The notes below the pieces were generated by a model, which ran no database searches, was not told where the DNA came from, and saw only the letters and a program-made list of their open reading frames with translations. From an uncultured Christensenellaceae bacterium (GTDB lineage: Bacteria > Bacillota > Clostridia > Christensenellales > Pumilibacteraceae): a stretch of DNA of 64,000 nucleotides. This document shows, in pieces, positions 1 to 64,000 of this stretch. The stretch spans positions 2,046 to 66,045 of the forward strand of contig CAJUPB010000012.1 in assembly GCA_910588155.1 (NCBI GenBank), written 5' to 3'. The position numbers and the translations under genes were made by a program. Numbering within the stretch: the stretch's first letter is position 1; each line of letters opens with the position of its first letter.

Positions 1-2
1 AT

Positions 3-2861
3 ACGGATACCGATTATTATAAATCGGATTATTCTTCGGTTGCGGAAGTGCGCGGAGCCGGTATCGATTATTCGCAGAGAATAGTCGAAGAAGGCGCGGT
101 ATTGCTGCGCAACGACAAGAATGCGCTGCCACTTGCCGCGGGTACGAAAGTCAGTCTGTTCGGTATCGGGTCGGCAAAGTCGACGGTTTCGGGATACCGC
201 GAAAAAGACAAGAACGAAAGTTGGGTATCGTTCAAGGACGGTCTGAAAGCGGCGGGACTCGACGTAAACGAAGAACTGTACGGTTGGTACGATTCCTCTT
301 CTTACGGTAGAAAGTCCATACTCGGACACGACACGTTCGGCAACATTTACACGATAGGGGAAGCGCCGTGGAGCGCATTGCCCGCATCGAAAACCGCAAG
401 CGGATATAAGACGGCAATTTTCGTAACTTCGCGCATTGCGGGAGAAGCAACAGACGTTCAAATCAGAGACCTCGGCGAAAGCGCCAAAGGTTTTGACGGT
501 CTTGACGGCAACTATCTTACGCTGTCGGCAAACGAGAGAGACGTTCTTTCCAATCTCAAAGCCGAAAAGGAAAAGGGTACGTTCGATAAGATTATAGTCG
601 TAATGAACGTAACCAATCAGGTGGAATGCGATTTCGAAGACGAGTACGGCGTGGATGCAGTGCTTTACAGCGGTTCTACGGGAACTGCGGGTACAAAGGC
701 GGTCGGAAACATACTCACGGGAAAAGTCAATCCTTCCGGCAAGCTTTCGGATACGTTCTGGAAAAACCATTATCTGAATCCCGTGCTTGCCAATTGGGGA
801 CAAAAGACGTATACGGGAAACAATCCGCCGTATTCGGGATTTACATACACGAACGACGGCACTCCGAACGTGGTCTATCAGGAAAGTATTTATTCGGGAT
901 ATCGCTATACCGAAACGCGTTATGAAGACGTCGTTTTGGGAACGGCAAACGCAGGCGACTTCAACTATACCGACGCGGTTGCATATCCTTTCGGTTTCGG
1001 TCTGTCTTATACGAACTTCTCGTATTCCGATTTGACGGTGAACTACAACGATGAAACGGATTGCTACGACGTGTCCGTTACGGTTAAAAACGAAGGAAGC
1101 GTCGAGGGCAGAAATTCCGTACAGCTCTTCCTTCAAAAACCGTACACAGAATACGACAAGACCAATACGATTGAAAAAGCGGCAGTGGAACTTGTGGACT
1201 TCGGCAAAACGGCAATGCTTGCGGCAGGAGCAAGCGAAGTAGTGGAAATGTCGGTTGCGCGCAGAGACCTTGCTTCTTACGATTCTTACAAAGAAGGCAC
1301 TTACATACTCGAAGCCGGCGATTACTATTTTGCGGTCGGCAACGACAGCCACGATGCGCTGAACAATATTCTTGCGGCAAAAGCCGCCGGCGGCATCGGC
1401 GTGAACGCCGATAAAATGGTCACGGAAAGAGGCGTGAAAACAAGCGGAACAAAGACGCTTGCAAGCAAAGTCACTTTAAACGACTCGTTGCTCAAAGAGT
1501 ATTCGACGAGCGTTACGGGCAAAGAAATCGTGAATCGATTTAACGACGCGGATTTGAAACTCTATGCCGCGGCGGGCGACAGAAACAAAAACGCTTTCGA
1601 TTACGTGACGAGAAAAGATTGGGCGGGAACGCTTTCGTTCGGCTACGAGGCGGACGGCACGTATCTCGACAATTACGTCAAAATCGAGCTCACACCTGCT
1701 ATGAAAGCGGATATGGACAAGAGAGTGGAGAAAGGAACGGGCGAAATGCCGACTATGGGTTCTACGGCGACGGCTTGGCAATTGTTCGACCTTATGAACG
1801 ACGAGGAAGGGAATCCTCTGCCGTATGACCATAAGAAGTGGGACGAAATTTTGGACCAGCTTACATTCGAAGAAATGGCTGACCTGTTGAGCAACGGCTA
1901 TTCGACGACTCGTCCGATTGAGTCCATAAGCAAACCCAAGACGTTCGACCAAGACTCCGACCTCGGCGTCATAATGAGTTACAGCGCCGACGCAAACGGA
2001 CTCGCAAGCCGTCTTGCCGACCCCGACAAGGAAAAGAAGCCTGCGGCATATCCCGACAACGGAATAACCGCGGCGACGCGCGACAAGGCGTTATTGCTCG
2101 AATACGGCGTGCAGTGGGGCGAGGACTGTCTGTGGGCAGGTTATACCGGATTGTACGGCACGGGTGCGAATATACACCGCAGCCCCTATCTCGGACGTTC
2201 TTACGGATATTACAGCGAAGACCCCGTGCTTATGGGCAAAGCCATTTCCGAAATAAACAAGGGTATGGAGACGAAGGGTGCGTTTATGCTCTTGAAGCAT
2301 TGTATGTTGAATGAGCAGGAAACCAGCCGTGTCGCGGGTTCGAGCTGGGCGAACGAGCAGACCATCAGAGAAGTGTATCTGCGCCCGTTCCAAATCGCGA
2401 TAGAGGAAGGCGGAGTGCAGGGCGTTATGACATCGTTGAACCGCATAGGCGCGGTATCCGCACCGCATCATCCTTTCCTCAACGACGTGCTTCGCGGCGA
2501 ATTCGGAATGGTGGGCTATTGCGTGACTGACAGCTATATGCCGCATATGAACATTGCGTCTCTGCTGGTCGCGGGAAACGATTTGCCGCTCGACCAAGAC
2601 AACGGTCTTTCGAATTACAAAGATTATCCGAACGTGGTTTGGGCTATGAGGGCTGCGACTCACAACATACTTTATTCCGTCGTTCACAGCAACGCGATGA
2701 ACGGTATGTCGTCGAACACCCGCATAATCAAGTTCAAGCCCGAATGGCAGTACTATCTCGAATTGTTCAATCCGCTTGTTATGACGCTGGCGATAGTATC
2801 CGTAGCGTTCTATTTGGGCGTCGAGGTATGGAGCTATTTCGGCAAAAAGAAAAAAGCTTAA
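3..2861 (+). CDS. Glycoside hydrolase family 3 (beta-glucosidase/xylosidase-like), domain-permuted, C-terminal TM anchor; 5' end runs off the window
   Basis: The frame is open from nt 3, with no stop before the GTG at 48. GH3 C-terminal-domain-type motifs come first (AVLLRNDKNALPL, SRIAGEATD, PFGFGLSYT plus an Fn3-like stretch). GH3 TIM-barrel motifs follow (SPYLGRSYGYYSEDPVL, KHCMLNEQETSR, GYCVTDSYM). The protein ends with the hydrophobic helix LVMTLAIVSVAFYLGVEVW followed by KKKKA. Confidence 0.85.
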   Translation, partial: TDTDYYKSDYSSVAEVRGAGIDYSQRIVEEGAVLLRNDKNALPLAAGTKVSLFGIGSAKSTVSGYREKDKNESWVSFKDGLKAAGLDVNEELYGWYDSSSYGRKSILGHDTFGNIYTIGEAPWSALPASKTASGYKTAIFVTSRIAGEATDVQIRDLGESAKGFDGLDGNYLTLSANERDVLSNLKAEKEKGTFDKIIVVMNVTNQVECDFEDEYGVDAVLYSGSTGTAGTKAVGNILTGKVNPSGKLSDTFWKNHYLNPVLANWGQKTYTGNNPPYSGFTYTNDGTPNVVYQESIYSGYRYTETRYEDVVLGTANAGDFNYTDAVAYPFGFGLSYTNFSYSDLTVNYNDETDCYDVSVTVKNEGSVEGRNSVQLFLQKPYTEYDKTNTIEKAAVELVDFGKTAMLAAGASEVVEMSVARRDLASYDSYKEGTYILEAGDYYFAVGNDSHDALNNILAAKAAGGIGVNADKMVTERGVKTSGTKTLASKVTLNDSLLKEYSTSVTGKEIVNRFNDADLKLYAAAGDRNKNAFDYVTRKDWAGTLSFGYEADGTYLDNYVKIELTPAMKADMDKRVEKGTGEMPTMGSTATAWQLFDLMNDEEGNPLPYDHKKWDEILDQLTFEEMADLLSNGYSTTRPIESISKPKTFDQDSDLGVIMSYSADANGLASRLADPDKEKKPAAYPDNGITAATRDKALLLEYGVQWGEDCLWAGYTGLYGTGANIHRSPYLGRSYGYYSEDPVLMGKAISEINKGMETKGAFMLLKHCMLNEQETSRVAGSSWANEQTIREVYLRPFQIAIEEGGVQGVMTSLNRIGAVSAPHHPFLNDVLRGEFGMVGYCVTDSYMPHMNIASLLVAGNDLPLDQDNGLSNYKDYPNVVWAMRAATHNILYSVVHSNAMNGMSSNTRIIKFKPEWQYYLELFNPLVMTLAIVSVAFYLGVEVWSYFGKKKKA

Positions 2862-2989
2862 CAAGCTAATTGCAGGTCGGCTTTTAAATAAAATTCTTGC
2901 CAAAGGGGGTATGGACATAATTCGAAATTCTGTTTGTATAAGAAAGTTTGCTATTTGAAACATTGTAATTTTTGGAGGATAATAAAACT

Positions 2990-4420
2990 ATGAAGAACAT
3001 TAAAAAGATACTGACCGTAGTACTTTCGTGTGCGCTTGCGGTGTGTATGCTTACTCTCGTTGCGTGCGGCGGAAAGAAACCCGACCCCGTTGTTCCCGAC
3101 GAACCCGACGGACCCAAGCCCCAGCCCGAAATAACGGTTACGCTGGATAAGACGGAGGCTTCCGTCGAAGAGGGCAAAACGCTTACTTTGGTTGCGACGG
3201 TCAAAAACAGCACGGACAGCGCGACGTTCGATTCTTCGAACAAAGCGGCGGCGACCGTTACCGCAACTGGCAATACCGCAACGGTCACCGCAGTTGCCGA
3301 AGGCACGACGAACATAACCGCGAAGGTCGGTTCGAAGACCGCCACCTGCAAGGTCACCGTCACGGCAAAACCCGTTCCCGCTCTCGAAGTCAATGCGGAA
3401 CGTCTTGTGTTGGAAATCGGCGGCGAAGCAAACAATACCGCAGAGCTTTCGGCGCAGCTAAAAAATGCCACGGGCGATATAACCTACACTTCGGCAGACA
3501 CCGAAATTGTCAGCGTTGCCGTAGCGGACGGAAAGGCCACCGTAACGGCGGTTGCGTTGGGCAAAACGACGATAACCGTTGCCGCGGGTGAGCTTTCGGA
3601 AGAAGTCCCCGTCGAAGTTGCGACTTACGGTCTCACTTACGCTCTCGATACGACGGCGGAAGAAGGGCAGGAATCGCTTATCGTTTCCGACGGCGAAACC
3701 AAAGTTTCCGGTGAAGTTCGCATTCCCGGTTACTATTACAGCGAAGATTTCGAAAGATATCTTCCCGTTACCAAAATCAAAGGACAGGATAAGAACTCGT
3801 CGGCGCAGCTTTCCGGCACCGGCGGTTTCCAGGGCAACGAAAATATCACCTCGGTATATCTCGGCGATAATCTTCGCGTAGTGGGACACGGTGCTTTCCG
3901 TGACTGTACGGCTCTTGTTACGGTAAATACTACGTCGGCACTGACCGAAATAGGCGACTGGGCATTCGGAAACACCGCTGCTTTGAAAGATATTATATGG
4001 ACAGAGGAGTGCAATGTGTCCATCTTCGGTATGAACGCATTTAACGCTACCGGAATCGAGGAAATGAGCGTGCCCAAATCGGTAACAAATCTCAACTACG
4101 GCGTATTCCAATGGACAAAACTTAAAAGAATAAAAATTTATGCTCCTATCACAAAGATGGAAAACAGTATGTTTTTCCGCGCCGACGAACTTGTGGAAAT
4201 TTGGCTTCCGGCAACTTTGACCGAAATTGACCATTCCTGCTTCGGCGGATATTCCGGTTCGCCTACCGACGGTCCCGGTATGCCCGGCAGCTTTACCGTG
4301 AACTTCGCGGGGACGGAAGAGCAGTGGAATGCCATAAAAATAAATTCCAGCAATAACGGAGTTATCAGCAACAATAAAGATGAACTGCCCACAATATTTA
4401 ATTATAATGTAGAATATTAA
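2990..4420 (+). CDS. Surface lipoprotein with Big_2 Ig-like domains and BspA-type leucine-rich repeats
   Basis: GGAGGA lies 8 nt upstream of the ATG at 2990. The signal peptide has the lipobox LVAC-GG. Ig-like Big_2-type repeats are present (GKTLTLVATV...VTAVAEGTTNITA). The C-terminal half has LRR_5-like repeats (ITSVYLGDNLRVVGHGAFRDCTAL, LTEIGDWAFGNT). Confidence 0.8.
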   Translation: MKNIKKILTVVLSCALAVCMLTLVACGGKKPDPVVPDEPDGPKPQPEITVTLDKTEASVEEGKTLTLVATVKNSTDSATFDSSNKAAATVTATGNTATVTAVAEGTTNITAKVGSKTATCKVTVTAKPVPALEVNAERLVLEIGGEANNTAELSAQLKNATGDITYTSADTEIVSVAVADGKATVTAVALGKTTITVAAGELSEEVPVEVATYGLTYALDTTAEEGQESLIVSDGETKVSGEVRIPGYYYSEDFERYLPVTKIKGQDKNSSAQLSGTGGFQGNENITSVYLGDNLRVVGHGAFRDCTALVTVNTTSALTEIGDWAFGNTAALKDIIWTEECNVSIFGMNAFNATGIEEMSVPKSVTNLNYGVFQWTKLKRIKIYAPITKMENSMFFRADELVEIWLPATLTEIDHSCFGGYSGSPTDGPGMPGSFTVNFAGTEEQWNAIKINSSNNGVISNNKDELPTIFNYNVEY

Positions 4421-4445
4421 ATGAAACATAAATTGCAATAAAACA

Positions 4446-4481
4446 AAACGGGACTGCTTCAAACGGCAGCCCCGTTTTTTT
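4446..4481 (+). terminator. Rho-independent terminator after the lipoprotein gene
   Basis: The stem is ACGGGACTGC/GCAGCCCCGT (1 mismatch), followed by a T7 run. Confidence 0.75.
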
Positions 4482-4506
4482 GCGCTGTTGCCGCGCGGCG
4501 TATCAC

Positions 4507-4536
4507 TTGACCTTTTGCGGTAAAATGTAGTACAAT
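4507..4536 (+). promoter_or_regulatory. Sigma-A-type promoter placed for a (near-)leaderless ABC-F mRNA
   Basis: TTGACC, an 18-nt spacer, then TACAAT. The ATG at 4546 lies only 9 nt after the -10 and no Shine-Dalgarno sits between them. Confidence 0.5.
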
Positions 4537-4545
4537 AAACGCATT

Positions 4546-6093
4546 ATGAGTATTTTGGAAATAAAGGGTTTGTCGCATACTTTCGACAACAAGATGCTGT
4601 TTGAAAAGGCGGACCTGACCGTTATGAACGGCGAACACATCGGAGTGGTCGGGTTAAACGGCGCAGGCAAGTCCACGTTTATAAATATTCTTGCGGGACG
4701 TCTGATACAGGACGACGGTCTCGTGAAGTGGAATTCTTCGTGCAGCAGGGGATATCTCGACCAGCACGCGGATATAGACAGAAGCAAAACGGTTATGGAA
4801 TATCTGACCGATTCTTTTTCGCGTTTGCACGAAATGAACGGCAAATTGGAAAAGCTGTACGAGAAGATGGGAGAAACGACGGACGGCGAGGAATTGGAAC
4901 GTTTGATAGACAAAAGCAATTCTCTGCTGGAAAGGCTTACCGACGAGGGCTTTTTCGATTTGGAAGCGACCGTCAAAAAAGTCGCAAACGGTCTCGGCGT
5001 GGGCGCATACGGCTATGATACTCCGATTTCCGCTTTAAGCGGAGGGCAGAGAGCGAAGCTTATGCTTTCCCGTCTTTTGTTGGAAAAACCCGATTTGATG
5101 TTGCTGGACGAACCTACGAACTTTCTTGACGTTGAACACATCGAATGGCTTATCGATTTTCTGAATTCGTTTAAAGGAACGTTTCTCGTCATATCGCACG
5201 ATACGGAGTTTTTGGACAAGGTGTCGAAGTTTATAGTCGGTATAGAGAACGGCGGAATAAAAAAGTACGGCGGCAACTATACCGCATATCTTGCGCAAAG
5301 AGAGCAGAACGCAAAGCAGTATGAAGAAAGTTATATAAGACAGCAGCGTGAAATAGAAAAAATGGAAGACTATATAAACCGCAACAAGGCGCGCGCGGCG
5401 ACGGCGGGTATGGCGAATGCGAGGAAGAAGCAGTTGGAGAAAATGGAACGGATAAAGAAACCGTCCGTGATTTACGATGCGGTATTCTCGTTCCCGTACG
5501 TAGAGTTGCATACGCGCGATTTGACGGTAACCGATTCTTTGGAGATTGGCTATGATTTTCCGCTGTTGCCGCCGTTGAACATACATCTCAAATCGGACGA
5601 CAAGCTTTGGATTAGAGGTACGAACGGAGTGGGAAAGACCACGCTGGTTAAAACGCTGACGGGCTTTTTGAAACCGCTCGGCGGCAGTTACCGATTTCAC
5701 CCGTTTGTAAAAATAGGATATATAGAGCAGGAACCGAACTTTGCCGACGGCTCCGTAAATGCGGTCACATACGTTTCCGACCGTCTGCCGAAGCTGGACT
5801 CGAAGCAGATACGAAATACGCTTGCGCTTTCCGGGATAAAGAACGACCTTGCCGTAAAGCCGATTAGAGAGCTTTCCGGCGGAGAGCAAGTGCGGGTCAA
5901 ATTGACCGTTTTGACAAACACCCCGACCAATCTTTTGATTTTGGACGAGCCGACGAATCATCTCGACATAAGGGCGAAAGAATCGTTGAAAACGGCTTTG
6001 AAAGAGTATAAAGGCGCGGTTTTGCTGGTCAGTCACGAACGGGAATTTGCCGAAAGCATTTGCGGCGACGTGTTGGACGTGAGAGGGATATAG
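4546..6093 (+). CDS. ABC-F family ATPase (two ABC cassettes, no TM domain; ribosome-associated type)
   Basis: Two Walker A motifs (GLNGAGKST, GTNGVGKTT). Two signature motifs (LSGGQRAKL, LSGGEQVRV). Two Walker B motifs (LLLDEPTN, LILDEPTN). A charged linker (QYEESYIRQQREIEKMEDYINRNKARA) separates the cassettes. Confidence 0.88.
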   Translation: MSILEIKGLSHTFDNKMLFEKADLTVMNGEHIGVVGLNGAGKSTFINILAGRLIQDDGLVKWNSSCSRGYLDQHADIDRSKTVMEYLTDSFSRLHEMNGKLEKLYEKMGETTDGEELERLIDKSNSLLERLTDEGFFDLEATVKKVANGLGVGAYGYDTPISALSGGQRAKLMLSRLLLEKPDLMLLDEPTNFLDVEHIEWLIDFLNSFKGTFLVISHDTEFLDKVSKFIVGIENGGIKKYGGNYTAYLAQREQNAKQYEESYIRQQREIEKMEDYINRNKARAATAGMANARKKQLEKMERIKKPSVIYDAVFSFPYVELHTRDLTVTDSLEIGYDFPLLPPLNIHLKSDDKLWIRGTNGVGKTTLVKTLTGFLKPLGGSYRFHPFVKIGYIEQEPNFADGSVNAVTYVSDRLPKLDSKQIRNTLALSGIKNDLAVKPIRELSGGEQVRVKLTVLTNTPTNLLILDEPTNHLDIRAKESLKTALKEYKGAVLLVSHEREFAESICGDVLDVRGI

Positions 6094-6197
6094 CGCGCCT
6101 TTTGTCGAAAACGGCGGCGATTTTGAAAACAATATTGCTTTGTGTTACGGGACGGGAATGACGGTGTGTTTGATGCGTCAATAATTTTGTCAAACAC

Positions 6198-6226
6198 TTG
6201 CTTTTTTGCTCATTTTGCCTTATAAT
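6198..6226 (+). promoter_or_regulatory. Candidate sigma-A promoter for the Rho-like gene
   Basis: TTGCTT, a 17-nt spacer, then TATAAT. A GGGAGG Shine-Dalgarno sits before the ATG at 6273. Confidence 0.45.
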
Positions 6227-6272
6227 ATAAAAGATTGTTCGAAATCGCTTTGTTTTTTACGGGAGGACGGAT

Positions 6273-7496
6273 ATGACATTCAGAATTTATACACACGCAG
6301 AAATAAAGTCCATAGCTATAAATCAGCTCCGTGAATTTGCCAAGCAGATAGGTGTGCGCGGTCCGACGACTATGACGAAAGAGACTTTGGAAAATGCGGT
6401 TTACGAACGTTTGCAAGAGATAGAGGCGGAGAGAAGCGTCCCCAGCGAATTGCGTACTTTGAAAAGTAAGGCGTGCGTTTTGGACAAGTCGCTTGTCGAA
6501 GCAAAAGACAAAGATATTTACGGTCCGTTTGTAGACAAGCCCGACGCGAAGCTTTACGATTTCGCGGGATGGTTTCGACCCTATAAGGACGAGGACGGCA
6601 TTGTCTGTCCCCGCTTGACTCCGCACGGAGACGATATTTTCGTCAGCGAAGATTTCATTTGTGCCGCACAGCTGAAATTCGGAGATAAGGTCACGGGCAA
6701 ATATGCCGTGAGTGCGGCGACGGGCGTCAGAATAACTGCCGAAATCCTTACGGTAAACGGCAAAAAACTGAACGAGCACAGGGCGGCGGATATAAACGAA
6801 CGCCGCAGGCTTGTGCCGAGCGAGCCGCTGAATCTTTGGGGCGACAGAAACAACTTGCGCGCGCTTGCACTTGCCGCTCCGCTGAAAAAAGGTTCGAGAG
6901 TGTTGCTTTCGCACGACGGTTTGACAAGTCTTACCGATTACAGCGTGAGACTTTCCGAATGTTTGAAAGAATGCGGCTATGAAACACTTTCGCTGTATTT
7001 GGACGCCACTCCCGAAAACGCCGAAATTTTGCGCGAGAAAGAGGGCGCTTTCGCCTGCGCTTTCGACCTCGGCGACGAATTTGTCGCTTACACTATGGAA
7101 ATGGCTGTCGAGGCGATACAGAGAAAAGTGGAAGAGAACGCTCATATCGCCGTCGTTGTGGACAATATCGATGCCTGTAAGGATTCCGAGCTTTCGAGGA
7201 GATTGCTCGGTTGCGCGTGCAGTATCGACGGAGGAAGCGTGACTGTGTTTGCTTCGGTAAACGAGGACATAATGGACAGGCGGTCGCTCGGTCTATTGAC
7301 GAGCGTGGCGGACGCCAAAATTTATTTCGAAAACGACGGCGGCACGCCTATGGTCGATTTCAAACGGTCGCGCGTCAAGACCGACAGAAGCGATTATCCT
7401 CTTTTGCGTACTCTGCAATCGATGGACGGACAGACTGCGCAGTTTATAATTTCAAACTGTACGACGCGTGAGGAAGCGGAGAAATTATTGAAGTGA
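6273..7496 (+). CDS. Rho-like protein (Rho_N plus cold-shock-type RNA-binding region plus RecA-like domain with a degenerate P-loop)
   Basis: A Rho_N-like helix is present (INQLREFAKQIGVRGPTTMTKETLENAVYE). A Rho CSD-like block follows (DDIFVSEDFICAAQLKFGDKVTGKY). APLKKGSRVLLSHDGLTSL aligns to E. coli Rho SPIGRGQRGLIVAPPKAGKT. IAVVVDNID matches Walker B and GGSVTVFASV matches GGSLTIIATA. Confidence 0.6.
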   Translation: MTFRIYTHAEIKSIAINQLREFAKQIGVRGPTTMTKETLENAVYERLQEIEAERSVPSELRTLKSKACVLDKSLVEAKDKDIYGPFVDKPDAKLYDFAGWFRPYKDEDGIVCPRLTPHGDDIFVSEDFICAAQLKFGDKVTGKYAVSAATGVRITAEILTVNGKKLNEHRAADINERRRLVPSEPLNLWGDRNNLRALALAAPLKKGSRVLLSHDGLTSLTDYSVRLSECLKECGYETLSLYLDATPENAEILREKEGAFACAFDLGDEFVAYTMEMAVEAIQRKVEENAHIAVVVDNIDACKDSELSRRLLGCACSIDGGSVTVFASVNEDIMDRRSLGLLTSVADAKIYFENDGGTPMVDFKRSRVKTDRSDYPLLRTLQSMDGQTAQFIISNCTTREEAEKLLK

Positions 7497-8299
7497 GAAC
7501 GGCTTATCTCGGAGACGAATATTCGCATTCTTTTGCCGCCTGCAAAGAGTTTTTCTGCGGCGAGACGGCGGGATACAGAACCGTGCGCGAAGTTGCCGCC
7601 GCGGTTGTATCGGGCGAGTGCGACGAATGCGTATTGCCGGCCGAAAACAGCGTCGAGGGAGCGGTAACCGCCACGGAAGACGTTCTCGTGGATTTCGACC
7701 TGTATATCCGTTCCCGTATCGTACTGCCCATTCGGCACTGTCTGGTCGCTTTGCCGGGCGCAAAGCTACTTGATATAGAAAAAGTGTATTCGCACCCGCA
7801 GGCGTTGGCGCAATGCGGCAAATGGCTTTCGGAAAACGTGCCGAACGCAGAGCGGATACCCACGTTATCCACGAGTTACGCGCTCGGGCTTATAGAGAAC
7901 GCGAGGCAGGCTGCCGTCGCGGGTTCGGCGAAGAACGGACAGGAAATAATAGCTCGCGGCATAGAGGACTATAAGCACAACAGTACAAGGTTTATCAGAC
8001 TGTCGAAAGAGCTTAACGACGCGGGAAGACGGGCGAGCGTCGTGTTCGGAGCCGAAAACAGACCCGGCGGATTGCTGTATGTGCTCAAACTGTTCGAAAG
8101 CGCGAGAATGAATATGACTCGCATAGAGTCCAGACCGTCCAAAGCGGGACTCGGAGATTATATATTTTTTGTGGATTTTGTTTTGCCGGAAAGCAACGGC
8201 GACGCGGCGTTGAAAGAGCTTCTTTGCTCTTTGAGAAAAAATGCGGCGTCGGTAAAGTTTTTGGGCAGATACGACGATATTAACAAAGCGGAGGCATAA
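7493..8299 (+). CDS. pheA: Prephenate dehydratase
   Basis: AYLGDEYSHSF N-terminus, the NSTRFIRLS motif, and an ACT domain (TRIESRPSK, FFVDF). The GTG start overlaps the upstream stop (GTGA). Confidence 0.9.
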   Translation: MRTAYLGDEYSHSFAACKEFFCGETAGYRTVREVAAAVVSGECDECVLPAENSVEGAVTATEDVLVDFDLYIRSRIVLPIRHCLVALPGAKLLDIEKVYSHPQALAQCGKWLSENVPNAERIPTLSTSYALGLIENARQAAVAGSAKNGQEIIARGIEDYKHNSTRFIRLSKELNDAGRRASVVFGAENRPGGLLYVLKLFESARMNMTRIESRPSKAGLGDYIFFVDFVLPESNGDAALKELLCSLRKNAASVKFLGRYDDINKAEA

Positions 8300-8308
8300 G
8301 ACCGATTT

Positions 8309-11266
8309 ATGGGATTATTTTCTTTTTTGGCAGACAGAGACAATCGTAAGCACGTCAGACGTTTGAATGCGATTGCGGACAAGGCGGAGGTTTTCGCCGA
8401 CGAATACAGAATGAAATCGGACGAGCAATTGAAAGCAAAGACGGACGAATTCAGAAAACGTATAACGGAAAACTACGAAACTCTCGACGATATTCTCCCG
8501 GAAGCGTTTGCGCTTGTGCGAGAAGCCGCAGGCAGAGTTTTGGGTATGAGGCATTTCCACGTGCAGTTTATGGGCGGCGTATGTTTGCATCAGGGCCGAA
8601 TAGCCGAGATGCGCACGGGCGAAGGCAAAACCCTCGTTTCCACGCTTCCCGCATATTTAAACGCGCTGACGGGCAAAGGCGTTCATATCGTTACCGTAAA
8701 CGATTACCTCGCGCGACGCGATGCGGAGTGGATGGGCAAAGTTCACCGCTTTTTGGGATTGTCCGTGGGCGTCGCCGTGGCGGGAATGTCTCCCGACCAA
8801 AAGCGGGCGGCGTATAATTGCGACATCACGTACGCTACGAACAACGAGTTGGGCTTCGATTATTTGCGCGACAATATGGCGAGATATAAGGAAGAGAGAG
8901 TGCAGCGCGAACTGAACTACGCGATAATCGACGAGGTGGACTCGATTTTAATCGACGAGGCGCGTACCCCGCTCATTATCTCTGGAAGAGGCAACAAGTC
9001 GAGCGATGCTTATAAAGAGGCGCAGGACTTCGTCATCAGACTCAAACGCGAATTCGACGTTACGGGAAAAGAAAAGACCCCGTTTTTGACGGACAGAGGC
9101 AAGGCGAAAGCGAGAAAATATTTCGGTGCAAAAACGTTCGACGAGGACGAAGAGCTGGAAAAAAAGATACTTGTTTCCATTTACGATTATTATGTAAACA
9201 CGAAGCGCAAAACCGACGACATCGACGAAGACGATATGGAGGAAGAAGAGCTTAAAATTTATAAGTTCGTCAGAGACCTCCGCGGCGATTATTCGGTGGA
9301 CGAAAAAGACAAGTCCGTCACATTGACCGAGGGCGGCATACAGCTTGCCGAGAAACACTATCATATAGAAAATCTCACCGATGTAGACAATACCGAAATC
9401 AACCACTATATAAACAATGCGTTGAGAGCCAATTATCTTATGAAACTCAACGTGGATTACGTCGTGCAAAACAACGAGGTCATAATCGTCGACGAGTTCA
9501 CGGGTCGTCTTATGGTGGGCAGAAGATACAGCGACGGCTTCCACCAGGCGATTGAAGCCAAAGAAAACGTTATGATTCGCAACGAGAACAAAACGTTGGC
9601 GACGATTACTTTCCAGAACTATTTCCGTCTTTACAAAAAACTTGCCGGTATGACGGGTACGGCAAAGACGGAGGAAGGCGAGTTCAAAAGCATTTACGGT
9701 CTGGACGTCGTGGAGATACCGACGAATCTGCCCCCGCAGAGAGTGGACGAAAACGATAAGGTTTTCACGACGGTCAAAGGCAAGCTTAAAGCCGTTGTGG
9801 AGGACATAGAAGAATGTTATCAGCGCGGACAGCCCGTATTGGTGGGCACCACCACCGTCGAGAAGAGCGAAGAGCTGTCCAATCTGTTGCGTGCGGATAA
9901 AGTGCCGCACACCGTGCTTAATGCGAAAAATCACGAAAAGGAAGCCGAGATTGTCGCACAGGCGGGTAAGCTCAAAGCCGTTACGATAGCCACGAATATG
10001 GCGGGACGCGGTACCGATATACTCTTGGGCGGCAATGCCGAATATCTTGCCAAAAAGCGTATGAGAGACAACGGTGTATCGGAAGAAGAAATTTCTTATG
10101 CGACTTCGTATTTCAATACCGACGACGAAACGGTATTGCAAGCCCGCGCAACATACAAAAAGTATTACGACGAATTTAAAGTCGTTACCGATGCGGAAAA
10201 AGAAGAAGTTTTGAAAGTCGGCGGCTTGCGCATCATAGGTACGGAGCGTCACGAATCGCGCCGTATAGACAATCAGCTTCGCGGCCGTGCGGGACGTCAG
10301 GGCGATATGGGTTCGTCCGTGTTCTACCTGTCTATGGAAGACGACGTCGTTCGTCTGTTCGGCGGCGACAGAATGAAGAGAATTGCGGATATGTTCCATT
10401 GGGCGGAAGACGAGCCGATGGAAATGAAAATGCTGACGCGCGGTATAGCCAACGCGCAGAGAAACATAGAGGGCCGCAATTTCACTACTCGTAAAATGGT
10501 CCTCGAATACGACGACGTTATGAACAAGCAGCGTGAAATCGTTTACACCGAGCGCAACAAAGTTTTGCTCGGCGAGAACGTTCACGACGAAATCGAAAAT
10601 ATGATGCGCAATCGCGTCAATATAATCGTCGACGCTTTCACAAACCCCAAAACCGACTGGGACGAATGGAACGTCGAAGGATTGAACAAAGAAATTTCGT
10701 TGAAACTGCTGCCCGAAACGCCCGAATTTTTGACGCAAGAGCGTGCCAAGCTGTGGATGATAGAAGAAATCAAGGAACAGCTTTTGGGTGCCGTACAGGC
10801 GGCGTACAAATTCAAAATGGAACAGGTTTCGGCTTATGCGGAGCAGCACGGCATAGAACCGTTCGACCAGGCCGAGTTCGAAAGAACCGCGCTTTTGCTG
10901 ATTATCGACGACCAGTGGATGGAGCATATCGACTCTATGGACGCTTTGCGTCACGGCATAGGTCTCAAAGCATACGGACAGCAAGACCCCGTCATCGCGT
11001 ATAAAAAAGAAGGTTTCGAGATGTTTGACGATATGGTCGACCGCATTCACGAAGAAGTGGTCAGATACGTTATGTTTGCGCCCGTCGCCATAAAGGTGGA
11101 CAGAAACGCCAACCGTCCGATTATAACCAGTGCCACGCACGGAGCAAGGGAACTCGCTCCGCGCAAGAAGCAGCCGGACGTCAAGGCGCAGGAGCCGCGC
11201 AGAAACGACCCGTGTCCTTGCGGAAGCGGAAAGAAATATAAGAACTGTTGCGGAAGCGGAGAATAA
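8309..11266 (+). CDS. secA: Preprotein translocase ATPase SecA
   Basis: Canonical motifs are present: MRTGEGKTLV (Walker A), IIDEVDSILIDEARTPLIISG, TNMAGRGTDI, and the C-terminal zinc finger CPCGSGKKYKNCCG. The gene is followed by prfB, as in Bacillus. Confidence 0.97.
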   Translation: MGLFSFLADRDNRKHVRRLNAIADKAEVFADEYRMKSDEQLKAKTDEFRKRITENYETLDDILPEAFALVREAAGRVLGMRHFHVQFMGGVCLHQGRIAEMRTGEGKTLVSTLPAYLNALTGKGVHIVTVNDYLARRDAEWMGKVHRFLGLSVGVAVAGMSPDQKRAAYNCDITYATNNELGFDYLRDNMARYKEERVQRELNYAIIDEVDSILIDEARTPLIISGRGNKSSDAYKEAQDFVIRLKREFDVTGKEKTPFLTDRGKAKARKYFGAKTFDEDEELEKKILVSIYDYYVNTKRKTDDIDEDDMEEEELKIYKFVRDLRGDYSVDEKDKSVTLTEGGIQLAEKHYHIENLTDVDNTEINHYINNALRANYLMKLNVDYVVQNNEVIIVDEFTGRLMVGRRYSDGFHQAIEAKENVMIRNENKTLATITFQNYFRLYKKLAGMTGTAKTEEGEFKSIYGLDVVEIPTNLPPQRVDENDKVFTTVKGKLKAVVEDIEECYQRGQPVLVGTTTVEKSEELSNLLRADKVPHTVLNAKNHEKEAEIVAQAGKLKAVTIATNMAGRGTDILLGGNAEYLAKKRMRDNGVSEEEISYATSYFNTDDETVLQARATYKKYYDEFKVVTDAEKEEVLKVGGLRIIGTERHESRRIDNQLRGRAGRQGDMGSSVFYLSMEDDVVRLFGGDRMKRIADMFHWAEDEPMEMKMLTRGIANAQRNIEGRNFTTRKMVLEYDDVMNKQREIVYTERNKVLLGENVHDEIENMMRNRVNIIVDAFTNPKTDWDEWNVEGLNKEISLKLLPETPEFLTQERAKLWMIEEIKEQLLGAVQAAYKFKMEQVSAYAEQHGIEPFDQAEFERTALLLIIDDQWMEHIDSMDALRHGIGLKAYGQQDPVIAYKKEGFEMFDDMVDRIHEEVVRYVMFAPVAIKVDRNANRPIITSATHGARELAPRKKQPDVKAQEPRRNDPCPCGSGKKYKNCCGSGE

Positions 11267-11274
11267 TTCGGAAG

Positions 11275-12375
11275 ATGCTGATTCTCGACGATATAAAAGC
11301 AAAATACAGACAGCTCAAAGAAAAGTTCGACGTTTGCGCGCAGGCAGTCGACTTGACGGCTTTGAAAGCGCGTCGAGCCGAAGTCGAAGAGCAACAACAG
11401 TCGCCCGACTTATACAGCGATTTGAAACGGGCGCAGGCGGTCAACAGCGAGGCGAAATATCTCGACAATAAGATAACGCTCGTGGAAGGACTTTCGGGCA
11501 AATTGAACGATTTGTCCGAGTTTATGGAGCTTGCGGAAGCCGAGAGCGACGAATCGCTTGTGGGCGAAATCGAAGGCTCGCTTTCGGCTTTGGACGGCGA
11601 AATAGAACAATTCCATTTGCAGACGCTTCTGAAAGGCGAGTATGACCGCAATAGCGCCATATTGACTCTGCACGCGGGTGCGGGCGGAACGGAAGCGCAA
11701 GACTGGGTGTCTATGCTGTACAGAATGTACAGAATGTATTGCGAAAAACAGGGCTTTTCTTTGGAAGAAATAGACTATCTCGCGGGCGACGAAGCCGGTA
11801 TAAAGAGCGTTACTTTTGCCGTGCGCGGAATAAACGCATACGGATATCTCAAAGCCGAAAAAGGCGTTCACAGGCTTGTGCGCATTTCGCCGTTCGACGC
11901 GAATGCACGCAGACACACTTCGTTTGCTTCTTTGGAAGTTATGCCGGAGATTGAGGGAGAGACCGAAATAAAAATCAATCCCGAAGATTTGCGCGTGGAC
12001 AGATATCGCAGCGGCGGCGCGGGCGGTCAGCACGTAAACAAGACCGACAGCGCAATCAGAATTACTCATATTCCGACGGGTATAGTCGTGCAATGTCAAA
12101 ACGAACGCAGCCAGATACAGAACAGGGAGACGGCTATGCGGCTTTTGATGGGCAAACTCATTGAAATGAAAGAGCGCGAAAACGCCGACAAAGCCAACGA
12201 AATAAAGGGCGAAATGAAAAAAATAGAATGGGGCAGTCAGATTCGCTCTTATGTGTTTCAGCCCTATACTCTCGTAAAAGACCACCGCACCGGCGTGGAG
12301 AATCCCGACGTGCAGGCGGTTATGAACGGAGATATAGAGGAGTTTATTTTCGATTATCTGCGCAAATCGGGCTAA
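11275..12375 (+). CDS. prfB: Peptide chain release factor 2, encoded in a single frame (no +1 frameshift site)
   Basis: SPF tripeptide (RISPFDANARRHTSF) and GGQ motif (GGAGGQHVNKTDSAIRITH). I chose the ATG at 11275 (MLILDDIKAKY). No in-frame TGA or CTTTGAC is present near codon 25. Confidence 0.95.
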   Translation: MLILDDIKAKYRQLKEKFDVCAQAVDLTALKARRAEVEEQQQSPDLYSDLKRAQAVNSEAKYLDNKITLVEGLSGKLNDLSEFMELAEAESDESLVGEIEGSLSALDGEIEQFHLQTLLKGEYDRNSAILTLHAGAGGTEAQDWVSMLYRMYRMYCEKQGFSLEEIDYLAGDEAGIKSVTFAVRGINAYGYLKAEKGVHRLVRISPFDANARRHTSFASLEVMPEIEGETEIKINPEDLRVDRYRSGGAGGQHVNKTDSAIRITHIPTGIVVQCQNERSQIQNRETAMRLLMGKLIEMKERENADKANEIKGEMKKIEWGSQIRSYVFQPYTLVKDHRTGVENPDVQAVMNGDIEEFIFDYLRKSG

Positions 12376-12388
12376 TGAGGAAGGTAAT

Positions 12389-13444
12389 TTGTACAACGTT
12401 GTAAAACAATTCGAAAAACTGAAAGGGCGGCAAGATATCGTGATTCTGGGTATCGAAAGCTCTTGCGACGAAACTGCCGCCGCCGTATACAGCGGCGGCA
12501 AAATTCTTTCGGACGTCGTGGCGTCGCAAGTGGAAATTCACAAGCGATTCGGCGGCGTGGTGCCGGAAATCGCGTCGAGAAATCACACTTTGGCGCTTCC
12601 GAACGTCGTGGACGAGGCTTTGAAAAAAGCGGGCGTCGGCTTAAACGATGTCGATGCGATAGGCGTGACGTACGGCGCGGGACTAATCGGCGCTTTGCTC
12701 GTCGGCGTTTCCTCGGCGAAAGCATTGGCTTATGCCGCAAATAAACCGCTCATTAAAGTAAACCATATACAGGCACATATCTGCGCCAATTACATCGAAC
12801 ACGAAAATTTGAAACCGCCCTTTCTTGCGCTTGTCGCCAGCGGCGGACATACGAGCGTCGTGGAAGTGAACGGGTTTAACGAATATAAACTTGTCGGCTC
12901 GACTACGGACGATGCGATAGGCGAGGCGTTTGACAAGGTGGCGCGTCTTTTGGGACTTTCGTATCCGGGCGGACCTAATATCGACAGATTGGCGAAGGAC
13001 GGAAGAAACGTCATCGAGTTTGTCAAGAAAAAAAAGACGGATGGGGAGAGAATAAGTTATTCCGGACTTAAAACCGCCGTGGTGAACTATATTCACAATT
13101 GCAAACAGAGGGAAGAAGAGTACGATGTCAAAGACGTTTGCGCGTCGTTTACTGCGGCGGCTGTCGACCCGCTTGTCAAAATGGTCGTCAAAAACGTGCA
13201 AAATTTAAAAACGGACAAATTGGCAATCGCGGGCGGCGTGGCATCCAACAGTTATCTGCGCGCGAAAATGAACGAGGCGGGAAAACATTACGGCTTCGAA
13301 GTCATTATGCCGTCGCCCTCGTATTGCACGGATAATGCGGCAATGGTTGCCGTGCGCGCCGCATTGTCCGCAAGAGAAGGGAGAAATCTTGCCGAGCTCG
13401 ACTTGAATCCCGTGGGCAGTCTCGGCATAGGCGGTGACGAGTGA
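12389..13444 (+). CDS. tsaD: tRNA N6-adenosine threonylcarbamoyltransferase TsaD (Kae1/Gcp family)
   Basis: ILGIESSCDETAAAVY, HIQAHI, ALVASGGHT, and a C-terminal CTDNAAM. Confidence 0.95.
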   Translation: MYNVVKQFEKLKGRQDIVILGIESSCDETAAAVYSGGKILSDVVASQVEIHKRFGGVVPEIASRNHTLALPNVVDEALKKAGVGLNDVDAIGVTYGAGLIGALLVGVSSAKALAYAANKPLIKVNHIQAHICANYIEHENLKPPFLALVASGGHTSVVEVNGFNEYKLVGSTTDDAIGEAFDKVARLLGLSYPGGPNIDRLAKDGRNVIEFVKKKKTDGERISYSGLKTAVVNYIHNCKQREEEYDVKDVCASFTAAAVDPLVKMVVKNVQNLKTDKLAIAGGVASNSYLRAKMNEAGKHYGFEVIMPSPSYCTDNAAMVAVRAALSAREGRNLAELDLNPVGSLGIGGDE

Positions 13445-14595
13445 GCGGTTTCGTTTCGTTTGAAAGCGGCTCTTTGAAAGACGCGTTCGGCGGCGTCGGT
13501 TCGGACTCGTCCGCGCTGAAAGGGAAAAAGATAGTCGTCGGGATGAGCGGCGGCGTGGACAGCTCCGTAGCTGCGCTGCTATTGAAACAAGCGGGCGCGG
13601 AAGTAATCGGTCTGTTTATGAACAATTGGAAAGAAGAGGACGGCGGCGTGTGTACTTCCGCGGCCGATTGGGAGGACGTTATCGGCGTGTGCGGCAAGCT
13701 GGACATTCCGTATTATTCCGTCGACTTTTCCGAAGAATATATGAAAAACGTATTCGAAACATTTTTGCGGGAATACGAAATCGGACGCACGCCCAATCCC
13801 GACGTGCTGTGCAACAGAGAAATAAAGTTCAAGCCGTTCAAACATTATGCCGAAATGCTCGGTGCGGATTACATTGCGACGGGACACTATTGCGGCATAA
13901 GACAAAACAATACCCCCGAGCTTTTGACGGCGGCGGACGAGAGCAAAGACCAAACTTACTTTTTGAATCAAGTGGAAACGCAGAGTTTGAACAACGTACT
14001 TTTCCCTTTGGCGTCTATGCGGAAAAAAGACGTGCGTGTATTGGCGGAAAAGCACGGTCTCGTGACTGCCGAAAAGAAAGATTCGACGGGCGTATGTTTT
14101 ATAGGCGAAAGAAACTTTAAAAAGTTTTTGAGCGGATATTTGCCTGCTTGTTCGGGTGAAATACGCGATTTAAGCGGTAAGGTTGTGGGACGGCACGACG
14201 GACTTATGTACTATACATTGGGGCAGAGACGCGGTCTCGGAATAGGCGGAATCAAAGGCGAGCGCGAAAATCGCTGGTACGTCGTGGAAAAGAACCTGAA
14301 AGACAACATTTTGGTCGTTTCTTGCGGAGAGGGCGAAGAGCTTATGTCGCAAAGTTTGCGCTCCGGCAAGTTTAACGTCATAGGAGAGCGCAATTTCGGA
14401 CATACTTTCGAATGCGGAGTCAAAGTGCGATATCGACAGCCCTGTCAAAGAGCAAGCGTGGAAATAAAAAAAGACGGCACTCTCAAAATAAAGTTTTTCG
14501 ACAGACAACGCGCGGTTACCGCGGGACAGTATGCGGTTTTGTATAAAGACGGGAGATGTCTCGGCGGCGCGACGATAGAAGAGGTTTTCAGATGA
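13441..14595 (+). CDS. mnmA: tRNA-specific 2-thiouridylase MnmA
   Basis: PP-loop VVGMSGGVDSSVAALLL, NPDVLCNREIKF, DSTGVCFIG. The GTG at 13441 overlaps the tsaD stop. The roughly 30-aa N-terminal extension makes the true start uncertain. Confidence 0.92.
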   Translation: MSGFVSFESGSLKDAFGGVGSDSSALKGKKIVVGMSGGVDSSVAALLLKQAGAEVIGLFMNNWKEEDGGVCTSAADWEDVIGVCGKLDIPYYSVDFSEEYMKNVFETFLREYEIGRTPNPDVLCNREIKFKPFKHYAEMLGADYIATGHYCGIRQNNTPELLTAADESKDQTYFLNQVETQSLNNVLFPLASMRKKDVRVLAEKHGLVTAEKKDSTGVCFIGERNFKKFLSGYLPACSGEIRDLSGKVVGRHDGLMYYTLGQRRGLGIGGIKGERENRWYVVEKNLKDNILVVSCGEGEELMSQSLRSGKFNVIGERNFGHTFECGVKVRYRQPCQRASVEIKKDGTLKIKFFDRQRAVTAGQYAVLYKDGRCLGGATIEEVFR

Positions 14596-14918
14596 AAGAC
14601 GGGTTTTTCGAAACGGTTTACGAGGCGGTAAAGAGAATACCGTCGGGCAAGGTGGCTACATACGGTCAAATTGCGCGGGCGGCGAAAAGACCCCGCTGTG
14701 CGAGGCAGGTCGGGTGGGCATTGCACGTCAATCCTATGCCCGGTGTCATTCCCTGTCACAGAGTGGTAAACCGAGAGGGCGCGACGGCTCCCGCTTTCGC
14801 TTTCGGGGGCAGCGATGTTCAGCGGCGGCTGTTGGAGAATGAAGGCGTGAATTTCGATTCGGAAGGGCGCGTTAAAAGAGAATTTTTTGCGAGCGACGAA
14901 GAGCTTGCCGAAATATAA
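14592..14918 (+). CDS. MGMT-family protein (methylated-DNA-protein-cysteine methyltransferase DNA-binding domain only)
   Basis: IPSGKVATYGQIA and the PCHRVV active-site motif. About 108 aa. The ATG overlaps the mnmA stop (ATGA). Confidence 0.75.
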   Translation: MKDGFFETVYEAVKRIPSGKVATYGQIARAAKRPRCARQVGWALHVNPMPGVIPCHRVVNREGATAPAFAFGGSDVQRRLLENEGVNFDSEGRVKREFFASDEELAEI

Positions 14919-14948
14919 AAAAGCAGAAATTACGGAGGTATAAAGAAT

Positions 14949-15761
14949 ATGGGTTGCAATCACGATTGCGATAGTTGCGGGTCCGCTTGCGGAGAAAAAG
15001 ACAGTCTTATCGAAAAAGCGCACCCGCTTTCCAATGTCAAAAAGGTGATAGGCGTGGTGAGCGGCAAAGGAGGCGTGGGAAAATCCACCGTGACCGCTCT
15101 TTTGGCTTGCGCTATGAACAAAAAAGGAAAAAAGACAGCGATTTTAGACGCAGATGTGACGGGTCCGAGCATACCGAAACTTTTCGGTATCAGAGAAAAA
15201 GCGACGGGAAGCAACGAGGGTATGTTTCCTGCGTTGACGAAAGACGGCATAGAAGTTATGAGCGTCAACCTTTTGCTGGAAAACGATACCGACCCCGTCG
15301 TGTGGCGCGGTCCCGTTATAGCGGGCGCGGTAAAACAGTTTTGGGGCGAGGTAATCTGGAACGACATCGACTATATGTTTGTGGATATGCCTCCCGGAAC
15401 GGGCGACGTGGCTTTGACGGTGTTTCAGTCTTTGCCCGTTGACGGCGTGATTATCGTGACGTCTCCGCAGGAATTGTCGAATATGATTGTTGCGAAAGCG
15501 GTCAAAATGGCACAGCTTATGAAAGTTCCCGTTTTGGGACTTGTGGAAAATATGAGCGGTTTCGTGTGCCCGGATTGCGGCAAAATGCACGAGATATTCG
15601 GAAAATCGCACGCGCAGCAGACTGCGGACGAAATGGGAATAAAACTGCTTGCCAAGTTGCCGCTGGACCCCGACCTTACCGCGCTTTGCGACGCGGGGCT
15701 GACGGAAAAGGCAGACGTATTGCCGATAATGGCGGCGGCGGACGTGATTTCGTCGCTTTAA
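14949..15761 (+). CDS. Mrp/NBP35-family Fe-S cluster carrier ATPase
   Basis: Deviant Walker A SGKGGVGKSTV, the CPDCGK motif, and an N-terminal Cys cluster CNHDCDSCGSAC. Confidence 0.9.
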   Translation: MGCNHDCDSCGSACGEKDSLIEKAHPLSNVKKVIGVVSGKGGVGKSTVTALLACAMNKKGKKTAILDADVTGPSIPKLFGIREKATGSNEGMFPALTKDGIEVMSVNLLLENDTDPVVWRGPVIAGAVKQFWGEVIWNDIDYMFVDMPPGTGDVALTVFQSLPVDGVIIVTSPQELSNMIVAKAVKMAQLMKVPVLGLVENMSGFVCPDCGKMHEIFGKSHAQQTADEMGIKLLAKLPLDPDLTALCDAGLTEKADVLPIMAAADVISSL

Positions 15762-15853
15762 ACCGCCTGTATTAAACGCTTGAAAAAAATCCCGAAATGT
15801 GATATAATCGTATGAGAGTCGAAGTTAAGCGACGGTAAAAGCGGAGGCGTAAT

Positions 15854-16873
15854 ATGAAAGCGCAGAGAATATACGGACCCGGAGACGTGCGTGCGGAAGA
15901 ACTTCCCTCGCAGCCCGTGGGCGAAAATTGCGTTAAAATCAAAATACTCAAAGCGGCGGTCACGCACAGCGACAACCTTATTTACGAGGGAACCCGCTCG
16001 GTGAAATACCCAGTGACGCTCGGACGGCATTGCGTGGGTATGGTGACGGAAGTCGGAGAGGCAGTCAAAGGTTATGCGAGAGGAAACAAGGTCGCCGTAT
16101 CTCCGATAAAGGCTTGCCGCAAATGCAGCGAATGCGCGGCGGGCAGATTCGACAGTTGTCTGAACAAATTGGAATACGGCGTCGGGGAGGACGGTTTCTT
16201 TCGCGATTTCGCCGTCGTCGGCGCGGAGGATTTATATAAATTGCCCGAGCGCATAGAGGACAGCGAGGCAATGTTTTTGGAACAAATAGCCACGGCGATA
16301 AACATTGTCGGCAAACTCGGTCTGGAAAAAGGCGAGCATATCGCGATAGTCGGCGCGACGGTGACGGGCATAATTCTCGCGCAGGTTGCAATATACTATC
16401 AGGCGGTCCCCGTTCTTATGGATTTGAGACGGGACAGATTGGACGTCGCGTCCAATTTCGGAGTCTATTACACCGTCGATACCACGGAGAGCGACGCACA
16501 TAAAAAGATTTTTTCTCTCACCGGCGGCAGAATGGCGGAGACTTGCGCTTATATGGCGCAGGGAATAATGCCGCTTACGCGCACCTTCGATTTTTTGAGC
16601 AATCGCGGCAGAATGGCGATTTGCATTCCCGACGGAGCAAAAGAGCTTTCCGCCGATTTGTCCGTCGCGGTCAAAAAACAGCTTGACCTGTTCGGCATAA
16701 GCGGAATGGGAAAAAATATTCCGAGCGCGATAAATATGCTTGCAAACAAAAGCGTCAAGGTTGCGCCGCTTATTTCCAAGGAAGTGAAATTCGACGAAGT
16801 GCCCGAAGCTCTGAAAGAAATGGGGCAGCACCCCGACAAATACGTCAAAGTTATCGTGAATATGGATTCTTGA
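15854..16873 (+). CDS. Medium-chain dehydrogenase/reductase (zinc-ADH superfamily), atypical active site
   Basis: The structural-zinc loop CRKCSECAAGRFDSC is conserved. The positions of the catalytic Cys, of His-Glu and of GxGxxG read AAVTHSD, GRHCVG and GATVTG. Confidence 0.7.
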   Translation: MKAQRIYGPGDVRAEELPSQPVGENCVKIKILKAAVTHSDNLIYEGTRSVKYPVTLGRHCVGMVTEVGEAVKGYARGNKVAVSPIKACRKCSECAAGRFDSCLNKLEYGVGEDGFFRDFAVVGAEDLYKLPERIEDSEAMFLEQIATAINIVGKLGLEKGEHIAIVGATVTGIILAQVAIYYQAVPVLMDLRRDRLDVASNFGVYYTVDTTESDAHKKIFSLTGGRMAETCAYMAQGIMPLTRTFDFLSNRGRMAICIPDGAKELSADLSVAVKKQLDLFGISGMGKNIPSAINMLANKSVKVAPLISKEVKFDEVPEALKEMGQHPDKYVKVIVNMDS

Positions 16874-16894
16874 TAATTTCGATACGGAGGAAAG

Positions 16895-17602
16895 ATGATA
16901 AACGTAGCCATAGTCGAAGACAGCGAAAAGGACGCGGAAAAACTCGCGGACTTCGTTCGCCGCGTTTTAAACGAGGCGGGACGGCAATGTCTCATAACTT
17001 CTTTCAAAACTTCCGTATCCTTTCTCGAAGGTTATCGCGCCAACTACGAAATTGTGTTTATGGACATCGAATTGCCGGATATTGACGGAATGGAAGCCGC
17101 AAAAAGGCTGCGCGCCGCCGATTCCGACGTGATTCTTATTTTTGTCACGAATATGGCGCAATTCGCAGTCAACGGTTATGCCGTGGACGCAATGGATTTT
17201 ATGGTAAAGCCCGTTTCATACGACAATCTCAAATTGAAAATGTCGAGGGCGTTGAAACGTCTGGACTTACGCAAGGACGAAAAACTCGTCATACAGGGAA
17301 AGACGGGCGCACAGGTTGTGCTTATTCCGCAAATTCGTTATGTGGAGGTTATGAACCACAAACTGACGATTTACACCACGGAAGGGGCGGTGACGGCGTC
17401 CGGTTCGTTGAGCAAGATAGAAGAGAAACTCGCGGGCTTTGATTTTTCGCGTTGCAACAATTGTTATCTTGTGAATCTTAATTACGTTACCGGCGTGGAC
17501 GACTTCACGGCTTATGTCGGCGGCGATGCGCTTTCGATAAGCCGTTCGCGCAAAAAACAGTTTTTGAAGGACATCGCCGACCATCTCGGCGGGAGTATAT
17601 AG
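16895..17602 (+). CDS. LytTR-family response regulator
   Basis: The receiver domain carries the acceptor-Asp context (IVFMDIELPDIDG). The C-terminal LytTR domain has IRYVEV...LTIYT and RCNNCYLVNLNYV. Confidence 0.88.
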   Translation: MINVAIVEDSEKDAEKLADFVRRVLNEAGRQCLITSFKTSVSFLEGYRANYEIVFMDIELPDIDGMEAAKRLRAADSDVILIFVTNMAQFAVNGYAVDAMDFMVKPVSYDNLKLKMSRALKRLDLRKDEKLVIQGKTGAQVVLIPQIRYVEVMNHKLTIYTTEGAVTASGSLSKIEEKLAGFDFSRCNNCYLVNLNYVTGVDDFTAYVGGDALSISRSRKKQFLKDIADHLGGSI

Positions 17603-17604
17603 AT

Positions 17605-19005
17605 ATGTACGAAGTCGGCGCTCTCTTTTGGTACAGACTTGTTTTTTTGACGGAGATTCTCATTGCGGAAGCTCTGATAGTCTACCGTTTGAAACGCCGT
17701 TCTCTTTTTTGGCTGCGTCTGCCTTTGGCTGTTTTAGGCACTTATGCGCTGGCATTTGCCGTGCCCGTTTTGGAAGGCGCGTTTTTAAGTTCGGTTATGT
17801 ATCTTGCGCTGTTTGTCATAACGATTTGCGCAATGAAAATATTGTTTGACGAAAGACTCATAAAGATAGTTTTTTGCGGCGTGGCGGCGTATACTTTACA
17901 GCATATCGCATACGAATTGTTCAATCTTTCCGCCGTGCTTATGGGTATTGCGAATGTTTCAAACGTGCAGGGAAGCGGAACTTTCGATTTTGTTACCATT
18001 CCCAACAGCGACGGGGAAATGTTTGTCAGCGGAAACCCGTTTACGATTATGGTCTATCTCTTTATATGGGGTATGACTTATTTCTTCGGGTATTTGTTTA
18101 TCAAAAAGCGTTTGGGCGACAGGAAAGATTTTGCCGAGGACAATAAAAAGATGTTTTTTCTTGCCGCCTTAATTTTGTTTTTCGACGTTATAATAAGCTC
18201 CATAATCGCGTGGTACAGCCGCAAAGATTTTAACAGAATGTATGTGCTGTTTCTCGATTTGTTCAATATCTTTTGCTGCATATTCGCGCTGTACTTGCAG
18301 TTCGACGTCGACGACAGGGGAAAACTTCAAAACGACCTGTCTGTTATAAAACGTCTGTGGGAGGAAAAAGAGGAGCAGTACAAGGTGAGTAAATCGAACA
18401 TCGAACTGATAAACCTGAAATGTCACGATTTAAAGCATCAGATACGCTCGATTGGCGAAAGCGGCTCTTTGGACAAAAACGTCGTCAAAGAAATCGAAGA
18501 CGTCATATCCATTTACGATTCGTCGGTCAAAACGGGCAACGAGCCGCTGGACATTATTTTGACGGAGAAAAGTTTGTATTGCAGCCGTCACGGAGTCAAA
18601 CTCTGCTGTATAATCGACGGCAAGAAGCTGGCGTTTATGTCGCAAGCCGATTTATATGCCCTGTTCGGAAATATCATAGACAACGCAATCGAAGCAGTCG
18701 AACCGCTCGACGAGGGCAAAAAGACGATAAGCCTTTCCATAAAGGAAGTCAGCGGATTTCTCACGATAAACATACATAATTATTACAACGGAGAAATTGC
18801 GTTTGAGAACAAGTTGCCGAAGACGACGAAAGGCGACAGCGCATATCACGGCTACGGGATGAAGAGCGTAAGACTTTTGTGCGACAAGTACGGCGGCGAA
18901 ATGTCGATAAAGACGGAAAATCAGGTGTTCAATCTGAATATCGTGTTTCCGAAAACGGTTTACGCTCGTAAATCGACGGATAACGAAATAGCTATTGAAA
19001 AATAA
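17605..19005 (+). CDS. Membrane sensor histidine kinase, AgrC/HPK10-like GHKL type
   Basis: There are 5-6 predicted N-terminal TM helices. The H-box is LKCHDLKHQIRSI, the N-box is LFGNIIDNAIEA, and the G-box is HGYGMKSV. The gene starts 2 nt after the regulator gene. Confidence 0.82.
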   Translation: MYEVGALFWYRLVFLTEILIAEALIVYRLKRRSLFWLRLPLAVLGTYALAFAVPVLEGAFLSSVMYLALFVITICAMKILFDERLIKIVFCGVAAYTLQHIAYELFNLSAVLMGIANVSNVQGSGTFDFVTIPNSDGEMFVSGNPFTIMVYLFIWGMTYFFGYLFIKKRLGDRKDFAEDNKKMFFLAALILFFDVIISSIIAWYSRKDFNRMYVLFLDLFNIFCCIFALYLQFDVDDRGKLQNDLSVIKRLWEEKEEQYKVSKSNIELINLKCHDLKHQIRSIGESGSLDKNVVKEIEDVISIYDSSVKTGNEPLDIILTEKSLYCSRHGVKLCCIIDGKKLAFMSQADLYALFGNIIDNAIEAVEPLDEGKKTISLSIKEVSGFLTINIHNYYNGEIAFENKLPKTTKGDSAYHGYGMKSVRLLCDKYGGEMSIKTENQVFNLNIVFPKTVYARKSTDNEIAIEK

Positions 19006-19106
19006 AAATCAGCGTTTATAATTACGGTGTAACCGAAAATCAACGGTTATGCCGTTTTTATGTACATAATTGCGGGATAACATCGATAAAGGAAGGAGGA
19101 TTTTGT

Positions 19107-21052
19107 ATGAAAAGAAGAAAGTGGGTCTGCGCGCTGACGGCGTTTGCACTCGTCTGTGTGCTCGCTTTGGCGGCGTGCGGCGGAAAAAATTCGCCGCCGC
19201 CCGATGTCCCCCCCCCCCGAAAGTAACGGAGGGCGACGTTTGCATCGATTTGGAGATAGCCAAAAATCCGACGAGGACGGAATATAAGAGCGGCGAGAAA
19301 TTTTCTCCCGCGGGTCTTGTATTCAACGCCGTATATCAAAACGGCTTCGACGGCGACAAGAATCTTACGGGCGGAGATTTGGACGGATGGTCTCCTCGCG
19401 GAGCGTTGGACAGCAGCGTCAAAGAAATTGCGCTTTTGTTCGAGGGCTTCGAGAAAAAGCTGCCGATTACGGTTTCCGACAAAGTACTGCTCGGCGTGGA
19501 AATAACGCGCGAGCCCGATATAACTTCGTATTCTCTCGGCGACCCGCTTGATTTGAGCGGACTTGTTATGAAAGCGTCGTACGAAGAGGGCGACGTGGAC
19601 AATGAAGTCGGATATACTATAACCGACAAAGACGGAAAAGAATACGTGCAGGGTACGATTTTGGATGAGGCTGTCAAAGATTTGACCCTGACGTTGACGC
19701 TTACCGTCGGCGAAGTTACCAAAACCGATACTTTTGTCATTCACGTATACGGCGGCATAACCGTTCAGGCGGAAGACGTCGTAAAAAGCGGCGACACCGC
19801 TCCTACGGATGCAAGCTATACGGTGATTAAAGGCAAGGGCGAATTGAAAACCGATTGCACTTGGACGGGGACAGGGTATATCGGAAGCATAGAAAAAGGC
19901 TTTGAAATAGAATTCTACATCTATTCGGAGGGAGAAATCGCAAATGCCGATTTGGTGCTTTTGGCGGCGTCTACGGTGCAGGATGTTCCGAATAACACTA
20001 TGCTCGATATGCAATTCAACAGATTCTGCAAAGTGTATATAGGAGAGGAGAATGAAGAGGTTTACATTGACGACGATGTAGTTATCCCCGGCAAACCGTT
20101 CCCCGAAGCAAATAGCGGAGGAAACAAGTGGACGAATTGGGCGGACGTGCCGTTCGGAAAGATTGACATAAAGAGAGGCTTCAATAAAGTCAGGGTCGTT
20201 TGTATAGGCGGTATCCCCGACAGCAGCAGTTATCCGAGAACGCCGAATATCGACAGGCTTGACGTCAGACTTTCCGACGACGACCCCGACGAGGTGACTC
20301 GCGGCGACGTTTGCACGGACATTACGATAAAGACTGCGCCGACAAAGCTTGCATATAAAGAGGGCGAATATTTCTCCGCGGACGGCATCGTATTCGACGC
20401 AGTTTACAAAAACGGTTACGGCGGAGACGTGAACCTCGGCGCAAACCGCTTGACTTGGACGCCTGCGGGAGAACTTACGAAAGACGATACTTTCGTAATA
20501 CTGAAATTCAAGAACTTTGAAAAGAAAATAGACATTACGGTGCGCGAAACGCAGCTGATAACCGTGGAAGCCGAGGCTACCTTGGCGAGCGGAGCGACAA
20601 CGCCGACAAACGAGAGCTATACGGTTATTTCCGGCAAGTACAAGAAGGAAGACGGAAAAGGTCTGAACGGCAGCGCCAGCATAAGCGACGTAAGCGTCGG
20701 AACAAAAATCGAGTTTTACGTTTACAGCGAGCAGACGGTGGAAAATGCCGAATTGATTTTGACGGCGGCATCTTTGAAGCGCGGCAGCGGCTTTACCGAA
20801 GATTTGAAATTCAATCAACTGTTCAAACTTACGGTGGACGATGCGGAGGTGACGATACCGGACGACGTATTGATAAAGGGTAAAACGCAAGGTTCCGGCG
20901 AGAGTATATGGTTCTTGTGGACCAAAAACCTGTTATCCGAAATCGGTTTGAAACAGGGCTTTACCAAAATCGGCATCGAATGTATTGCCACGATAAACGA
21001 CGGCGGAATTCAACGCGCGGCAAATATCGACAAGATTGAGATACGCTATTAA
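19107..21052 (+). pseudogene. Lipoprotein with Big_3-like Ig domains and two CBM-like beta-sandwich modules, frameshifted in a C11 tract (phase-variable candidate or homopolymer sequencing error)
   Basis: GGAAGGAGGA lies before the ATG at 19107. MKRRKWVCALTAFALVCVLALAAC-GG is a lipoprotein signal and this frame stops at 19224-19226. The 610-aa body continues from the C tract in the -1 frame (PPPPKVTEGD...). Repeats have the form EYKSGEKFSPAGLVFNAVYQNG. The CBM-like modules end in NIDRLDV and NIDKIEI. Confidence 0.75.
19208..19218 (+). repeat. Homopolymeric C11 tract
   Basis: Eleven consecutive C, counted directly (gtCCC CCCCCCCC ga). A tract of 12 or 9 C would fuse the signal peptide to the body. 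Confidence 0.95.
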
Positions 21053-21064
21053 AGGAGACAGTAA

Positions 21065-24000
21065 ATGGAAAATAAAACGAAGAAAAAATTATTGCTCAAA
21101 CCTTCTCAAATAGTTATTATCATTGTCACGGTTATAGTGACCGCGATTATGATAACGGCAGACTGTTTCGCGTCGAAGTATGCGCCCATAATATCGACTT
21201 TCCTCGGTTGTACAGAACAGTTGGAGGGCGACACTTCCAAGGTCGAGGAAGGCGCAAAGAGCGGCGACGAGGTGGTCAGAAAGTTGGCGGACGACGGCGT
21301 GGTGCTTATGAAAAACGCGCCGCACGCAAGCGGAGGCAACACGCTTCCTCTCCCTGCGTCGCAGAAGAATATAAACGTATTCGGCTGGTACGCCACGGAT
21401 GCGGGATTCCTGCTTGCGGGCAACGGTTCGGGACGCTCTTATGTTCACCCCGACAATAAAGTGACATTTTTGCAAGCGCTTAAAGCCGGCGGTTTCAATT
21501 ATAACGACGAAATAATCAAGATATACGAAAAACACCGCACGACCGAAGATGCGGATTGGGGCGAAAGTGCGAATTGGAACAACCGATACAACACCAAGCT
21601 CAAAGAACCGCAGACGGCAACGGCGTTTCCCGCAGACGTCGTGACTCGGGCAAAAGAGTTTTCCGACACGGCGGTCGTGGTGCTGTCGCGTTACAGCGGC
21701 GAATACATCGGGCGCATAAGCTCGACGCAAAAGAAGTCGGGACTGCCGGAAGATACGACGCGTTCGGTAAGCGAAATAAGCACGGAAGAAGAAACGTTGA
21801 TTAAGATGTGCACGTCGAATTTCGACCGAGTCATCGTGATTTTCAATACGGGTTCGATAATGGATATGACGTTCATAGACGACGAGGAGAATTTCGGAAA
21901 GATAGGCGCGGCGATGAACGTCGGGTATATGGGACAGTCGGGCGCGACGGCGATTCCGAAGATTCTTTCGGGCGAAATCAGTCCGAGCGGCAAACTTGCC
22001 GACACTGTGCTTTACGACCCCGACGTCAACGAGATTTCCCGCGTCAACGGCGAATCGAAAGACATAGTTTATGCCGAAGACATATATGTCGGTTACAAAT
22101 TCTACGAAACTGCCGACAAAGAAGGCTATTTCAAAGACAAAACCAAATTCGGAAAGACGGGATATGACGCAGTGGTGCAATATCCTTTCGGTCACGGACT
22201 GTCCTATACGACGTTTGATTGGGAAATCGAATCCGTGAGTTTGCCCGACGGCGAAGAACTTACGAAGGAGACCGAAATCGAGCTGAAAGTCAAAGTGACC
22301 AACAGCGGCAATAAAGAGGGCAAGGACGTCGTTCAGCTTTACTATACTGCGCCTTATATAAAAGGCGGCATAGAGAAGTCTGCCGTAAATCTTTTGGACT
22401 TTGCCAAAACAAAGTCTTTGAAGCCGCAGGAATCGGATGTCGTAACGTTTACGTTTACGCCGTACGAAATGGCGAGCTACGACTGCTATGACAAGAACGG
22501 AACAGAGACTACGGGTTGGGAGCTTGATATCGGCAAATACGAAATCAAACTTATGACCGATTCGCATCATCTGAAACCGATGGAACAAAACACGCTGACA
22601 TACGAGATTAAAGATTTCGTATTGCGTTACCGCAAAGACCCCGTCAGCAACGGAAGAATCAGAAACCGTTTTACGGGAGAATTGGCGTACGGAGAGTGTG
22701 CCTTGGACGGCTCTACGCTCGGAGTGGATTGGAAATATCTTTCGAGAGGAGATATTGCGGGAACCGTTCCGAAAGAGAGATGCAAAGGGCTTTCCGACAA
22801 GACGGTTGCGCCTTATGCGAACTATCAATACGACCTTTACGATTATACGCAAAAGCCCGTTATGGGTCGTGACGGAGGTTTGAGGTTGGTCACGAAGGAA
22901 GACGGCAGTACGGCTTCCGAAGACGAACTGACGGGCAAGAAAGAAGCTTCGCTGAAATATAACGAAGAATTGATTTTCAAGCTCGGACAGAAAGAGAATT
23001 GGAATGCGCCCGAATGGGATACGCTTCTGAATCAATTGACGGAAGAAGATTTGAGAACCATTGTCGAAGACGGCGGATACGGTACGCGTGCGGCGGCAAG
23101 CATAGGCAAACTGATTTGGTGGGACTACGACGGTCCGTCGGGATTCAACAGAACCAACCTTTCCCCTAACGTGGAAGGCTCCAAAATGACGGCATTGCCC
23201 GCCGAAAACCTCGTTGCGCAGACTTGGAGCAAGCAGCTTGTGTATCAGTCGGGACAAATCATCGGTATAGACGGTCAGAATTTCGGTATATCGGGCATAT
23301 ACGCGCCCTGTATCAATCTTCACCGCGAAATGCTGAACGGCAGAAATTACGAATGTTACAGCGAAGACCCGATTTTGAGCGGCTACCTTGCGGCGAATTT
23401 TGTTCGCGGAGCAAAGTCTAACGGCGTGTATTCGTTCCTGAAACATCTTGCTCTGTACGATTCTTCGCCCTACACCGACAAACGCGTTTGGTGCACGGAA
23501 CAGAATTTCCGCGAGAACTATTTGAAACCTTTCGAGATTGCCATAAAGAAAGGCGAGGCAATCGGCGCAATGGTGTCTTTCAACAAGATAGGCGCTACTT
23601 GGGCGGGTGCCAATCAGGCTATGATAGACGGAGTGCTTCGCACGGAGTTCGGTTTCAAGGGCATAATAGTGACCGACTACGACGACGGCGGAGATTCCAA
23701 TATGAAGCTTCGCGCGGGAATAAGAGCGGGCGTGAACACCCAGCTCAATCCGCTTTACGGCAAAGCGGGTACGCACGGCCGTTTGAATATGAACGATGCC
23801 GTCGACGTGAATCTCGCGAGAGAATCGGCAAAACAGATAATCTATGCGTCTTGCAATACCTATTACTTTGCAAAGAACAATACCGACAAAAACGAGTATT
23901 CTACGGAAATATCGGGACCGCGTGTTTTGAAAAAGAGTTTCGAATGGTGGATACCCGTCGTCATAGTCATAAACATTGCGGTATTCGGTGTGCTTGTGTG

Positions 24001-24313
24001 GCGCGGACTCGTCGCGTTTTTGCCGAAACGAAAGGCAGTTGCGGCAGGGGTAGGCGAAACGGAGGCGGAAGTCTCCGACGGCGGCGGAAAGAGCAGAAAA
24101 GGTTTCTTCGATATATTCAAGAGAAAGAAGAAGAACGCAGAGCAGGATACGTTCGAAGTGGTCGGCGGCGACGGCGTCGTGAAGTCTGTTTCCGCAGACG
24201 GCGAACGCATAAGGCAGTTGGAAACCGAAAATGCGGAGTTGAAACGAGCGGTCGAAGAATTGACGGAAAAACTTGCGGCATTCGAAGCCGAGCGGCCGAA
24301 GAAAAAGAAATAA
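21065..24313 (+). CDS. Glycoside hydrolase family 3, domain-permuted, TM helices at both ends, C-terminal coiled-coil tail
   Basis: N-terminal TM IVIIIVTVIVTAIMI. GH3 C-domain-type motifs come first (VVLMKNAP..LPL, SRYSGEYIG, PFGHGLSYT plus Fn3-like). TIM-barrel motifs follow (YECYSEDPILSG, KHLALYDSSPYTDKR, GIIVTDYDD). A second TM is WWIPVVIVINIAVFGVLVW. The tail reads ERIRQLETENAELKRAVEELTEKLAAFEAERPKKKK. Confidence 0.88.
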   Translation: MENKTKKKLLLKPSQIVIIIVTVIVTAIMITADCFASKYAPIISTFLGCTEQLEGDTSKVEEGAKSGDEVVRKLADDGVVLMKNAPHASGGNTLPLPASQKNINVFGWYATDAGFLLAGNGSGRSYVHPDNKVTFLQALKAGGFNYNDEIIKIYEKHRTTEDADWGESANWNNRYNTKLKEPQTATAFPADVVTRAKEFSDTAVVVLSRYSGEYIGRISSTQKKSGLPEDTTRSVSEISTEEETLIKMCTSNFDRVIVIFNTGSIMDMTFIDDEENFGKIGAAMNVGYMGQSGATAIPKILSGEISPSGKLADTVLYDPDVNEISRVNGESKDIVYAEDIYVGYKFYETADKEGYFKDKTKFGKTGYDAVVQYPFGHGLSYTTFDWEIESVSLPDGEELTKETEIELKVKVTNSGNKEGKDVVQLYYTAPYIKGGIEKSAVNLLDFAKTKSLKPQESDVVTFTFTPYEMASYDCYDKNGTETTGWELDIGKYEIKLMTDSHHLKPMEQNTLTYEIKDFVLRYRKDPVSNGRIRNRFTGELAYGECALDGSTLGVDWKYLSRGDIAGTVPKERCKGLSDKTVAPYANYQYDLYDYTQKPVMGRDGGLRLVTKEDGSTASEDELTGKKEASLKYNEELIFKLGQKENWNAPEWDTLLNQLTEEDLRTIVEDGGYGTRAAASIGKLIWWDYDGPSGFNRTNLSPNVEGSKMTALPAENLVAQTWSKQLVYQSGQIIGIDGQNFGISGIYAPCINLHREMLNGRNYECYSEDPILSGYLAANFVRGAKSNGVYSFLKHLALYDSSPYTDKRVWCTEQNFRENYLKPFEIAIKKGEAIGAMVSFNKIGATWAGANQAMIDGVLRTEFGFKGIIVTDYDDGGDSNMKLRAGIRAGVNTQLNPLYGKAGTHGRLNMNDAVDVNLARESAKQIIYASCNTYYFAKNNTDKNEYSTEISGPRVLKKSFEWWIPVVIVINIAVFGVLVWRGLVAFLPKRKAVAAGVGETEAEVSDGGGKSRKGFFDIFKRKKKNAEQDTFEVVGGDGVVKSVSADGERIRQLETENAELKRAVEELTEKLAAFEAERPKKKK

Positions 24314-24324
24314 TGCAGGCAAAC

Positions 24325-24357
24325 AAAAACGGCAGGTCAAGCGACCCGCCGTTTTTT
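24325..24357. terminator. Bidirectional terminator between the convergent GH3 and ilvC genes
   Basis: The stem is ACGGCAGGTC/GACCCGCCGT (1 mismatch), flanked by an A-run and a T-run. Confidence 0.75.
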
Positions 24358-24367
24358 CTATATGAGT

Positions 24368-25390
<1,023 letters not shown>

Positions 25391-25438
25391 TTAAAATAAT
25401 TACGGTTTGTTTAACGCTTTAACACGCTATTGTATTCA

Positions 25439-25467
25439 ATTATACATTTCGCGGCGAGGTTTGTCAA
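25439..25467 (-). promoter_or_regulatory. Consensus sigma-A promoter for ilvC
   Basis: On the minus strand: TTGACA, a 17-nt spacer, then TATAAT. It sits back-to-back with the + strand promoter. Confidence 0.6.
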
Positions 25468-25472
25468 ATTTA

Positions 25473-25501
25473 TTGACGGGTTAATGCCGTTTTGATATAA
25501 T
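25473..25501 (+). promoter_or_regulatory. Sigma-A promoter for the DUF815-type ATPase gene
   Basis: TTGACG, a 17-nt spacer, then TATAAT. AAAGGAGG sits before the ATG at 25536. Confidence 0.6.
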
Positions 25502-25535
25502 TGTTTTTGTTATTAAAAAAAGGAGGCTTGCTAAA

Positions 25536-26744
25536 ATGACGTTTGAGCAAACGGATATTGCGGTACGGTCTTTGGCGATATTTTCAAAATTAAGAAACGA
25601 CGTCGGAGTGAGTGCACTGACGAAAATGATGCGGCTTCCGAAAAAAGAAGAATTCGCCGAATTATGGGCAACATATTACAACGCTTTGGCGGAAACCGCC
25701 TGCGAAAAAAACTGTGCGGAATATTTTCGCCGTCTTGTCGCGGCAGACGACAATGTGTTTGCGCGAAGAGTTGCGGCGGGCGAAAGCTTCGAGAGCTTGA
25801 AGGACAGGGCGGAATGCGAGTTGAGAATCATTGAAGAGCTTGCGTCGGTAGTTCCCGACGATTTCAAAATCGCGTATGCGGATATTTATGAAAACTTTGC
25901 AAAATGGGAACGGGGAGAAAGCAAAATTCCCGATGTTGCGGAGCTTGTCGAAACGGTGAAGAAAAACGGATACGGAATTGTTTCGAAATCCGTTGCGTAC
26001 AGATTCGAAAAGGAAAGACTTATACCTATTGTCGGGATAAGCGAAATTCGTTTGAACGACTTGAAATTGTATGAAGATTGCAAAAAAGCCGTTGCGGACA
26101 ATACGTTGGATTTTCTGGACGGTTTGCCTGCGAACAACGTGCTTCTATACGGAGACAGAGGGTCGGGCAAGTCGAGCACCGTGCACGCTGTTTTTAACGA
26201 GTACCAAGACAGAGGGCTGCGGCTTGTGGAGTTAAACAAAGCCGCTATAAAAGATTTTCCCGTGCTTTTCGATATGATAAGAAAATTTAAAATTTTCAAG
26301 TTTGTCGTTTTTATCGACGATTTGACTTTCGTCGACGGAACGGATGATTTTTCCGAACTCAAAGCGGCGTTGGAAGGGTCGGTCTGCCGTCCGGAAAACG
26401 CATTGATATATGCTACGACCAATCGTCGTCATTTGGTGCGCGAAAGTTTTGAGGCGAGGCAAAACGACGTTCATATAAACGACACTTTGCAAGAGCAGGC
26501 GTCGCTGTCCGACAGATTCGGATTGGTCGTAACATTTTTGAGTCCCGACCGCAAAGATTTTTGCGAGATTTTAAAGCGCATACTCGCCGACAGAGGTATA
26601 GAAATGCAAATTACGGAAATCGAATCGATTGCCGAGCGTTACGCCTTGAAAAAGGGCGGAAGAAGCGGCAGAGCGGCAAAGCAACTTGCCGATATGATAG
26701 AGAGCCGCATAAGACGGGGTTTGCCGCCGAGCCAATCGGTGTGA
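25536..26744 (+). CDS. AAA-type ATPase of the DUF815 family
   Basis: Walker A LLYGDRGSGKSSTV, Walker B-like FVVFIDDLTF. The size and layout are typical of DUF815 proteins. Confidence 0.7.
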   Translation: MTFEQTDIAVRSLAIFSKLRNDVGVSALTKMMRLPKKEEFAELWATYYNALAETACEKNCAEYFRRLVAADDNVFARRVAAGESFESLKDRAECELRIIEELASVVPDDFKIAYADIYENFAKWERGESKIPDVAELVETVKKNGYGIVSKSVAYRFEKERLIPIVGISEIRLNDLKLYEDCKKAVADNTLDFLDGLPANNVLLYGDRGSGKSSTVHAVFNEYQDRGLRLVELNKAAIKDFPVLFDMIRKFKIFKFVVFIDDLTFVDGTDDFSELKAALEGSVCRPENALIYATTNRRHLVRESFEARQNDVHINDTLQEQASLSDRFGLVVTFLSPDRKDFCEILKRILADRGIEMQITEIESIAERYALKKGGRSGRAAKQLADMIESRIRRGLPPSQSV

Positions 26745-26889
26745 TTGTGAAAAATGTCAAAACCCCCTAAAAACAGTTGCCGATTTGACTTTTTTACGTT
26801 ATAATTATATCGGTGGAGATTGAGGCGATTGGAAATTGCCTGTTCCGCTCAAATAATACCGAAATTACATTTTTGGAGGGTACATAACT

Positions 26890-28473
26890 ATGAAGACCTA
26901 TGGGATTGAGAAACTGAATATCTTTAATCCGCTGAACGTCTACCGCAATTTGGAGCCTGCCGTGCTTACCGAGCTGGCTTTAAAGACAGAGGACTGCCGT
27001 CTTACGGATACGGGCGCATTGCTCGTGGAAACGGGCAAGTATACGGGCAGAAGTCCCAAAGACCGTTTTATCGTGGACGAAGCTCCCATAAACAACGAGA
27101 TAAATTGGGGCACGGAAAACAAGAAAATTTCCGTGGCTCAATTCGAATCCGTTCTCGGCAAAATAGAGAGCTATCTCAACAACCGCAATATATTCATATT
27201 CGACGGTTATGCCGGTGCGGACCCGAAGTTCCGTTTGAACGTGCGCGTAATAAACGAATACGCATCGCAAAACCTGTTTATGCACAATATGCTTTTGCGT
27301 CCCACGGAAGAGGAACTCAAAACTTACAAGCCCGAGTTCACGCTTATATGCGCACCCGGACTCAAACTCAATCCGAAAACGGAAGGTATCAATTCCGAAG
27401 CCGCGATAATAGTCAGCTTCAAGAGAAAGTTGCTTATAATCGCGGGCAGCAAATACTGCGGCGAAATGAAGAAAGGCGTTTTCAGCGTTATGAACTACCT
27501 CTTGCCGCATAAGGGAGTTTTGGGTATGCATTGCTCTGCCAATATGGCTACCGACGGCAGCGGCGACACCGCTCTTTTCTTCGGACTTTCGGGAACGGGC
27601 AAAACCACTCTTTCCGCAGACCCCAACAGAGGACTCATCGGCGACGACGAACACGGCTGGTCGGAAGAGGGAATCTTCAATATCGAAGGCGGTTGCTATG
27701 CAAAGTGTATCGACCTTTCCGCAGAAAAAGAGCCCGATATTTATCGCGCAATCAAACACGGCGCAGTCGTGGAAAACGTGGTTATCGACGATGTTACGAG
27801 AAAACCCGATTACACCGACAACAGCCTTACGGAGAACACGCGCGTTTCTTATCCCGTTCACTATATAGACAATGCGGTAATTCCCGGCGTGGGCGGTCAT
27901 CCCAAGACTATAATCTTTTTGACGGCGGACGCATTCGGCGTGCTTCCTCCCGTCAGCAAGCTCACGAAGGAACAGGCTATGTATTATTTCGTTTCCGGCT
28001 ATACGTCGAAAGTCGCGGGTACGGAGCGCGGCATCACGGACCCCGTCTGCACTTTCTCCACTTGCTTCGGTTCGCCGTTCCTGCCGCTTAAATCTTCGGT
28101 ATATGCCGAGCTTTTGGGCGAAAAAATCGAAAAGCACGGCGCTGACGTCTATCTTATAAATACAGGTTGGACGGGCGGCGCTTACGGTGTGGGCAAGCGT
28201 ATGAGTCTTCCCGCTACCCGCGCGATTGTTACCGCGGCTTTGAACGGTTCGCTTGCGAAAGTCGATTACGAAACCGAACCTTATTTCGGACTCAATGTTC
28301 CGAAGTCTTGCGAAAACGTGGACGCAAATATTCTCAATCCGAGAAACGTATGGAGCGACAAAGCCGAATACGACCGTCTTGCAAAGAAACTTGCGCACGA
28401 CTTCGTGGAAAACTTCAAGAAGTACGAAGGTATGCCTGCCGAAATAGTAAACGCAGGTCCGAAGAGCGAGTAA
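26890..28473 (+). CDS. pckA: Phosphoenolpyruvate carboxykinase (ATP)
   Basis: GKYTGRSPKDRF, FFGLSGTGKTTLS, LIGDDEHGW, NTGWTGG. Confidence 0.96.
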   Translation: MKTYGIEKLNIFNPLNVYRNLEPAVLTELALKTEDCRLTDTGALLVETGKYTGRSPKDRFIVDEAPINNEINWGTENKKISVAQFESVLGKIESYLNNRNIFIFDGYAGADPKFRLNVRVINEYASQNLFMHNMLLRPTEEELKTYKPEFTLICAPGLKLNPKTEGINSEAAIIVSFKRKLLIIAGSKYCGEMKKGVFSVMNYLLPHKGVLGMHCSANMATDGSGDTALFFGLSGTGKTTLSADPNRGLIGDDEHGWSEEGIFNIEGGCYAKCIDLSAEKEPDIYRAIKHGAVVENVVIDDVTRKPDYTDNSLTENTRVSYPVHYIDNAVIPGVGGHPKTIIFLTADAFGVLPPVSKLTKEQAMYYFVSGYTSKVAGTERGITDPVCTFSTCFGSPFLPLKSSVYAELLGEKIEKHGADVYLINTGWTGGAYGVGKRMSLPATRAIVTAALNGSLAKVDYETEPYFGLNVPKSCENVDANILNPRNVWSDKAEYDRLAKKLAHDFVENFKKYEGMPAEIVNAGPKSE

Positions 28474-28509
28474 TTGTTTCTTCAAGCATAAAGTAAAATA
28501 CAATAAAAC

Positions 28510-28537
28510 AAACGCTTCGAAACGTCGGAGCGTTTTT
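28510..28537 (+). terminator. Rho-independent terminator after pckA
   Basis: The stem is AAACGCTTCG/CGGAGCGTTT (1 mismatch), followed by T5. Confidence 0.65.
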
Positions 28538-28648
28538 CATTTCTTTTTTGACAAGAATTTCCCGTCTAAATCGTTGCCTTTTGGGCGTTAAAGTGGTATA
28601 CTGAATAGCACTGTTTTGCATAAAAGCAAAACGGGTAGGAGGCAAGCA

Positions 28649-29128
28649 ATGGAGATTACCGACGCGAGAACAGACCTCGCAGAAAGTTATTGCGCCGCCG
28701 TCGACGAAGTGGCGCGCGAGGGCAAATGGCTTGCCGTGAATAAAGGTTTTTCTCTTGCCGAAAGTATCTCTTTTATGCGCTATTGTGTTCGAAGCAATGC
28801 CGTACAGCTCTTTTTGACTGACAACGATATAGTTGCGGGTTGGTGCGACATCGTGCCGTACGGTCTGCGCGGCGGCAGTCTGGGAATCGGCTTGCGGAAG
28901 AATTACAGAAACCGAGGCTACGGCGGCAGATTGATTGACGCGGCTCTTCGAAAAGCCGAGGGAAGGTTCAAAAAGGTCGTGCTTTTTGTCAGAGAAAACA
29001 ATATGAGCGCGGCTGCTTTGTACGAAAAACGCGGATTTAAAGTCAAAAAGATTTTTCGCGAATATGCCTATAAAGGCGTGCCGGAGCGTGTGCTGATGAT
29101 GGTTAAAAAAATGAAAAAGAAGGATTGA
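28649..29128 (+). CDS. GNAT-family N-acetyltransferase
   Basis: AGGAGG lies before the ATG at 28649. The acetyl-CoA binding motif is RNRGYGGRLIDAAL, followed by a C-terminal LYEKRGFK. Confidence 0.8.
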   Translation: MEITDARTDLAESYCAAVDEVAREGKWLAVNKGFSLAESISFMRYCVRSNAVQLFLTDNDIVAGWCDIVPYGLRGGSLGIGLRKNYRNRGYGGRLIDAALRKAEGRFKKVVLFVRENNMSAAALYEKRGFKVKKIFREYAYKGVPERVLMMVKKMKKKD

Positions 29129-29129
29129 A

Positions 29130-29618
29130 ATGGTATACGTCATAGTTGCCGTTATCGCCGTCGTGCTGTTGATTCCGTTGGCATACGAATTGCCTAATTA
29201 TGTTTACGGCAGAAAATATGCCGTGCTGGACTTTCTGCGTTGGCGCACGTCGATATACATAACATTGTTTTTGCTGCTATTGACCGTGCTGATAGCAGAC
29301 GGATTTTTTATGATACGGGTGACGTCAAAGATAACTCTGTTTTCTGCGAGAATCTGGTTGGGAATAGTTGCGGGATTTGTCGGCTTGCTGTATTTTCCGC
29401 GTCTGATACCCATATATTACGACGAGGGTTTCGACGTGCGCTCGGCGTCGAGTGCGCTCGGCGTTTTTGTCAGAGAGCTTATAGCCATATGGATTTTCAC
29501 CGCCGCGCTGACGGCAGTATCGGTTTTTTGGTGGAGTTTTGTGCTGGACGGCATTTTTGGCGCGGGACTCACGGCTATGCGTTTGCGGCGGTTTGTCAAG
29601 CATCGCAAGGGCAAATGA
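29130..29618 (+). CDS. Hypothetical membrane protein (4 predicted TM helices)
   Basis: Four hydrophobic segments. The start lies 1 nt after the GNAT stop, suggesting coupling. I recognise no motif. Confidence 0.55.
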   Translation: MVYVIVAVIAVVLLIPLAYELPNYVYGRKYAVLDFLRWRTSIYITLFLLLLTVLIADGFFMIRVTSKITLFSARIWLGIVAGFVGLLYFPRLIPIYYDEGFDVRSASSALGVFVRELIAIWIFTAALTAVSVFWWSFVLDGIFGAGLTAMRLRRFVKHRKGK

Positions 29619-29753
29619 AAAAACATCTCGCATAATAAAAAAAATTTGTAAAAGTATAGCCGAAACAGTTTACAAAACGAATCAAAACGCATATAATAGT
29701 GGCGATTTGATACCGCAGTAAAATGCGGCGAAAAAACCAACGGTGGAGAAACT

Positions 29754-30236
29754 ATGAAAAAAGACGATAAGAAACCCGTTTATATTCTTTGCCCGCGTTG
29801 CGAGCTTAACTATATAAACAAGAAAGACAAATATTGCAACGTATGCAAAGCCGAACTCGGACTTGTGGCGAGAGATATTTTGATACCCGACGACGAGGAA
29901 GCGGGAGTGGAAAGATTGTGTCCGATTTGTCACGTGAACTATCTTGACGAGGACGAAGAAATTTGCTTTATGTGTGCAAAAGAACGGGAAGAAAAGGCGG
30001 CGGAGACCGAGCAGGAAGAAGGTTTCGAGGACGACGAAATGCCCGAGGATACGGACACTGACGAATCTTTGGACATCATACCTCTTTCCGAGCTTGAAGA
30101 CGAAGAGAACGAGGAAGACGACGAGGAATACGAGGGAGAAAAAGAACCCGACGATTTCGACTATGACGTGGACCCCAACGATTTCGAAGAAGACGACGAA
30201 GAAGAGGACGATGAGGAAGACGACGAAGATTTTTGA
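29754..30236 (+). CDS. Hypothetical protein: two CxxC...CxxC zinc-ribbon-like units plus a roughly 75-aa poly-acidic tail
   Basis: CPRCELNY..CNVCK and CPICHVNY..CFMCAKE. The rest is about two-thirds D/E by eye (EEDDEEEDDEEDDEDF at the C-terminus). GGAG precedes the ATG. Confidence 0.6.
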   Translation: MKKDDKKPVYILCPRCELNYINKKDKYCNVCKAELGLVARDILIPDDEEAGVERLCPICHVNYLDEDEEICFMCAKEREEKAAETEQEEGFEDDEMPEDTDTDESLDIIPLSELEDEENEEDDEEYEGEKEPDDFDYDVDPNDFEEDDEEEDDEEDDEDF

Positions 30237-30294
30237 TTGCAATGGCGTTCGATAAAGTATCGGACGCTTTTTACATTTTTAAAGGAGAAAAGAA

Positions 30295-31746
30295 ATGTCG
30301 GAGTTTTTGGACAACGAAGAGTGGTCGACGATAAGCGACGTGGAAAGAGAATATTTTTTTAACGACAAATTGGTTGAAGGAAATTTTATTGTCTGCGACA
30401 ATGAAGATTTTACGCTTTTGATAGATAAGAATCAAGACGTTATAGTGAATTTATTTATAGGCAGCCAACAAGAAGTAACCGTCCCGGACGACGCTGCCGT
30501 CATTGTAGACGATTTATTCGAAGACTGCGAGAATTTGGAAACGCTGAATTTGCCGAAGTCGATTAAAGCCGTAGGCAAAAATGCGTTTGCCGCGCCGAAT
30601 CTTAAAAGAATTAACTATGCCGGCACTTTGGAGCAATGGTGCGATATCGAGTTTTATTCCGCGCCGTTTGCAAGCGGATGCGCGCTTTATATAGACGGCA
30701 AGCGTCTGGAAAAAATCGAAATAGAAAACAAGAAAGAGATTTCGGCATACGCTTTTGCGGGGCTGAAAGAGCTTTCCTCTATAAATATAGGAAAAAGAGT
30801 AAAAAAAATTTGCGAAAGCGCATTCGAGCATTGTGCGGGCGTCGGAAAAATAGTTCTTTCCGAGGATGCTGAAATTCTGGAAGACGGCGCGTTCGAGGGC
30901 AGCAATCCGAAAGACGGTTTCGAAATCGATGCGAATAATCCGAAATATAAGACAATCGGAAACTGTATCGTCGATAAAACCGAAAACAGTATAATTGCGG
31001 GCTGCGACAAGAGCGTCGTCGAAAACGGCATAGAGAAAATAGGCGATTACGCTTTCACCGATTGCACTTTCGAAGAAATCGAACTGCCGCCGTCGGTCAA
31101 GGAAATAGGCGACGGAGCTTTTTCGGGAACGCATTTGAAAAAGATAGTTTTGTCCGAAGGCGTGAAAAAGCTTGGCAACAATGTTTTCGAGTACTGCGCC
31201 GAACTAACAAGCGCCATTATTCCCGCTACGGTAAAGAGCATAGGAAAAGCGGTTTTCTGCGGCTGTCAATCACTGACGTCGATAAGAGCGGAGCGAGGCA
31301 ATAAAGTTTATTCGGCGGAAGGAAATTGCGTTTTGGAGACGGCGAGCGGCAAATGCATAGCCGGCTGTAAGGATAGCGAAATCCCGGACTATGCCACGGA
31401 AATAGGCGCGATGGCGTTTTACGACTGTAAAGAATTGCGCTCCCTGCGTTTACCGAGGGGTTTGAGAAAAATAGGCGTCTGTGCGTTTACTCATATAGGC
31501 GCGGAAGAATTGGTTTTCCCCGCAACTCTTTCCGAAATAGAGCTGTCGGCGTTTGAGGGGTGCAAGAGTCTCAAAAGAATAACGTTCGAGGGAGAGACGG
31601 CGCTCGATTCCGGAGACGTGTTTTACGGCTGTGCCGTGCTCGAATCGGTAACCGCACCGAAACAGTACAAAAAACATTATAAGAAAATATTCGGCGGTTT
31701 TAAAAACGGCGAGGGCAAAAAGCTTAAATTGGAATTCGTGAAGTAA
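30295..31746 (+). CDS. BspA-type leucine-rich repeat protein, no signal peptide seen
   Basis: LRR_5-like repeats run throughout (LETLNLPKSIKAVGKNAF, IEKIGDYAFTDCTFEEIELP, VKEIGDGAFSGTHLKKIVL). The N-terminus is hydrophilic. Confidence 0.75.
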   Translation: MSEFLDNEEWSTISDVEREYFFNDKLVEGNFIVCDNEDFTLLIDKNQDVIVNLFIGSQQEVTVPDDAAVIVDDLFEDCENLETLNLPKSIKAVGKNAFAAPNLKRINYAGTLEQWCDIEFYSAPFASGCALYIDGKRLEKIEIENKKEISAYAFAGLKELSSINIGKRVKKICESAFEHCAGVGKIVLSEDAEILEDGAFEGSNPKDGFEIDANNPKYKTIGNCIVDKTENSIIAGCDKSVVENGIEKIGDYAFTDCTFEEIELPPSVKEIGDGAFSGTHLKKIVLSEGVKKLGNNVFEYCAELTSAIIPATVKSIGKAVFCGCQSLTSIRAERGNKVYSAEGNCVLETASGKCIAGCKDSEIPDYATEIGAMAFYDCKELRSLRLPRGLRKIGVCAFTHIGAEELVFPATLSEIELSAFEGCKSLKRITFEGETALDSGDVFYGCAVLESVTAPKQYKKHYKKIFGGFKNGEGKKLKLEFVK

Positions 31747-31835
31747 ACGAATTATTTGCGGCGCGACGGGGAACAATAAGAGGACAAAGCTTTTTTAAAA
31801 ATCGACGTTACATATTTAAAGGAGCGTGAATCGGT

Positions 31836-32075
31836 TTGAGAAAGAGAGCGGTATCCGTCGAAGAAGTCAAGAAGAATATAGAGGGTTTGAAAGGAAAAAG
31901 CCTCAAAATAAGCGTGAACAAGGGAAGAAAGAGAGTGCTCAAATACGACGGCGAGATAGCGCAATTATATCCCGCCGTATTTACTTTGAGAATAACCTCG
32001 GACAAAAACGTGGATTTGCTGTCGTTTTCATATTCCGACGTGATTTGCGGCGATATAAAACTGACAAGGGTATAA
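31836..32075 (+). CDS. veg: Veg protein (DUF1021)
   Basis: The 79-aa product resembles B. subtilis Veg (IKKNIEGLKGK, YPAVFTL, SFSYSDV). TTG start with AAAGGAG upstream. The gene lies upstream of ispE as in Bacillus. Confidence 0.8.
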   Translation: MRKRAVSVEEVKKNIEGLKGKSLKISVNKGRKRVLKYDGEIAQLYPAVFTLRITSDKNVDLLSFSYSDVICGDIKLTRV

Positions 32076-32184
32076 GAAAAAACTTTTTTAAACAGTCATA
32101 AAATCGGTATATCTCTTATAGAATATATTGTTATCCGCACGGATAGCGAGGGACAAATTATTTTTATAGGAGGCAATACTGTAT

Positions 32185-33711
32185 ATGGCTTTTGAACCGG
32201 TATACGACACGGCGGTTTTCGATACTTACCGCCGACTTGGGACGGGTCAGGCTGTGGTGGAAGCGCGGCTTCTTCCCAGACCCGAAACGCGCATAGCAAA
32301 GGTGCTGTCCACGTCGTCTCAAATAAGCATCGGAGCGGCGGAGGCGTTCACCGGCGAAGCGCGCTATTCCGGAAGAGTGAACTTCAAAGTTCTGTTCGAA
32401 ACGACGGAGGGCGGCGTGGAAATGTTGGACTACAACGCCGATTTTTCCGACAAAATCGAGGCGAATGGCGTGGGTGCGGCGACAAAGACCTGCTTTTCCG
32501 CATCGATACTCGATATGGACATTATTGCGGCGGAGGAAGACGTCGTCAAACTTGCCGCCGTCGTGGAAGTAACGCTTTACGGTTGCGACCGCGAGAACAT
32601 CAAATATCTTGCACGCGGCGGAGAGAGCGTCTATACCCGCGAGGACAGAGTGAAGTGCTGTAATCTCGTTGCGGAAGCAAACGATACTTTTATCGTTTCC
32701 GATACGGTAACGGACTTAAACGGCTGCGAAATCATTGCTACGGAGGCGGAGGCATTCGTGAGCAGGATAGACAGCTTCGACGAATCCGTCGCCATTACGG
32801 GCGAAACCGTCGCCACGCTTGTGCTGCGCTCCCAAAGCGGCGCGCTTTCGAGCAAGCGAATTTATATTCCGATTGATTGGCAATGCCGCGCGGACGGCGC
32901 GCGAGCGGGTGACATAACCACGGGCGGTATTTGCGTGAAAAACGTTTCCGTGTCTATGTCCGGCGGCGGAGAAGAAACCGTCGCGGAATTGGAACTTACG
33001 CTTAAAGCCGATGTGCTTGTGTTCAGAACGGACGAAATAACGCCGTCGATTGACGCGTTCTGTCTGGAAAACGAACTGCTTTCCACCGTGCAAAGCGTGG
33101 AAATAAGTATGCCGAAAGGCGACGTTACGATAACCGATACCGTCGAGGGAAATGTGGCAATCGACGAAAAATTGCCGCTTGCCGACGCAATTTCGGGCGT
33201 GTTCGGCTCTCGCGTCAGCATTTCCAACGTGCTTTCTGGAGACGGGAGAGTTACCGTCGAGGGAATGCTCGGCTGTAATATCGTGTACGTGAATACCGAA
33301 CGCGGTTCGAACACCGTCTTTGCGCAGGTGCCGTTCTCGCTGGCATTGAATGCGGACGGCGTGGAAGAAGGCGATTTCGTTACGGCAGTCGCGGGCGTAA
33401 AAGACGTAAACGTCAAAATCAGACGCGGCAACGAATTGAGTTTGCGAGGCGATATTTGCATAAGGCTTACTCCCGTAAAATCCTGCGTTTCGGCGATTAT
33501 ATCCGAAATCAAGGTCGGAGAGGCCAAACAGCCGAGAGAGGCGGCGATTTCCGTGCATATCGCAAGAAAGGGCGAGACCGTTTGGGATGCGGCAAAAGCG
33601 CTCGGACTCACGCCCGAAGAGGTGACGAGACAAAATCCCGACGTCGCAATGCCCTGCGCGGGCGGCGAGAGACTGGTCGCGTACCGTCAAATGGAAAAAA
33701 AGGCGAAATAA
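32185..33711 (+). CDS. SPOCS (DUF3794) repeat protein with C-terminal LysM domain (sporulation-associated)
   Basis: Repeated beta-rich modules typical of DUF3794 (ARYSGRVNFKVLFETTEGG..DYNADFSDKIE). The C-terminal LysM-like block is HIARKGETVWDAAKALGLTPEEVTRQNP. Confidence 0.65.
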   Translation: MAFEPVYDTAVFDTYRRLGTGQAVVEARLLPRPETRIAKVLSTSSQISIGAAEAFTGEARYSGRVNFKVLFETTEGGVEMLDYNADFSDKIEANGVGAATKTCFSASILDMDIIAAEEDVVKLAAVVEVTLYGCDRENIKYLARGGESVYTREDRVKCCNLVAEANDTFIVSDTVTDLNGCEIIATEAEAFVSRIDSFDESVAITGETVATLVLRSQSGALSSKRIYIPIDWQCRADGARAGDITTGGICVKNVSVSMSGGGEETVAELELTLKADVLVFRTDEITPSIDAFCLENELLSTVQSVEISMPKGDVTITDTVEGNVAIDEKLPLADAISGVFGSRVSISNVLSGDGRVTVEGMLGCNIVYVNTERGSNTVFAQVPFSLALNADGVEEGDFVTAVAGVKDVNVKIRRGNELSLRGDICIRLTPVKSCVSAIISEIKVGEAKQPREAAISVHIARKGETVWDAAKALGLTPEEVTRQNPDVAMPCAGGERLVAYRQMEKKAK

Positions 33712-33781
33712 GCCGCAGAACGATTGCAAACAACTCTCTTGTCCGCTTTACTTAAAAGGTCAATCGTGGTACAATGAGAGT

Positions 33782-34672
33782 ATGAAAAAAAGAAAACTGC
33801 GTGCGCTATCCTACGCGAAAATAAATTTGTCCCTTAACGTGAGCGGCAAAAACGGAGAAGGTATGCACCTTCTGGATTCGGTTACAGCATCGGTGTCTAT
33901 CGCCGATGCCGTTACCGTTTGCGAGCGTTTCGATTCGCAAATAAACGTCACGTACGACGGCAGACCGTCTGTATACGAAAACGACAGCGTCACAAAAGCC
34001 GTCGTTTTTTTGCAAAAACGTTTCGGAAATTTCGGTCTTGACGTCGCCGTGGAAAAACACTTGCCGGAGGGCGCAGGCATAGGCGGGTCGAGCGCGGACG
34101 CCGCGGCAGCTATTGTGCTGGCAGACCGACTGTTTGATTTTGTCGGCCGCGGACTCGACGTCAAAGAAGCGGCTGGCGAAGTCGGCAGCGACGTTCCCCT
34201 TATGTGCAACGGAGGGTTTTGCCGTCTGACGGGAATCGGCGAAAACATCGAGCGCATAAACGGCGCGGAAAAGATGTTTAATATTGTGCTGTATTGCGGC
34301 GAAAGAGGGGTGAGTACCGCCGAGTGTTTCAAACTTTTCGACGAGAAATGCCCGTCTTTTGCGTTTTCTCCGTCGGACAACGAAAGTATTGCAAGTGCTT
34401 TGAAAAGCGGACAGGCAAGGGAAACGGCTTTGCTTTGCGGCAACGCTTTGACGGAGTTTGCCGCCGAAATAGACGATAGCATTTATACGAGAATGGAAGC
34501 GCTGAAAGAAGCGGGCGCGCTGAATTCGTTTATGACGGGGAGCGGCTCGGCTTGCGCGGGGATTTTCGAAAACAAAGCCGCGGCGGAGTGTGCCGCCGAA
34601 AAGCTGAATAAGAAAAATTGCGGCAAAGCATTTGCGCTTGTCACCGTGCCGAACGGAATAAAAATAATTTAA
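33782..34672 (+). CDS. ispE: 4-diphosphocytidyl-2-C-methyl-D-erythritol kinase
   Basis: AKINLSLNV and the GHMP kinase motif PEGAGIGGSSADAAA. Confidence 0.9.
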   Translation: MKKRKLRALSYAKINLSLNVSGKNGEGMHLLDSVTASVSIADAVTVCERFDSQINVTYDGRPSVYENDSVTKAVVFLQKRFGNFGLDVAVEKHLPEGAGIGGSSADAAAAIVLADRLFDFVGRGLDVKEAAGEVGSDVPLMCNGGFCRLTGIGENIERINGAEKMFNIVLYCGERGVSTAECFKLFDEKCPSFAFSPSDNESIASALKSGQARETALLCGNALTEFAAEIDDSIYTRMEALKEAGALNSFMTGSGSACAGIFENKAAAECAAEKLNKKNCGKAFALVTVPNGIKII

Positions 34673-34757
34673 TGCGAAAAAATATGTTTCAAACGGTATA
34701 AATTTTTTTTGAAGCGTCTATAATCGAAGTATATTCGGTTTCGGAGGCAATACCGCA

Positions 34758-35339
34758 ATGAAAAGCAAAGTCAACGCAAGAAAGTATGCGACGGTAAAAA
34801 TTATTTTTGTTTTGTCGCTTGCGATATTTTTATCGTTTTCGTCGATATTTATGTTCGGGTGCGAACATACTAATACCGACGAAGGGTATAAACTCATCCG
34901 CATACACGTCCGCGCAAACAGCAATTCGGAGAGCGACCAAGCCGTCAAACTGAAAGTCCGAGACGCTTTGAACGACTTGATAGTCGAAAAGATAGACGAG
35001 GGCGACAGTTTCGACACGGCATATCGCAAACTCGACGATATGCGCGACGACTTGCGGCGTGCGGGCGACTCCGTTTTGAAAAAAAACGGTTTTACTTATA
35101 AGTGCCGCGTGCGCCTGAACAACGAATATTTCCCGACAAGAACCTATGAAGGGGTTGTCGTGGAAAGCGGTTACTACGACGCGCTGATTGTGGAGCTGGG
35201 CGAAGGCAAGGGCGACAATTGGTGGTGCGTGGTCTATCCGCCGCTGTGCTACGTTTCCGACGGCGGAGAGGGCGGAGTGCATTATAAGTCGCTTGTAATG
35301 GAGTTGTGGAAAAAGTTCGTGAGTACCTTTCGTAAATAA
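34758..35339 (+). CDS. spoIIR: Stage II sporulation protein R
   Basis: IRIHVRANSNSESDQAVKLKVRDAL and GDNWWCVVYPPLC. An N-terminal signal/TM is present. Confidence 0.88.
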   Translation: MKSKVNARKYATVKIIFVLSLAIFLSFSSIFMFGCEHTNTDEGYKLIRIHVRANSNSESDQAVKLKVRDALNDLIVEKIDEGDSFDTAYRKLDDMRDDLRRAGDSVLKKNGFTYKCRVRLNNEYFPTRTYEGVVVESGYYDALIVELGEGKGDNWWCVVYPPLCYVSDGGEGGVHYKSLVMELWKKFVSTFRK

Positions 35340-35356
35340 CGGGAGGTATTTTTATT

Positions 35357-36043
35357 TTGAAAAAGAGAGTAACGGCAATCGCTCTGTCGGTTTGTCTTTG
35401 CTTTTTCGCTCTTGCCGCGGCGGGCATCACGAGCGCGGAAGCGAAAAACATAATCAAGGGCGACACGAAACAGAACATAACCGCAGTGCAGACGCGGCTT
35501 AAAGAGCTGGGATATTATAAGATTAAAGTGGACGGAATTTGGGGAAGCAAGACGCTTGCCGCCGTCAAGAATTTCCAGCGCGACTACGGTTTGACCGTGG
35601 ACGGCATAGTGGGCAAGAACACCGAGAAAGCGTTGAAAATAACGTTGTCCGGCGGCTCTTCGTCGTCTACGTCGTCAGGCAATATAAGTTCGTCGAATTT
35701 GAATCTTTTGGCGAGGTGCGTGTATGCGGAGGCCAGGGGAGAGCCCTATACGGGTCAAGTCGCCGTTGCCGCCGTTGTGCTTAACCGCGTTCGCAGTTCG
35801 AAGTTCCCCAACAGTATATCGGGCGTCATATATCAGCCTTTGGCTTTCACCGCCGTTGCGGACGGGCAAATAAACCTGACCCCGAACGACACCGCATATA
35901 AGGCCGCGAAAGACGCTTTAAACGGCTGGGACCCCACAAACGGCTGTTTATACTACTACAACCCGGCAACCGCCACAAGCAAGTGGATATGGTCTTTGAA
36001 AGTTGAGTTGAAGATAGGCAAGCACCATTTTGCCAGAGGCTGA
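35357..36043 (+). CDS. sleB: Spore cortex-lytic enzyme SleB-type (PG_binding_1 plus Hydrolase_2)
   Basis: Signal peptide, a PG-binding repeat (LGYYKIKVDGIWGSKTLAAVKNFQRDYGL), and the hydrolase_2 motif ARCVYAEARGEPYTGQVAVAAVVLNRV. ypeB follows. Confidence 0.85.
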   Translation: MKKRVTAIALSVCLCFFALAAAGITSAEAKNIIKGDTKQNITAVQTRLKELGYYKIKVDGIWGSKTLAAVKNFQRDYGLTVDGIVGKNTEKALKITLSGGSSSSTSSGNISSSNLNLLARCVYAEARGEPYTGQVAVAAVVLNRVRSSKFPNSISGVIYQPLAFTAVADGQINLTPNDTAYKAAKDALNGWDPTNGCLYYYNPATATSKWIWSLKVELKIGKHHFARG

Positions 36044-36076
36044 AACTCGGTTAATTTGATTTTAAGGAGCAGGAAT

Positions 36077-37417
36077 ATGAGAGATTACGACTCTTACAGT
36101 GTCGCCGCAACCGAAAGCATAGTTCGGAAAAAGAGCGGTGCAAGAATGATTTATATAGGAATCATAGTCGGGCTTGCTGTGATGCTTGCCGCTATGACCG
36201 CGGCATTTGTCGCAAGAGATTTCGGAAAAAACAGCGCCGAAGCCAGATTGAACGACTACTATTTCGAATCGGTCAGCGAGCTGTCCGACAGCGTGGACGA
36301 GGTTGTGCTTAACCTGTCCAAACTTTCGCTGAATATGAGCAGAGCCACAACGAGCGAGACACTGAACGAGCTTTCCACTTATGCTTCGGAAGGCGCGAGC
36401 GCGCTTTCCCGTCTTCCGATAGACGGCGAGAGAACTTATCCCGCGATGAAACTTTTGAACCAAATAGTGGACTTTGCGGCGGCTTATAACAGCGCCGTCG
36501 GACGCGGATACGATACGGACGGATACGTCAAGAGCGCGGCGAAGTTCAGACGCGCGGCGGAAACGTTGCAGCAGAGAGTGGACGAAATGGAAGAGATTTC
36601 GAGAAGAAACGGCAGAATCACAAGCGACTTTTTCTCGCCTTCGAATATGGCGGTCGGCGACGACAGACAGGAGGTCACGCCCGATTATCCCGAAATGATT
36701 TACGACGGTCCGTTTTCCGACGGCAAACTGCCGACTTCTTTCAAGAGCTTGGAGAATATGGAGGAAGTGACCGAAGAGGAAGCGCTGTATCGTTTCGGAC
36801 AGTTGCTGAATGTGAGCGGAGCAAAAATAATCGGTCACAGCAGCGAACCAGACGCCTACGAGATTGAGGCGGGCGACGCCTACGGCTCTGTGTCCGTCAA
36901 AGGCGGTATGTTTCTGTCGCTGTCCATCGCAGACAGAACGGGCGACGAAGTGAATCTGGACGAAGAAGACGCGTATATCCACGCAGAGGAATATGCCGCA
37001 AAACTCGGTTACGGCGATTTAACCCCCGTCTGGTATCTCAAAAGCGGCAGCGTCGCATATATCAATATGACGCCTACTGTCGGGGACACGATTTTGTATA
37101 CCGACCTCGTCAAGGTGAAAATATCGCTTACGGACGGCACGCTGCTGGGGCTGGAAGCGACGGGATATTGCCGCAACCACATTGAAAGAGACATTTCCGC
37201 AGTCATAAGCGAGAGAACCGCGGCAGAACTTTCGGGTATCGATTACGACTCCGTGCGCCTTTGCGTCATTCCCGACAAGGAGACGGAAGCGGTGTGCTAC
37301 GAAGTTCACGGAACATTCGACGAAATGGAATTTTACGTGTATGTCGACGCAGTTACGGGAGAGAGAGTCAAGGCTCTGAAAGTTGTGAACAGCTACGGCG
37401 GCAGACTCACCGCTTGA
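36077..37417 (+). CDS. ypeB: Germination protein YpeB (TM anchor plus PepSY domains)
   Basis: AAGGAG lies 7 nt before the ATG at 36077. There is one N-terminal TM helix. The gene lies immediately downstream of sleB and its size matches YpeB. C-terminal PepSY-like repeats are present. Confidence 0.75.
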   Translation: MRDYDSYSVAATESIVRKKSGARMIYIGIIVGLAVMLAAMTAAFVARDFGKNSAEARLNDYYFESVSELSDSVDEVVLNLSKLSLNMSRATTSETLNELSTYASEGASALSRLPIDGERTYPAMKLLNQIVDFAAAYNSAVGRGYDTDGYVKSAAKFRRAAETLQQRVDEMEEISRRNGRITSDFFSPSNMAVGDDRQEVTPDYPEMIYDGPFSDGKLPTSFKSLENMEEVTEEEALYRFGQLLNVSGAKIIGHSSEPDAYEIEAGDAYGSVSVKGGMFLSLSIADRTGDEVNLDEEDAYIHAEEYAAKLGYGDLTPVWYLKSGSVAYINMTPTVGDTILYTDLVKVKISLTDGTLLGLEATGYCRNHIERDISAVISERTAAELSGIDYDSVRLCVIPDKETEAVCYEVHGTFDEMEFYVYVDAVTGERVKALKVVNSYGGRLTA

Positions 37418-37463
37418 CAACGGAGCGGAAGGCGGTTATAATATAGATAACGCTTTTCGAGGA

Positions 37464-38369
37464 GTGAAAGATTTGATGAAGAATTATGACGCGGTTATCA
37501 TAGGCGCGGGACCTGCGGGACTTACCGCAGCGATGTATCTTGCGAGAGCCAACAAAAAGACTGCGATTTTCGAAAAACTGACGGCGGGCGGAAAGCTCGC
37601 CGTTACTCCCGTTATCGAGAACTATCCCGGTGCGGAAAGCGAAGACGGCTTTACCATTGCCGAAACTATGCGCAGTCAGGCGGAAAAGTGCGGTGCGGAA
37701 TTTGTTTATGCCGAAATTTCCGCCGTCGATTTCAGGGAACTTACCGTTACCGCAGGCGGAGAAACCTACGCCGCGTCGGCAATCGTAATCGCAACGGGCG
37801 CAAAGAGCGGAAAGCTCGGGCTTTCGGGAGAAAAGGAACTTTCGGGTAACGGCGTCAGCTATTGCGCGGTGTGCGACGGTGCGCTTTTCAGAGGCAAAGA
37901 CGTTGTTCTCGCGGGAGCGGGCGACCGTGCGCTTAAAGACCTGAACTATCTTGCGGGGATTTGCAGAAAGGTGTATTTCGTAACGCCCAACGCGTTTGGC
38001 GACAATAAGTGGGACAACGTAGAGATTTTGGAAAAATCCGAAGTCACAAGGCTTGTCGGCAAGCCGCTGGAAAAAATCGTCGTGTCGGGACTTGGGACGG
38101 AACGCGAGATTGAAACGCCCGCTCTTTTCGTGGACGTGGGGATAAAGCCCGACGGCAGGATATTTGCGGGTGAGCTGGAAACCGACACAAACGGTTTTAT
38201 TCTGACCGACGAGAATATGAGAACGAGTGTGAAAGGCGTTTTTGCAGCGGGCGACGTGCGCTCGAAAACATTGCGTCAGGTCGTGACTGCGGCGGGCGAC
38301 GGCGCGATTGCGGCAATGAGCGCAATCAAGGAAATGTCGCAAAACCGCAAGGCGGCGAAAAAAAATTAA
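37464..38369 (+). CDS. trxB: Thioredoxin-disulfide reductase
   Basis: FAD motif VIIGAGPAGLTAAMY, redox centre CAVCDG, and GAGDRA NADPH motif. The start could instead be the ATG at 37476. Confidence 0.9.
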   Translation: MKDLMKNYDAVIIGAGPAGLTAAMYLARANKKTAIFEKLTAGGKLAVTPVIENYPGAESEDGFTIAETMRSQAEKCGAEFVYAEISAVDFRELTVTAGGETYAASAIVIATGAKSGKLGLSGEKELSGNGVSYCAVCDGALFRGKDVVLAGAGDRALKDLNYLAGICRKVYFVTPNAFGDNKWDNVEILEKSEVTRLVGKPLEKIVVSGLGTEREIETPALFVDVGIKPDGRIFAGELETDTNGFILTDENMRTSVKGVFAAGDVRSKTLRQVVTAAGDGAIAAMSAIKEMSQNRKAAKKN

Positions 38370-38449
38370 AAAACAACGCAAATATAGGTGCAAAAATCAT
38401 ATTTTTGTGTTATTATATAGTAGCGGTAGATATTACCGACTATTCCTTT

Positions 38450-38553
38450 AAGGAGGGGCGATATAATGGAAGACGGACACAGTCCACGAAATGAAAGTGA
38501 TTGCCCCGCCTTGACGGTTTTTTAAAACTTCAAGGATTGTTTTTGCGCGGGGC
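38450..38553 (+). promoter_or_regulatory. Structured corA 5' leader with a 19-codon uORF (38466-38525)
   Basis: AGGAGG (38451-38456) lies 9 nt before the ATG at 38466. The uORF encodes MEDGHSPRNESDCPALTVF. AAGGAGGGGC (38450-59) can pair with GCCCCGCCTT (38503-12) at 9 of 10 positions. GCCCCGC (38503-09) can alternatively pair with GCGGGGC (38547-53). Confidence 0.3.
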
Positions 38554-38604
38554 GGTCTGCTTTAAAGTAGGACGTCCTTTTTTATGTTTCGCGGATAGTT
38601 AGTT

Positions 38605-39549
38605 ATGAAAGACATTTACGTAATGAAAAGCGGCGCAAGGGCGCTTGAACAGGTTCAGAGCGTGACTTCCGGCTGCTGGATAAACCTCGAAAATCCGTCC
38701 GATAAGGAAATCGAAGAAACTTCGGCGGCTACGGGAATTCCCGAAGATATGCTTAAAGCCGCGCTGGACGAGGAAGAACGCGCGCACATCGAAACCGACG
38801 ACGGCTGCACTTTGATTCTTGTCGACATACCCGTTATGAGCGGCGACAAAGATTGGTATGTGTATTCCACTTTGCCGCTTGCTATGGTCTATAACGACTC
38901 GTATTTCGTCACGGTCTGCTTGCGCGACACCGCGGTGTTAGGCGATTTCATCGACCACCGCGTCAAGAATTTCGATTTGAATAAACGCACACGCTTTGTG
39001 TATCAGATTTTGTATGTGAACGCAATAAAGTTTTTGGGTTATCTCAAACAGATTGACAAGACGTCTTCGCGCGTTCAACAGCATTTGCACCGCTCTATGA
39101 AAAACAAGGAACTTATACAATTGCTTGACCTCGAAAAAGCCCTTGTATATTTTTCCACGTCTCTGAATTCCAACCAAATAGTTATCGACAGATTGAAAAG
39201 CCTTTCCACGCTCAAACATTTCGAGGACGACAACGACATAATCGACGACGTAATAGTCGAGAACAAACAGGCGATTGAAATGGCGACGATATACCGCGAC
39301 ATTATGGGCGGCACGATGGATGCGTTTGCGTCCGTCATCGGAAACAATCAGAACATCGTTATGAAACTCTTGGCGGCGATAACGATTTGTATGACGATAC
39401 CGACGATTATAGCGTCGTTTTGGGGAATGAACGTCGCCGTGCCTTTCGCAGATTTGCCGGGGCTGGCGGGATTCTTTATCATTGTCGGCATAACGATTGC
39501 CGTGCTTGTCCCCGTCGTTATCATTATGTTCCGAAAACGAATGTTTTAG
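38605..39549 (+). CDS. corA: CorA-family magnesium/cobalt transporter
   Basis: FWGMNV (GMN motif) lies between two C-terminal TM helices. A large N-terminal cytoplasmic domain is present. No clear SD precedes the ATG at 38605. Confidence 0.88.
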   Translation: MKDIYVMKSGARALEQVQSVTSGCWINLENPSDKEIEETSAATGIPEDMLKAALDEEERAHIETDDGCTLILVDIPVMSGDKDWYVYSTLPLAMVYNDSYFVTVCLRDTAVLGDFIDHRVKNFDLNKRTRFVYQILYVNAIKFLGYLKQIDKTSSRVQQHLHRSMKNKELIQLLDLEKALVYFSTSLNSNQIVIDRLKSLSTLKHFEDDNDIIDDVIVENKQAIEMATIYRDIMGGTMDAFASVIGNNQNIVMKLLAAITICMTIPTIIASFWGMNVAVPFADLPGLAGFFIIVGITIAVLVPVVIIMFRKRMF

Positions 39550-39564
39550 CGAGGTAATATTTTT

Positions 39565-39756
39565 ATGCCATTGATTGAGTTAAAGTGCGCCGAATGCGGA
39601 TACGAAAGCGAAGAGCTTGTCGCGGCAAACGGCAAATATCCGAAGTGCGAAAAGTGCGGCGGCAAAATGCAACAGAACTATAACGGGACTCTGAAAGTCA
39701 ATTCCGTCAAGAAACATAACTGCAACGGCGATTGCAAGCATTGCGGCGGTTGCTGA
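39565..39756 (+). CDS. FmdB-family zinc-ribbon protein
   Basis: LKCAECGYESE...CEKCGG (CxxC-x17-CxxC) at the N-terminus, plus a second Cys cluster CNGDCKHCGGC. 63 aa. Confidence 0.7.
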   Translation: MPLIELKCAECGYESEELVAANGKYPKCEKCGGKMQQNYNGTLKVNSVKKHNCNGDCKHCGGC

Positions 39757-39774
39757 TATCAAAAAGGAGTATAT

Positions 39775-40338
39775 ATGAATTCCGTAATCAAGACGATATT
39801 GGAAAGACGCAGCACGCGTTCATTCGACACGGCAAAGACGGTGCAGGAAAGCCTTTTGACCGAGATAGTAAAGGCGGGAGCGTATGCGCCCAGCGCAATG
39901 AACAGACAGGCGTGGCACTTTTCCGTTGTGGAAAACAAAGAGTTGCTTTTGAGGCTGAATGCGGCTGTCAAGGCCTTGGCTTCCGAATCGGAAGAGGAGA
40001 GGATAAGGGCGCGCTCGTCGGACGACACATATAATTTTTATTACAGTGCGCCCGCGCTTATCATTGTGTCTATGTCCGAAAACGCACTGTATCCGAGAGA
40101 GGACGCAGGCTGCGCGATGGAAAATATGATGCTTGCCGCGACGTCGCTTTCTCTCGGTTCTTGCTGGATAAACCAGCTCGGAAACGGCGCAAGCGAAAAT
40201 GCGGGCGTCAGAGCCGTTCTCGACGAAATGGGCGTTCCGAAACAGAACAGTGTCTATGCCGCTCTTGCGGTCGGTTACGCGCTTAAAAGCTCGCCGCTCA
40301 AAGACCGCGCCCACGGCATTGTCAATTTCGTAAAATAA
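39775..40338 (+). CDS. Nitroreductase-family protein
   Basis: RRSTRSF near the N-terminus and APSAMNRQAWHFSVV. The size and C-terminus are typical. Confidence 0.85.
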   Translation: MNSVIKTILERRSTRSFDTAKTVQESLLTEIVKAGAYAPSAMNRQAWHFSVVENKELLLRLNAAVKALASESEEERIRARSSDDTYNFYYSAPALIIVSMSENALYPREDAGCAMENMMLAATSLSLGSCWINQLGNGASENAGVRAVLDEMGVPKQNSVYAALAVGYALKSSPLKDRAHGIVNFVK

Positions 40339-40348
40339 TTTTGAAAAC

Positions 40349-40381
40349 AAAAACGGCGTACCGCAATCGGTACGCCGTTTT
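40349..40381. terminator. Bidirectional terminator (nitroreductase / XRE gene)
   Basis: A perfect 12-bp stem AACGGCGTACCG/CGGTACGCCGTT, flanked by A- and T-runs. Confidence 0.85.
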
Positions 40382-40594
40382 CTACTTGTCGTTAGTGTCC
40401 CGTCCTATCAATTCGTCAAGAGAAATACCGTAGTAATCTGCCATTGAAACGCAAAAAGAAATACTTGGTTCTACTGTATTGCTTTCCCATCTGCTGATAT
40501 TTTGCTGTGACGTTTTAATGAGTTTTGCCAAATCGGTTTGACTCAATTTTGCGTTTTGCCTGTGATATTTAAATTCGTTTCCGTAATTTGCCAT
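40382..40594 (-). CDS. XRE-family HTH repressor (70 aa)
   Basis: The HTH is LSQTDLAKLIKTSQQNISRWES. AAGGAG lies 6 nt before the ATG at 40594 (MANYGNEF). Confidence 0.85.
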   Translation of the reverse strand: MANYGNEFKYHRQNAKLSQTDLAKLIKTSQQNISRWESNTVEPSISFCVSMADYYGISLDELIGRDTNDK

Positions 40595-40617
40595 AGTCAA
40601 CTCCTTAAATTATTGTA

Positions 40618-40684
40618 ACACATAATTGTGTTTTTGCTTGACTTACACATAATTGTGTGATATTATTGTTACACAAATTTGTGT
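40618..40684. promoter_or_regulatory. Divergent promoter region with three 14-bp palindromic operators (ACACA-N4-TGTGT)
   Basis: O1 at 40618-40631 and O2 at 40645-40658 both read ACACATAATTGTGT. O3 at 40671-40684 reads ACACAAATTTGTGT, a perfect palindrome. The rightward promoter is TTGACT (40638-43), a 17-nt spacer, then TATTAT (40661-66), with O2 inside the spacer. The leftward promoter is an extended -10 TGTTACAAT adjacent to and partly overlapping O1. Confidence 0.6.
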
Positions 40685-40698
40685 AAGGAGAGGATAAT

Positions 40699-40971
40699 AT
40701 GAATAATCAAACAGATAAGTGTTATAAATGCAGATTTTTTTGCAGGTATTACACGAGAGGCGTCAAGCAGTTTAACCGAACGAAATTCGGTTGGTGTTAT
40801 AAACGGTCGGAAGTAAAGGACGCGGGCGACTGTTGCGAAATATATATTTACGAGCCATTAAAACGGGGGAGCAAAAAGTTGGTGAAAGTGTGTTTGAACG
40901 ATTTGCTGACCGAAATAAGCGAGGTCAGAAAAGTCATAGAGGCGGAAAGAGATGAGAGAAAAGAAAATTGA
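40699..40971 (+). CDS. Small Cys-rich protein, paralogue 1 (90 aa)
   Basis: AAGGAGAGG SD. The Cys pattern is CxxC-x3-C-x17-C-x11-CC, followed by a charged helix. It aligns with the next ORF. Confidence 0.6.
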   Translation: MNNQTDKCYKCRFFCRYYTRGVKQFNRTKFGWCYKRSEVKDAGDCCEIYIYEPLKRGSKKLVKVCLNDLLTEISEVRKVIEAERDERKEN

Positions 40972-41197
40972 AAGTTGCAAAACTTGCAATGCCTGCAAAC
41001 GCGTATATACGAAAAGTTGGTATAGGTTTTGGGCGGAAAGACATTACTATTGCAAAAAGCGCGGTAAAATAGTCGACGGCGGCGGCAACTGCGGCAATTG
41101 GAAAAAAAGAAGAAACACATATAACTTGTCCGAAGCTCGTTTCGTCAGGGCGGAAGAGGACGTCAAAGCCATTGCCGAATATCTGAAAGATATATAA
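40952..41197 (+). CDS. Small Cys-rich protein, paralogue 2 (81 aa)
   Basis: It overlaps paralogue 1 by 20 nt. The Cys pattern is CxxC-x2-C-x17-C-x12-C, with shared positions (Y-T, F, C-K-[KR], D-G-x-C), followed by a charged helix. Confidence 0.55.
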   Translation: MREKKIESCKTCNACKRVYTKSWYRFWAERHYYCKKRGKIVDGGGNCGNWKKRRNTYNLSEARFVRAEEDVKAIAEYLKDI

Positions 41198-41230
41198 AAA
41201 CGGCTCGCCGTTTAAAGCGAGCCGCAAAAT
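41196..41230. terminator. Bidirectional terminator between the Cys-rich genes and the giant gene
   Basis: The stem is CGGCTCGC/GCGAGCCG with an 8-nt loop and A-rich flanks on both sides. Confidence 0.7.
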
Positions 41231-41240
41231 CCGTTTGCGA

Positions 41241-44200
41241 TTATTCTTGCACGGGACTTTTGATTGTGCCGTAGGAATGTGAGTCGAGATATTCGCGCAA
41301 GGTTTCTATGGGGCGTTCGTCGTATATCGGCGTGTCGCCGTTAAAGCCCGTCGCAACTCTGAACGTTTCGATTTCTTCGCCTATATCGGCAAGCACGGCT
41401 TCGAACTTCATAGACACCACGCTTGCCATAGACGTGGAGAAGCCGAGTTCGTTTATGAAAGTCTTTTCGCCCGTGCCGATATTCGTTTTGCGCGTGCCGA
41501 TGAACAGCTCGGCTTCCGAAAGGCTGGTGTTTCCGGCAAGGCTGCCCAAATCGATTTTTGTGTAATGGCGATTGTCTTTGAAGTAGTAGTGTTTATAGAA
41601 GTCTTTGAACTCTCCGGGAGTCGTGTTTCCGCCCTTTGAAATTTGGTCGGTTATCGTACTCTTCAAAATGCCCGACATCGGCGCGACATAGAAGACGTAT
41701 TCCATTATGTTGTTAATGCCGTCTGTTCCCGACATTTCGCTCATCAAATCGCCTACGGCAACTTTGACGAAGTTGTATTTTCCGTTCTTGTCGAGCTTGT
41801 TGAAATACATATAGCCGTCGAGGTAGTAAATTTGAGACGCCGATTTTTCCAAGACTTCCACGATAATCGATTTTTTCGGGGTGGAAAGCGAAACGATGAC
41901 AAGCGGCTTATTGACTATACTGCCGTCGGGTTGCGGTGTGGGAATCAGCTTTACTCTTGCGTCGATGGGTACGTTAATGTCGATGTTGACGATTCCGATG
42001 TGCACATTCAGATTGCCCGAAATGTGGAAGTCGGAGAGGTTTGCCGTATTTAAAAGCGCGGTCGTGAGATTGGAAACATTCGACAAATCGTTCAGGCAGT
42101 TGCCTTCGAGATATTGTTTGTAATATGTTTCGTACTTCATTCCGTAAGTGCTTTCGAACCAGGCGGAGAAGTAGTCGTCCAAAGAAGTCGTTTGTCCGTT
42201 GTCCGACACGGTATTTTTCATTGTGTGGAAATCGGCATAGGTCCAATATTCTCCGTTGTATTCCACGTATGTGAGGTCTTTGATTTTGTCGACAAAACCG
42301 TCCGAAATTTTCAGATATTCGTCCGTTCTCATTCTGACGTATTCGCCGTCGTTGCTCTGCGTGTATTTATAGCGCGCACCCCAGAAATCCCACGAGCGTT
42401 TGAAACGCTGTGATTTGATTATATCGCTCTCGCCGAACGATACGTCGTGACGCACGTATTCTTCTTTGTAGTTCGGCAAACTTACGCCGTTCAGTTTGCC
42501 TGCGAGAATGTTGTCGATAAGCTCTTGGCGTTTATACGTGCCGCCCGCGCTTGTGGCGTAGTTGTAATCGTGATATACGGGACGCTCTATTTTAATTTCG
42601 TTTGCGTCGGGGCAATCGAGGGACAGGCGGAACGACGTGACGGAGTTTGACGTGTGAAGATTGCTCATACTCCAATCGGTCAGCACGGGATTGCCGTCGT
42701 TCGTTCTCGTAAGAGTAAAGTCGGTTTCGCCGACGCGAACCGTCAAGGTCGAAGTTTCGCCGTTTTCGGCGGTAACGCTTTTCAAACTTACTCTCGGCAA
42801 ATTGCGAATGAGATTGACTATTTGTCCCACGCCGGGGGAGGATATGTCTCCCGTTCCGAACAGTTTGGATATTCTGCCGATGACGTCGCTTGCCGTGCTT
42901 ACGAATTCGGTATAGTCGTAATCGTAATCATACATAAATTCCTGCGCTTCGTGACAGACTTGCGTCGCAATGTCCAAAAGTCCGTTTATAAGCTCGCTCA
43001 TTTCGGCAAAGCCTTCTATGTCGAAGTCTTTCAAAAATTCGCCGGATACTATTTCTCTGTCCTTCGGAATCACATAGTCGAGAATCGTGCCGTCTTTGAT
43101 TCCGAGGGCGTCCTTGACGTTTCCGAGAAGGTTAAGCACTTCCGCAACGGTAAGTTTAAACTTGACGCCGTTGTAAGTTAGATATATTTCCTGCAACGGG
43201 TCGCCGTCGGTAATCATAATTTCAAACGTGTGTCTGGGGGCGACACCGTCGAAATTTGCGTCCACGCCTGTTGCCGCCGTTTCGTATACGTTAAATCCGA
43301 GCCGCAGGTTGGGTATGCCGCTTTTGGGGATAATTTCCGCATAGCCGTCGACTTTATGCGTTTTGTCTTTATACCACACGCGAATGTCGTGGAATGTCAC
43401 GCGATATGCCTGCTGTTTGAACGTTCCCAAAAGCGCGTCGAAATAGCTTATCAATTCGCTTGCCGGCGTGTAGTCGAGATTGAGAGAAGACAGAACGTAT
43501 TCCTCGGCTTCGGTTTGGTCGAATACGCGTGACAAATCGAGAGAGGCATTTATTGCTACCGTGCCGATTGTTTCGTCGTAAAGCTCGGTATGCAGCGTGA
43601 TTCCGCCGAGCGTTCCGTTTTTCAAGTTCACGCACAAATCGAGAGCGACGTCGCCGAACTTCAAGCCGATTTCGAGAGATTCCGAATTTGTGATTTTGAC
43701 AAAGTCAATCATATCGAGAACGGAATTTGCGTTCAAATCGGGCGTTGCTTCGTCGATTTTGTTTTGCAGGTCGGCGATGAGGCGGGGGAGGAACTTCGGC
43801 AGCATAGGCTGTACCGATTGCATAAACGCGTCGAAATCGTCTTTATTGCCGCAGACGCGCAATTCGTCGTAAACAAAGTGGTAATCTTTGCCGCTGCGCG
43901 AGAATACGACGGGGAGATTTTCTCCGCCGACTTGCGGCAGAGAGAGATTGATTTGGAAGTCGGCGCCGCTCTGTTTCAAAACGACGGCAATCTGACCCGT
44001 TACCGCAATGCTCTCGCCGTCGAGAGCTATGACAGCGTTGAAATCCGCGACGACTCCGCGCTTGTTTACAAGTTCCTTAATCGGTTCGACAAACCGCAAG
44101 AGGTCGTTTGCGTCGATATATTCGATGTCGGCGGCGGCGATATTCTTTTCGGTTTCGCTTGCCGAAAGGACTGCGTCAAGTTTGATTTTTGCGCCGTTTG

Positions 44201-46280
44201 CCTCGATTTCGTCTATGTTCAGAGAGGACAGGTATTTGCCGTCGTGACAAAGCGTTATACCGTAGTTTTTACCGTCGATTTCTACTGCCGCGCGCAGGTT
44301 GCCCTCGACGGCTTGGAATTCGGTTATGTGCGCAAACAGAGCTTTCAAATCGAGATTTGCAAGCACGTGCGCAATATTCGGAATTTCGATGTTTTTATTT
44401 AACCCGACGTCGGGAAGAACAATACCCGCCGAGGACAGCAGTTCGGCGATTTCGGATTTCAAGTCGTCGAAATCGGCGACGTCGGCTTTGATTCCGACGT
44501 TTCCGCATTTCAAGTATACAGTCTCGCCGTCAAAGCAGACGTCGAAAGCAATGCCGAGCTTTTCCAAAGATATTTTGCCGCACAGCGTCAAATCGCGGTT
44601 CAGCAAAATATTCGCCGTTATTTTGTCGGTGAAGTTTGCGCTTTCGACGTTTGCCGTCAAAGCTATGTCGAAGCTCTTTGCGTTTGCCGTGTTCAATGCG
44701 GGCTCGACGAAATCCAGCACGGGTTCGAGGGATACGAATTCGGACGTATCGGGGAAGTCGAAACCGTCTCTCGGAGTTATGTCGATTATCACGGGAATGC
44801 CGTTTATTTTCACCGTGGCATTTATGGAGTTCAGCGAAACATTTTCGCCGTCGTTTATGACGAGGTCAACGTCCAATTCGATTTTGCTTGCAAGCTTGAC
44901 AAGCTCGCAGTCCGATTTCAAAAGGTCGGACAACTTGAATTTCAAGGTTATGGTGACCAATCCGTTCTCTTTCACGAGGTCGGAATCGGCAAACAGCGAA
45001 CCGATTATGTCGTCGGTCAGCATAGCTTCGAAATCGGCATTCAAAAGCGCGTTCAAATCTATGCCGCCGATATTGATTTTGTCGAAATCGAAACCGAAGT
45101 CGAGTTCGAGAAGTCGGGAGAGGGCGGAAATCGGAAGATAGCCTTTGACTATTCCCGCGCCCACATACGCCCGTTCGCCGTCATAACCGAAGAACAGTGC
45201 GTCGTCGACAAGCGCACTTATATTCATCGAAGAAATATCGACGCTTGCTTTGATGTTTCGTCTGCTTCCGAAAACAAGCGCATCGGCTTCGATTGTCAGT
45301 TTTTCGCCGTTCAAATAGGGCGCAAACGCTTCGGCGAGATAGGTGGAAGCATTCTTTTCCGCGGGGATATCGGGGATATCCGTGTTGTCGCCGTCTTCGG
45401 GAAGAAACGGCTCGAAGATTTCGCTTTCGGGCAAGGGCATATCCTCGTTTATATACGAGAACGTATCGAGCATAGTGGATACGCAGGACATACTGCCGAG
45501 GACGGGAATGGCAATGTCGTACGTGTCCACGCACAGAACGGTTTTTGCGTACCAATTCGAGTCAATCGTCATTGTCAGCGTCATAGAATGTATGACGGGG
45601 TCCTGCGCCGCGCTTGCCAAAGTGCGGATTTCGTTTTTGAAATATTTGCCGCCGATTTCGGGAATGAGTTCGAACTCATAGACATATTCGTCGTTGCCGA
45701 AGGATATGAGTTTTGCCGAGGATACGGATTCTTCGGTAACGGAATATTTGGTTATTTCGCGGGGTACGGCTCCGTACTTCGAAAAGAACGTGTCGGTACT
45801 CATCGGATAAATCGAGCTGCTCCACGTGACGTTTTCTCCGCGCACTTTTTCGGAAGGGCGGAAAAGCACGGTATCGTTAGGCGTAATATATTTTTGTTCC
45901 GCCACCGACACAAGCGACGACGTGGACACAGTTTCCGCAAACACCGTTCCTTGTTTGACTTTGCGCGAGTTGCGGACGTTTTGGGTATACTTTGTGAAAC
46001 CGAGGTCGGCTTTGCACGTACCGACGGAATCTGCCTGAAAATAGCTCGAATTGAAAATTACGAAATTCGCAAAACGGAAGTTCTCCATAGGCGAATAGTC
46101 GAGCGGCGTGCCGCTTTCGGGGGGCTGTTCCATTTCGCAAATGCTGTTTACGATTTCCGCGGGGGTGAAAACGGAGGACGCGCCGCCGCCCGTAATAGAA
46201 GAGAGCACGTAAAAAGCCACTGCCAACACGGGCAGCAACATAAAAAACAATTTAAATCTGCTGACGTATTTTTCTTTCAC
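41241..46280 (-). CDS. Giant hypothetical protein, 1,679 aa, single N-terminal TM anchor, no recognised domain
   Basis: GTG start with GAGG 6 nt upstream. The TM helix is FKLFFMLLPVLAVAFYVLSSI. The remainder is acidic and N/D/S/T-rich with a beta-like alternating pattern. The gene is monocistronic, lying between a terminator and a divergent promoter region. Confidence 0.8.
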   Translation of the reverse strand: MKEKYVSRFKLFFMLLPVLAVAFYVLSSITGGGASSVFTPAEIVNSICEMEQPPESGTPLDYSPMENFRFANFVIFNSSYFQADSVGTCKADLGFTKYTQNVRNSRKVKQGTVFAETVSTSSLVSVAEQKYITPNDTVLFRPSEKVRGENVTWSSSIYPMSTDTFFSKYGAVPREITKYSVTEESVSSAKLISFGNDEYVYEFELIPEIGGKYFKNEIRTLASAAQDPVIHSMTLTMTIDSNWYAKTVLCVDTYDIAIPVLGSMSCVSTMLDTFSYINEDMPLPESEIFEPFLPEDGDNTDIPDIPAEKNASTYLAEAFAPYLNGEKLTIEADALVFGSRRNIKASVDISSMNISALVDDALFFGYDGERAYVGAGIVKGYLPISALSRLLELDFGFDFDKINIGGIDLNALLNADFEAMLTDDIIGSLFADSDLVKENGLVTITLKFKLSDLLKSDCELVKLASKIELDVDLVINDGENVSLNSINATVKINGIPVIIDITPRDGFDFPDTSEFVSLEPVLDFVEPALNTANAKSFDIALTANVESANFTDKITANILLNRDLTLCGKISLEKLGIAFDVCFDGETVYLKCGNVGIKADVADFDDLKSEIAELLSSAGIVLPDVGLNKNIEIPNIAHVLANLDLKALFAHITEFQAVEGNLRAAVEIDGKNYGITLCHDGKYLSSLNIDEIEANGAKIKLDAVLSASETEKNIAAADIEYIDANDLLRFVEPIKELVNKRGVVADFNAVIALDGESIAVTGQIAVVLKQSGADFQINLSLPQVGGENLPVVFSRSGKDYHFVYDELRVCGNKDDFDAFMQSVQPMLPKFLPRLIADLQNKIDEATPDLNANSVLDMIDFVKITNSESLEIGLKFGDVALDLCVNLKNGTLGGITLHTELYDETIGTVAINASLDLSRVFDQTEAEEYVLSSLNLDYTPASELISYFDALLGTFKQQAYRVTFHDIRVWYKDKTHKVDGYAEIIPKSGIPNLRLGFNVYETAATGVDANFDGVAPRHTFEIMITDGDPLQEIYLTYNGVKFKLTVAEVLNLLGNVKDALGIKDGTILDYVIPKDREIVSGEFLKDFDIEGFAEMSELINGLLDIATQVCHEAQEFMYDYDYDYTEFVSTASDVIGRISKLFGTGDISSPGVGQIVNLIRNLPRVSLKSVTAENGETSTLTVRVGETDFTLTRTNDGNPVLTDWSMSNLHTSNSVTSFRLSLDCPDANEIKIERPVYHDYNYATSAGGTYKRQELIDNILAGKLNGVSLPNYKEEYVRHDVSFGESDIIKSQRFKRSWDFWGARYKYTQSNDGEYVRMRTDEYLKISDGFVDKIKDLTYVEYNGEYWTYADFHTMKNTVSDNGQTTSLDDYFSAWFESTYGMKYETYYKQYLEGNCLNDLSNVSNLTTALLNTANLSDFHISGNLNVHIGIVNIDINVPIDARVKLIPTPQPDGSIVNKPLVIVSLSTPKKSIIVEVLEKSASQIYYLDGYMYFNKLDKNGKYNFVKVAVGDLMSEMSGTDGINNIMEYVFYVAPMSGILKSTITDQISKGGNTTPGEFKDFYKHYYFKDNRHYTKIDLGSLAGNTSLSEAELFIGTRKTNIGTGEKTFINELGFSTSMASVVSMKFEAVLADIGEEIETFRVATGFNGDTPIYDERPIETLREYLDSHSYGTIKSPVQE

Positions 46281-46538
46281 GGCAAGCCTCGAAAACCTCT
46301 TCCGAAAACGGATAACACCGATTAAAGACTGTTATCTTATTTAATATATATATAATATAACACAATAATGTCGAAAAACGCAAGAGTTCTCGCCTTATTT
46401 TCGAAAAATTTCTCCGATTTTTTTGCTTATAATCCCGCGAAAGAAGTAAAAATGTCCTTTGCGAGAGCAAGCGGTTTCGCATAATTGCCGAAAAAATGAG
46501 ATATACTGCTTATAAACGTTTAAAACGAGGATACTGAT

Positions 46539-47870
46539 TTGGCGGAAACTTTCGAATTACCCGACGCCGAGCGGTTTGTTTTGCCGCTTGACTTTGAAAA
46601 CGACAAAACAAAACTCGTCCGCGCGTTAAACGGTTATGCGCCGCGTTTCGGCGTGAAAATCGACGGAGTGACAAGCGAAAGGAATCTGCCGTTCGACCCC
46701 GAACCGCGAGTCATCGAAACAGAAGAGTTCGAGTTTTTGAAGCGAGGACTCATTCAGCGTGCGGACGCATTGAACGCATTTTTAAACGACGTATACGGCG
46801 ATTGCAAAATTCTCAAAGACGGCGTCATCCCCGCCGATTTCGTGCTGTCTTCGCAAGGCTTTCTTCCGCGTTGCATAGGAATCAAACCGCGCCGAGGTAT
46901 TTACGCGCACATTGCGGGAATAGACCTTGTCAAAAGCAAGAAAGGCGAGTGGTACGTTTTGGAGGACAACTTGCGAGTACCGTCGGGCGTGTCCTATCCG
47001 CTTGCCGCGCGTCTGGCGCTCAAAGACTGCGGTATGTGCGAATTCGACGCGGTAGACTCTTTGAATTACGGACGGCTTTTGAAGGACGCCTTCGATTTTG
47101 TTTCCTGCGGCGGCATCGACTGCGTGCTGACTCCCGGGAGAGGCAATTGTGCATTTTTCGAACACGGCTTTCTCGCGGAGATGACAAACAGTGCGCTTGC
47201 CTGCGGAAGCGACTTGTTTGCGGACGGCGACGTGCTTTACTTCAAAGGCGCGGACGGCGTGCAACGCGTGGGCGCGCTGTATACCCGCGTGGACGGAGTA
47301 TATGCCGACCCGCTTGCTTTCCGCTCCGTGTCCGCGGTCGGGACGCCGAATCTTTTCTCGGCATACGCCGCCGGCAACGTTGCCGTGCTGAATGCTTTCG
47401 GTTGCGGCGCGGCAGACGATAAGGGCGTGTATTGCTATGTGCCGCAAATGATTAAATACTATCTCGGACAAGACGCCGTTTTGTCGCAGCCGCAGACGTT
47501 TTTGCCGACACGGGGTAGCGAAATGCGCTATATACAAGACAATTTCGACAGTCTGGTCATAAAGGACGTCGCGGAATCGGGCGGCTTCGGAATACGTTTC
47601 GGCGCGGCGCTGGACGAGGAAGGAAAAGCCGCGCTCAAAGCCGAAATAACGGCAAATCCGAGGCGGTTTATCGCGCAGGAAGTCGTGGACATAGAAGAGC
47701 TGCCCGCGTGCGGCGGTTCGGCAAAAGCCGATTTGCGGGCGTTTGTCGTTACGTCCGACAGAACGAGAGTGTGGGAAAGCGGTCTGACTCGGTTTGCTGC
47801 AAAAGATTCGCTTATGGTAAATTCTTCGCAGGGTGGAGGTTTTAAGGATACGTGGGTATCGTTTCGTTGA
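46539..47870 (+). CDS. Circularly permuted type-2 ATP-grasp protein (DUF404/DUF407 family)
   Basis: Family-typical blocks are LPFDPEPRVIETEEFEFLKRGLIQRADALNAFLNDVYGD, ILKDGVIPADFV, and WYVLEDNLRVPSGVSY. TTG start. Confidence 0.75.
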   Translation: MAETFELPDAERFVLPLDFENDKTKLVRALNGYAPRFGVKIDGVTSERNLPFDPEPRVIETEEFEFLKRGLIQRADALNAFLNDVYGDCKILKDGVIPADFVLSSQGFLPRCIGIKPRRGIYAHIAGIDLVKSKKGEWYVLEDNLRVPSGVSYPLAARLALKDCGMCEFDAVDSLNYGRLLKDAFDFVSCGGIDCVLTPGRGNCAFFEHGFLAEMTNSALACGSDLFADGDVLYFKGADGVQRVGALYTRVDGVYADPLAFRSVSAVGTPNLFSAYAAGNVAVLNAFGCGAADDKGVYCYVPQMIKYYLGQDAVLSQPQTFLPTRGSEMRYIQDNFDSLVIKDVAESGGFGIRFGAALDEEGKAALKAEITANPRRFIAQEVVDIEELPACGGSAKADLRAFVVTSDRTRVWESGLTRFAAKDSLMVNSSQGGGFKDTWVSFR

Positions 47871-48478
47871 GTGATTTGGACAAGCTCTTTTGGGCGGGCA
47901 GGTATTGCGAACGCGCAAGAGGAATATATGAGCGCTATGTCGCCTTGCCGTCCGACGGCGGCGTGCGGCTCGACTTTCTGGCACGTCTCGGCATAGATTG
48001 CAACGATTCGTCGCCGCATATTGCGCTGTTTGGCGGCGACGGTGCAATCGTGAACGCTTTGCGTATGTGGCGGGAGAATGTTTTGTGCCTGCGGTATGTG
48101 CTGTCTTGCCGAGCGGTGATTCAGGCGGAAAAAGCCGTAACGGAGTGCGAAGAGGGGAATTTCGACAATCTCGTTTTGCGTTCTTACGCATTTTTCGGAA
48201 TGACGGAAGACTTGACGTTCGACAATACCGCCCGATGCTGCGTGACGGCGGGGCGAATGTGCGAAAAACTCGATTTGTTGTCGCGGTTTTGCGAAGACAC
48301 GTTTGCCGCGCAAGACGCTTTGAACCGTTTGAGTGCGGCTTGCGCCGACAGCCCCGCCGTGCAAAATATGATTTCTCAAAGCGCGCTGCAACTGATTGAC
48401 GGCGATATACGCTCGAATAATGTAGTCACGGTCAAGAGCAGAACGCCGTATTTGGAGAGCAATAATGAGTTTTCTTGA
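47852..48478 (+). CDS. Alpha-E domain protein (DUF403), short form
   Basis: LFWAGRYCERARG matches the alpha-E N-terminal signature (YWMGRY.ERAE). It overlaps the ATP-grasp gene by 19 nt. At 208 aa it is shorter than I expect for this family (about 300 aa, from memory). Confidence 0.65.
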   Translation: MGIVSLSDLDKLFWAGRYCERARGIYERYVALPSDGGVRLDFLARLGIDCNDSSPHIALFGGDGAIVNALRMWRENVLCLRYVLSCRAVIQAEKAVTECEEGNFDNLVLRSYAFFGMTEDLTFDNTARCCVTAGRMCEKLDLLSRFCEDTFAAQDALNRLSAACADSPAVQNMISQSALQLIDGDIRSNNVVTVKSRTPYLESNNEFS

Positions 48479-49244
48479 TTTCGATTACGAACTGAAACTG
48501 AATTTCTCTTCGCCCGTCACCGACCACCGATTTATATTGCGCTGTCTGCCTTTGAGGGATTTGTCGCAATTGCCCGACGCCGTGGAAGCGGAAGTGTTTC
48601 CGCACAGCTCGCTTTGGAGAAGCTCCGCGCCGAACGAGGGCGGCACTCTTATGGGCAGCGTGGATTTCGAACACACGGAGTTTACCGCGAGAACTCGGGG
48701 CAGGGTTTTCGAACGCGAGGGCTACGATACGGGCGCGCCGCATTTCGCATATTTGCATTTTACGTCCGTGACCGAACCCAATGAATTTTTGAGAGATGTT
48801 GCGAAAAAGTTCGACAGGCATTCGAAGAACTACAATCTTGCGCTTAAAGCAATGGAAGAGGTCAACTCGATGTTGACGTATACGGAAAATGCCACCGACT
48901 CGGATACGACGGCAGATGAGGCTTTGCGGATGAAAAAGGGCGTGTGTCAGGATTATGCGCACATATACTGTTCGCTTATGCGGCTTTTGGGAGTGCCCAC
49001 GCGGTATGTGGCGGGACTCTTGAAAGGCGTCGGAGAAACTCACGCTTGGAACGAGTGCTATTTAGACGGGCATTGGCGGGCATTCGACTGCACGAACGAC
49101 AAGCCCGCGACGAACGGTTACGTCAAACTCGCCGTCGGCGTCGATGCGCGTCAGTGTGCGCTTAACAGGGGAGTGTTTACGCCGTTGCTTGGAAAGGTGG
49201 CGGAGCAGTCGCAGCGGGTGCGCGGACGGGTGGAAACTTCTTGA
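48465..49244 (+). CDS. Transglutaminase-like cysteine protease-fold protein (Bact_transglu_N plus transglut core)
   Basis: The Cys-His-Asp triad context is KKGVCQDYAH, GETHAWNECY, and RAFDCTN. It overlaps the alpha-E gene by 14 nt. Confidence 0.8.
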   Translation: MSFLDFDYELKLNFSSPVTDHRFILRCLPLRDLSQLPDAVEAEVFPHSSLWRSSAPNEGGTLMGSVDFEHTEFTARTRGRVFEREGYDTGAPHFAYLHFTSVTEPNEFLRDVAKKFDRHSKNYNLALKAMEEVNSMLTYTENATDSDTTADEALRMKKGVCQDYAHIYCSLMRLLGVPTRYVAGLLKGVGETHAWNECYLDGHWRAFDCTNDKPATNGYVKLAVGVDARQCALNRGVFTPLLGKVAEQSQRVRGRVETS

Positions 49245-49276
49245 CAAACTCCGCCGTTTGTTATATAATTCTGACT

Positions 49277-50809
49277 ATGGCGAACGCATTGTACAGAAAA
49301 TACCGCCCGCAAGTCTTTGACGACGTTTACGGGCAGGACCATATAGTAAACACGCTGAAAAATCAGATAAAGCACGACAGAGTTTCGCACGCCTATCTCT
49401 TTACGGGCAGCCGCGGAACGGGCAAAACCACTTGTGCCAAGATATTTGCGCGGGCGATAAACTGCAAAAGTCCCGTAAACGGTTCTCCGTGCGGAAAATG
49501 CGAATGTTGCAAGGCTCTTGCCGAAAGCAATAACATAGATATTATGGAAATCGACGCCGCATCCAACAACGGCGTGGACGATGCACGCGAAATTCGGGAA
49601 AGAGTCAAGTACACTCCGGTATACGGAAGATATAAAGTCTATATAATAGACGAGGTACATATGTTGAGCGCGTCGGCTTTCAACGCGCTTTTAAAGACGC
49701 TCGAAGAGCCGCCCGCGCACGCCGTCTTCATTCTTGCGACGACGGAAGTGCATAAGCTGCCCGCGACCATTCTTTCGCGTTGTATGCGTTTCGATTTCCG
49801 TCTCATAGGTGTGGAAGAGCTGTACGGGCAACTCAAAAAGATTTTCGACAAAGAGGGCAAGAAATACGAGGACGCCGCATTGAAGTTCATTGCGCGAGCG
49901 GGCGAGGGTTCCTCCCGAGATATGCTGTCCGTTGCGGACATCTGTTTCAATTACAGCGACAAAAAACTCACGCTTGCCGATGTTATGACGGTTACGGGCG
50001 GCGCCGACAGAAGTGTGATTGCGCGCCTTTTCAAGGCGGTAAAAAGCGGCGATTTGGCGGAGATTTTCAAAAGTATCGACGAAATGGCAAGCGGCGGCAA
50101 AAGTATGAGCTTGATTGCGAAAGAGCTGTTGCGGTATGTGCGCGACCTGCTTGTCGTCAAGACGGGAAATACGCGTATGATAGTGGATACCGAAGAAAAC
50201 ATAGCACAGATGAATGAAGAAGCGCAGGACTGCGACCCGCAGTATCTTTCCGCGCTTATCGGTATTTTTGCGGAAGCGGACGCGACACTTCGATATTCCG
50301 TTTCGCCTAGGATTGCGTTGGAAACGGTGTGTTTGAAAGCCGCGAGTTTGGCGGCTGCCGACTATTCCGCTCTGGAACGCAGAATTGCCCGTTTGGAATG
50401 CGGCACACTCGTGCCGCATTCCGCGCAGGAAACGCACGTCGCGGCAAAGGCGGCAGAGGCGGAAAAGCCTGCGAAGGGGCAGGAAGAAGCCGAAACGGAC
50501 GCATTCACGGTTTGGGGCAAGTTGGTTACGTTTGCGAGAACGGGCGGTTCTATGCGGTTGTACACGCTGTTCGGAGCGCATTCCGACGTGGAAATAAAAG
50601 ACGGCAAGCTGATTGTCTGGTGCAACGACGACAACTATCTTCAATTCTCCGAGCCGGAAGCGGAAGAGCTTTTGCGGCGCGGCTTGAAAGCGGTCGGAAG
50701 CGGGCTTGTTCCCGTCATAGACAAGAGAAAGAGAAGCGATTCGGACGGGCTTATCGATAAACTCAAAAGTATGATGGGCGGCGTGGAATTGGAAATAAAG
50801 CGAAAATAA
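49277..50809 (+). CDS. dnaX: DNA polymerase III subunit gamma/tau
   Basis: ALYRKYRPQVFDDVYGQ, Walker A GSRGTGKTT, zinc module CGKCECC, and IIDEVHMLS. Confidence 0.95.
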   Translation: MANALYRKYRPQVFDDVYGQDHIVNTLKNQIKHDRVSHAYLFTGSRGTGKTTCAKIFARAINCKSPVNGSPCGKCECCKALAESNNIDIMEIDAASNNGVDDAREIRERVKYTPVYGRYKVYIIDEVHMLSASAFNALLKTLEEPPAHAVFILATTEVHKLPATILSRCMRFDFRLIGVEELYGQLKKIFDKEGKKYEDAALKFIARAGEGSSRDMLSVADICFNYSDKKLTLADVMTVTGGADRSVIARLFKAVKSGDLAEIFKSIDEMASGGKSMSLIAKELLRYVRDLLVVKTGNTRMIVDTEENIAQMNEEAQDCDPQYLSALIGIFAEADATLRYSVSPRIALETVCLKAASLAAADYSALERRIARLECGTLVPHSAQETHVAAKAAEAEKPAKGQEEAETDAFTVWGKLVTFARTGGSMRLYTLFGAHSDVEIKDGKLIVWCNDDNYLQFSEPEAEELLRRGLKAVGSGLVPVIDKRKRSDSDGLIDKLKSMMGGVELEIKRK

Positions 50810-50831
50810 AAGGTATCGGAGGTAACGGCAA

Positions 50832-51146
50832 ATGGCAAGATTTAACGGTTTCGGCGGCGGCGGAATGAATATGCAGCAGATGATGAAGCAGGCGCAGAAA
50901 ATGCAGGAACAGATGGCAAAGGCGCAGGAAGAGCTGGAAGAAACCGAAGTCGAGGGCAGCGCGGGCGGCGGACTTGTCACCGTCACGATGAACGGAAAAA
51001 AGAAAATGAGTGCGGTTTCCATTGACCCCGAAGCCGTCGACCTCGACGATTTGGAAATGTTGGAGGACTTGATTGTCGCAGCATACAACGATGCTTTCGG
51101 AAAGGCGGAGGAGCTGGAAAAGCAGCTTGTGCCGTTCCAGATTTAG
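50832..51146 (+). CDS. ybaB: YbaB/EbfC nucleoid-associated protein
   Basis: [22 protein letters not shown] and [11 protein letters not shown]. It lies between dnaX and recR. Confidence 0.92.
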
Positions 51147-51155
51147 GAGAGAAAA

Positions 51156-51740
51156 TTGAAACAGCCCGAGAGCATAGCCAAACTCATAAATAAGTTCGCA
51201 AAGCTCGGCGGAGTGGGGTATAAGACCGCGCAACGCTATGCATATGCGATTGTGGAGATGTCGGAAGCGGAAGCCGCGGAATTTGCCGAGGCGATTTACG
51301 ACGTCAAAAGAAACGTCCGCTATTGCGCCGAGTGCGGAAACTTTTCCGAAACCGAAATTTGCGAGATATGCCGAATGCGCGATAAATCCGTAGTTTGCGT
51401 GGTGGCGCAACCGAAAGACGTCGCCGCGGTGGAAAAGACGGGCGCGTTTACGGGAGTATACCACGTCTTGCACGGCACGTTGAGTCCGCTGGAAGGCAGA
51501 GGCGCGGACGATATCAGAGTCAAAGAGCTATTGAAACGTCTCGGCGGAGTGGAAGAAGTCATCATCGCGACCAATCCCGACGTCGAGGGCGAAGCGACGG
51601 CTATGTATATCGCAAAATTATTGAAACCGCTCGGAGTCAGAGTCACACGTCCGGCGCAGGGCATATCTATGGGAAGCGATATAGAGTATGCCGACGAGGT
51701 AACGCTCTCCCGCGCAATCGAAAGCCGCACCGAATTATAA
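51156..51740 (+). CDS. recR: Recombination protein RecR
   Basis: GVGYKTAQRYA (HhH), the zinc finger CAECGNFSE..CEIC, and a Toprim region (EVIIATNPDVEGEATA). TTG start. Confidence 0.95.
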   Translation: MKQPESIAKLINKFAKLGGVGYKTAQRYAYAIVEMSEAEAAEFAEAIYDVKRNVRYCAECGNFSETEICEICRMRDKSVVCVVAQPKDVAAVEKTGAFTGVYHVLHGTLSPLEGRGADDIRVKELLKRLGGVEEVIIATNPDVEGEATAMYIAKLLKPLGVRVTRPAQGISMGSDIEYADEVTLSRAIESRTEL

Positions 51741-51954
51741 AAATCGAATAATATCATATATTCATAATCAGCGAGCAGAGGAAATATTTCCGAAATTTTT
51801 CAAGATAACATAAATGCGTGGTATGAGATATTGAATATAATTTCGTCAATAAACGCCAACGCGGCATAAGTGTAATTTTTTGTCGAAACTGTTGAATTAT
51901 ATTGAAAAAGGTTGTTATAATCAGCTTCTTTTCCCCAATTGAGCGGAAAAGTGT

Positions 51955-51983
51955 TTGACATTGCGCATAAAAGATGTTATAAT
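51955..51983 (+). promoter_or_regulatory. Consensus sigma-A promoter driving the tRNA gene
   Basis: TTGACA, a 17-nt spacer, then TATAAT with a TG extension (TGTTATAAT), about 33 nt upstream of the tRNA 5' end. Confidence 0.7.
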
Positions 51984-52016
51984 ATAGGAAACTTTCAAGA
52001 GAGAAAGTTCGTATAG

Positions 52017-52093
52017 CGCGGGGTGTAGCAATAGGTTAGCTTTTCGGGCTCATAACCCGAAGGTTGGAGGTTCGAACCCTTCCCCCGCAACCA
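52017..52093 (+). tRNA. Initiator tRNA-fMet (anticodon CAT), CCA encoded
   Basis: The gene folds by hand into a 77-nt cloverleaf. The acceptor CGCGGGG/CCCCGCA has the C1:A72 mismatch. An A11:U24 pair is present. Three consecutive G:C pairs close the anticodon stem (TCGGG-CTCATAA-CCCGA). The T-loop is TTCGAAC. Confidence 0.93.
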
Positions 52094-52098
52094 AACAT

Positions 52099-52131
52099 AA
52101 AAAGAGCGACTCGAAAAAGCCGCTCTTTTTA
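52099..52131. terminator. Terminator after the tRNA (also downstream of the convergent minus-strand gene)
   Basis: The stem is AAAGAGCG/CGCTCTTT, followed by a T-run. An A-run lies on the other side. Confidence 0.65.
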
Positions 52132-52142
52132 TATTATTTGAT

Positions 52143-52766
52143 TTATATTTCGGAAATTATTTTAAGTCGTTTCAAGACGGGCAACAGCGCGCCCACGATA
52201 ACCAGATTCAGAGTTATTACAATCGGTTGCGGCCAACGTGTTGCAAGCATTGCAAAAAACGGAACTTCTCCCATAGTATTCAGCGACAGCCCCAAAGTCG
52301 TTATGCCCAAAGTGCAAACCAGCATAGAAACAACGGTGCCTATGACAATTTTCAAAAACAGATTTTTTATCGGAATATACTTGACCGCAAGACCGATAAA
52401 AAGCGGAAATAACGTATTCGATATCACGAGCAGGGGAAGTATTCCGCCCGTTGTGGGCAATAAGAATGTGCCCAATACGTCGGAAAGAAATCCGACTGCC
52501 ATACCGCCCAACGGTCCGAGTATGACTGCGGACAGAATCCAGGCAATATAGATGAAACTCAATTTCAGGTTGAACAGCATCAGCGCGCCGCCCCAAATTT
52601 GACCCACGAGTTTCAGTATCAGCGCAAGCGCGGTCAGCGCGGCTGTGTAAGTCAATCCTCTTGTGTACGATAGTGCGGGTTTCTTTTTGAGGCTATTGCA
52701 ATCATTCGGAGTTGCAATTTCCTGTTGAGAAACCCTCGGTTTTTTTACCTCGGTGTTACTTCTCAA
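52143..52766 (-). CDS. ECF-transporter substrate-capture (S) component, FolT-like
   Basis: Polytopic membrane protein. ILGPLGGMAVGFLSDVLGTFLLP and LATRWPQPIV resemble folate-family S components. TTG start with AAGGAG upstream. Confidence 0.55.
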   Translation of the reverse strand: MRSNTEVKKPRVSQQEIATPNDCNSLKKKPALSYTRGLTYTAALTALALILKLVGQIWGGALMLFNLKLSFIYIAWILSAVILGPLGGMAVGFLSDVLGTFLLPTTGGILPLLVISNTLFPLFIGLAVKYIPIKNLFLKIVIGTVVSMLVCTLGITTLGLSLNTMGEVPFFAMLATRWPQPIVITLNLVIVGALLPVLKRLKIISEI

Positions 52767-52828
52767 TGTCGGGCGTTCTCCTTTTGAATTTTATTGCCGC
52801 CGAAACGGCAAAAAGTAGCTATATTATA

Positions 52829-54358
52829 CTATGCCCGACGTGTTTTTGCAACGGTTTTTGCCTTCTTTTTCGAAACTTTTTCTTTTTTTCTTACGAACAT
52901 ACTCAAATCGAAAGTTGCGAATATAAGGTTTAAACCAATCATAAATACGAGCGACACGCCGCCCGCCACGGCTATTCTGAAAAATGCGGGCAGCGCAAAG
53001 CAGAGAGCATACAGCCAGCGATTCAACAGTATGGCGGGGAATATCAGACATACGGACTTGACAAGCGCGGGAATAAACGACAGCTTTATCTGCGTTTTAC
53101 GCTTTATGTCTATTATGTCGAGGACGGACGACAGCGTGAGGTTGACGCCCATAGCTATCGACAGAATGTTGACGTTGAAATTGTTTCGGAACAGAAAGAG
53201 TATGGCAAACAAAACTGCGCTTCCTATAAGATAGTTTATCAGACTTTTGATTTCGAGGTCGAGGGAGTTCATCATAGAAGAGGTTATGCTTTCCACGGCT
53301 ATCGGAATCAAAAGCCACGCAGAGAAAGAGAGAAAGCGCCCCGATTCCGCGCTGTTATATACGAATAGGCCTATCGCTTCGCCAAGTTCGAAGAATGTCG
53401 GTACAAACAATGCGGACAGCGTTATGGAAAAAGAAATTGCGTTTTCAATCTGGCGTTTGACGGACTCTTTGTCGCCGTTGGCTTTTGCGGTGGAAAGAGT
53501 GGGTATCATAACGAACGCCAGTGAACCGATGACGGTTATCGGAATATACAAAAGCGGCATAGCCATTCCTATGGATGCGCCGTATGCGCTCATAGCCTGC
53601 GCTATGCTCATACCGCTCGATATCAGAAGTTGCGGAACGATAAGCGCAATCAGCGAATTCAGGATACTTCCGGAAGTTTTGACGGCGGTAATCGGAAGGG
53701 CGGATTTAATCAGTGCCGCAAATTGTCCTTTCGGCGGCGACAGTTTGCCTTTAAGCGCAAAGTATCCGATTATACAGCTCAAACAACTCAACGCACAGCC
53801 CAAAAGCATAGCGAATGCCGTGCTTTTCATTTTGTCGAAGCCGAGAGAGAACGCTATGATGCATACGCCTATGCGTATGACCTGTTCCACAACCTCGACT
53901 ACGGAAACGAGAGTGTATCGTTCGTTTCCCCACAGATTGCCGCGCAGGGCGGCATACACCGCGGAAAAGCAAGAGCCCGGCAGCATTATGAGCAAAAGCG
54001 TCATAGATTCTTTTGCCGCAAACAGACCGCCGAGAATGTCTTTCAAAAGAAAGCAAACCAGACAGACCGCCACCGATACCGAAACGCCGGTTATCATAGC
54101 GGCGGAAGCAAGCGATTGCGCCGATTTGAATTTCTTTTCCGCGACGTATTTTGCCGTCAACTTGCTTACGACGAGAGGTATGCCGCTCGTCACCAAACCC
54201 AAAAGCACGTAAAATACGGAAAGCGAAACTTGATATACTCCGAGAGATACCGAGCCGAGCTGTCGGGAGAGATATATTTTGAATACAAAGCCTATCGTTC
54301 TTTCCAAAACGGTAAATGCGGAGAGGGTAAAGACCGCCTTTATGATACCTTTTTTCAT
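52829..54358 (-). CDS. MOP-superfamily flippase (SpoVB/MurJ-like polysaccharide biosynthesis protein)
   Basis: About 14 TM segments. The N-terminus FTVLERTIGFVFKIYLSRQLGSVSLGVYQVSLSVF is typical of SpoVB-type proteins. Confidence 0.75.
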   Translation of the reverse strand: MKKGIIKAVFTLSAFTVLERTIGFVFKIYLSRQLGSVSLGVYQVSLSVFYVLLGLVTSGIPLVVSKLTAKYVAEKKFKSAQSLASAAMITGVSVSVAVCLVCFLLKDILGGLFAAKESMTLLLIMLPGSCFSAVYAALRGNLWGNERYTLVSVVEVVEQVIRIGVCIIAFSLGFDKMKSTAFAMLLGCALSCLSCIIGYFALKGKLSPPKGQFAALIKSALPITAVKTSGSILNSLIALIVPQLLISSGMSIAQAMSAYGASIGMAMPLLYIPITVIGSLAFVMIPTLSTAKANGDKESVKRQIENAISFSITLSALFVPTFFELGEAIGLFVYNSAESGRFLSFSAWLLIPIAVESITSSMMNSLDLEIKSLINYLIGSAVLFAILFLFRNNFNVNILSIAMGVNLTLSSVLDIIDIKRKTQIKLSFIPALVKSVCLIFPAILLNRWLYALCFALPAFFRIAVAGGVSLVFMIGLNLIFATFDLSMFVRKKEKVSKKKAKTVAKTRRA

Positions 54359-54514
54359 AATAATAATTTATTTGTCTGATTCTCGCAGTAGAACGAAAAA
54401 AGTCGAATTTTCGGACAAAATCGCAAAAGCAATCATAAAAACATAATGAGGTTTTCAAAGTTGTTTGACATTTTTGCACATAATTATCACATAAATGTTT
54501 TTATACTAAAACAG

Positions 54515-54543
54515 TTGAAAAATGCGCGTTTTTCTGCTATAAT
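54515..54543 (+). promoter_or_regulatory. Sigma-A promoter placed for a leaderless lipoprotein mRNA
   Basis: TTGAAA, a 17-nt spacer, then TATAAT. The ATG at 54550 lies 6 nt after the -10 and there is no SD. Confidence 0.5.
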
Positions 54544-54549
54544 TCGAGT

Positions 54550-57255
54550 ATGATGAAAGTCGATAAAAAAAGAGCGACGTATATGCCGCTTATAACGCTG
54601 TTAATCGCGGTACTCGTATTGCCCGCTTTATCGGGCTGTTTTTCGGGTTGCTTCGGTTTGTCGCTGACTTCCATATCGTTCAAACAAGAACAAATAAATT
54701 TGAATATCGGCGACGTGTATACCGTCACCGCATCTGCGCTGGATTTCGAGCCGGCTCTTGCTTCGAACAAGGATTTTACGTTGGAAAGCCAAGATTTTGA
54801 CGTCGTGGAAGTCGTCGGAAGACAGATAACCGCAATCGGAGCGGGCAAAGCAACCGTAACGGCGGTTGCCGACGCAAACCCGAGCATTCGCGCGCAAATA
54901 ATCGTAAACGTCGGATATCCTACACCCACGGTTCTGACACTTAATACAATAGGGGACACTGCGCAGTATGTCGGCGAAGTTACCTCCGTGAAATTCGAAG
55001 TTGCGGCAGACGTCGAAATAGACCCCGAAAGCCGTTTTATATGGACGATTGACGGCGAGCGCGACCCCGAAAACGAGTCGGCGGTTTACGAGTTTACTCC
55101 CGCGAATCGGGCGGGCGAGCATTTGATAGAAGCCGAGCTCGGGGACTGCAAAGCGCAAAGCTGCATTAAAGTGTTCACGAAGAGGATAGAAAATGCCGAA
55201 GCGAGCGCAACGGGCGCATTCGAACAGGACAACGATTATACGGCGGTAAATATTTCCGTGACGTATTCGGCTGTCGACGGCGACCCCGAACCTTTTATGG
55301 ATTATTATGTAAACGGCAAACTTTGTCACAGCGGTTCCGACAATTTCGATTTCACGCCGGAAACCGCGGGAATATATACCGTTACTGTAAAACTCAACGA
55401 CGAAACCGTGCTCATAAACGGCGAAAGCGAGCTTGTGATTACCGCAAAGGGCAGCGTTACGCCGACGGGAGTCAAGGTTTCGTATAACAACGTATATCCG
55501 AATATTATCGTGACTTGGAATTGTCCGCATAACGACAATATGAATTACGGACTCAAAATAGAAAAAATCGTCGGGGGCAACGTTTCGCAGGTTTCGGAAA
55601 ATATCACTTCGACGAACGTTTCGGCGAAAAAGTATTTCGACGGTACCAGCGTCAATCTGGGCGAGCTTATCGACATAACTTCTTCGGCATACAGGATAAG
55701 CGTTCGTTCTCTCGGCGACAACGGCATATACTCTCAATCGTCGTACAGCGACGGCGTTATCGTGAATAAGATAGATTCGAGCGCGGTATCGGCATTGAAC
55801 AATAAAGTTCTCGGCTCTTCCATCGACCATTACATCGTGGGCGACGACGAATTCAACGAGCTTTACGCATATTATATGGCATTCAGAAAAACCGCATCAA
55901 AAGTTCAGTTTACGGTGTATATGGCATATACACCCGCACATAAGGCTTACAGCGGTGCAGGAGAGTCCTCTCTTTTGGGCAATGCATTCAATTACGGCGC
56001 GACCACCGGTTACTACGACATAGAACCGCCCAAGGTAAACGGAAGAACAGTTTATTCGGTTCGCGCGGGGGACGTTATGACGGTGACGGTCGGTTGCGAC
56101 AATACCGTGGTCCCGAGCATTGCGGGCGATTATTCGCAGACCGTAAGACAATACGACGCTTTGGAACCTCACACCGCGACGGCGCTCGGCAAGAGTCTGA
56201 CGAGAGACTCGACCCACGAGTTTGTCACGGATACTTATACCAAAGCGGAAGCGGTAACCACTTCGGAAGAACTGTTTCGTACGGTGGAATACGGCGTGCG
56301 TCCCGTTCCTACGAGAGGTTCGGCGGCGGAGAGATTGTATTCTTTTGCGAAAAGACTGCTTATCGAAATAAATTCCGACGATATGACCGACGCCGAAAAG
56401 GTGCACAGCATATACGATTGGATTATGTGGAACGTTCAGTACGACCATTCGGCAGTAAACGTAAGCAAAGAAACGGACAGCGCGAAATACAATGCCTATT
56501 GGTTGGAAGGCGTGTTGACGACGACAAACGCATATGCCGTTTGCGACGGTATGAGCAAAGCAATGTCGCTGTTATGCAATATGGAGGGAATACCCGCATA
56601 CCGTGTCACGGGCACGGCGGGGCCGTCCGTTGCGGGATTGACGAGAGCGGAAGCATTGCTGGTCAAACAGGAACAATGGGGCGGTCACGCCTGGGTTAAG
56701 GTCAAAGTGGACGGAGATTGGTACGTCTGCGACCCGACCTGGGGAGATTCTACGGCGGAAATAGGGTCGGGATTTTCCAAAGCGGTGTACGAAATGGCTT
56801 GGCACGACCACTTGCTGGTTTCCGACTCCGACATAGCATACACGCACGAATACGACCATACTACGAATAATCCCGTAACCGCTGCGGAAAGTTACAATAT
56901 TTACGATAAAATGGAATTGGTTTATGCGGATTCGAGCGGAACGCAAAAGAGCGTCGACACCTATATCGACGCGGGCGGCAGCGCGATGGACAGAGAACTC
57001 CGCGAAATCGCCGACTATATTTCATACAGTGCAGACATTGCTAAAAAGAGCATTACCATTATGGGAAGTACGAAATCGAGATTGTATTTCGGCGTCGAAT
57101 TGGTGGCTTCGGACAGATATATGAGCGCTTTCCGTACGACGATGAAATCGCTGACCAATCCGTTGAAAATGCGCCTTTACGAAAACGGATACCGTTCCGT
57201 AGACATATTGATGTTCGATTCTGCGGACAGCATAATGGTCACGGTCAGATTATAA
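54550..57255 (+). CDS. Large lipoprotein with Big_2-like Ig domains and a C-terminal transglutaminase-like core
   Basis: The signal peptide has lipobox LSGC. A Big_2-like module is present (NIGDVYTVTASAL...ITAIGAGKATVTAVA). The TGase triad context is AYAVCDGMSKAM, WGGHAWVKV, and YVCDPTWGD. Confidence 0.8.
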   Translation: MMKVDKKRATYMPLITLLIAVLVLPALSGCFSGCFGLSLTSISFKQEQINLNIGDVYTVTASALDFEPALASNKDFTLESQDFDVVEVVGRQITAIGAGKATVTAVADANPSIRAQIIVNVGYPTPTVLTLNTIGDTAQYVGEVTSVKFEVAADVEIDPESRFIWTIDGERDPENESAVYEFTPANRAGEHLIEAELGDCKAQSCIKVFTKRIENAEASATGAFEQDNDYTAVNISVTYSAVDGDPEPFMDYYVNGKLCHSGSDNFDFTPETAGIYTVTVKLNDETVLINGESELVITAKGSVTPTGVKVSYNNVYPNIIVTWNCPHNDNMNYGLKIEKIVGGNVSQVSENITSTNVSAKKYFDGTSVNLGELIDITSSAYRISVRSLGDNGIYSQSSYSDGVIVNKIDSSAVSALNNKVLGSSIDHYIVGDDEFNELYAYYMAFRKTASKVQFTVYMAYTPAHKAYSGAGESSLLGNAFNYGATTGYYDIEPPKVNGRTVYSVRAGDVMTVTVGCDNTVVPSIAGDYSQTVRQYDALEPHTATALGKSLTRDSTHEFVTDTYTKAEAVTTSEELFRTVEYGVRPVPTRGSAAERLYSFAKRLLIEINSDDMTDAEKVHSIYDWIMWNVQYDHSAVNVSKETDSAKYNAYWLEGVLTTTNAYAVCDGMSKAMSLLCNMEGIPAYRVTGTAGPSVAGLTRAEALLVKQEQWGGHAWVKVKVDGDWYVCDPTWGDSTAEIGSGFSKAVYEMAWHDHLLVSDSDIAYTHEYDHTTNNPVTAAESYNIYDKMELVYADSSGTQKSVDTYIDAGGSAMDRELREIADYISYSADIAKKSITIMGSTKSRLYFGVELVASDRYMSAFRTTMKSLTNPLKMRLYENGYRSVDILMFDSADSIMVTVRL

Positions 57256-57336
57256 CGAAAAAAGCAAGCTCGTAAAGCGCACTTCCCATAGGGAATTAAA
57301 AACTGAATTTTTAAGAGCTGCACTTTCAAGCGAGAC

Positions 57337-57372
57337 AAAAGGCTCTTGGACAAATAGTTCAAGAGCCTTTTT
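57337..57372. terminator. Bidirectional terminator between the lipoprotein and hxlR-like genes
   Basis: The stem is AAAGGCTCTT/AAGAGCCTTT (10 bp, perfect) with a 13-nt loop and T- and A-runs. Confidence 0.8.
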
Positions 57373-57380
57373 GTGTATAG

Positions 57381-57776
57381 CTACTGATTAAGCAATTCTT
57401 TGATTTGTTCTTCCGAATACGGGCTTACATAATCGGGAGCACACAAATGTGTTTGACTCCACATCATCATTTGCGTTAAGACGGGAACAAAACTTTTACC
57501 TAGTTCGGTCAAGGTATATTCTACGTGCGGCGGAACTTCTTTGTAAATCTCGCGATGGATAAAACCGTCATCTTCTAATTCTCGCAACTGCTTTGTAAGA
57601 GTAGATTGTGTGATGCCGTCAATTCTTCTCAATAGTTCACCAAATCGTTGCACCTTACTAACAGCTATATACCACAAAATAAGGAACTTCCATTTTCCGC
57701 TTAAAACGGATTGCAATGTACTCATCGGTACACATCGTGCCATAACTTCTCTTTTTCTGAATTTGTTGTCTGTCAT
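57381..57776 (-). CDS. HxlR-family winged-helix transcriptional regulator
   Basis: LSGKWKFLILWYI, RFGELLRRIDGITQSTLTKQLRELEDDGFIHR, and VEYTLTELG. Confidence 0.88.
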   Translation of the reverse strand: MTDNKFRKREVMARCVPMSTLQSVLSGKWKFLILWYIAVSKVQRFGELLRRIDGITQSTLTKQLRELEDDGFIHREIYKEVPPHVEYTLTELGKSFVPVLTQMMMWSQTHLCAPDYVSPYSEEQIKELLNQ

Positions 57777-57829
57777 AGTGAACCTCGTTATTTATTATAG
57801 CGAATTTTCAAAGTTAAGTCAAACGCCAT

Positions 57830-57847
57830 AGTATCATTTTTGATACT
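57830..57847. promoter_or_regulatory. Perfect inverted repeat AGTATCA-TTTT-TGATACT in the hxlR / radical-SAM divergent region (candidate operator)
   Basis: The arms are 7 bp and were read directly. The repeat lies upstream of TTGAAT, an 18-nt spacer, then TATAAT, the putative promoter of the radical SAM gene. Confidence 0.45.
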
Positions 57848-57926
57848 ACTACTAAATAAAGACAGTACTTGAATTAGAAAACTATTAGGATTTATAATAG
57901 AAGAAAAACAAAGGACGGTTTTTATT

Positions 57927-58811
57927 ATGCACTATACAGGTACGGTTTGGCGTCCGCCTTACGAAGCGTGGTCAGCCCTATTGCAAGTTACGGCAGGTTG
58001 CACACATCATCAATGTAAGTTCTGCACTTTATATGACGATGTTCCGTTCAAGTTCCGTATGTCATCTATGGACGAAATCAAAGATGATTTGAAAGAATTG
58101 TATCGCTATACACCCGATGTAACGAGAGTGTTTTTAGTCGGGGCAAATCCTTTTGTGCTTTCTTCCGAAAAGCTGCGAAATATTTCGTATATGGCAAAAC
58201 AGTATCTCAATCGACTGAAAACTATCGGCTGTTTTGCTCGAATAACCGATATTGCACCGAAAAGCACAGAAGAATTAAAACAACTGCGCAGTTGCGGCTA
58301 TAACGGCATTACTATCGGTGTAGAAACGGGCGATGACGAAACATTGACCTTTATGCACAAAGGCTATACATCTGCCGACATATTAGAACAATGCCGCAAG
58401 CTCGACGAAGCAGGAATCGAATATAACTTTTTCTATCTCACGGGCATTTGCGGTGAAGGTAAAAGCAAGCAAGGTGTTGAGAATACACTAAAAGTATTTA
58501 ATGAGCTCAACCCTAAAATCATCGGCGCGTCTATGCTTACCATTTACCCCGCTTCGGAATTATATACCGAAATACAAAAGGGAAATTGGGTGGAAGAAAG
58601 CGAAACGGAAAAATACGGCGAACTGAAAATGCTTATAAACGGTTTGTCGATTAAAACACACTTTGCCGCTTTGGGTGCGTCAAATGCAGTACAGTTGCAC
58701 GGCAATCTTCCATCCGATAGAACAAAACTGGTTGCAATAATAGACGAAGTGATTAACCGCTTTGGCGAAAAAGAATTAAAAAGATATAGAAAGAACTTGA
58801 AACACCTTTAA
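57927..58811 (+). CDS. Radical SAM-like protein with CX4CX2C cluster spacing
   Basis: VTAGCTHHQCKFCTLY (Cys-x4-Cys-x2-Cys), a GANPF glycine-rich block, and GITIGVETGDD. No SPASM-type C-terminal Cys cluster is present. Confidence 0.65.
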   Translation: MHYTGTVWRPPYEAWSALLQVTAGCTHHQCKFCTLYDDVPFKFRMSSMDEIKDDLKELYRYTPDVTRVFLVGANPFVLSSEKLRNISYMAKQYLNRLKTIGCFARITDIAPKSTEELKQLRSCGYNGITIGVETGDDETLTFMHKGYTSADILEQCRKLDEAGIEYNFFYLTGICGEGKSKQGVENTLKVFNELNPKIIGASMLTIYPASELYTEIQKGNWVEESETEKYGELKMLINGLSIKTHFAALGASNAVQLHGNLPSDRTKLVAIIDEVINRFGEKELKRYRKNLKHL

Positions 58812-58814
58812 CAA

Positions 58815-58843
58815 AAAAGCCGAGATTTGCTCTCGGCTTTTTG
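58815..58843 (+). terminator. Rho-independent terminator after the radical SAM gene
   Basis: The stem is AAGCCGAGA/TCTCGGCTT, followed by T4. Confidence 0.8.
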
Positions 58844-59004
58844 CGCTAACTTGAAATTTATAGTTAAATTGTGGAGTGTATTTGCAATTCTTTTTTGTCA
58901 CACTTTGTTTATCGCATTGCAAGAATTATAAGAACAAAAACGGATGCTCTTACGGTTCTGCACGGTAAACAAAAACATTATTCGTCCAATCTTAAAATTT
59001 GTCC

Positions 59005-59019
59005 TTTGCATATTGCAAA
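59005..59019. promoter_or_regulatory. Inverted repeat TTTGCA-TAT-TGCAAA upstream of the XRE-TM gene (candidate operator)
   Basis: Perfect 6-bp arms. Two further TTGCAA cores lie at 58882-58887 and 58917-58922. Confidence 0.3.
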
Positions 59020-59093
59020 TTCGCTGTTTATGGGTAATCGTTTTCGATGATTTTATGATATAATTAAAATATCGGAAATAAGGAGCTACATCT

Positions 59094-59558
59094 ATGGATA
59101 TGCAAAAAATCGGCTCGTTTTTAGCTGAATTGCGGAAAGAAAAAAATTTGACGCAGGATGAACTTGGTGCGCAAATCGGAGTTACGAATAAAACTATCTC
59201 GCGCTGGGAAACCGGCAGCTATTTACCGCCCGTCGAAATGCTGCAAACTCTTGGCGACACTTTCGGAGTAAGTATAAACGAAATATTGAACGGCGAACGG
59301 ATAAGCGACGGAAACTATAAAGATATTTCGGAACAAAATATCAAATCCGCGCTGACAAAAAGCGATTCGGTAATAGCAAAACACAGAAAAATTATGAACT
59401 GGGTTATCGCTGTCGTTGTGGCTGCTTTATACGTAACGATTAGTCTTATAACTTTGAAATGGGAATATACCTGGATTATCTGGGCGGTTTACTGCGCGTA
59501 TCGAACAGTCGAGAGTATAATAATTTACCGTCTGAACGTTCACATCAATTCAAAATAG
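59094..59558 (+). CDS. XRE-family HTH protein with C-terminal TM segments
   Basis: The HTH is LTQDELGAQIGVTNKTISRWETG. Two hydrophobic helices are present (WVIAVVVAALYVTISLITL, WIIWAVYCAY). AAGGAG SD. Confidence 0.82.
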   Translation: MDMQKIGSFLAELRKEKNLTQDELGAQIGVTNKTISRWETGSYLPPVEMLQTLGDTFGVSINEILNGERISDGNYKDISEQNIKSALTKSDSVIAKHRKIMNWVIAVVVAALYVTISLITLKWEYTWIIWAVYCAYRTVESIIIYRLNVHINSK

Positions 59559-59643
59559 ACATCTTCAATCTGCGTGCAGGTTATTTGCTTTTTCTCATAT
59601 TTAGTGCTACAATGTAGAATATATGATTAACAAGGAGTCAAAA

Positions 59644-60828
59644 ATGAATATCGAACAATTAAAAATCGATGCCGAAAACGGCAACGCGGCTGCACGGTGT
59701 GCGTTAGGCAAAATCTTATTGCGTATCGATTACGACGGTACGGAGATAGACGAAAACGCAGACGAAGGCGTCAGACTGCTTAAAAGCGCGGCAAAGCAAG
59801 GCAATGCTGAATCCGAGTTTAATTTGGGCTTGTGCTATCTTTACGGGCGCGGAGTTGACGAAGATAAAACGGAAGCATTCAAGCATACCTTGTCCGCCGC
59901 AAAAAAGAATTATGCTTCCGCACAAAATAATATTGGCACTTTTTACGAAAACGGGATAGGCGTTGAAAAGGACGAAAATGCCGCCTTCGAGTGGTATAAA
60001 AAATCGGCAGACCAAGGCAATGCTATCGGGCAACTGAATGTGGGTAATTGCTATAAGGAGGGAATTGCCGTAAAGCGAGATTTCGCGGAAGCTCTCAAAT
60101 GGATGAAGCTGTCCGCCGAGCAGGGGAATGCCGACGCTTTGTTTAAGATTGGCATTTTTTACGAATACGGTTACGGGGTCGGACGCGACGCGAAAGAATC
60201 GTTCGATTGGTATAAAAAAGCCGCCGAAAAAAATCACGGCAAAGCGATGTGTTACGTCGGCTATTGCTATCAGTACGGCGACGGTGTGGAGCGCAATCTT
60301 CAAGAAGCCGTTAAGTGGTATCAGGCTTCTATGGAACAAAAATATTTTCAGGCTTTCACCAATATGGGATATTGCTACCAGTACGGCGAAGGCGTAGAAA
60401 AGAATATGAATGCGGCGATTATGCTGTATCGCGCGGGCGCCGAACTCGGCAGTACGGACGCAATTTATAATTTGGGTATCTGCTACTACTACGGTTATGG
60501 CGTTAAGCAAAACGACGAAGAAGCCGCTAAATATTTTCTCGCCGGAGCAAACGCAGGCAGCGATAAATGCCAATTCAGAATAGGCGTTTGTTACGCTTGC
60601 GGCGAGGGCGTTGAGGAAGATGCCGATAAGGCTATCGAATATTGGACTCTTGCCGCCGCGAAAGGCAACGACGACGCATTGTATTCGCTGGGCGAACTTT
60701 ACGAAAACGGTATGGGCGTCGAAGAAGATATTGACGAAGCCGTGAAATACTATAAAGCTGCCGCCGCAAAAGGCAACGACGACGCAATAAAGAAATTGAA
60801 AAAAGGAAAATTCAAAAGATATATGTAA
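59644..60828 (+). CDS. Sel1-like repeat (SLR/TPR-like) protein
   Basis: About 10 tandem units of roughly 36 aa of the form A..W..KAA.QGNA.A...LG.CY..G.GV. AAGGAG lies 6 nt before the ATG at 59644. Confidence 0.88.
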   Translation: MNIEQLKIDAENGNAAARCALGKILLRIDYDGTEIDENADEGVRLLKSAAKQGNAESEFNLGLCYLYGRGVDEDKTEAFKHTLSAAKKNYASAQNNIGTFYENGIGVEKDENAAFEWYKKSADQGNAIGQLNVGNCYKEGIAVKRDFAEALKWMKLSAEQGNADALFKIGIFYEYGYGVGRDAKESFDWYKKAAEKNHGKAMCYVGYCYQYGDGVERNLQEAVKWYQASMEQKYFQAFTNMGYCYQYGEGVEKNMNAAIMLYRAGAELGSTDAIYNLGICYYYGYGVKQNDEEAAKYFLAGANAGSDKCQFRIGVCYACGEGVEEDADKAIEYWTLAAAKGNDDALYSLGELYENGMGVEEDIDEAVKYYKAAAAKGNDDAIKKLKKGKFKRYM

Positions 60829-60946
60829 GCCGAATTAAAGGAATATAGCGCATATTTCTCCCTGTTTCCCTTCATACTTCGGACACTGCTGTTCTAATCG
60901 CAATTATCAAATAAAGCTGCGACACATTCGTGGCTTTATTTTTGCA

Positions 60947-61147
60947 TTGTTACTCGGCTTTATGATGCTCATCTGCAAGTACAGTAATTTTGAAGCACTC
61001 ACGCCCGAAATACTGCGCTCGTTCATTTGCAAGGTAATCGTTCACGAGAAAACGAAAGTAAAAACGGTTGAAATCGTCTATAACTTCGTGGAACAATTGC
61101 CCCGCGGTTCTTTGACGACGACGAAGATTATTAACACAGGAAATTAA
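60947..61147 (+). pseudogene. C-terminal remnant of a large serine recombinase (DUF4368-type tail)
   Basis: FEALTPEILRSFICKVIVHEKTKVKTVEIVYNFVEQL matches, from memory, the conserved tail of TndX/CTn-type large serine recombinases (ELTP.IL.EFI.KI.VH...I.I.YNFVG). I see no resolvase catalytic domain or SD in the in-frame reading upstream. Confidence 0.55.
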
Positions 61148-61159
61148 ACCAAGACAAGA

Positions 61160-61186
61160 GAAAAGGCGTGAATTCACGACACGCCT
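61160..61186 (-). terminator. Probable terminator downstream of the lipid kinase gene
   Basis: The stem is AGGCGTG/CACGCCT with a 9-nt loop. On the minus strand it is followed by TTTTCTCTT. Confidence 0.5.
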
Positions 61187-61266
61187 AATTCTCTTTCGCA
61201 GCGACTTACCTATAAATTTTCTATGGGGACTACGGTAATGTGCTCGCTATTTTAATGCTTGAATAA

Positions 61267-62118
61267 CTATTTAAAAGTTTTCAGACCGCCTTTTACTACT
61301 TTGCAATCCAAAACCGCATCTTTGTAAATTTCTCCGTCCAGCTCTATGGGGTAGTTGAAAGGGGAAGAAACTTTGACTTCTTCGCATTCGAAGTGGCGTA
61401 CATACGGTTTGTCAAGATGTCTGCCGTTTGTAAAACCCATAAGCGCCCGCATTATTTTGCCGTTTTGCGGCATTTGTACGGTTATGACGTTCAGTTTTCC
61501 GCTGTCGAACGAAGACAGCGGAGATATTTTCATTCCTCCGCCGAACTGTTTGCCGTTGCACACGCCGACCATAATGCAAGAGTAATGTTCTGTCTTTTCG
61601 CCGATTGTGACGTCCAATTCGTAGGGTTGAAAATGCGATATGCAATATATCAGCGACATAAGATAAGTCAACTTTGTGTCGCGTTTGTTTTCCACGCGTT
61701 CCAGTACGGAAACGTCCAATCCCGTGCCGCCGATGTTCAGACAGCGCAAACCGCACGCAAGTTGTATGTAATCGATATTTGTCGGTTGCCCGTTCAAAGC
61801 CGCATTCAGCGCTTCGGCGGGTTTTTTCGAAAGTCGGAACACTTCGGCAAAGTCGTTGCCTCGTCCGCAGGGAATGAAACCTATTCCGCATTTTTCCACA
61901 TCGAGGCCGTTCAATACCTCGTGAAATGTACCGTCGCCGCCGACGGCGATTATCCTTTCTCCGTCAAACTGTTCCGCAAGCTGCTTCGCGTGTCCCTTCC
62001 GCGCCGTTTCGCAAATCTCGAACGGAATGTTTTTATCGGACATCTGCGAGCGTATGAGAGCCTCAATCTTCTTTCCGTTTCCGCTTCCGCTGCCGGGATT
62101 GATTATAAAACGGTACAT
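61267..62118 (-). CDS. Diacylglycerol/lipid kinase family protein (DagK/YegS-like)
   Basis: MYRFIINPGSGSGNGKK, AVGGDGTFHEVLNG, and IPCGRGNDFA. AAGGAG lies 8 nt before the ATG at 62118. Confidence 0.88.
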   Translation of the reverse strand: MYRFIINPGSGSGNGKKIEALIRSQMSDKNIPFEICETARKGHAKQLAEQFDGERIIAVGGDGTFHEVLNGLDVEKCGIGFIPCGRGNDFAEVFRLSKKPAEALNAALNGQPTNIDYIQLACGLRCLNIGGTGLDVSVLERVENKRDTKLTYLMSLIYCISHFQPYELDVTIGEKTEHYSCIMVGVCNGKQFGGGMKISPLSSFDSGKLNVITVQMPQNGKIMRALMGFTNGRHLDKPYVRHFECEEVKVSSPFNYPIELDGEIYKDAVLDCKVVKGGLKTFK

Positions 62119-62255
62119 CGATAATTTCTCCTTATTGGTTGAAAAACATTGGGTTGAATTAACGTATTTTATTATAACATTTTTGCCGCGAAATATCAAG
62201 AGAAATAACGAAAAAGATTGCCAAAACGCGTTTTTAATGATATAATATCTTACGT

Positions 62256-63614
62256 ATGAAAATCGAAGTACCTAAAAGCTTGGAATTGCTTGTCAAATCC
62301 GCAGGAGTTCCCGTATATCTCGTCGGGGGTTACGTTCGCAATAGTCTGCGCGGTTTAAAACCCACGGATATGGACCTTACGGGACCGCAGCCAGTGAGCG
62401 CGTTGAAGCTGTCGCCGAAGTACAGAGTAAAGACGGTCAATTTCCGTCTCGGCACGGCGCAGATAAAATGCGGAAAAGAAGTATACGAGTATACTCCTTT
62501 TCGCGTGGAGAATTATGATAAAGGACACACGCCGAGCGAGGTGTATTTTACGACGGATATAAAGCAGGACGCACTCCGCCGCGATTTTACTTGCAACAGT
62601 GTATATTATGATATTATAAACGACGAGCTTATAGATTTGGTCGGTGGAATAGCCGACATAGAGCGCGGAGTGCTTCGGTCGTATAAGCCCGAGCGTACGC
62701 TTTCGTCGGACGGGTTGAGAATCATACGTCTCGTACGTTTCGCCTGTCAGCTCGGCTTCAAAATCGACGGAGCGACGGCTTCGGCGGCTATGGCGAAAGC
62801 CGAGCTGTTGAAGGATATAACGCCGGAGAGAAAACGGGAAGAGCTTGACAAAATTCTTGCGGCGGACGTTGCCAACGGCATTGACCAGGCCCATTACCGC
62901 GGAGTGAAACTGCTTGCCAAAATGGGACTTTTCAAATATCTGATTCCGGAAGTGGAACAGTGTGTGGGAGTGGAGCAGAACCCCGCATACCATAAGTACG
63001 ACGTGGCGGAACATACTTTCCGCACCGTGGCATATGCGCCCGTGAAAGTCAGGCTTGCGGCTCTTTTTCACGATTTGGGCAAAGCTTATTGTATGGAAAA
63101 ACACGGCAATATGCACGGGCACGAGTTGGTCTCCTCGCAGATTGCCGAAAGACGAATGGGCTATTACGGATTGCGGTACAGCAACGACGAGATAGCTTTC
63201 GTCAAAAAACTCGTGTTGAATCATATGTACGATATGGCGGGGAACACGTCCTCCGCGAAAGTAAAGCGCTTTGTCGCGGCAAACTTCGATATAATAGACG
63301 ACTTGATAGACTTGATAAATGCCGATAAACTTGCCACCGGTATGGTATTAAAAGAGCAGCTTGGTGAAAATCGCTTTACTGCGGTCAAATGGGAGCTGAT
63401 AGAAAGCGGTGCGCCGATATACGTCGGAGACTTGGAAATAGACGGCAACGACTGTCACGCGGCAGGTCTGGACGGCGAACAGATTGGTCTGTTTTTGAAA
63501 GAGATGTTGGACGTATGTTTGCTGAATCCGCGCCTTAACAATAGGTTGTGGCTGACGGAACGGGCGGCGGTCAAAGCGGAGAATTTGAGAAAGAACGAAA
63601 AAAGCAAGGAGTGA
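62256..63614 (+). CDS. cca: CCA-adding enzyme / poly(A) polymerase-family tRNA nucleotidyltransferase with HD domain
   Basis: LVGGYVRNSLRG..DMDL, RRDFTCNS, and the HD motif LFHDLGK. Confidence 0.82.
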   Translation: MKIEVPKSLELLVKSAGVPVYLVGGYVRNSLRGLKPTDMDLTGPQPVSALKLSPKYRVKTVNFRLGTAQIKCGKEVYEYTPFRVENYDKGHTPSEVYFTTDIKQDALRRDFTCNSVYYDIINDELIDLVGGIADIERGVLRSYKPERTLSSDGLRIIRLVRFACQLGFKIDGATASAAMAKAELLKDITPERKREELDKILAADVANGIDQAHYRGVKLLAKMGLFKYLIPEVEQCVGVEQNPAYHKYDVAEHTFRTVAYAPVKVRLAALFHDLGKAYCMEKHGNMHGHELVSSQIAERRMGYYGLRYSNDEIAFVKKLVLNHMYDMAGNTSSAKVKRFVAANFDIIDDLIDLINADKLATGMVLKEQLGENRFTAVKWELIESGAPIYVGDLEIDGNDCHAAGLDGEQIGLFLKEMLDVCLLNPRLNNRLWLTERAAVKAENLRKNEKSKE

Positions 63615-63616
63615 AT

Positions 63617-64000
63617 ATGAAAGCCGATTTGCACGCACATTCCTATTATTCCGACGGGGATTTGTCCCCGAGAGAACTTGCGCGATATATGTCGGAAGCG
63701 GGAGCAGATGCGTTTTCGCTCACCGACCACGATACTATGGCGGGCGTGGACGAGGCTTGTGCGGCGGCGGAAGAGTTCGGATTGAAGTTTGTTCCCGGTG
63801 TGGAAATTTCCGCATACGACGGGTGCGACATTCATATTCTCGGTTATTACGTCGATAAAAACAATCCGAAGTTTAAAAAGTTCGATGCGGATATGTCCGA
63901 ATCCAGACGTGTGCGTTTCGAGAGAACTTTGGAGCTTTTGAAGCAGTATGGTATGCCGCTGGATTTTGACAAAGCTCGCTCGTTTGCCAAAAGAAATCCT
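63617..64000 (+). CDS. PHP-domain phosphoesterase (3' end beyond the window)
   Basis: MKADLHAHSYYSDGDLSPRELA and FSLTDHDTMAGV. I translated the frame by hand and it is open to nt 64000. It is absent from the ORF track because it is truncated. Confidence 0.8.
   Translation, partial: MKADLHAHSYYSDGDLSPRELARYMSEAGADAFSLTDHDTMAGVDEACAAAEEFGLKFVPGVEISAYDGCDIHILGYYVDKNNPKFKKFDADMSESRRVRFERTLELLKQYGMPLDFDKARSFAKRNP

What the first reader, a model, noticed from the sequence alone, without database searches (positions are those of the whole stretch)
19107..19226. C11 homopolymer uncouples a lipoprotein signal peptide from its 610-aa glycan-binding body (phase variation, slippage or sequencing error)
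A strong SD and the ATG at 19107 encode a textbook lipoprotein signal (MKRRKWVCALTAFALVCVLALAAC-GG). This frame runs into 11 consecutive C (19208-19218) and stops at 19224. From the tract onward the long ORF continues in the -1 frame (PPPPKVTEGD...). The body carries Big_3-like and CBM-like modules and sits directly upstream of a GH3 glycosidase. A tract of 12 C (or 9 C) would give one continuous lipoprotein. The same result could come from -1 ribosomal slippage or transcriptional slippage on C CCC CCC. The ORF-track start at 19070 has no signal peptide and is probably not real.
Basis: seen in the sequence. Interest (0 to 1): 0.6.

Follow-up and report, generated by a model that had tools for sequence, protein, structure and literature searches.

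The report
Poly-C on/off switch in lipoprotein gene
A run of eleven C's just after the export signal knocks a sugar-binding surface lipoprotein gene of an uncultured gut Clostridia bacterium out of frame. Other samples of the same species carry 9, 10, 11 or 12 C's on otherwise identical DNA, so this is very likely a classical slippage on/off switch caught "off", and it is one of about 46 such runs in this genome.

Summary
ATG 19107 encodes a lipoprotein signal (LAAC lipobox). C11 lies at 19208-19218, the stop at 19224, and the 610-codon body continues in the -1 frame; C9 or C12 would fuse them.

Public assemblies served as a substitute.
- In 17 independent contigs of the same species the tract is C9 (8), C10 (5), C11 (3) or C12 (1).
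- The C9 and C10 contigs have 0 mismatches in 2,030 flanking bases, and the body ORF is open in all 17.
- The sister species (88% aa identity, dN/dS 0.057) keeps C9 in frame and also shows C10 and C12 alleles.
- More distant orthologues have G9 or G10 at the same linker position.

Genome-wide, G/C run lengths are bimodal (C6=11, C7=1, C8=7, C9=16). The 46 tracts of 8 or more bases sit after lipoboxes, in promoter spacers, at LytTR regulator/kinase junctions, and in GH3 and methyltransferase genes. MutS and MutL are intact.

Verdict: a slipped-strand contingency locus caught OFF, a new member of a known kind in an unfamiliar clade (Christensenellales-like MAGs). Earlier reports of this scan described the same kind of switch in other gut Clostridia genomes. 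Within-clone switching is not shown.

The parts
16895..19005 (+). Upstream two-component system: LytTR response regulator (16895-17602) and GHKL histidine kinase (17605-19005). It is a possible transcriptional regulator of the lipoprotein-GH3 operon (inferred).
   Evidence: Pfam Response_reg + LytTR, and HATPase_c_5. The same gene order is seen in all related contigs.
18995..19022 (+). Sigma-70-like promoter TTGAAA-16-TATAAT (11 of 12 matches), overlapping the end of the kinase gene.
   Evidence: Consensus scan. Both hexamers are conserved in the sister species although dS is about 1.3.
19024..19060 (+). Terminator-like hairpin plus T-run. It probably terminates the upstream two-component operon. 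A transcript started at the promoter above would begin inside its 5' arm.
   Evidence: Both arms are conserved in the sister species. The function is inferred.
19095..19099 (+). Shine-Dalgarno GGAGG, 7 nt before ATG 19107.
   Evidence: Conserved in the sister species.
19107..19178 (+). Lipoprotein signal peptide MKRRKWVCALTAFALVCVLALAAC (lipobox LAAC, Cys24).
   Evidence: The same N-terminus is fused to the body in intact alleles P0001, P0048 and P0052. Lgt and LspA are present in the genome.
19179..19207 (+). Pro-rich linker after the lipid-modified Cys (GGKNSPPPDV).
   Evidence: The AF2 model has pLDDT below 50 for residues 14-35.
19208..19218 (+). C11 homopolymer, the hypermutable tract. 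It is OFF here; C9 or C12 is ON, C10 or C11 is OFF.
   Evidence: C9, C10, C11 and C12 occur in 17 independent contigs. The sister species has C9.
19224..19226 (+). TAA stop that ends the 39-aa signal-only product in the C11 state.
19220..21052 (+). Body of the lipoprotein (610 codons plus stop, -1 frame relative to the ATG). Layout: two Ig-like modules (about 19235-19753), a CBM6/35-like beta-sandwich (about 19754-20275), an Ig-like module (about 20303-20548) and a second beta-sandwich (about 20549-21049).
   Evidence: ORF. Pfam Big_3. AF2 mean pLDDT 84.6. Foldseek hits to CBM6 2cdp and CBM35 2w1w/2w47, TM 0.65-0.71. dN/dS 0.057. Module boundaries are read from the model's secondary structure and are approximate.
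21053..24313 (+). Its own SD (AAGGAG 21053-21058) and a GH3 glycosidase (21065-24313). The GH3 has a permuted domain order (GH3_C, Fn3-like, GH3_N) and hydrophobic segments at both ends.
24331..24357 (+). Hairpin plus T-run that ends the two-gene operon.
   Evidence: Read. The function is inferred.

Best explanation
The C11 run is a slipped-strand (simple-sequence-repeat) contingency tract. It lies in the disordered linker just after the lipid-modified cysteine of a surface lipoprotein.

Proposed mechanism:
- During replication the run gains or loses single C's far more often than ordinary bases mutate.
- With 9 or 12 C the ribosome reads from the signal peptide into the body (PPP or PPPP). 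The cell then displays a lipid-anchored protein with Ig-like and CBM6/35-like modules, which probably captures glycan for the co-transcribed membrane-anchored GH3 glycosidase.
- With 10 or 11 C, translation stops after 39 to about 45 codons and the body is not exported.
- The allele in this assembly (C11) is OFF.

The locus is one of about 46 poly-G/C tracts in this genome. Together they form a clade-wide set of phase-variable loci in an uncultured Christensenellales-like family.

Shown: the tract-length polymorphism, the ON/OFF frame consequences, conservation of the site, purifying selection on the body, and the genome-wide excess of such tracts. Inferred: switching within a clonal lineage, the switching rate, the selective agent (phage, IgA or glycan supply) and glycan binding.
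For: 1. In 17 contigs from distinct SRA runs or MAGs the tract is C9 x8, C10 x5, C11 x3 and C12 x1. The C9 and C10 contigs have 0 of 2,030 flanking mismatches to the window. The body is open in all 17.
2. Among the 15 listed members of the 68-member 90% cluster, ON forms (647 and 648 aa) stand on 35 contigs and OFF forms (615, 635 and 649 aa) on 33.
3. The sister-species orthologue (88% aa identity) has C9 in frame at the same site. Its own cluster shows C9, C10 (641 aa, OFF) and C12.
4. dN/dS is 0.057 at dS 1.30, so the body is maintained while nine identical C's persist.
5. Orthologues in other genera carry G10 or G9 (encoding GGGG or GGG) at the same linker position. This points to repeated acquisition of a tract at this site.
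6. G/C run lengths are bimodal, with 46 tracts of 8 or more bases, whereas A/T runs decay monotonically. Ordinary long genes encode PPP with mixed codons and use GGG for only 7.7% of Gly codons.
7. Two more lipoprotein genes have the same signal-tract-body design. At least 13 tracts lie in -35/-10 spacers upstream of lipoprotein, membrane or surface genes.
8. The excess is shared by 23 of 24 genomes of the family. It is rare elsewhere in the class: 79 of 150 sampled genomes have no G9 run, and only one has more than this genome.
Against: - Neither the C11 call in this assembly nor within-population heterogeneity is verified.
- All the evidence comes from short-read-type assemblies, which are least reliable at long G/C runs.
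- Polymorphism between samples shows hypermutability, not reversible switching within a clone.
- Five of six OFF tracts in this genome are one base shorter than an ON length. That is compatible with chance (p about 0.11) but also with an under-calling bias.
- MutS1 and MutL are intact, unlike in Campylobacter or Helicobacter. They are also intact in Neisseria and Haemophilus.
Confidence: 0.8

Rival explanations
1. The C11 in this particular assembly is a sequencing or assembly miscall. The dominant allele in the sample would then be in frame (C12 or C9) and the gene intact here. This rival concerns only the state in this MAG; the locus could still be phase-variable.
For: The genome is a 30-contig MAG-type assembly with N-gaps. 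Long G/C runs are the weakest point of short-read data. C11 is one base short of the ON length C12. Five of six OFF tracts in this genome are ON-1. Reads could not be checked.
Against: C11 also occurs in three other independent assemblies of a slightly different strain, with 6-7 mismatches in 1,830 bases. Across assemblies the common OFF length is C10, which is not what a simple -1 under-call of C9 or C12 would give, and no C8 was seen. Errors cannot explain the bimodal run-length distribution or the consistent placement of tracts.
Confidence: 0.1
2. The full-length lipoprotein is normally made from out-of-frame alleles by recoding. This would be -1 ribosomal slippage of tRNA-Pro on C CCC CCC for C11, +1 slippage on CCC-C for C10, or RNA-polymerase slippage on the C run. 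The tract would then tune expression level instead of switching it off.
For: An all-C run lets P- and A-site tRNA-Pro re-pair perfectly in any frame, and long homopolymers are known sites of transcriptional slippage (general knowledge). Three of three post-lipobox tracts in this genome are out of frame.
Against: No stimulatory structure lies 5-9 nt downstream. The fold z-score is -1.95, and the only strong hairpin starts more than 60 nt downstream. The frameshifted arrangement is not conserved: the sister species and about half of same-species alleles are simply in frame. By chance, three of three OFF has p about 0.3.
Confidence: 0.06
3. The gene is a plain pseudogene, permanently inactivated by a 2-base insertion and on the way to decay.
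For: The frame is broken in this assembly, and the 39-aa product has no plausible function of its own.
Against: There is no second lesion in 610 codons here or in any of 17 related contigs. dN/dS is 0.057. ON and OFF alleles occur on identical backgrounds. The tract is conserved in the sister species.
Confidence: 0.03

Closest known systems
Poly-G/C contingency loci of Campylobacter jejuni and Helicobacter (for example PMC8355987, PMC2823697)
   Same: The genome holds tens of G/C homopolymers of 8-11 nt, a distinct second mode in run length. They lie in the 5' coding regions or promoters of surface-structure genes. Length changes of +/-1 toggle the reading frame.
   Different: The host is a Gram-positive-type, uncultured gut Clostridia lineage (Christensenellales-like MAGs). 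MutS1 and MutL are present, whereas these epsilonproteobacteria lack them (my own knowledge). The targets here are lipoproteins with Ig-like and CBM-like modules, GH3 enzymes and LytTR two-component systems, not capsule, LOS or flagellar glycosylation genes.
Neisseria meningitidis poly-G tracts in ORFs (hmbR, hpuAB; PMC3786947) and promoter-spacer tracts (PMC5084427, PMC5953494)
   Same: Both types occur together: translational ON/OFF by a poly-G/C run in the ORF, and homopolymers between -35 and -10. Mismatch repair is intact.
   Different: The phylum and envelope differ. Here the ORF tract sits specifically in the linker after the lipobox cysteine. No experimental switching rates exist.
Bifidobacterium breve pilus poly-G slippage switch (PMC9187656)
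   Same: A gut commensal with an ON/OFF replication-slippage switch at a G tract in a surface-structure gene.
   Different: That case is a few experimentally validated loci in a cultured actinobacterium. This case is a genome-wide set of about 46 tracts in an uncultured lineage, inferred from comparative data only.
Homopolymer-tract-regulated surface protein genes in other bacteria: Listeria inlA 5' poly-A (Orsi et al. 2010, PMC2831843); Treponema pallidum tpr poly-G promoters (PMC7864442); homopolymer promoter tracts of Mycoplasma variable lipoprotein genes (my own knowledge)
   Same: A homopolymer near the 5' end or in the promoter of surface protein or lipoprotein genes, with a frameshift truncating the product.
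   Different: The tract base (A versus G/C) and the organisms differ. For Listeria inlA the truncations are mostly fixed alleles.

Membership tests
SSR-mediated (homopolymeric tract) translational phase-variable contingency locus | A long homopolymer (about 8 nt or more) inside the 5' part of an ORF | tested here: met
   C11 at 19208-19218, which is codons 34-38 of a 648-codon gene.
SSR-mediated (homopolymeric tract) translational phase-variable contingency locus | Tract length differs among very close relatives whose flanks are otherwise identical | tested here: met
   C9, C10, C11 and C12 in 17 contigs. The C9 and C10 contigs have 0 of 2,030 mismatches to the window.
SSR-mediated (homopolymeric tract) translational phase-variable contingency locus | Both in-frame (ON) and out-of-frame (OFF) lengths occur, and the rest of the ORF stays intact | tested here: met
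   The 647/648-aa forms versus the 615/635/649-aa gene calls. The body is open in all 17 contigs. dN/dS is 0.057.
SSR-mediated (homopolymeric tract) translational phase-variable contingency locus | Such tracts are over-represented in the genome relative to the decay of shorter runs | tested here: met
   C5=296, C6=11, C7=1, C8=7, C9=16, C11=1; G5=262, G6=15, G7=0, G8=8, G9=11, G10=3. Rare in the class-wide sample.
SSR-mediated (homopolymeric tract) translational phase-variable contingency locus | High-frequency, reversible switching within a clonal population | not testable with these tools
Only polymorphism between samples is available.
Bacterial lipoprotein (Lgt/LspA substrate) | A positively charged n-region, a hydrophobic h-region, and a lipobox [LVI][ASTVI][GAS]C with Cys at position 15-35 | tested here: met
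   MKRRK-WVCALTAFALVCVLA-LAAC, Cys24. The pattern was checked by eye; no SignalP-type predictor was available.
Bacterial lipoprotein (Lgt/LspA substrate) | The genome encodes Lgt and signal peptidase II | tested here: met
   PF01790 at 147.7 bits (C15:19632-20357) and PF01252 at 99.4 bits (C4:60672-61139), both above the curated cut-offs.
CBM6/CBM35 carbohydrate-binding modules | Beta-sandwich (galactose-binding-like) fold superposable on CBM6/35 structures | tested here: met
   AF2 mean pLDDT 84.6. Foldseek hits 2cdp (CBM6) and 2w1w/2w47 (CBM35): probability 1.00, TM (target) 0.65-0.71, 15-18% identity.
CBM6/CBM35 carbohydrate-binding modules | Sequence-profile membership (Pfam CBM_6 or CBM_35) and conserved sugar- and Ca-binding residues | tested here: not met
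   No CBM family was reported by Pfam at E <= 0.01; only Big_3 was found. Binding residues were not examined. I therefore call the modules 'CBM6/35-like fold', not members.
Programmed -1 ribosomal frameshift site | A slippery heptamer of the form X XXY YYZ in the zero frame | tested here: met
   C CCC CCC lies within the tract in the frame of ATG 19107. This is formally slippery.
Programmed -1 ribosomal frameshift site | A stimulatory hairpin or pseudoknot 5-9 nt downstream, with the shifted arrangement conserved in orthologues | tested here: not met
   The fold of 19200-19330 has z = -1.95, and its strong hairpin starts more than 60 nt downstream. Orthologues and half of the conspecific alleles are in frame.

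The most novel reading that the evidence does not exclude
An entire family of uncultured gut Clostridia (Christensenellales-like) with intact MutS and MutL runs a Campylobacter-style poly-G/C set of phase-variable loci. It comprises tens of tracts per genome, in four placements:
- the linker after lipoprotein lipoboxes;
- -35/-10 promoter spacers of surface and membrane genes;
- the junction between LytTR regulator and kinase genes, where the G-run doubles as the kinase's ribosome-binding site;
- GH3 glycosidase and DNA methyltransferase genes.

If so, glycan-foraging surfaces, signalling and possibly methylation are all stochastically diversified within populations of a commensal. Phase variation in the gut has so far been described mainly through invertible DNA.
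Probability: 0.55. Interest if true: 0.55.

Novelty: new member of a known kind. Interest (0 to 1): 0.4.

Why it matters
Slipped-strand phase variation is textbook biology for a few mucosal pathogens. In my four searches of the held paper library I found nothing on it for Christensenellales or other uncultured gut Clostridia.

If the switch is real, three things follow.
1. Annotation pipelines will systematically mis-start or split these lipoprotein genes. Here they give the false TTG 19070 start, and 615-, 635- and 649-aa gene calls elsewhere.
2. Gene-content and pangenome comparisons of such MAGs will misread ON/OFF states as gene loss.
3. Surface glycan-capture modules (a CBM-like lipoprotein plus GH3) of an abundant commensal group may be diversified by bet-hedging. 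That bears on phage and IgA escape and on strain-level niche partitioning.

As a single locus it is an ordinary example of a known mechanism. The genome- and family-wide pattern is the more useful lead.

Tried and rejected
- JGI metagenome scan with the two flanks and a variable gap: 0 hits, so that collection gave no extra tract-length counts.
- Programmed frameshifting: I folded the downstream RNA and found no suitably placed stimulator. Rejected as the main route.
- Pseudogene: rejected on dN/dS, the intact body in all alleles, and ON/OFF alleles on identical backgrounds.
- Loss of mismatch repair as the cause of the tract excess: rejected, because mutS1 and mutL are intact.
- An i.i.d. base-composition expectation is a poor null. 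It predicts tens of runs of 8 or more bases but also about 240 C6 runs, against 11 observed. I used the empirical decay of run lengths and the gap at 7 instead.
- Orthologous tracts elsewhere: a syntenic 20-kb comparison with the sister species showed that the C5:60097 and C5:60249 tracts are not shared. At C5:60097 the -35/-10 hexamers and the 18-nt spacer length are conserved, with ordinary sequence in place of the tract. The second lipoprotein gene has no DNA-level match there. Tracts therefore turn over between species.
- Literature: four searches found no paper on SSR phase variation in Christensenellales or uncultured gut Clostridia. Absence from this library is not proof of absence.

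Full report
**1. Observation**

- A GGAGG Shine-Dalgarno (19095-19099) precedes ATG 19107.
- The ATG opens MKRRKWVCALTAFALVCVLALAAC|GGKNSPPPDV. It has a charged n-region, a hydrophobic core and an LAAC lipobox with Cys24 (19176-19178).
- Eleven C's occupy 19208-19218, and the frame ends at TAA 19224-19226 after 39 codons.
- The 610-codon body (AAA at 19220 to the stop at 21050-21052) lies in the -1 frame.
- The mechanical ORF start at TTG 19070 only reads the SD and signal region out of frame, so it is not a real start.
- Adding one C (C12) or removing two (C9) joins signal and body.
- The genome encodes Lgt and signal peptidase II, so a lipoprotein pathway exists.

**2. The gene and its neighbourhood**

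Pfam finds only a weak Big_3 match in the body. I built an AlphaFold2 model of an intact allele from 28 homologues. It is confident (mean pLDDT 84.6) and all-beta, and the first ~35 residues are disordered. Foldseek against the PDB gives domain-level matches to CBM6 (2cdp) and CBM35 (2w1w, 2w47), with target TM-scores of 0.65-0.71. "Ig-like plus CBM6/35-like modules" is therefore supported at the fold level. It is not supported at the sequence-family level, and glycan binding remains inferred.

A GH3 glycosidase (21065-24313) starts twelve bases after the stop. It has its own AAGGAG ribosome-binding site, a permuted domain order (GH3_C, Fn3-like, GH3_N) and hydrophobic segments at both ends. 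A hairpin and T-run near 24331-24357 close the operon.

Upstream lie a LytTR response regulator and a GHKL kinase. Next come a near-consensus promoter (TTGAAA-16-TATAAT, 18995-19022) and a terminator-like hairpin (19024-19055). Both the promoter and the hairpin are conserved in the sister species.

**3. Is the tract variable?**

Public assemblies served as a proxy.
- The body protein falls in a 90%-identity cluster of 68 members.
- The 15 listed members have five lengths, and their N-termini read out the tract length exactly:
  - 647 aa (…DVPPPKV, C9, ON; 26 contigs);
  - 648 aa (…DVPPPPKV, C12, ON; 9 contigs);
  - 635 and 615 aa (…MSPPPKV, C10, OFF; 25 contigs);
  - 649 aa (…ARCPPPPKV, C11, OFF as here; 8 contigs).
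- I fetched DNA for 17 contigs from different SRA runs or MAGs. The tract was C9 in 8, C10 in 5, C11 in 3 and C12 in 1.
- The C9 and C10 contigs do not differ from the window at any of 2,030 flanking positions.
- The body is open in all 17 contigs.

The tract thus changes far faster than any other base in the region, and ON and OFF states are about equally common.

**4. Conservation**

- A same-genus species has the orthologue at 88% amino-acid identity, with C9 in frame at the same site: …ENPPPAKITEGD.
- That species' own cluster contains C9, C10 (641 aa, OFF) and C12 (649 aa) forms.
- Between the two species the body shows dN/dS = 0.057 at dS = 1.30. That is strong purifying selection, and at that divergence nine identical C's would not persist by chance.
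- Orthologues in other genera ("uncultured Christensenellaceae/Clostridia" MAGs) carry G10 or G9, encoding GGGG or GGG, at the same linker position. Others have no tract.
- A different base at the same place suggests independent acquisition of a hypermutable run in this linker.

**5. Genome context**

The assembly is 2.07 Mb in 30 contigs and 97.75% complete.
- Its G/C run lengths are bimodal:
  - C5=296, C6=11, C7=1, C8=7, C9=16, C11=1;
  - G5=262, G6=15, G7=0, G8=8, G9=11, G10=3.
- A/T runs decay smoothly.
- Extrapolating the decay up to length 7 predicts well under one run of 8 or more bases; 46 are present.
- Ordinary long genes encode Pro-Pro-Pro with mixed codons and rarely use GGG (7.7% of Gly codons).

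The tracts are placed non-randomly.
- Two more lipoprotein genes have the identical design of signal, poly-C and a body of about 830 aa. Both are out of frame: C5:51610 has C10 (ON would be 9 or 12), and C5:79559 has C9 (ON would be 10 or 13).
- A 2,573-aa secreted protein has G9 in frame after its signal peptide.
- At least 13 tracts lie between -35 and -10 hexamers upstream of lipoprotein, membrane or large surface genes.
- Four LytTR regulators end in a G8-9 run 5-13 nt before the kinase start codon, where the run looks like the ribosome-binding site. A fifth LytTR regulator (C7:4500) is truncated by G8.
- In-frame 9-nt tracts occur in two GH3 paralogues, a HAMP kinase, an AraC regulator and a ParB-N6/N4 methyltransferase.
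- A Dcm-like methyltransferase is split into three frames at a G8 and a G9.
- At the C5:60097 promoter tract, the sister species has the same hexamers and the same 18-nt spacer length but ordinary sequence. Tracts are therefore gained and lost between species.

The excess is a property of the clade.
- 23 of 24 sampled genomes of the family have G8+ runs, often tens of them. Sixteen other families of the order have 0-30 overlapping hits.
- In an even sample of 150 Clostridia genomes, 79 have no G9 run, and only one has more than this genome.
- MutS1 and MutL are intact.

**6. Mechanism and rivals**

The best-supported reading is a slipped-strand contingency locus, with this allele OFF (confidence 0.8). 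Translation from ATG 19107 then gives only a 39-aa pre-lipopeptide. The GH3 can still initiate on its own SD.

- An error in this particular assembly cannot be excluded without reads (0.1). It would not explain C11 in three other assemblies, the predominance of C10 among OFF alleles, or the genome-wide pattern.
- Five of six OFF tracts here are one base short of an ON length. This is compatible with chance (p about 0.11), and I flag it.
- Programmed frameshifting or transcriptional slippage may leak some product. It lacks a positioned stimulator and the arrangement is not conserved (0.06).
- A decaying pseudogene is contradicted by the intact body and by ON/OFF alleles on identical backgrounds (0.03).

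**7. Comparison and novelty**

This works like the poly-G/C contingency loci of Campylobacter, Helicobacter and Neisseria, and like the Bifidobacterium breve pilus switch (PMC8355987, PMC2823697, PMC3786947, PMC5084427, PMC9187656). All sequence-level criteria for membership are met. Reversible within-clone switching is untestable here.

Four literature searches found nothing on such tracts in Christensenellales or uncultured gut Clostridia. Earlier reports of this scan describe the same kind of post-lipobox poly-G/C tract in other uncultured gut Clostridia genomes. Within this project the kind has therefore been seen before, on other DNA.

I rate the locus a new member of a known kind, with interest 0.4. 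The family-wide set of tracts is the more interesting lead.

Noticed in passing
whole genome G000 (the window is C12:2046-66045): G/C homopolymer lengths are bimodal. There are 46 runs of 8-11 nt, almost none of 6-7, and a mode at 9. A/T runs decay smoothly. The excess is shared by 23 of 24 family genomes and is rare in a 150-genome class sample.
   Followed up: partly
G000:C5:49123-51630 (-) and G000:C5:77167-79641 (-): Two paralogous lipoprotein genes of about 830 aa have the same design of signal peptide, poly-C tract and body. Both are out of frame in this assembly (C10 where 9 or 12 is ON; C9 where 10 or 13 is ON).
   Followed up: partly
G000:C5:17305, C6:116765, C9:8866, C14:11025; also C7:4500 and C6:63507: Four LytTR response-regulator genes end in a G8-9 run 5-13 nt before the start codon of the following GHKL kinase, so the run looks like the kinase's Shine-Dalgarno. 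A fifth regulator (C7:4500) is truncated by G8 (G9 would restore it). A GH3 gene (C6:63507) has G8 as its apparent SD.
   Followed up: partly
G000:C2:125198-141592: Six G/C tracts lie within 17 kb. One is a Dcm-like C5-methyltransferase split into three frames at a G8 and a G9. Another is a ParB-N6/N4 DNA methyltransferase with an in-frame G9. This may be a mobile element carrying phase-variable methyltransferases.
   Followed up: partly
window 18995-19060: A near-consensus promoter (TTGAAA-16-TATAAT) overlaps the kinase stop codon and is followed at once by a terminator-like hairpin. Both are conserved in the sister species. A transcript from this promoter would start inside the hairpin's 5' arm, so the hairpin could stop read-through from the two-component operon without stopping the lipoprotein transcript.
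   Followed up: partly
window 21065-24313; G000:C3:64942-68136; G000:C19:11852-15400: The GH3 downstream of the lipoprotein has a permuted domain order (GH3_C, Fn3-like, GH3_N), an N-terminal hydrophobic anchor, and a C-terminal hydrophobic segment followed by a charged tail. Two paralogues with the same domain order carry in-frame 9-nt G/C tracts in mid-gene.
   Followed up: no
L022:3091 (G10) and L023:3084 (G9), orthologues in other genera: Distant orthologues of the lipoprotein have a poly-G tract instead of poly-C, encoding GGGG or GGG, at the same position between lipobox and first domain. This suggests repeated evolution of a tract at this site.
   Followed up: partly
G000:C5:60097-60105 versus G001:C11 (alignment A2): A C9 promoter-spacer tract in this genome corresponds to ordinary sequence (GCTCTGAAT) of the same length in the sister species. 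The -35 and -10 hexamers are conserved, so tracts are gained or lost without changing spacer length.
   Followed up: yes

Follow-up and report, generated by a model that had tools for sequence, protein, structure and literature searches.

A membrane-anchored giant protein of gut Clostridia is a member of a large unannotated family and is predicted to carry an array of LolA-like modules

The largest ORF in a 64,000-nt stretch of DNA from an uncultured gut bacterium (hereafter "the window") encodes a protein of 1,679 aa, the runner-up ORF encoding 1,083 aa. An earlier note on this DNA had described it as a membrane-anchored orphan with no recognisable domain and had likened its organisation to that of the AsmA/TamB/YhdP proteins. 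The gene and its flanking signals are as follows.

41241-46280, minus strand: complete coding sequence of 1,679 aa, with a GTG start and a TAA stop (41241-41243)
46287-46290, minus strand: ribosome-binding site GAGG, 6 nt 5' of the GTG, as read from the sequence
46281-46538, no strand assigned: AT-rich divergent intergenic region common to the giant gene and an ATP-grasp gene
41200-41225, minus strand: intrinsic terminator hairpin of 10 bp with 7 G-C pairs, then TTTTATATAT, 15 nt past the stop codon

The interval 41241-46280 is a real, native gene. Its ORF spans 5,040 nt with both start and stop conserved, the starts of orthologues coincide with that of the query (MKEKYVSRF...), a product of identical length is called on dozens of independent contigs, and GC3 and rare-codon usage are the same as in the neighbouring genes. 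When compared with a 77%-identical orthologue (locus L001), the whole gene had a dN/dS of 0.129, indicative of purifying selection. By part, dN/dS was 0.054 for the N-domain, 0.068 for the C-domain and higher, at 0.18, for the modules, and the base (N-domain) and tip (C-domain) are the most constrained parts of the protein. The chance that there is no real gene here, only a chance ORF, an assembly chimera or a decaying pseudogene, is vanishingly small: nothing but the missing annotation speaks for it, and it is refuted by the conserved 5,040-nt ORF, the recurrence at equal length on dozens of contigs, the dN/dS of 0.13, the orthologues in 32 species and the confident structure predictions. The promoter presumably lies within 46281-46538; a scan upstream of the gene gave no match to the sigma-70 consensus on the minus strand. 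Downstream, a terminator is indeed present in the form of the 10-bp hairpin followed by a T-run on the minus strand, but its earlier description as bidirectional does not hold, since the T-run lies on the giant gene's strand only and the plus strand has only a weak, separate hairpin.

Nor is the protein an orphan. An exhaustive profile search was run with the N-domain, which defines the family and is better conserved than any other part (26 columns invariant in 30 species). It returned 1,380 representative proteins at E ≤ 1e-3, of which 496 passed E ≤ 1e-30, these representatives being clusters at 50% identity. Family members are mostly 1,200-3,200 aa long, and within the top 144 representatives the N-domain was found in all 144, modules in 127 and the C-domain in 61. 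Relatives occur in 32 GTDB species, apparently with one locus per genome, and the organisms carrying the family are gut-dwelling. Named members are all "hypothetical proteins" of Clostridia MAGs, together with a 2,713-aa orthologue (WP_251182130) from the cultured Anaerocaecibacter muris CLA-AA-M11; two further clusters whose names were looked up had only that label or none. The query is a short member of this large unannotated family of uncultured gut Clostridia (CAG-552/Pumilibacteraceae and relatives). Module copy number ranges from 3 to 10 across the family, with the query counted at 3, and in one member (P0075) adjacent module copies are 88-94% identical. Flg_new (Listeria-Bacteroides) repeats are seen in distant relatives only. 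The NCBI name "YdgA family protein", attached to one relative (MCI9031870.1), was discarded: the family alignment reached a probability of just 0.2% when set against E. coli YdgA in hhalign, and scanning P0031 with Pfam at E ≤ 10 gave no DUF945 match. When Pfam domains co-occurring with the family were sought using a broadened N-domain alignment, the homologue search gave two proteins only.

At the level of sequence libraries, the claim that the protein has no recognisable domain stands. The query had no match at E ≤ 1 in Pfam, in NCBIfam or among PDB sequences; family profiles searched against the same three collections were equally fruitless; Pfam returned nothing useful for ten diverse family representatives; and there was no sequence match to LolA, LolB, LolA_like, MucB_RseB or LppX_LprAFG models or solved members. 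Pfam likewise finds no SLH, CW_binding, Big, FN3 or LRR domain in the query, and a motif scan bore out the reported lack of an LPXTG sorting signal or simple catalytic motif and extended it to the lipobox. The lone LPxxx match in the query is internal, at aa 382. The same claim fails at the level of fold, where the modules are recognisable as LolA/LolB-like. The predicted layout, all on the minus strand, is as follows.

46194-46256, minus strand: N-terminal transmembrane (TM) helix, aa 9-29, at the Kyte-Doolittle maximum (AF2 helix 8-28)
45381-46133, minus strand: N-domain, aa ~50-300, one helix and ~12 antiparallel strands, pLDDT ~90
44766-45350, minus strand: module D1, aa ~311-505, helix, 6 strands, helices and 5 strands by DSSP, holding YDGERAYVGAGIVKGY
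44145-44765, minus strand: module D2, aa ~506-712, by DSSP, holding FDGETVYLKCGNVGIKADVADFDDL
43506-44144, minus strand: module D3, aa ~713-925, by DSSP, holding SGKDYHFVYDELRVCGNKDDFDAF
42606-43505, minus strand: module D4, aa ~926-1225, by DSSP, divergent, its last 5 strands preceded by a helical lid region (~aa 1045-1160) that is enlarged
42093-42605, minus strand: aromatic-rich insert, aa ~1226-1396, a small alpha/beta domain with short hairpins, pLDDT 75-91 at aa ~1251-1380
41244-42092, minus strand: C-domain, aa ~1397-1679, a helix with an NTAN motif, 6 strands, helices and 7 strands, pLDDT 80-90

Although comparison of the query with itself by BLAST found no repeats, HMM and hhalign comparisons did reveal them, with module-module hhalign probabilities of 87-99.9%. 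D1 scored 98.4% against the module profile and 92% against D2; D2 (module HMM i-E 1.8e-44 over aa 438-617) and D3 (1.2e-14) each reached 99.9% by hhalign; and the module HMM matched D4 at 6.7e-6 over aa 868-1071. The three similar module ends noticed previously, at aa 366-387, 583-607 and 796-819, fall at equivalent positions in these homologous ~200-aa modules. No homology of the N-domain or C-domain to the modules was detectable by hhalign, but weak reciprocal HMM matches tie the C-domain's first helix to the D2 helix ALNTANAKSFDI, and the C-domain, the conserved distal "tip", is probably a very divergent module. The aromatic-rich stretch was also confirmed (F+Y+W make up 20% of aa 1301-1400). 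This insert is confined to the closest relatives (the P0002-P0006 group), being absent from P0008-type sequences, and it had no significant match among PDB sequences, where the best hits (E ~0.2) were to GH62 arabinofuranosidases and spanned 29 residues.

The module fold class is a LolA-like half-barrel according to two AlphaFold2 (AF2) models, which cover non-identical halves of the protein and were built from only 24 sequences. The models had mean pLDDT values of 74.9 and 73.8, with pTM values of 0.42-0.56 for segments of 900-1,100 residues. By DSSP, each of D1-D4 runs in the order helix, 6 strands, helices, 5 strands, and the C-domain is ordered similarly. When both models were compared with the PDB using Foldseek, they matched LolA, LolB, LprF, LolA-superfamily and DUF1329 structures with probabilities of 0.96-1.00, target-normalised TM-scores of 0.32-0.53 and E values of 1e-4 to 1e-2. 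Even TM-scores of 0.44-0.53 are moderate, and the rmsd was 6-10 Å; for MucB/RseB the probability was 0.97-1.00 and the TM-score low, at 0.27-0.32. Since the two models have no complete domain in common, at least two different domains must match LolA-type folds. In LolA, lid helices lie mid-sequence, with alpha2/alpha3 near residues 95-100 being followed by strands beta8-11 (PMC9457489), and the modelled modules likewise carry lid helices mid-sequence. In this segment-wise prediction, which the earlier note had proposed as a check, the confident Foldseek matches were to the lipid-carrier folds of LolA, LolB, LprF and MucB and not to TamB or AsmA.

A single N-terminal TM helix had been claimed, and the query does contain one hydrophobic 19-mer (Kyte-Doolittle 2.39 at residue 11), the second-best segment scoring 1.6. 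A TM-like segment precedes the N-domain in all 136 testable family representatives. In relatives, basic residues stand before the helix and no AXA-type cleavage site follows it, and the aa 9-29 helix is probably an uncleaved signal-anchor with its N-terminus inside; in this orthologue, it may be cleaved as a signal peptide (GGA/SS). The body is acidic and N/D/S/T-rich, as reported, with a net charge of -102 (D 7.9, E 6.6, N 6.0, S 7.8 and T 6.6%). Given the basic residues before the TM helix, the lack of a second TM helix and the surface-protein Flg_new repeats in distant relatives, we infer that the body faces outwards in a type-II (N-in, C-out) topology.

The surroundings of the gene are core-genome, with housekeeping neighbours. 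Synteny with the adjacent ATP-grasp triad is seen in the closest relatives only and breaks down at distant loci, where unrelated housekeeping genes take its place. A functional link to the ATP-grasp/Alpha-E/transglutaminase triad was accordingly rejected, as the genes are adjacent only in loci L001, L003 and L004 and the triad is absent in L002; no gene neighbour is conserved across the family. The window also encodes YpeB, an SleB-like neighbour and SipL, as well as surface-type proteins (BspA-type LRR and Big_3), and there was no outer-membrane gene among the ~20 genes scanned in it. A phage origin was dismissed on the basis of these housekeeping neighbours and of PHROGs, where nothing scored better than E = 0.027, for a functionally uncharacterised 66-aa family; IMG/VR held no relatives of the giant protein, and matches among the viral structures of BFVD were of low probability and TM-score only.

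What, then, might the protein do? The general architecture proposed before, in which an N-terminal anchor carries a very long ectodomain that is repetitive, beta-rich and acidic, is supported, and we tentatively propose, as a possibility that falls somewhat short of even, a membrane-anchored extracytoplasmic rod of LolA-fold modules with an envelope function and perhaps a hydrophobic ligand. Such a rod would consist of about six concatenated half-barrel domains (the N-domain, four ~200-aa modules and the C-domain), its base held at the cytoplasmic membrane by the TM helix. The central modules would act as a length-setting spacer whose copy number shifts through tandem duplication, as their mutual homology, copy number of 3-10, 88-94% identity in P0075 and higher dN/dS suggest, and would bring the conserved tip some 20-30 nm away from the membrane, to a position in the wall or beyond it. 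Cavities of the LolA type, in the base, in the tip and possibly also in the modules, may bind something hydrophobic or amphipathic that belongs to the cell's own envelope, or else a partner protein. The protein would then help to organise or maintain the envelope rather than adhere to a particular host. An outward-facing body, a reach that spans the wall, a bound ligand and a housekeeping role in the envelope would all be part of such a picture. Against it, a LolA-like fold need not mean a lipid-related role in a monoderm; GerS, for example, activates an amidase (bioRxiv 10.1101/2025.01.13.632879).

The rod could instead be a surface adhesin or fibril, in which a stalk of modules presents the C-domain, together with this lineage's aromatic-rich insert, to host mucus, dietary glycans or other cells. 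We consider this unlikely, though far from negligible. In its favour are the facts that members differ in their number of repeats, with some duplications of very recent date, that the ectodomain is strongly acidic, that distant relatives have Flg_new repeats, that the aromatic-rich hairpin insert is lineage-specific, that the organisms live in the gut and that BspA-type LRR and Big_3 proteins are encoded in the same window. Host-binding tips are usually the variable part of adhesins, whereas here the base and tip vary least (dN/dS 0.05-0.07) and 1,380 clusters retain the N-domain; moreover, the query carries neither a known adhesin or wall-binding domain nor an LPXTG motif, and its genomic context is housekeeping and apparently single-copy. 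If the protein instead worked inside the sporulating cell, it might be a sporulation-specific envelope protein of the forespore or mother-cell membrane, acting in the intermembrane space on cortex or spore-shape assembly, much like a greatly extended SsdC. There is a precedent in SsdC of Bacillus subtilis, which is TM-anchored and MucB/RseB-like (PMC7769602), MucB/RseB is among the confident fold matches (probability 0.97-1.00), and YpeB, an SleB-like neighbour and SipL are encoded in the window. We nevertheless regard this reading as very improbable: linkage to the ypeB region is limited to the closest relatives, distant loci having unrelated housekeeping neighbours, MucB gives low TM-scores (0.27-0.32), no sporulation-sigma promoter stood out when the upstream region was read by eye, an observation given no weight here, and a rod of 25-50 nm with a variable module number is not obviously suited to a fixed intermembrane gap.

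Also improbable is a revised form of the earlier note's comparison, a bridge-like lipid conduit, in which the half-barrels would align into a continuous hydrophobic path leading lipids, lipoproteins or lipid-linked precursors away from the membrane. Its route would be across the wall or between mother-cell and forespore membranes, and it would be a functional analogue of AsmA/TamB/YhdP or of the Lpt bridge. The N-terminal anchor and long beta-rich body would fit, as would best fold matches that carry lipids or lipoproteins, and short inter-module linkers together with pTM values of 0.42-0.56 suggest a fairly rigid assembly, not beads on a string. Set against this, AsmA-clan Pfam models match none of 16 members, TamB or bridge-like lipid-transfer structures are absent from the top 50 Foldseek matches and Lpt reaches a probability of 0.04-0.13 only, each module has lid helices, as in closed LolA, relatives vary between 3 and 10 modules, and the organism, which encodes YpeB and SipL, is a spore-forming Firmicute of the Clostridium type in which none of the genes scanned was an outer-membrane gene. 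Taken to its furthest, this reading would make the family a single-polypeptide relay or conduit of LolA-fold cavities, a monoderm counterpart of envelope lipid and lipoprotein trafficking machines, but we see this as a long shot. Its cargo would be lipids, lipoproteins or lipid-linked wall precursors, which would leave the cytoplasmic membrane and either traverse the wall or cross the intermembrane space of the forespore. Module number would in that case be tuned to the distance bridged.

Whichever reading is preferred, at least 1,380 clusters of proteins of 1,200-3,200 aa, from common and poorly studied gut Clostridia, have been without a name, a Pfam or NCBIfam model or a proposed function. 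Their architecture is now defined: a TM anchor is joined to a conserved N-domain, then to LolA-fold modules in an array of variable length, and lastly to a tip that is again conserved. Should the modules bind hydrophobic cargo, the LolA fold would prove to have been built into long covalent arrays in bacteria without an outer membrane, a point of interest for how lipids and lipoproteins get through the thick walls of monoderms; should the array be a stalk, it would constitute a new repeat class for surface fibrils. Either way a family definition is merited, and Anaerocaecibacter muris offers a cultured organism for study.

Returning to known systems, the giant protein is like AsmA, TamB and YhdP in its N-terminal TM anchor, its very long beta-rich extracytoplasmic body and a length able to span an envelope compartment. 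Their groove is continuous and helix-poor, whereas the giant's predicted body is modular with lid helices, and an outer membrane is not expected in its organism. The specific comparison made in the earlier note is not supported: no Pfam model of the AsmA clan (AsmA, TamB/DUF490, YhdP, DUF748, DUF3971) matches any of the 16 family members at E ≤ 1, NCBIfam gives nothing, neither model has a TamB or bridge-like lipid-transfer structure among its 50 best Foldseek matches in the PDB, and the modelled module order is that of LolA, with lid helices mid-module, and probably not that of a helix-poor continuous beta-taco. What may survive of it is the idea of envelope lipid-handling-type modules in a spore-forming Firmicute, because the best matches, LolA, LolB, LprF and MucB/RseB, are envelope carriers of lipids or lipoproteins.

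Firmicute repeat-stalk proteins, the LPXTG or SLH adhesins with Big, FN3 or G5-E repeats, resemble the giant in having acidic, presumably extracellular tandem modules of ~200 aa, a copy number that varies between species and recent duplications, and distant members of the giant's family have Flg_new repeats. The giant differs from them in being anchored by an N-terminal TM helix, not a C-terminal sorting signal, in its repeat fold, in the strong conservation of both ends and in having no known adhesin domains. MucB/RseB- or LolA-fold domains are found in monoderm spore-formers in SsdC (YdcC) of Bacillus subtilis (PMC7769602) and GerS of Clostridioides difficile (bioRxiv 10.1101/2025.01.13.632879). 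These domains are TM- or lipid-anchored outside the membrane, much as is proposed for the giant; both proteins, compared with it at the level of fold only, are single-domain, a few hundred residues long and have roles in sporulation or germination, and they have nothing that corresponds to its array of repeats or its conserved tip. Foldseek's best confident matches are to the LolA/LolB superfamily (LolA, LolB, LprF/LppX, the MucB/RseB N-domain, DUF1329 and EPDR1), with which the giant's modules share a predicted half or unclosed antiparallel beta-barrel of ~11 strands, an N-terminal helix, mid-sequence lid helices and a size of ~200 aa, without similarity at the level of sequence. Firmicutes are not known to have a Lol pathway. 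Known members of this superfamily are single domains, soluble or lipid-anchored, whereas the units of the giant (about six, with up to 10 or more repeat modules in relatives) are covalently concatenated on a TM anchor.

The giant ORF, put forward in the earlier note as the largest gene in the window, is the longest ORF there and a real gene, with the following features.

41241-46280, minus strand: giant ORF, GTG start, 1,679 codons
6 nt 5' of the giant ORF's GTG, minus strand: ribosome-binding site GAGG
41200-41225, 3' of the stop codon: terminator hairpin, 10 bp, G+C-rich, T-tail on the giant gene's strand

Orthologues share the same start (MKEKYVSRF...), and gene calls on dozens of contigs from independent assemblies, up to 331 kb long, give an identical 1,679-aa product. 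This recurrence, together with a dN/dS of 0.129 against a 77%-identical orthologue, makes it exceedingly improbable that the ORF is an artefact rather than a genuine gene. Since its GC3 (0.62) and near-absence of TTA, CTA and TCA codons are as in neighbouring genes, the gene is native and not recently imported. The hairpin is a terminator for the giant gene, with the T-tail on that gene's own strand; it is not convincingly bidirectional, as had been proposed.

Several properties read earlier from the protein hold. Its sole sufficiently hydrophobic segment, at residues ~9-29 (Kyte-Doolittle 2.39), is the single N-terminal TM helix, and AF2 predicts a helix at residues 8-28. The protein is acidic (net charge -102) and D/E/N/S/T-rich, with neither an LPXTG signal nor a simple catalytic motif, and a lipobox was not found in the protein. 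The Tyr/Trp-rich stretch and the three peptide strings interpreted as ends of modules lie where they had been placed.

The protein is no orphan, as it had been called, but belongs to a family of giant envelope proteins that is large and has no name. A word-indexed search returned only 16-24 relatives, every one giant (1,666-3,458 aa) and, apart from a few distant ones with Flg_new or WapI-like domains, free of Pfam domains. When an N-terminal domain profile was run exhaustively with HMMER against 1.84 billion representatives, 1,380 proteins matched at E<=1e-3, 1,044 at E<=1e-10 and 496 at E<=1e-30, mostly 1,200-3,200 aa long. The best 150 of these 1,380 comprised six known relatives and 144 new representatives, whose architecture was surveyed. 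All 144 carry the N-domain. A TM-like segment precedes it in every one of the 136 whose upstream sequence was long enough; 127 contain one or more repeat modules and 61 a recognisable C-domain. A scan of GTDB species genomes turned up the giant gene at 32 loci, each in a different assembly and apparently the only one in its genome; the carriers are MAGs of uncultured 'Christensenella' or Clostridia, mainly from the mouse gut, and the cultured Anaerocaecibacter muris (Pumilibacteraceae, GTDB family CAG-552).

The source names, of Clostridia or Clostridiales MAGs, are all 'hypothetical protein', save one 'YdgA family protein' (MCI9031870.1, relative P0031, at locus L003). That protein has no DUF945 match in current Pfam and hhalign gives it a probability of 0.2% against E. 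coli YdgA; the name appears to be a mis-annotation. A whole-protein family profile also found distant relatives P0076, P0081, P0083 and P0082, some with C-terminal Flg_new (Listeria-Bacteroides) repeats and one with a WapI-like immunity-protein domain mid-protein; the canonical N-domain is missing from P0081 and P0083.

The fold was predicted in two overlapping AF2 models, residues 1-1100 and 781-1679, each from a shallow alignment of 24 sequences (mean pLDDT 74.9 and 73.8; pTM 0.42 and 0.56). In these, an N-domain of one helix and ~12 strands (pLDDT ~90) is followed by four repeats of a helix, 6 strands, 2-3 helices and 5 strands, the helical region being enlarged in the fourth. The aromatic-rich stretch sits in a small, confidently folded alpha/beta insert, present only in the closest relatives, and the C-domain comprises a helix, 6 strands, helices and 7 strands (pLDDT 80-90). 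Confident Foldseek matches in the PDB were LolA, LolB, LprF, other LolA-superfamily proteins, DUF1329 and MucB/RseB. For LolA, LolB and LprF, both models matched with probability ~1.0 and E of about 1e-4 to 1e-3 over 200-240 aligned columns, with moderate target-normalised TM scores (0.42-0.53). As the models have no complete domain in common, at least two different domains match this fold. LolA has its lid helices alpha2/alpha3 in the middle of the sequence, followed by strands beta8-11 (PMC9457489); the modules have the same secondary-structure order. Matches to viral structure libraries were meaningless, and a phage-tail identity, raised earlier, was looked for with no phage signal found.

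A module HMM, seeded from the obvious repeats of one relative and refined with 35 modules, detected ~190-200-aa modules in every family member. The query matches at residues 438-617 (i-E 1.8e-44), 676-856 (1.2e-14) and 868-1071 (6.7e-6), and weakly at 315-381 and at the C-domain start (1397-1440). Its three central segments are mutually homologous by hhalign (87-99.9%); the modules themselves are too diverged for BLAST detection. At the profile level, hhalign detected no relation of the N- and C-domains to the modules; the C-domain is probably a very divergent module, because a weak reciprocal match links its HMM to the D2 helix ALNTANAKSFDI. Counted strictly, modules number as few as 3, in the query and its nearest relatives (which are some of the shortest members identified), and as many as 10. 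In the 2,666-aa relative P0075, neighbouring modules 2-4 share 88-94% identity, a sign of very recent tandem duplication. The two ends are under the strongest constraint, with dN/dS of 0.054 (N-domain) and 0.068 (C-domain) against 0.18 for the modules. The family combines a conserved base and a conserved tip with a middle of variable length.

Synteny with the triad of a circularly permuted ATP-grasp, Alpha-E and transglutaminase (46539-49244), which adjoins the giant gene in the opposite direction, held in part: the triad is adjacent in orthologous loci L001, L003 and L004 only, and is missing from L002, where the giant gene has dnaX as its direct neighbour. In distant loci, the giant gene is flanked by unrelated housekeeping genes (asparaginase, NUDIX, Zn-peptidase, M29, fumarase, mnmA). 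A functional link to the triad was rejected on these grounds, and no conserved partner gene was found across the loci compared.

Other features of the window were as follows.

40382-40600, minus strand: XRE-type HTH gene, 72 aa, facing two Cys-rich ORFs
40699-40971: Cys-rich ORF, 90 aa
40952-41197: overlapping, paralogue-like Cys-rich ORF, 81 aa
36056-37417: YpeB
30295-31746: BspA-type LRR protein
19070-21052: Big_3 protein
54550-57255: 901-aa transglutaminase-like protein
32185-33711: SipL (SPOCS) sporulation protein
48-2861 and 21065-24313: two large GH3 glycosidases
21089-24340, minus strand: antisense ORF opposite 21065-24313 (plus strand)
8948-11302, minus strand: antisense ORF opposite secA

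The first three form a cassette (40382-41197) between a nitroreductase gene and the giant gene. Neither Cys-rich ORF has a Pfam match, and neither was matched in L001 or L002, where the nitroreductase gene lies ~50-90 bp from the giant gene's end, which makes the cassette a strain- or species-specific insertion. YpeB and the four entries listed after it are further genes of envelope, surface or sporulation type near the giant gene. Both GH3 proteins have permuted domains, Glyco_hydro_3_C and Fn3-like first and the N-terminal catalytic domain last. The many antisense ORFs mirroring real genes, up to 1,083 aa, are shadow ORFs and not genes: because TTA, CTA and TCA occur at a combined rate of only 0.9-6.8 per 1,000 codons, stops are nearly absent from one antisense frame.

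Taken together, the models predict about six half-barrel domains of the LolA/LolB fold class, joined in a chain with a membrane anchor. The body would lie outside the cell: the lone TM helix has basic residues ahead of it, no signal-peptidase site occurs in relatives, and Flg_new repeats turn up in distant ones. At ~4 nm for each LolA-sized domain, six would extend some 20-30 nm, close to the thickness of a Gram-positive wall. We tentatively favour, at somewhat under an even chance, a wall-spanning envelope scaffold or ligand-binding rod, in which the modules would be a length-setting spacer and the conserved ends would contact the cell's own envelope components. A hydrophobic or amphipathic ligand at these ends is plausible given the LolA-type fold, although C. 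difficile GerS shows that this fold is not tied to lipid transport when it occurs in a monoderm (bioRxiv 10.1101/2025.01.13.632879).

An adhesin binding host or glycan would fit the changing repeats, an acidic protein and life in the gut; the strong conservation of tip and base and the core-genome context speak against it, and we consider it unlikely. A true bridge-like lipid conduit seems decidedly improbable: no TamB, AsmA-like, VPS13/ATG2-type or convincing Lpt structure was among the top 50 Foldseek PDB matches. A sporulation-specific protein, for which SsdC is a precedent (PMC7769602), we rate lower still.

The earlier comparison with AsmA/TamB/YhdP was not borne out: the protein fails the AsmA-clan sequence test, the fold search lends no support, and on both counts it would not be a clan member. 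We know of no described family with LolA-fold units concatenated on a TM anchor, and literature searches for such arrays found nothing. The family merits attention for its size, for the unusual way its domains are arranged and because it might handle lipids in a monoderm, and it can be studied in a cultured species. Its closest likeness is to LolA and LolB, whose fold class the giant protein shares at the level of prediction only, and not by sequence.

Follow-up and report, generated by a model that had tools for sequence, protein, structure and literature searches.

The locus lies in a 64,000-nt stretch of DNA (the window) from an uncultured Clostridia bacterium of the mouse gut, where it forms a chromosomal operon of three genes. 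Three open reading frames on the + strand were verified at 46539-47870, 47852-48478 and 48465-49244, with overlaps of 19 nt and 14 nt exactly as an earlier note on this DNA had placed them. They encode an ATP-grasp ligase of 443 aa with a TTG start, an alpha-E protein of 208 aa with a GTG start and a transglutaminase-like protein of 259 aa with an ATG start. The family calls, made before from sequence signatures, were borne out by above-threshold Pfam matches for CP_ATPgrasp_2, Alpha-E and Transglut_core. The start codons are backed by ribosome-binding sites and by N-termini that are conserved in relatives; the related locus L007 has an ATG at the position aligned with the ligase TTG. For the ligase, a Shine-Dalgarno sequence GAGGA was read at 46527-46531, 7 nt 5' of the TTG at 46539. 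The alpha-E gene has a GGAGG at 47835-47839, 12 nt before its start at 47852, and the transglutaminase-like gene a GGAGAG at 48454-48459, 5 nt 5' of the ATG at 48465 (all + strand). Searches with Rfam and ARAGORN gave no RNA element inside or adjoining the triad. Their sole match was a tRNA-Met at 52017-52093.

The upstream intergenic region (46281-46538, given for the + strand) is AT-rich and shared with a divergent giant gene. The promoter of the triad presumably lies here. The only candidate upstream of the triad was a weak promoter-like site with 9/12 matches at 46341-46369, and no convincing promoter or operator was found in the region. Conserved blocks common to L001 and L007 and small palindromes were present, and no Rfam family matched this interval. 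In metatranscriptome contigs, the triad genes were covered at low and flat depth. Since the intergenic DNA was covered as well, these contigs possibly contain contaminating DNA.

The product of the first gene matched CP_ATPgrasp_2 (PF14403, E=1.1e-112) and CP_ATPgrasp_1 (E=9.7e-98) in Pfam, and its residues 37-440 aligned with PDB 3n6x (E=7e-91). When it was compared with seven deep homologues, the ligase kept all of the about 100 positions that are invariant across the Clostridial, Deinococcus, Ralstonia and Sinorhizobium proteins, including LEDNLR at 141-146, K295, K342, GG.G at 348-351 and NSSQGGGFKDTW at 428-439. The AF2 model had a pLDDT of 81.6 and gave 3n6x as the top Foldseek match (TM 0.81), followed by glutathione synthetases, Cp1B and GspS/TryS. 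The characterised fold neighbours of the model were all small-molecule amide ligases (TM 0.5-0.6, E 1e-14 to 1e-6), namely glutathione and homoglutathione synthetases, the E-64 ligase Cp1B (PMC12568646) and glutathionylspermidine/trypanothione synthetases. We conclude that gene 1 encodes a predicted glutathione-synthetase-like, circularly permuted ATP-grasp carboxylate-amine ligase.

The third gene matched Transglut_core (PF01841, E=7.1e-22) and PDB 3isr (E=2.3e-16). The proposed Cys-His-Asp context was confirmed: GVCQDYAH starts at residue 159, THAWNE at 192 and FDCTN at 207, and C161, H193 and D208 were invariant in an alignment of 10 sequences that included the Deinococcus, Ralstonia and Sinorhizobium homologues. 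Of the four profiles suggested for a check of the operon, only Bact_transglu_N (PF08379) stayed below threshold with E=0.18 and 13 bits versus a gathering score of 27, yet the match spanned the full domain (profile positions 5-79 at residues 8-81). The N-terminus aligned with proteins that bear this domain, and M1, R26, P29 and Q35 were invariant. Gene 3 encodes an enzyme of the transglutaminase fold in which the Cys-His-Asp triad is intact, with a putative, diverged N-terminal domain of the Bact_transglu_N type.

The alpha-E protein matched its Pfam family (PF04168) with E=1.9e-7 and 31.5 bits versus a gathering score of 20.8; the match covers positions 78-189 of the 294 in the profile. It retains W14, G16, R17, Y18, E20, R21, N76, R81, G134, E138 and R145, and its second ER motif reads EK. 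The AF2 model (pLDDT 93.8) is all-alpha with 11 helices, and neither sequence nor fold searches found a relative in the PDB. The protein had been described as shorter than expected. This holds against the proteobacterial form of about 310 aa (310-316 aa), from which the alignment showed the C-terminal ~100 residues to be missing, but a short form is normal in Clostridia. In the best 80 loci of at least 591 species-level genomes the alpha-E protein has 220-234 aa, and among 1.84 billion representatives the forms of 220-238 aa fall into about 55 clusters at 50% identity. The subtype of 208-209 aa accounts for only 2 such clusters. A frameshifted or truncated alpha-E gene was considered and rejected because there is no space for a lost C-terminus and because the length of 208 aa is kept in relatives at 50-72% identity. 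The conserved length, the number of clusters and the confidently predicted fold show that the short alpha-E protein is under selection. The forms of 208-235 aa define a minimal alpha-E core that can do without the C-terminal third of the long form, and they are suited for structural studies of a fold for which no relative has been solved.

The distribution of the cluster was analysed by a profile search of genome contigs with an alignment of 38 ligase sequences as the query; a single ligase protein gave no match. The at least 591 species-level genomes with a relative of the cluster were mostly gut and rumen Clostridia. The 19-nt ligase/alpha-E overlap was scored when a start codon in the alpha-E frame was located exactly 18 nt before the last base of the ligase stop codon. 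It was present in 64 of the 78 GTDB species loci taken from the best 80, and also in L001-L008. The compact overlapping arrangement that the earlier note pointed out is therefore real but ordinary: together with a short alpha-E protein it is what Clostridia, Negativicutes and Coriobacteriia normally have, and no peculiarity of this locus.

In the window, the overlap extends from 47852 to 47870 (+ strand), with the alpha-E start codon within the invariant Thr438-Trp439 codons of the ligase, and the GGAGG is embedded in the codons for Gly432-Gly433-Gly434. Of the 76 loci with the 19-nt overlap, 75 carry the GGAGG within these Gly codons, and the synonymous third positions were held as A. The translation of alpha-E is thus hard-wired to that of the ligase by a start codon and a ribosome-binding site inside ligase codons. 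Since the coupling signals reside in invariant codons, an obligate complex of the two proteins is argued for, and they belong together in any assay. The second junction (48465-48478, + strand) is variable among relatives. The 14-nt overlap recurs in L001-L003, there is a gap of 9-10 nt in L004, L005 and L007, and L008 has a 4-nt overlap. Gene lengths (443, 208 and 258-262 aa) and coupling signals are conserved even in relatives whose alpha-E identity is as low as about 50%, which indicates purifying selection.

The triad abuts dnaX, as described before, and no credible terminator was found between the transglutaminase gene and dnaX. However, dnaX has a promoter of its own, a 12/12 sigma-70 match (TTGACA-17-TATAAT, 49241-49269, + strand) that lies outside the triad and overlaps the transglutaminase stop codon. 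The mechanical start of the dnaX reading frame at 49241 is not the real one: the conserved N-terminus begins with the ATG at 49277, and the NCBIfam dnaX models begin to match at residue 15 of the mechanical frame. This ATG follows the -10 box by 7 nt and has no Shine-Dalgarno sequence, so dnaX is probably leaderless. The promoter is conserved in L002, L004 and L007, and also in the close relative L092, where an fpg-type glycosylase gene fills the slot of the triad next to dnaX (74% identical) and the giant neighbour (58% identical).

A triad tied to DNA replication or repair would share a transcript with dnaX-ybaB-recR and modify a component of the replisome. The window, L002, L004 and L007 have the order triad-dnaX-ybaB-recR in common, no terminator stands between the transglutaminase gene and dnaX, and transcriptome contigs span the triad-dnaX junction. 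Against this, dnaX was nearby in 0 of 80 GTDB loci and absent near the triad in L005, L006 and L008, its promoter is conserved whichever gene is upstream, and the slot in L092 holds the fpg-type gene. We consider this explanation extremely unlikely. The adjacency is lineage-specific synteny, and a functional link of dnaX to the triad is largely refuted.

Directly 3' of the triad, two paralogous AstE_AspA_cat genes were found in 64 of 67 related GTDB loci, counting those with at least 2.1 kb of downstream sequence. This family is named for N-acyl-Glu/Asp amidohydrolases. Across the 64-kb window no AstE_AspA_cat gene was matched (best E=1.0), nor in L001-L007. The unusual feature of the window locus is thus a loss, as both AstE/AspA-like genes are gone. 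The pair stands beside the triad in most Clostridia and points to N-acyl or C-terminal Glu/Asp amide chemistry, and the association names cultured species in which that chemistry is testable. Cultured carriers of the five-gene cluster include Ruminococcus albus KH2T6, Anaerovibrio slackiae WCA-693-APC-5D-A and Succiniclasticum ruminis DSM 9236. We came across no account of the association in the literature searched, which did not extend to Iyer 2009.

The loss raises the question of whether the window carries a decaying remnant, with a shrunken and fast-evolving alpha-E and a triad that may be non-functional. Besides the absent AstE/AspA pair, the alpha-E protein is only 21-22% identical to the other Clostridial short forms despite 52-54% identity of the ligases, the Bact_transglu_N match is sub-threshold, the second ER motif has become EK, and the relative L092 has no triad at all. 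But all three reading frames are intact, every invariant ligase residue and the Cys-His-Asp triad are retained, and the lengths and coupling signals are those seen to be under purifying selection. In addition, Chakrabartyella and Bengtsoniella have the triad without an adjacent AstE/AspA gene. Decay therefore seems very unlikely to us. We conclude that a gene cluster very common in Clostridia and Negativicutes is present in reduced form in the window lineage, with a rare and more divergent alpha-E of 208 aa.

What the operon does has been addressed by prediction only. The earlier note had called the trio a predicted system that is experimentally uncharacterised, and the searchable literature agrees, since it offers only predictions and no experimental characterisation was found there. 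Zhang & Aravind 2012 (PMC3495828) predicts a ligation system and cites Iyer 2009; a prediction is also given in Fuchs 2017 (PMC5666114). A 2026 preprint examined Rv2411c and Rv2567 as candidates for the synthesis of GABA-trehalose, and the outcome was negative. In Burkholderia and Pseudomonas, nitrogen limitation induces the long-form operons through NtrC (PMC5491218, PMC8050072). In PADLOC-DB none of the three proteins had a match at E<=0.01, and the idea of an anti-phage defence system was dropped because of this.

In the published model of Iyer and Aravind (PMC3495828, PMC5666114), a protein or peptide is tagged by the ligase with an amino acid or a peptide, and the transglutaminase-like peptidase removes the tag; the ligase is likened to TTL-type enzymes that add polyglutamate or tyrosine. 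The protease-type Cys-His-Asp triad of the third protein is in line with tagging, and proteobacterial operons add the proteasome-like Anbu peptidase (L010). The M14-fold AstE/AspA relatives could, by analogy to tubulin deglutamylases, act as carboxypeptidase-type erasers. On the other hand, the window operon contains no candidate gene for a tag or a target, and the nearest characterised folds to the ligase are small-molecule ligases. A tblastn search with the Ralstonia peptidase found no Anbu homologue within the 64 kb (best E=1.5), and the gene 3' of the triad is dnaX. Moreover, the co-expressed proteins of the Pseudomonas operon left Anbu unchanged (PMC5666114). Tagging is possible, but we rather doubt it.

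The reading that we prefer, with slightly more belief than doubt, is that of a reduced Clostridial cluster in which a predicted ATP-dependent amide ligase would depend on an obligate partner and be joined by a cysteine hydrolase. Probably the operon forms an adduct through an amide bond and also takes it off again. From the coupling, the ligase and the alpha-E protein would form a roughly 1:1 complex, which would activate a carboxylate as an acyl-phosphate and join it to an amine. This amine would most likely be an amino acid, plausibly Glu or Asp. The Cys-His-Asp enzyme might then hydrolyse or transfer the resulting amide, the direction of this step being our assumption. For the acceptor, we lean towards a small peptide or metabolite rather than a protein. 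The clues to this chemistry are the fold neighbours, the AstE/AspA neighbours and the NtrC control of the long-form operons. Since the window lineage has no AstE/AspA genes, the Glu/Asp clue may not carry over to the window locus.

A more specific version, which with all its parts taken jointly we rate as unlikely, is that the compact Clostridial cluster is a reversible Glu/Asp ligation system. Its writer would be the obligate ATP-grasp/alpha-E complex, and its erasers the Cys-His-Asp hydrolase and, in the majority of lineages, two AstE/AspA-type zinc amidohydrolases. If true, the system would correspond in bacteria to the TTLL/CCP logic of tubulin or serve as a nitrogen-storage cycle based on a small molecule, and the window lineage would represent a minimal core that still functions when the zinc hydrolases are absent and that has the smallest alpha-E protein known. 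The trio has been among the most widespread bacterial operons without a known substrate since the 2009 prediction.

Compared with solved structures, the ligase shares the permuted ATP-grasp fold with 3n6x, which is Mfla_0391 of Methylobacillus flagellatus, a structural-genomics entry whose activity is putative, as in its deposited name, 'putative glutathionylspermidine synthase'. Eukaryotic glutathione synthetase reaches a TM of about 0.6 to the ligase model, yet only 11-15% identity, and glutathione synthetases operate without an alpha-E partner, unlike the predicted ligase here. The third protein resembles 3isr, a transglutaminase-like putative cysteine protease of Cytophaga hutchinsonii, in the Transglut_core region (aligned over 111-233) with the GVC(Q/R)D, HA and D motifs in common, whereas the N-terminal region of 3isr has no match to it. 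The function of 3isr is itself putative.

The long-form operons of Ralstonia (L010), Sinorhizobium (L011) and Deinococcus (L009) agree with the window in their three Pfam families and in how the genes are ordered and oriented. They belong to the kind of operon found in Proteobacteria, Actinobacteria and Deinococcus that, going by its citation in later work, Iyer et al. 2009 covered in their prediction. About 100 invariant ligase residues, the Cys-His-Asp triad and, in alpha-E, the N-terminal W-GRY-ER motif and the G...E(R/K) motif are common to the long forms and the window. The long-form alpha-E protein (310-316 aa) matches the full Pfam profile with 335 bits, whereas the window protein is unmatched beyond about position 190. 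The long-form ligases have 464-600 aa versus 443 aa, the 19-nt overlap is absent from these operons, and the Ralstonia operon adds an Anbu-type peptidase that the window does not have.

Another close system is the five-gene cluster of Clostridia and Negativicutes, with examples in Ruminococcus albus KH2T6 (L049), in Anaerovibrio slackiae (L047) and in the metagenomic L008, which encodes the ATP-grasp ligase, a short alpha-E protein, the transglutaminase-like protein and two AstE/AspA-like proteins. The window lineage differs by the lack of the AstE_AspA_cat genes and by an alpha-E of 208 instead of 220-234 aa. The ligases of the cluster (about 437-447 aa) are 50-54% identical to that of the window, the transglutaminase-like proteins are of similar length (about 256-262 aa versus 259 aa), and the 19-nt overlap, the embedded GGAGG and the short alpha-E protein are shared. 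The window triad is thus an ordinary further example of a known and widespread operon type.

The three genes that the earlier note had read as a CP ATP-grasp ligase, an alpha-E protein and a transglutaminase-like protein were found at 46539-49244 in this uncultured mouse-gut Clostridia bacterium, all in the same direction and with the overlaps of 19 nt (ligase/alpha-E) and 14 nt (alpha-E/transglutaminase) that it had described. The ligase gene (46539-47870, +) starts with TTG and encodes 443 residues, the alpha-E gene (47852-48478, +) starts with GTG and encodes 208 residues, and the transglutaminase-like gene (48465-49244, +) starts with ATG and encodes 259 residues. Three of the Pfam matches sought were significant, with E = 1.1e-112 for CP_ATPgrasp_2, 1.9e-7 for Alpha-E (31.5 bits, gathering score 20.8) and 7.1e-22 for Transglut_core. 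Bact_transglu_N stayed below the threshold (E = 0.18) with its whole profile covered. Since these assignments are joined by a Shine-Dalgarno sequence before each start and by N-termini kept in relatives for all three proteins, the triad is confirmed far beyond chance. It is real and was correctly identified.

The active site was analysed in an alignment spanning Clostridia, Deinococcus, Ralstonia and Sinorhizobium. The transglutaminase motifs, located at residues 159, 192 and 207, contain C161, H193 and D208, which are invariant, and the Cys-His-Asp context is intact as proposed. About 100 ligase positions that never vary in this deep set are retained here, among them LEDNLR, DDK, K342, the glycine loop and NSSQGGGFKDTW, and residues 37-440 of the ligase align with PDB 3n6x at E = 7e-91.

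The ligase and alpha-E genes are tied together by more than their overlap. In 64 of 78 GTDB loci, counting back exactly 18 nt from the final base of the ligase stop leads to a start codon. In the alpha-E start, (A/G)TG, the first base closes the invariant Thr438 codon and the other two open the Trp439 codon; four further ligase codons and the stop come after it. GGAGG, 12 nt upstream of this start, is spelled by invariant Gly-Gly-Gly codons (75 of 76 loci) with the synonymous third positions held as A. Together, the GGAGG and the embedded start form a conserved translational-coupling device. Among the findings here, this hard-wired coupling, a useful by-product of the analysis, argues most strongly for joint synthesis of ligase and alpha-E, which would act as a complex. 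A decay of the triad is unlikely, since its relatives preserve the ORFs and their lengths as well as the invariant residues and the coupling signals.

The alpha-E protein had been considered short for its family. This holds in an alignment with its Deinococcus, Ralstonia and Sinorhizobium counterparts, which have 310-316 aa: the W-GRY-ER motif at the N-terminus is retained, as are the N..LR and G...E(R/K)LD..R motifs, whereas the long forms carry about 100-110 further C-terminal residues. The coverage of the Alpha-E profile (294 positions) agrees with this C-terminal shortfall, as the Ralstonia long form matched 1-294 (335 bits), the 224-aa Chakrabartyella form 7-172 (53 bits) and the window protein 78-189 (31.5 bits). 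Relatives with 72% and with about 50% identity keep the length of 208 aa. An AlphaFold2 model with 55 short homologues as input was confident (pLDDT 93.8, pTM 0.90) and has eleven helices. The PDB fold search with this model gave no structural neighbour (best E = 1, TM <=0.34), and the PDB sequence search gave no relative. Nearly all forms, short or long, have E138-R139 as the second 'ER', but the 208-aa subtype has E-K throughout, with the change at residue 139.

Within its clade, the short form is usual. Among 1.84 billion representative proteins, a profile search placed alpha-E of 220-238 aa in about 55 clusters and the 208-209 aa type in only two, with no long form at E<=1e-3. About 8000 ligase homologues scored at E<=1e-20, the best of them with about 436-447 aa and from Oscillospiraceae, Ruminococcus, Lachnospiraceae and similar groups. 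When GTDB was scanned with one genome per species, at least 591 genomes had a relative. The 80 best loci were mostly from gut and rumen Clostridia, Negativicutes and Coriobacteriia, with a near-universal order of ligase, alpha-E and transglutaminase and an alpha-E of 220-234 aa (median 225). The compact form is thus standard for the clade, and a minimal alpha-E is defined as a by-product. Some near-identical-type clusters come from MAGs that bear the labels Methanomassiliicoccaceae or Methanomethylophilaceae (both archaea), Prevotella, Bacteroidales or Oxalobacter (loci L012, L015, L040, L053, L066 and L090), and these could reflect horizontal transfer or binning contamination.

The unusual feature of the window locus is a loss. 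Of the 67 GTDB loci with at least 2.1 kb beyond the transglutaminase gene, 64 carry directly after the triad, on the same strand, two paralogous genes of about 310 aa with the Pfam domain AstE_AspA_cat, the succinylglutamate desuccinylase/aspartoacylase catalytic domain. Examples are found in the related locus L008 (8815-10697), where the paralogues are about 22% identical to each other, and in Ruminococcus albus KH2T6 (L049, 7754-9612). No AstE_AspA_cat gene was found in the 64 kb of the window or in the related loci L001-L007. The literature searched, which did not cover Iyer 2009, gave no description of the AstE/AspA-triad link or of the five-gene arrangement. As a further by-product, the association offers a clue to the chemistry.

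The triad had also been described as abutting dnaX without a terminator. Indeed, the sequence between the transglutaminase gene and dnaX gave no terminator, and transcription may read through. Contigs from transcriptomes cross this junction, yet they prove little, because intergenic DNA is covered at the same low depth. The mechanical dnaX ORF (49241-50809) seemingly overlaps the transglutaminase stop, but dnaX models begin to match only at its residue 15, and the conserved N-terminus MANALYRKYRPQ starts at ATG 49277. dnaX has its own perfect TTGACA-17-TATAAT promoter (49241-49269). Since 7 nt separate the end of the -10 box from the ATG and there is no Shine-Dalgarno, the mRNA is probably leaderless. 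Promoter and spacing are kept in four relatives (L002, L004, L007, L092), regardless of the upstream gene.

In the close relative L092 (GCA_022793815.1), dnaX is 74% identical and an orthologous 1600+ aa neighbour 58%, and the same ECF transporter, flippase and large Transglut_core families lie downstream. An Fpg/Nei DNA glycosylase gene (5157-5912) stands there between the giant gene and dnaX in place of the triad. The slot is therefore variable, and since the triad was beside dnaX in none of the 80 GTDB loci nor in L005, L006 and L008, the adjacency is lineage-specific synteny. A replication link is contradicted by these comparisons. A defence role was without support, with no PADLOC-DB match.

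The giant 1679-aa ORF (41241-46280, minus), divergent from the triad, carries a hydrophobic helix at its N-terminus and matched nothing in Pfam or PADLOC. Relatives have kept it: the L092 version is 58% identical over 1647 aa, and the ORF measures 1672 aa in L001 and at least 2099 aa in L007. Beyond dnaX, tRNA-Met(CAT) (52017-52093), the sole Rfam or ARAGORN match in the window, has a second perfect TTGACA-17-TATAAT promoter, extended by TG, a short way upstream (51955-51983). An ECF transporter S-component gene (52143-52766, minus) and a polysaccharide-synthesis/MatE-type flippase gene (52829-54358, minus; marginal MurJ match) precede the gene (54550-57255) for another transglutaminase-core protein, unrelated to the first and 901 aa long, which combines a Big_2 domain with Transglut_core (residues 606-729) and is syntenic in L092.

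The triad is an ordinary, even reduced, member of a very widespread, already annotated operon of predicted function. In the published model (PMC5666114, PMC3495828), proteins or peptides would be tagged, and the transglutaminase-like enzyme would be the peptidase that removes the tag; the Anbu association in Proteobacteria supports this model. Gene identities, conserved residues and coupling signals are all that the analysis shows directly. The chemistry that we infer is that the ligase-alpha-E complex would make an amide bond via an acyl-phosphate intermediate and the Cys-His-Asp enzyme would hydrolyse or transfer the amide product. Our modest preference for the acceptor is a small peptide or metabolite that bears an acidic amino acid. 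The clues to the chemistry are as follows. The AstE/AspA family name derives from enzymes hydrolysing N-acyl-Glu/Asp. In Proteobacteria, nitrogen limitation induces the long-form operons via NtrC (PMC5491218, PMC8050072), and in marine metagenomes the abundance of these operons is correlated with urea-metabolism domains. Finally, among the structural neighbours of the ligase model (pLDDT 81.6), every one that has been characterised is a small-molecule amide ligase: glutathione and homoglutathione synthetases, glutathionylspermidine and trypanothione synthetases, and Cp1B, the ligase of the E-64 pathway (PMC12568646).
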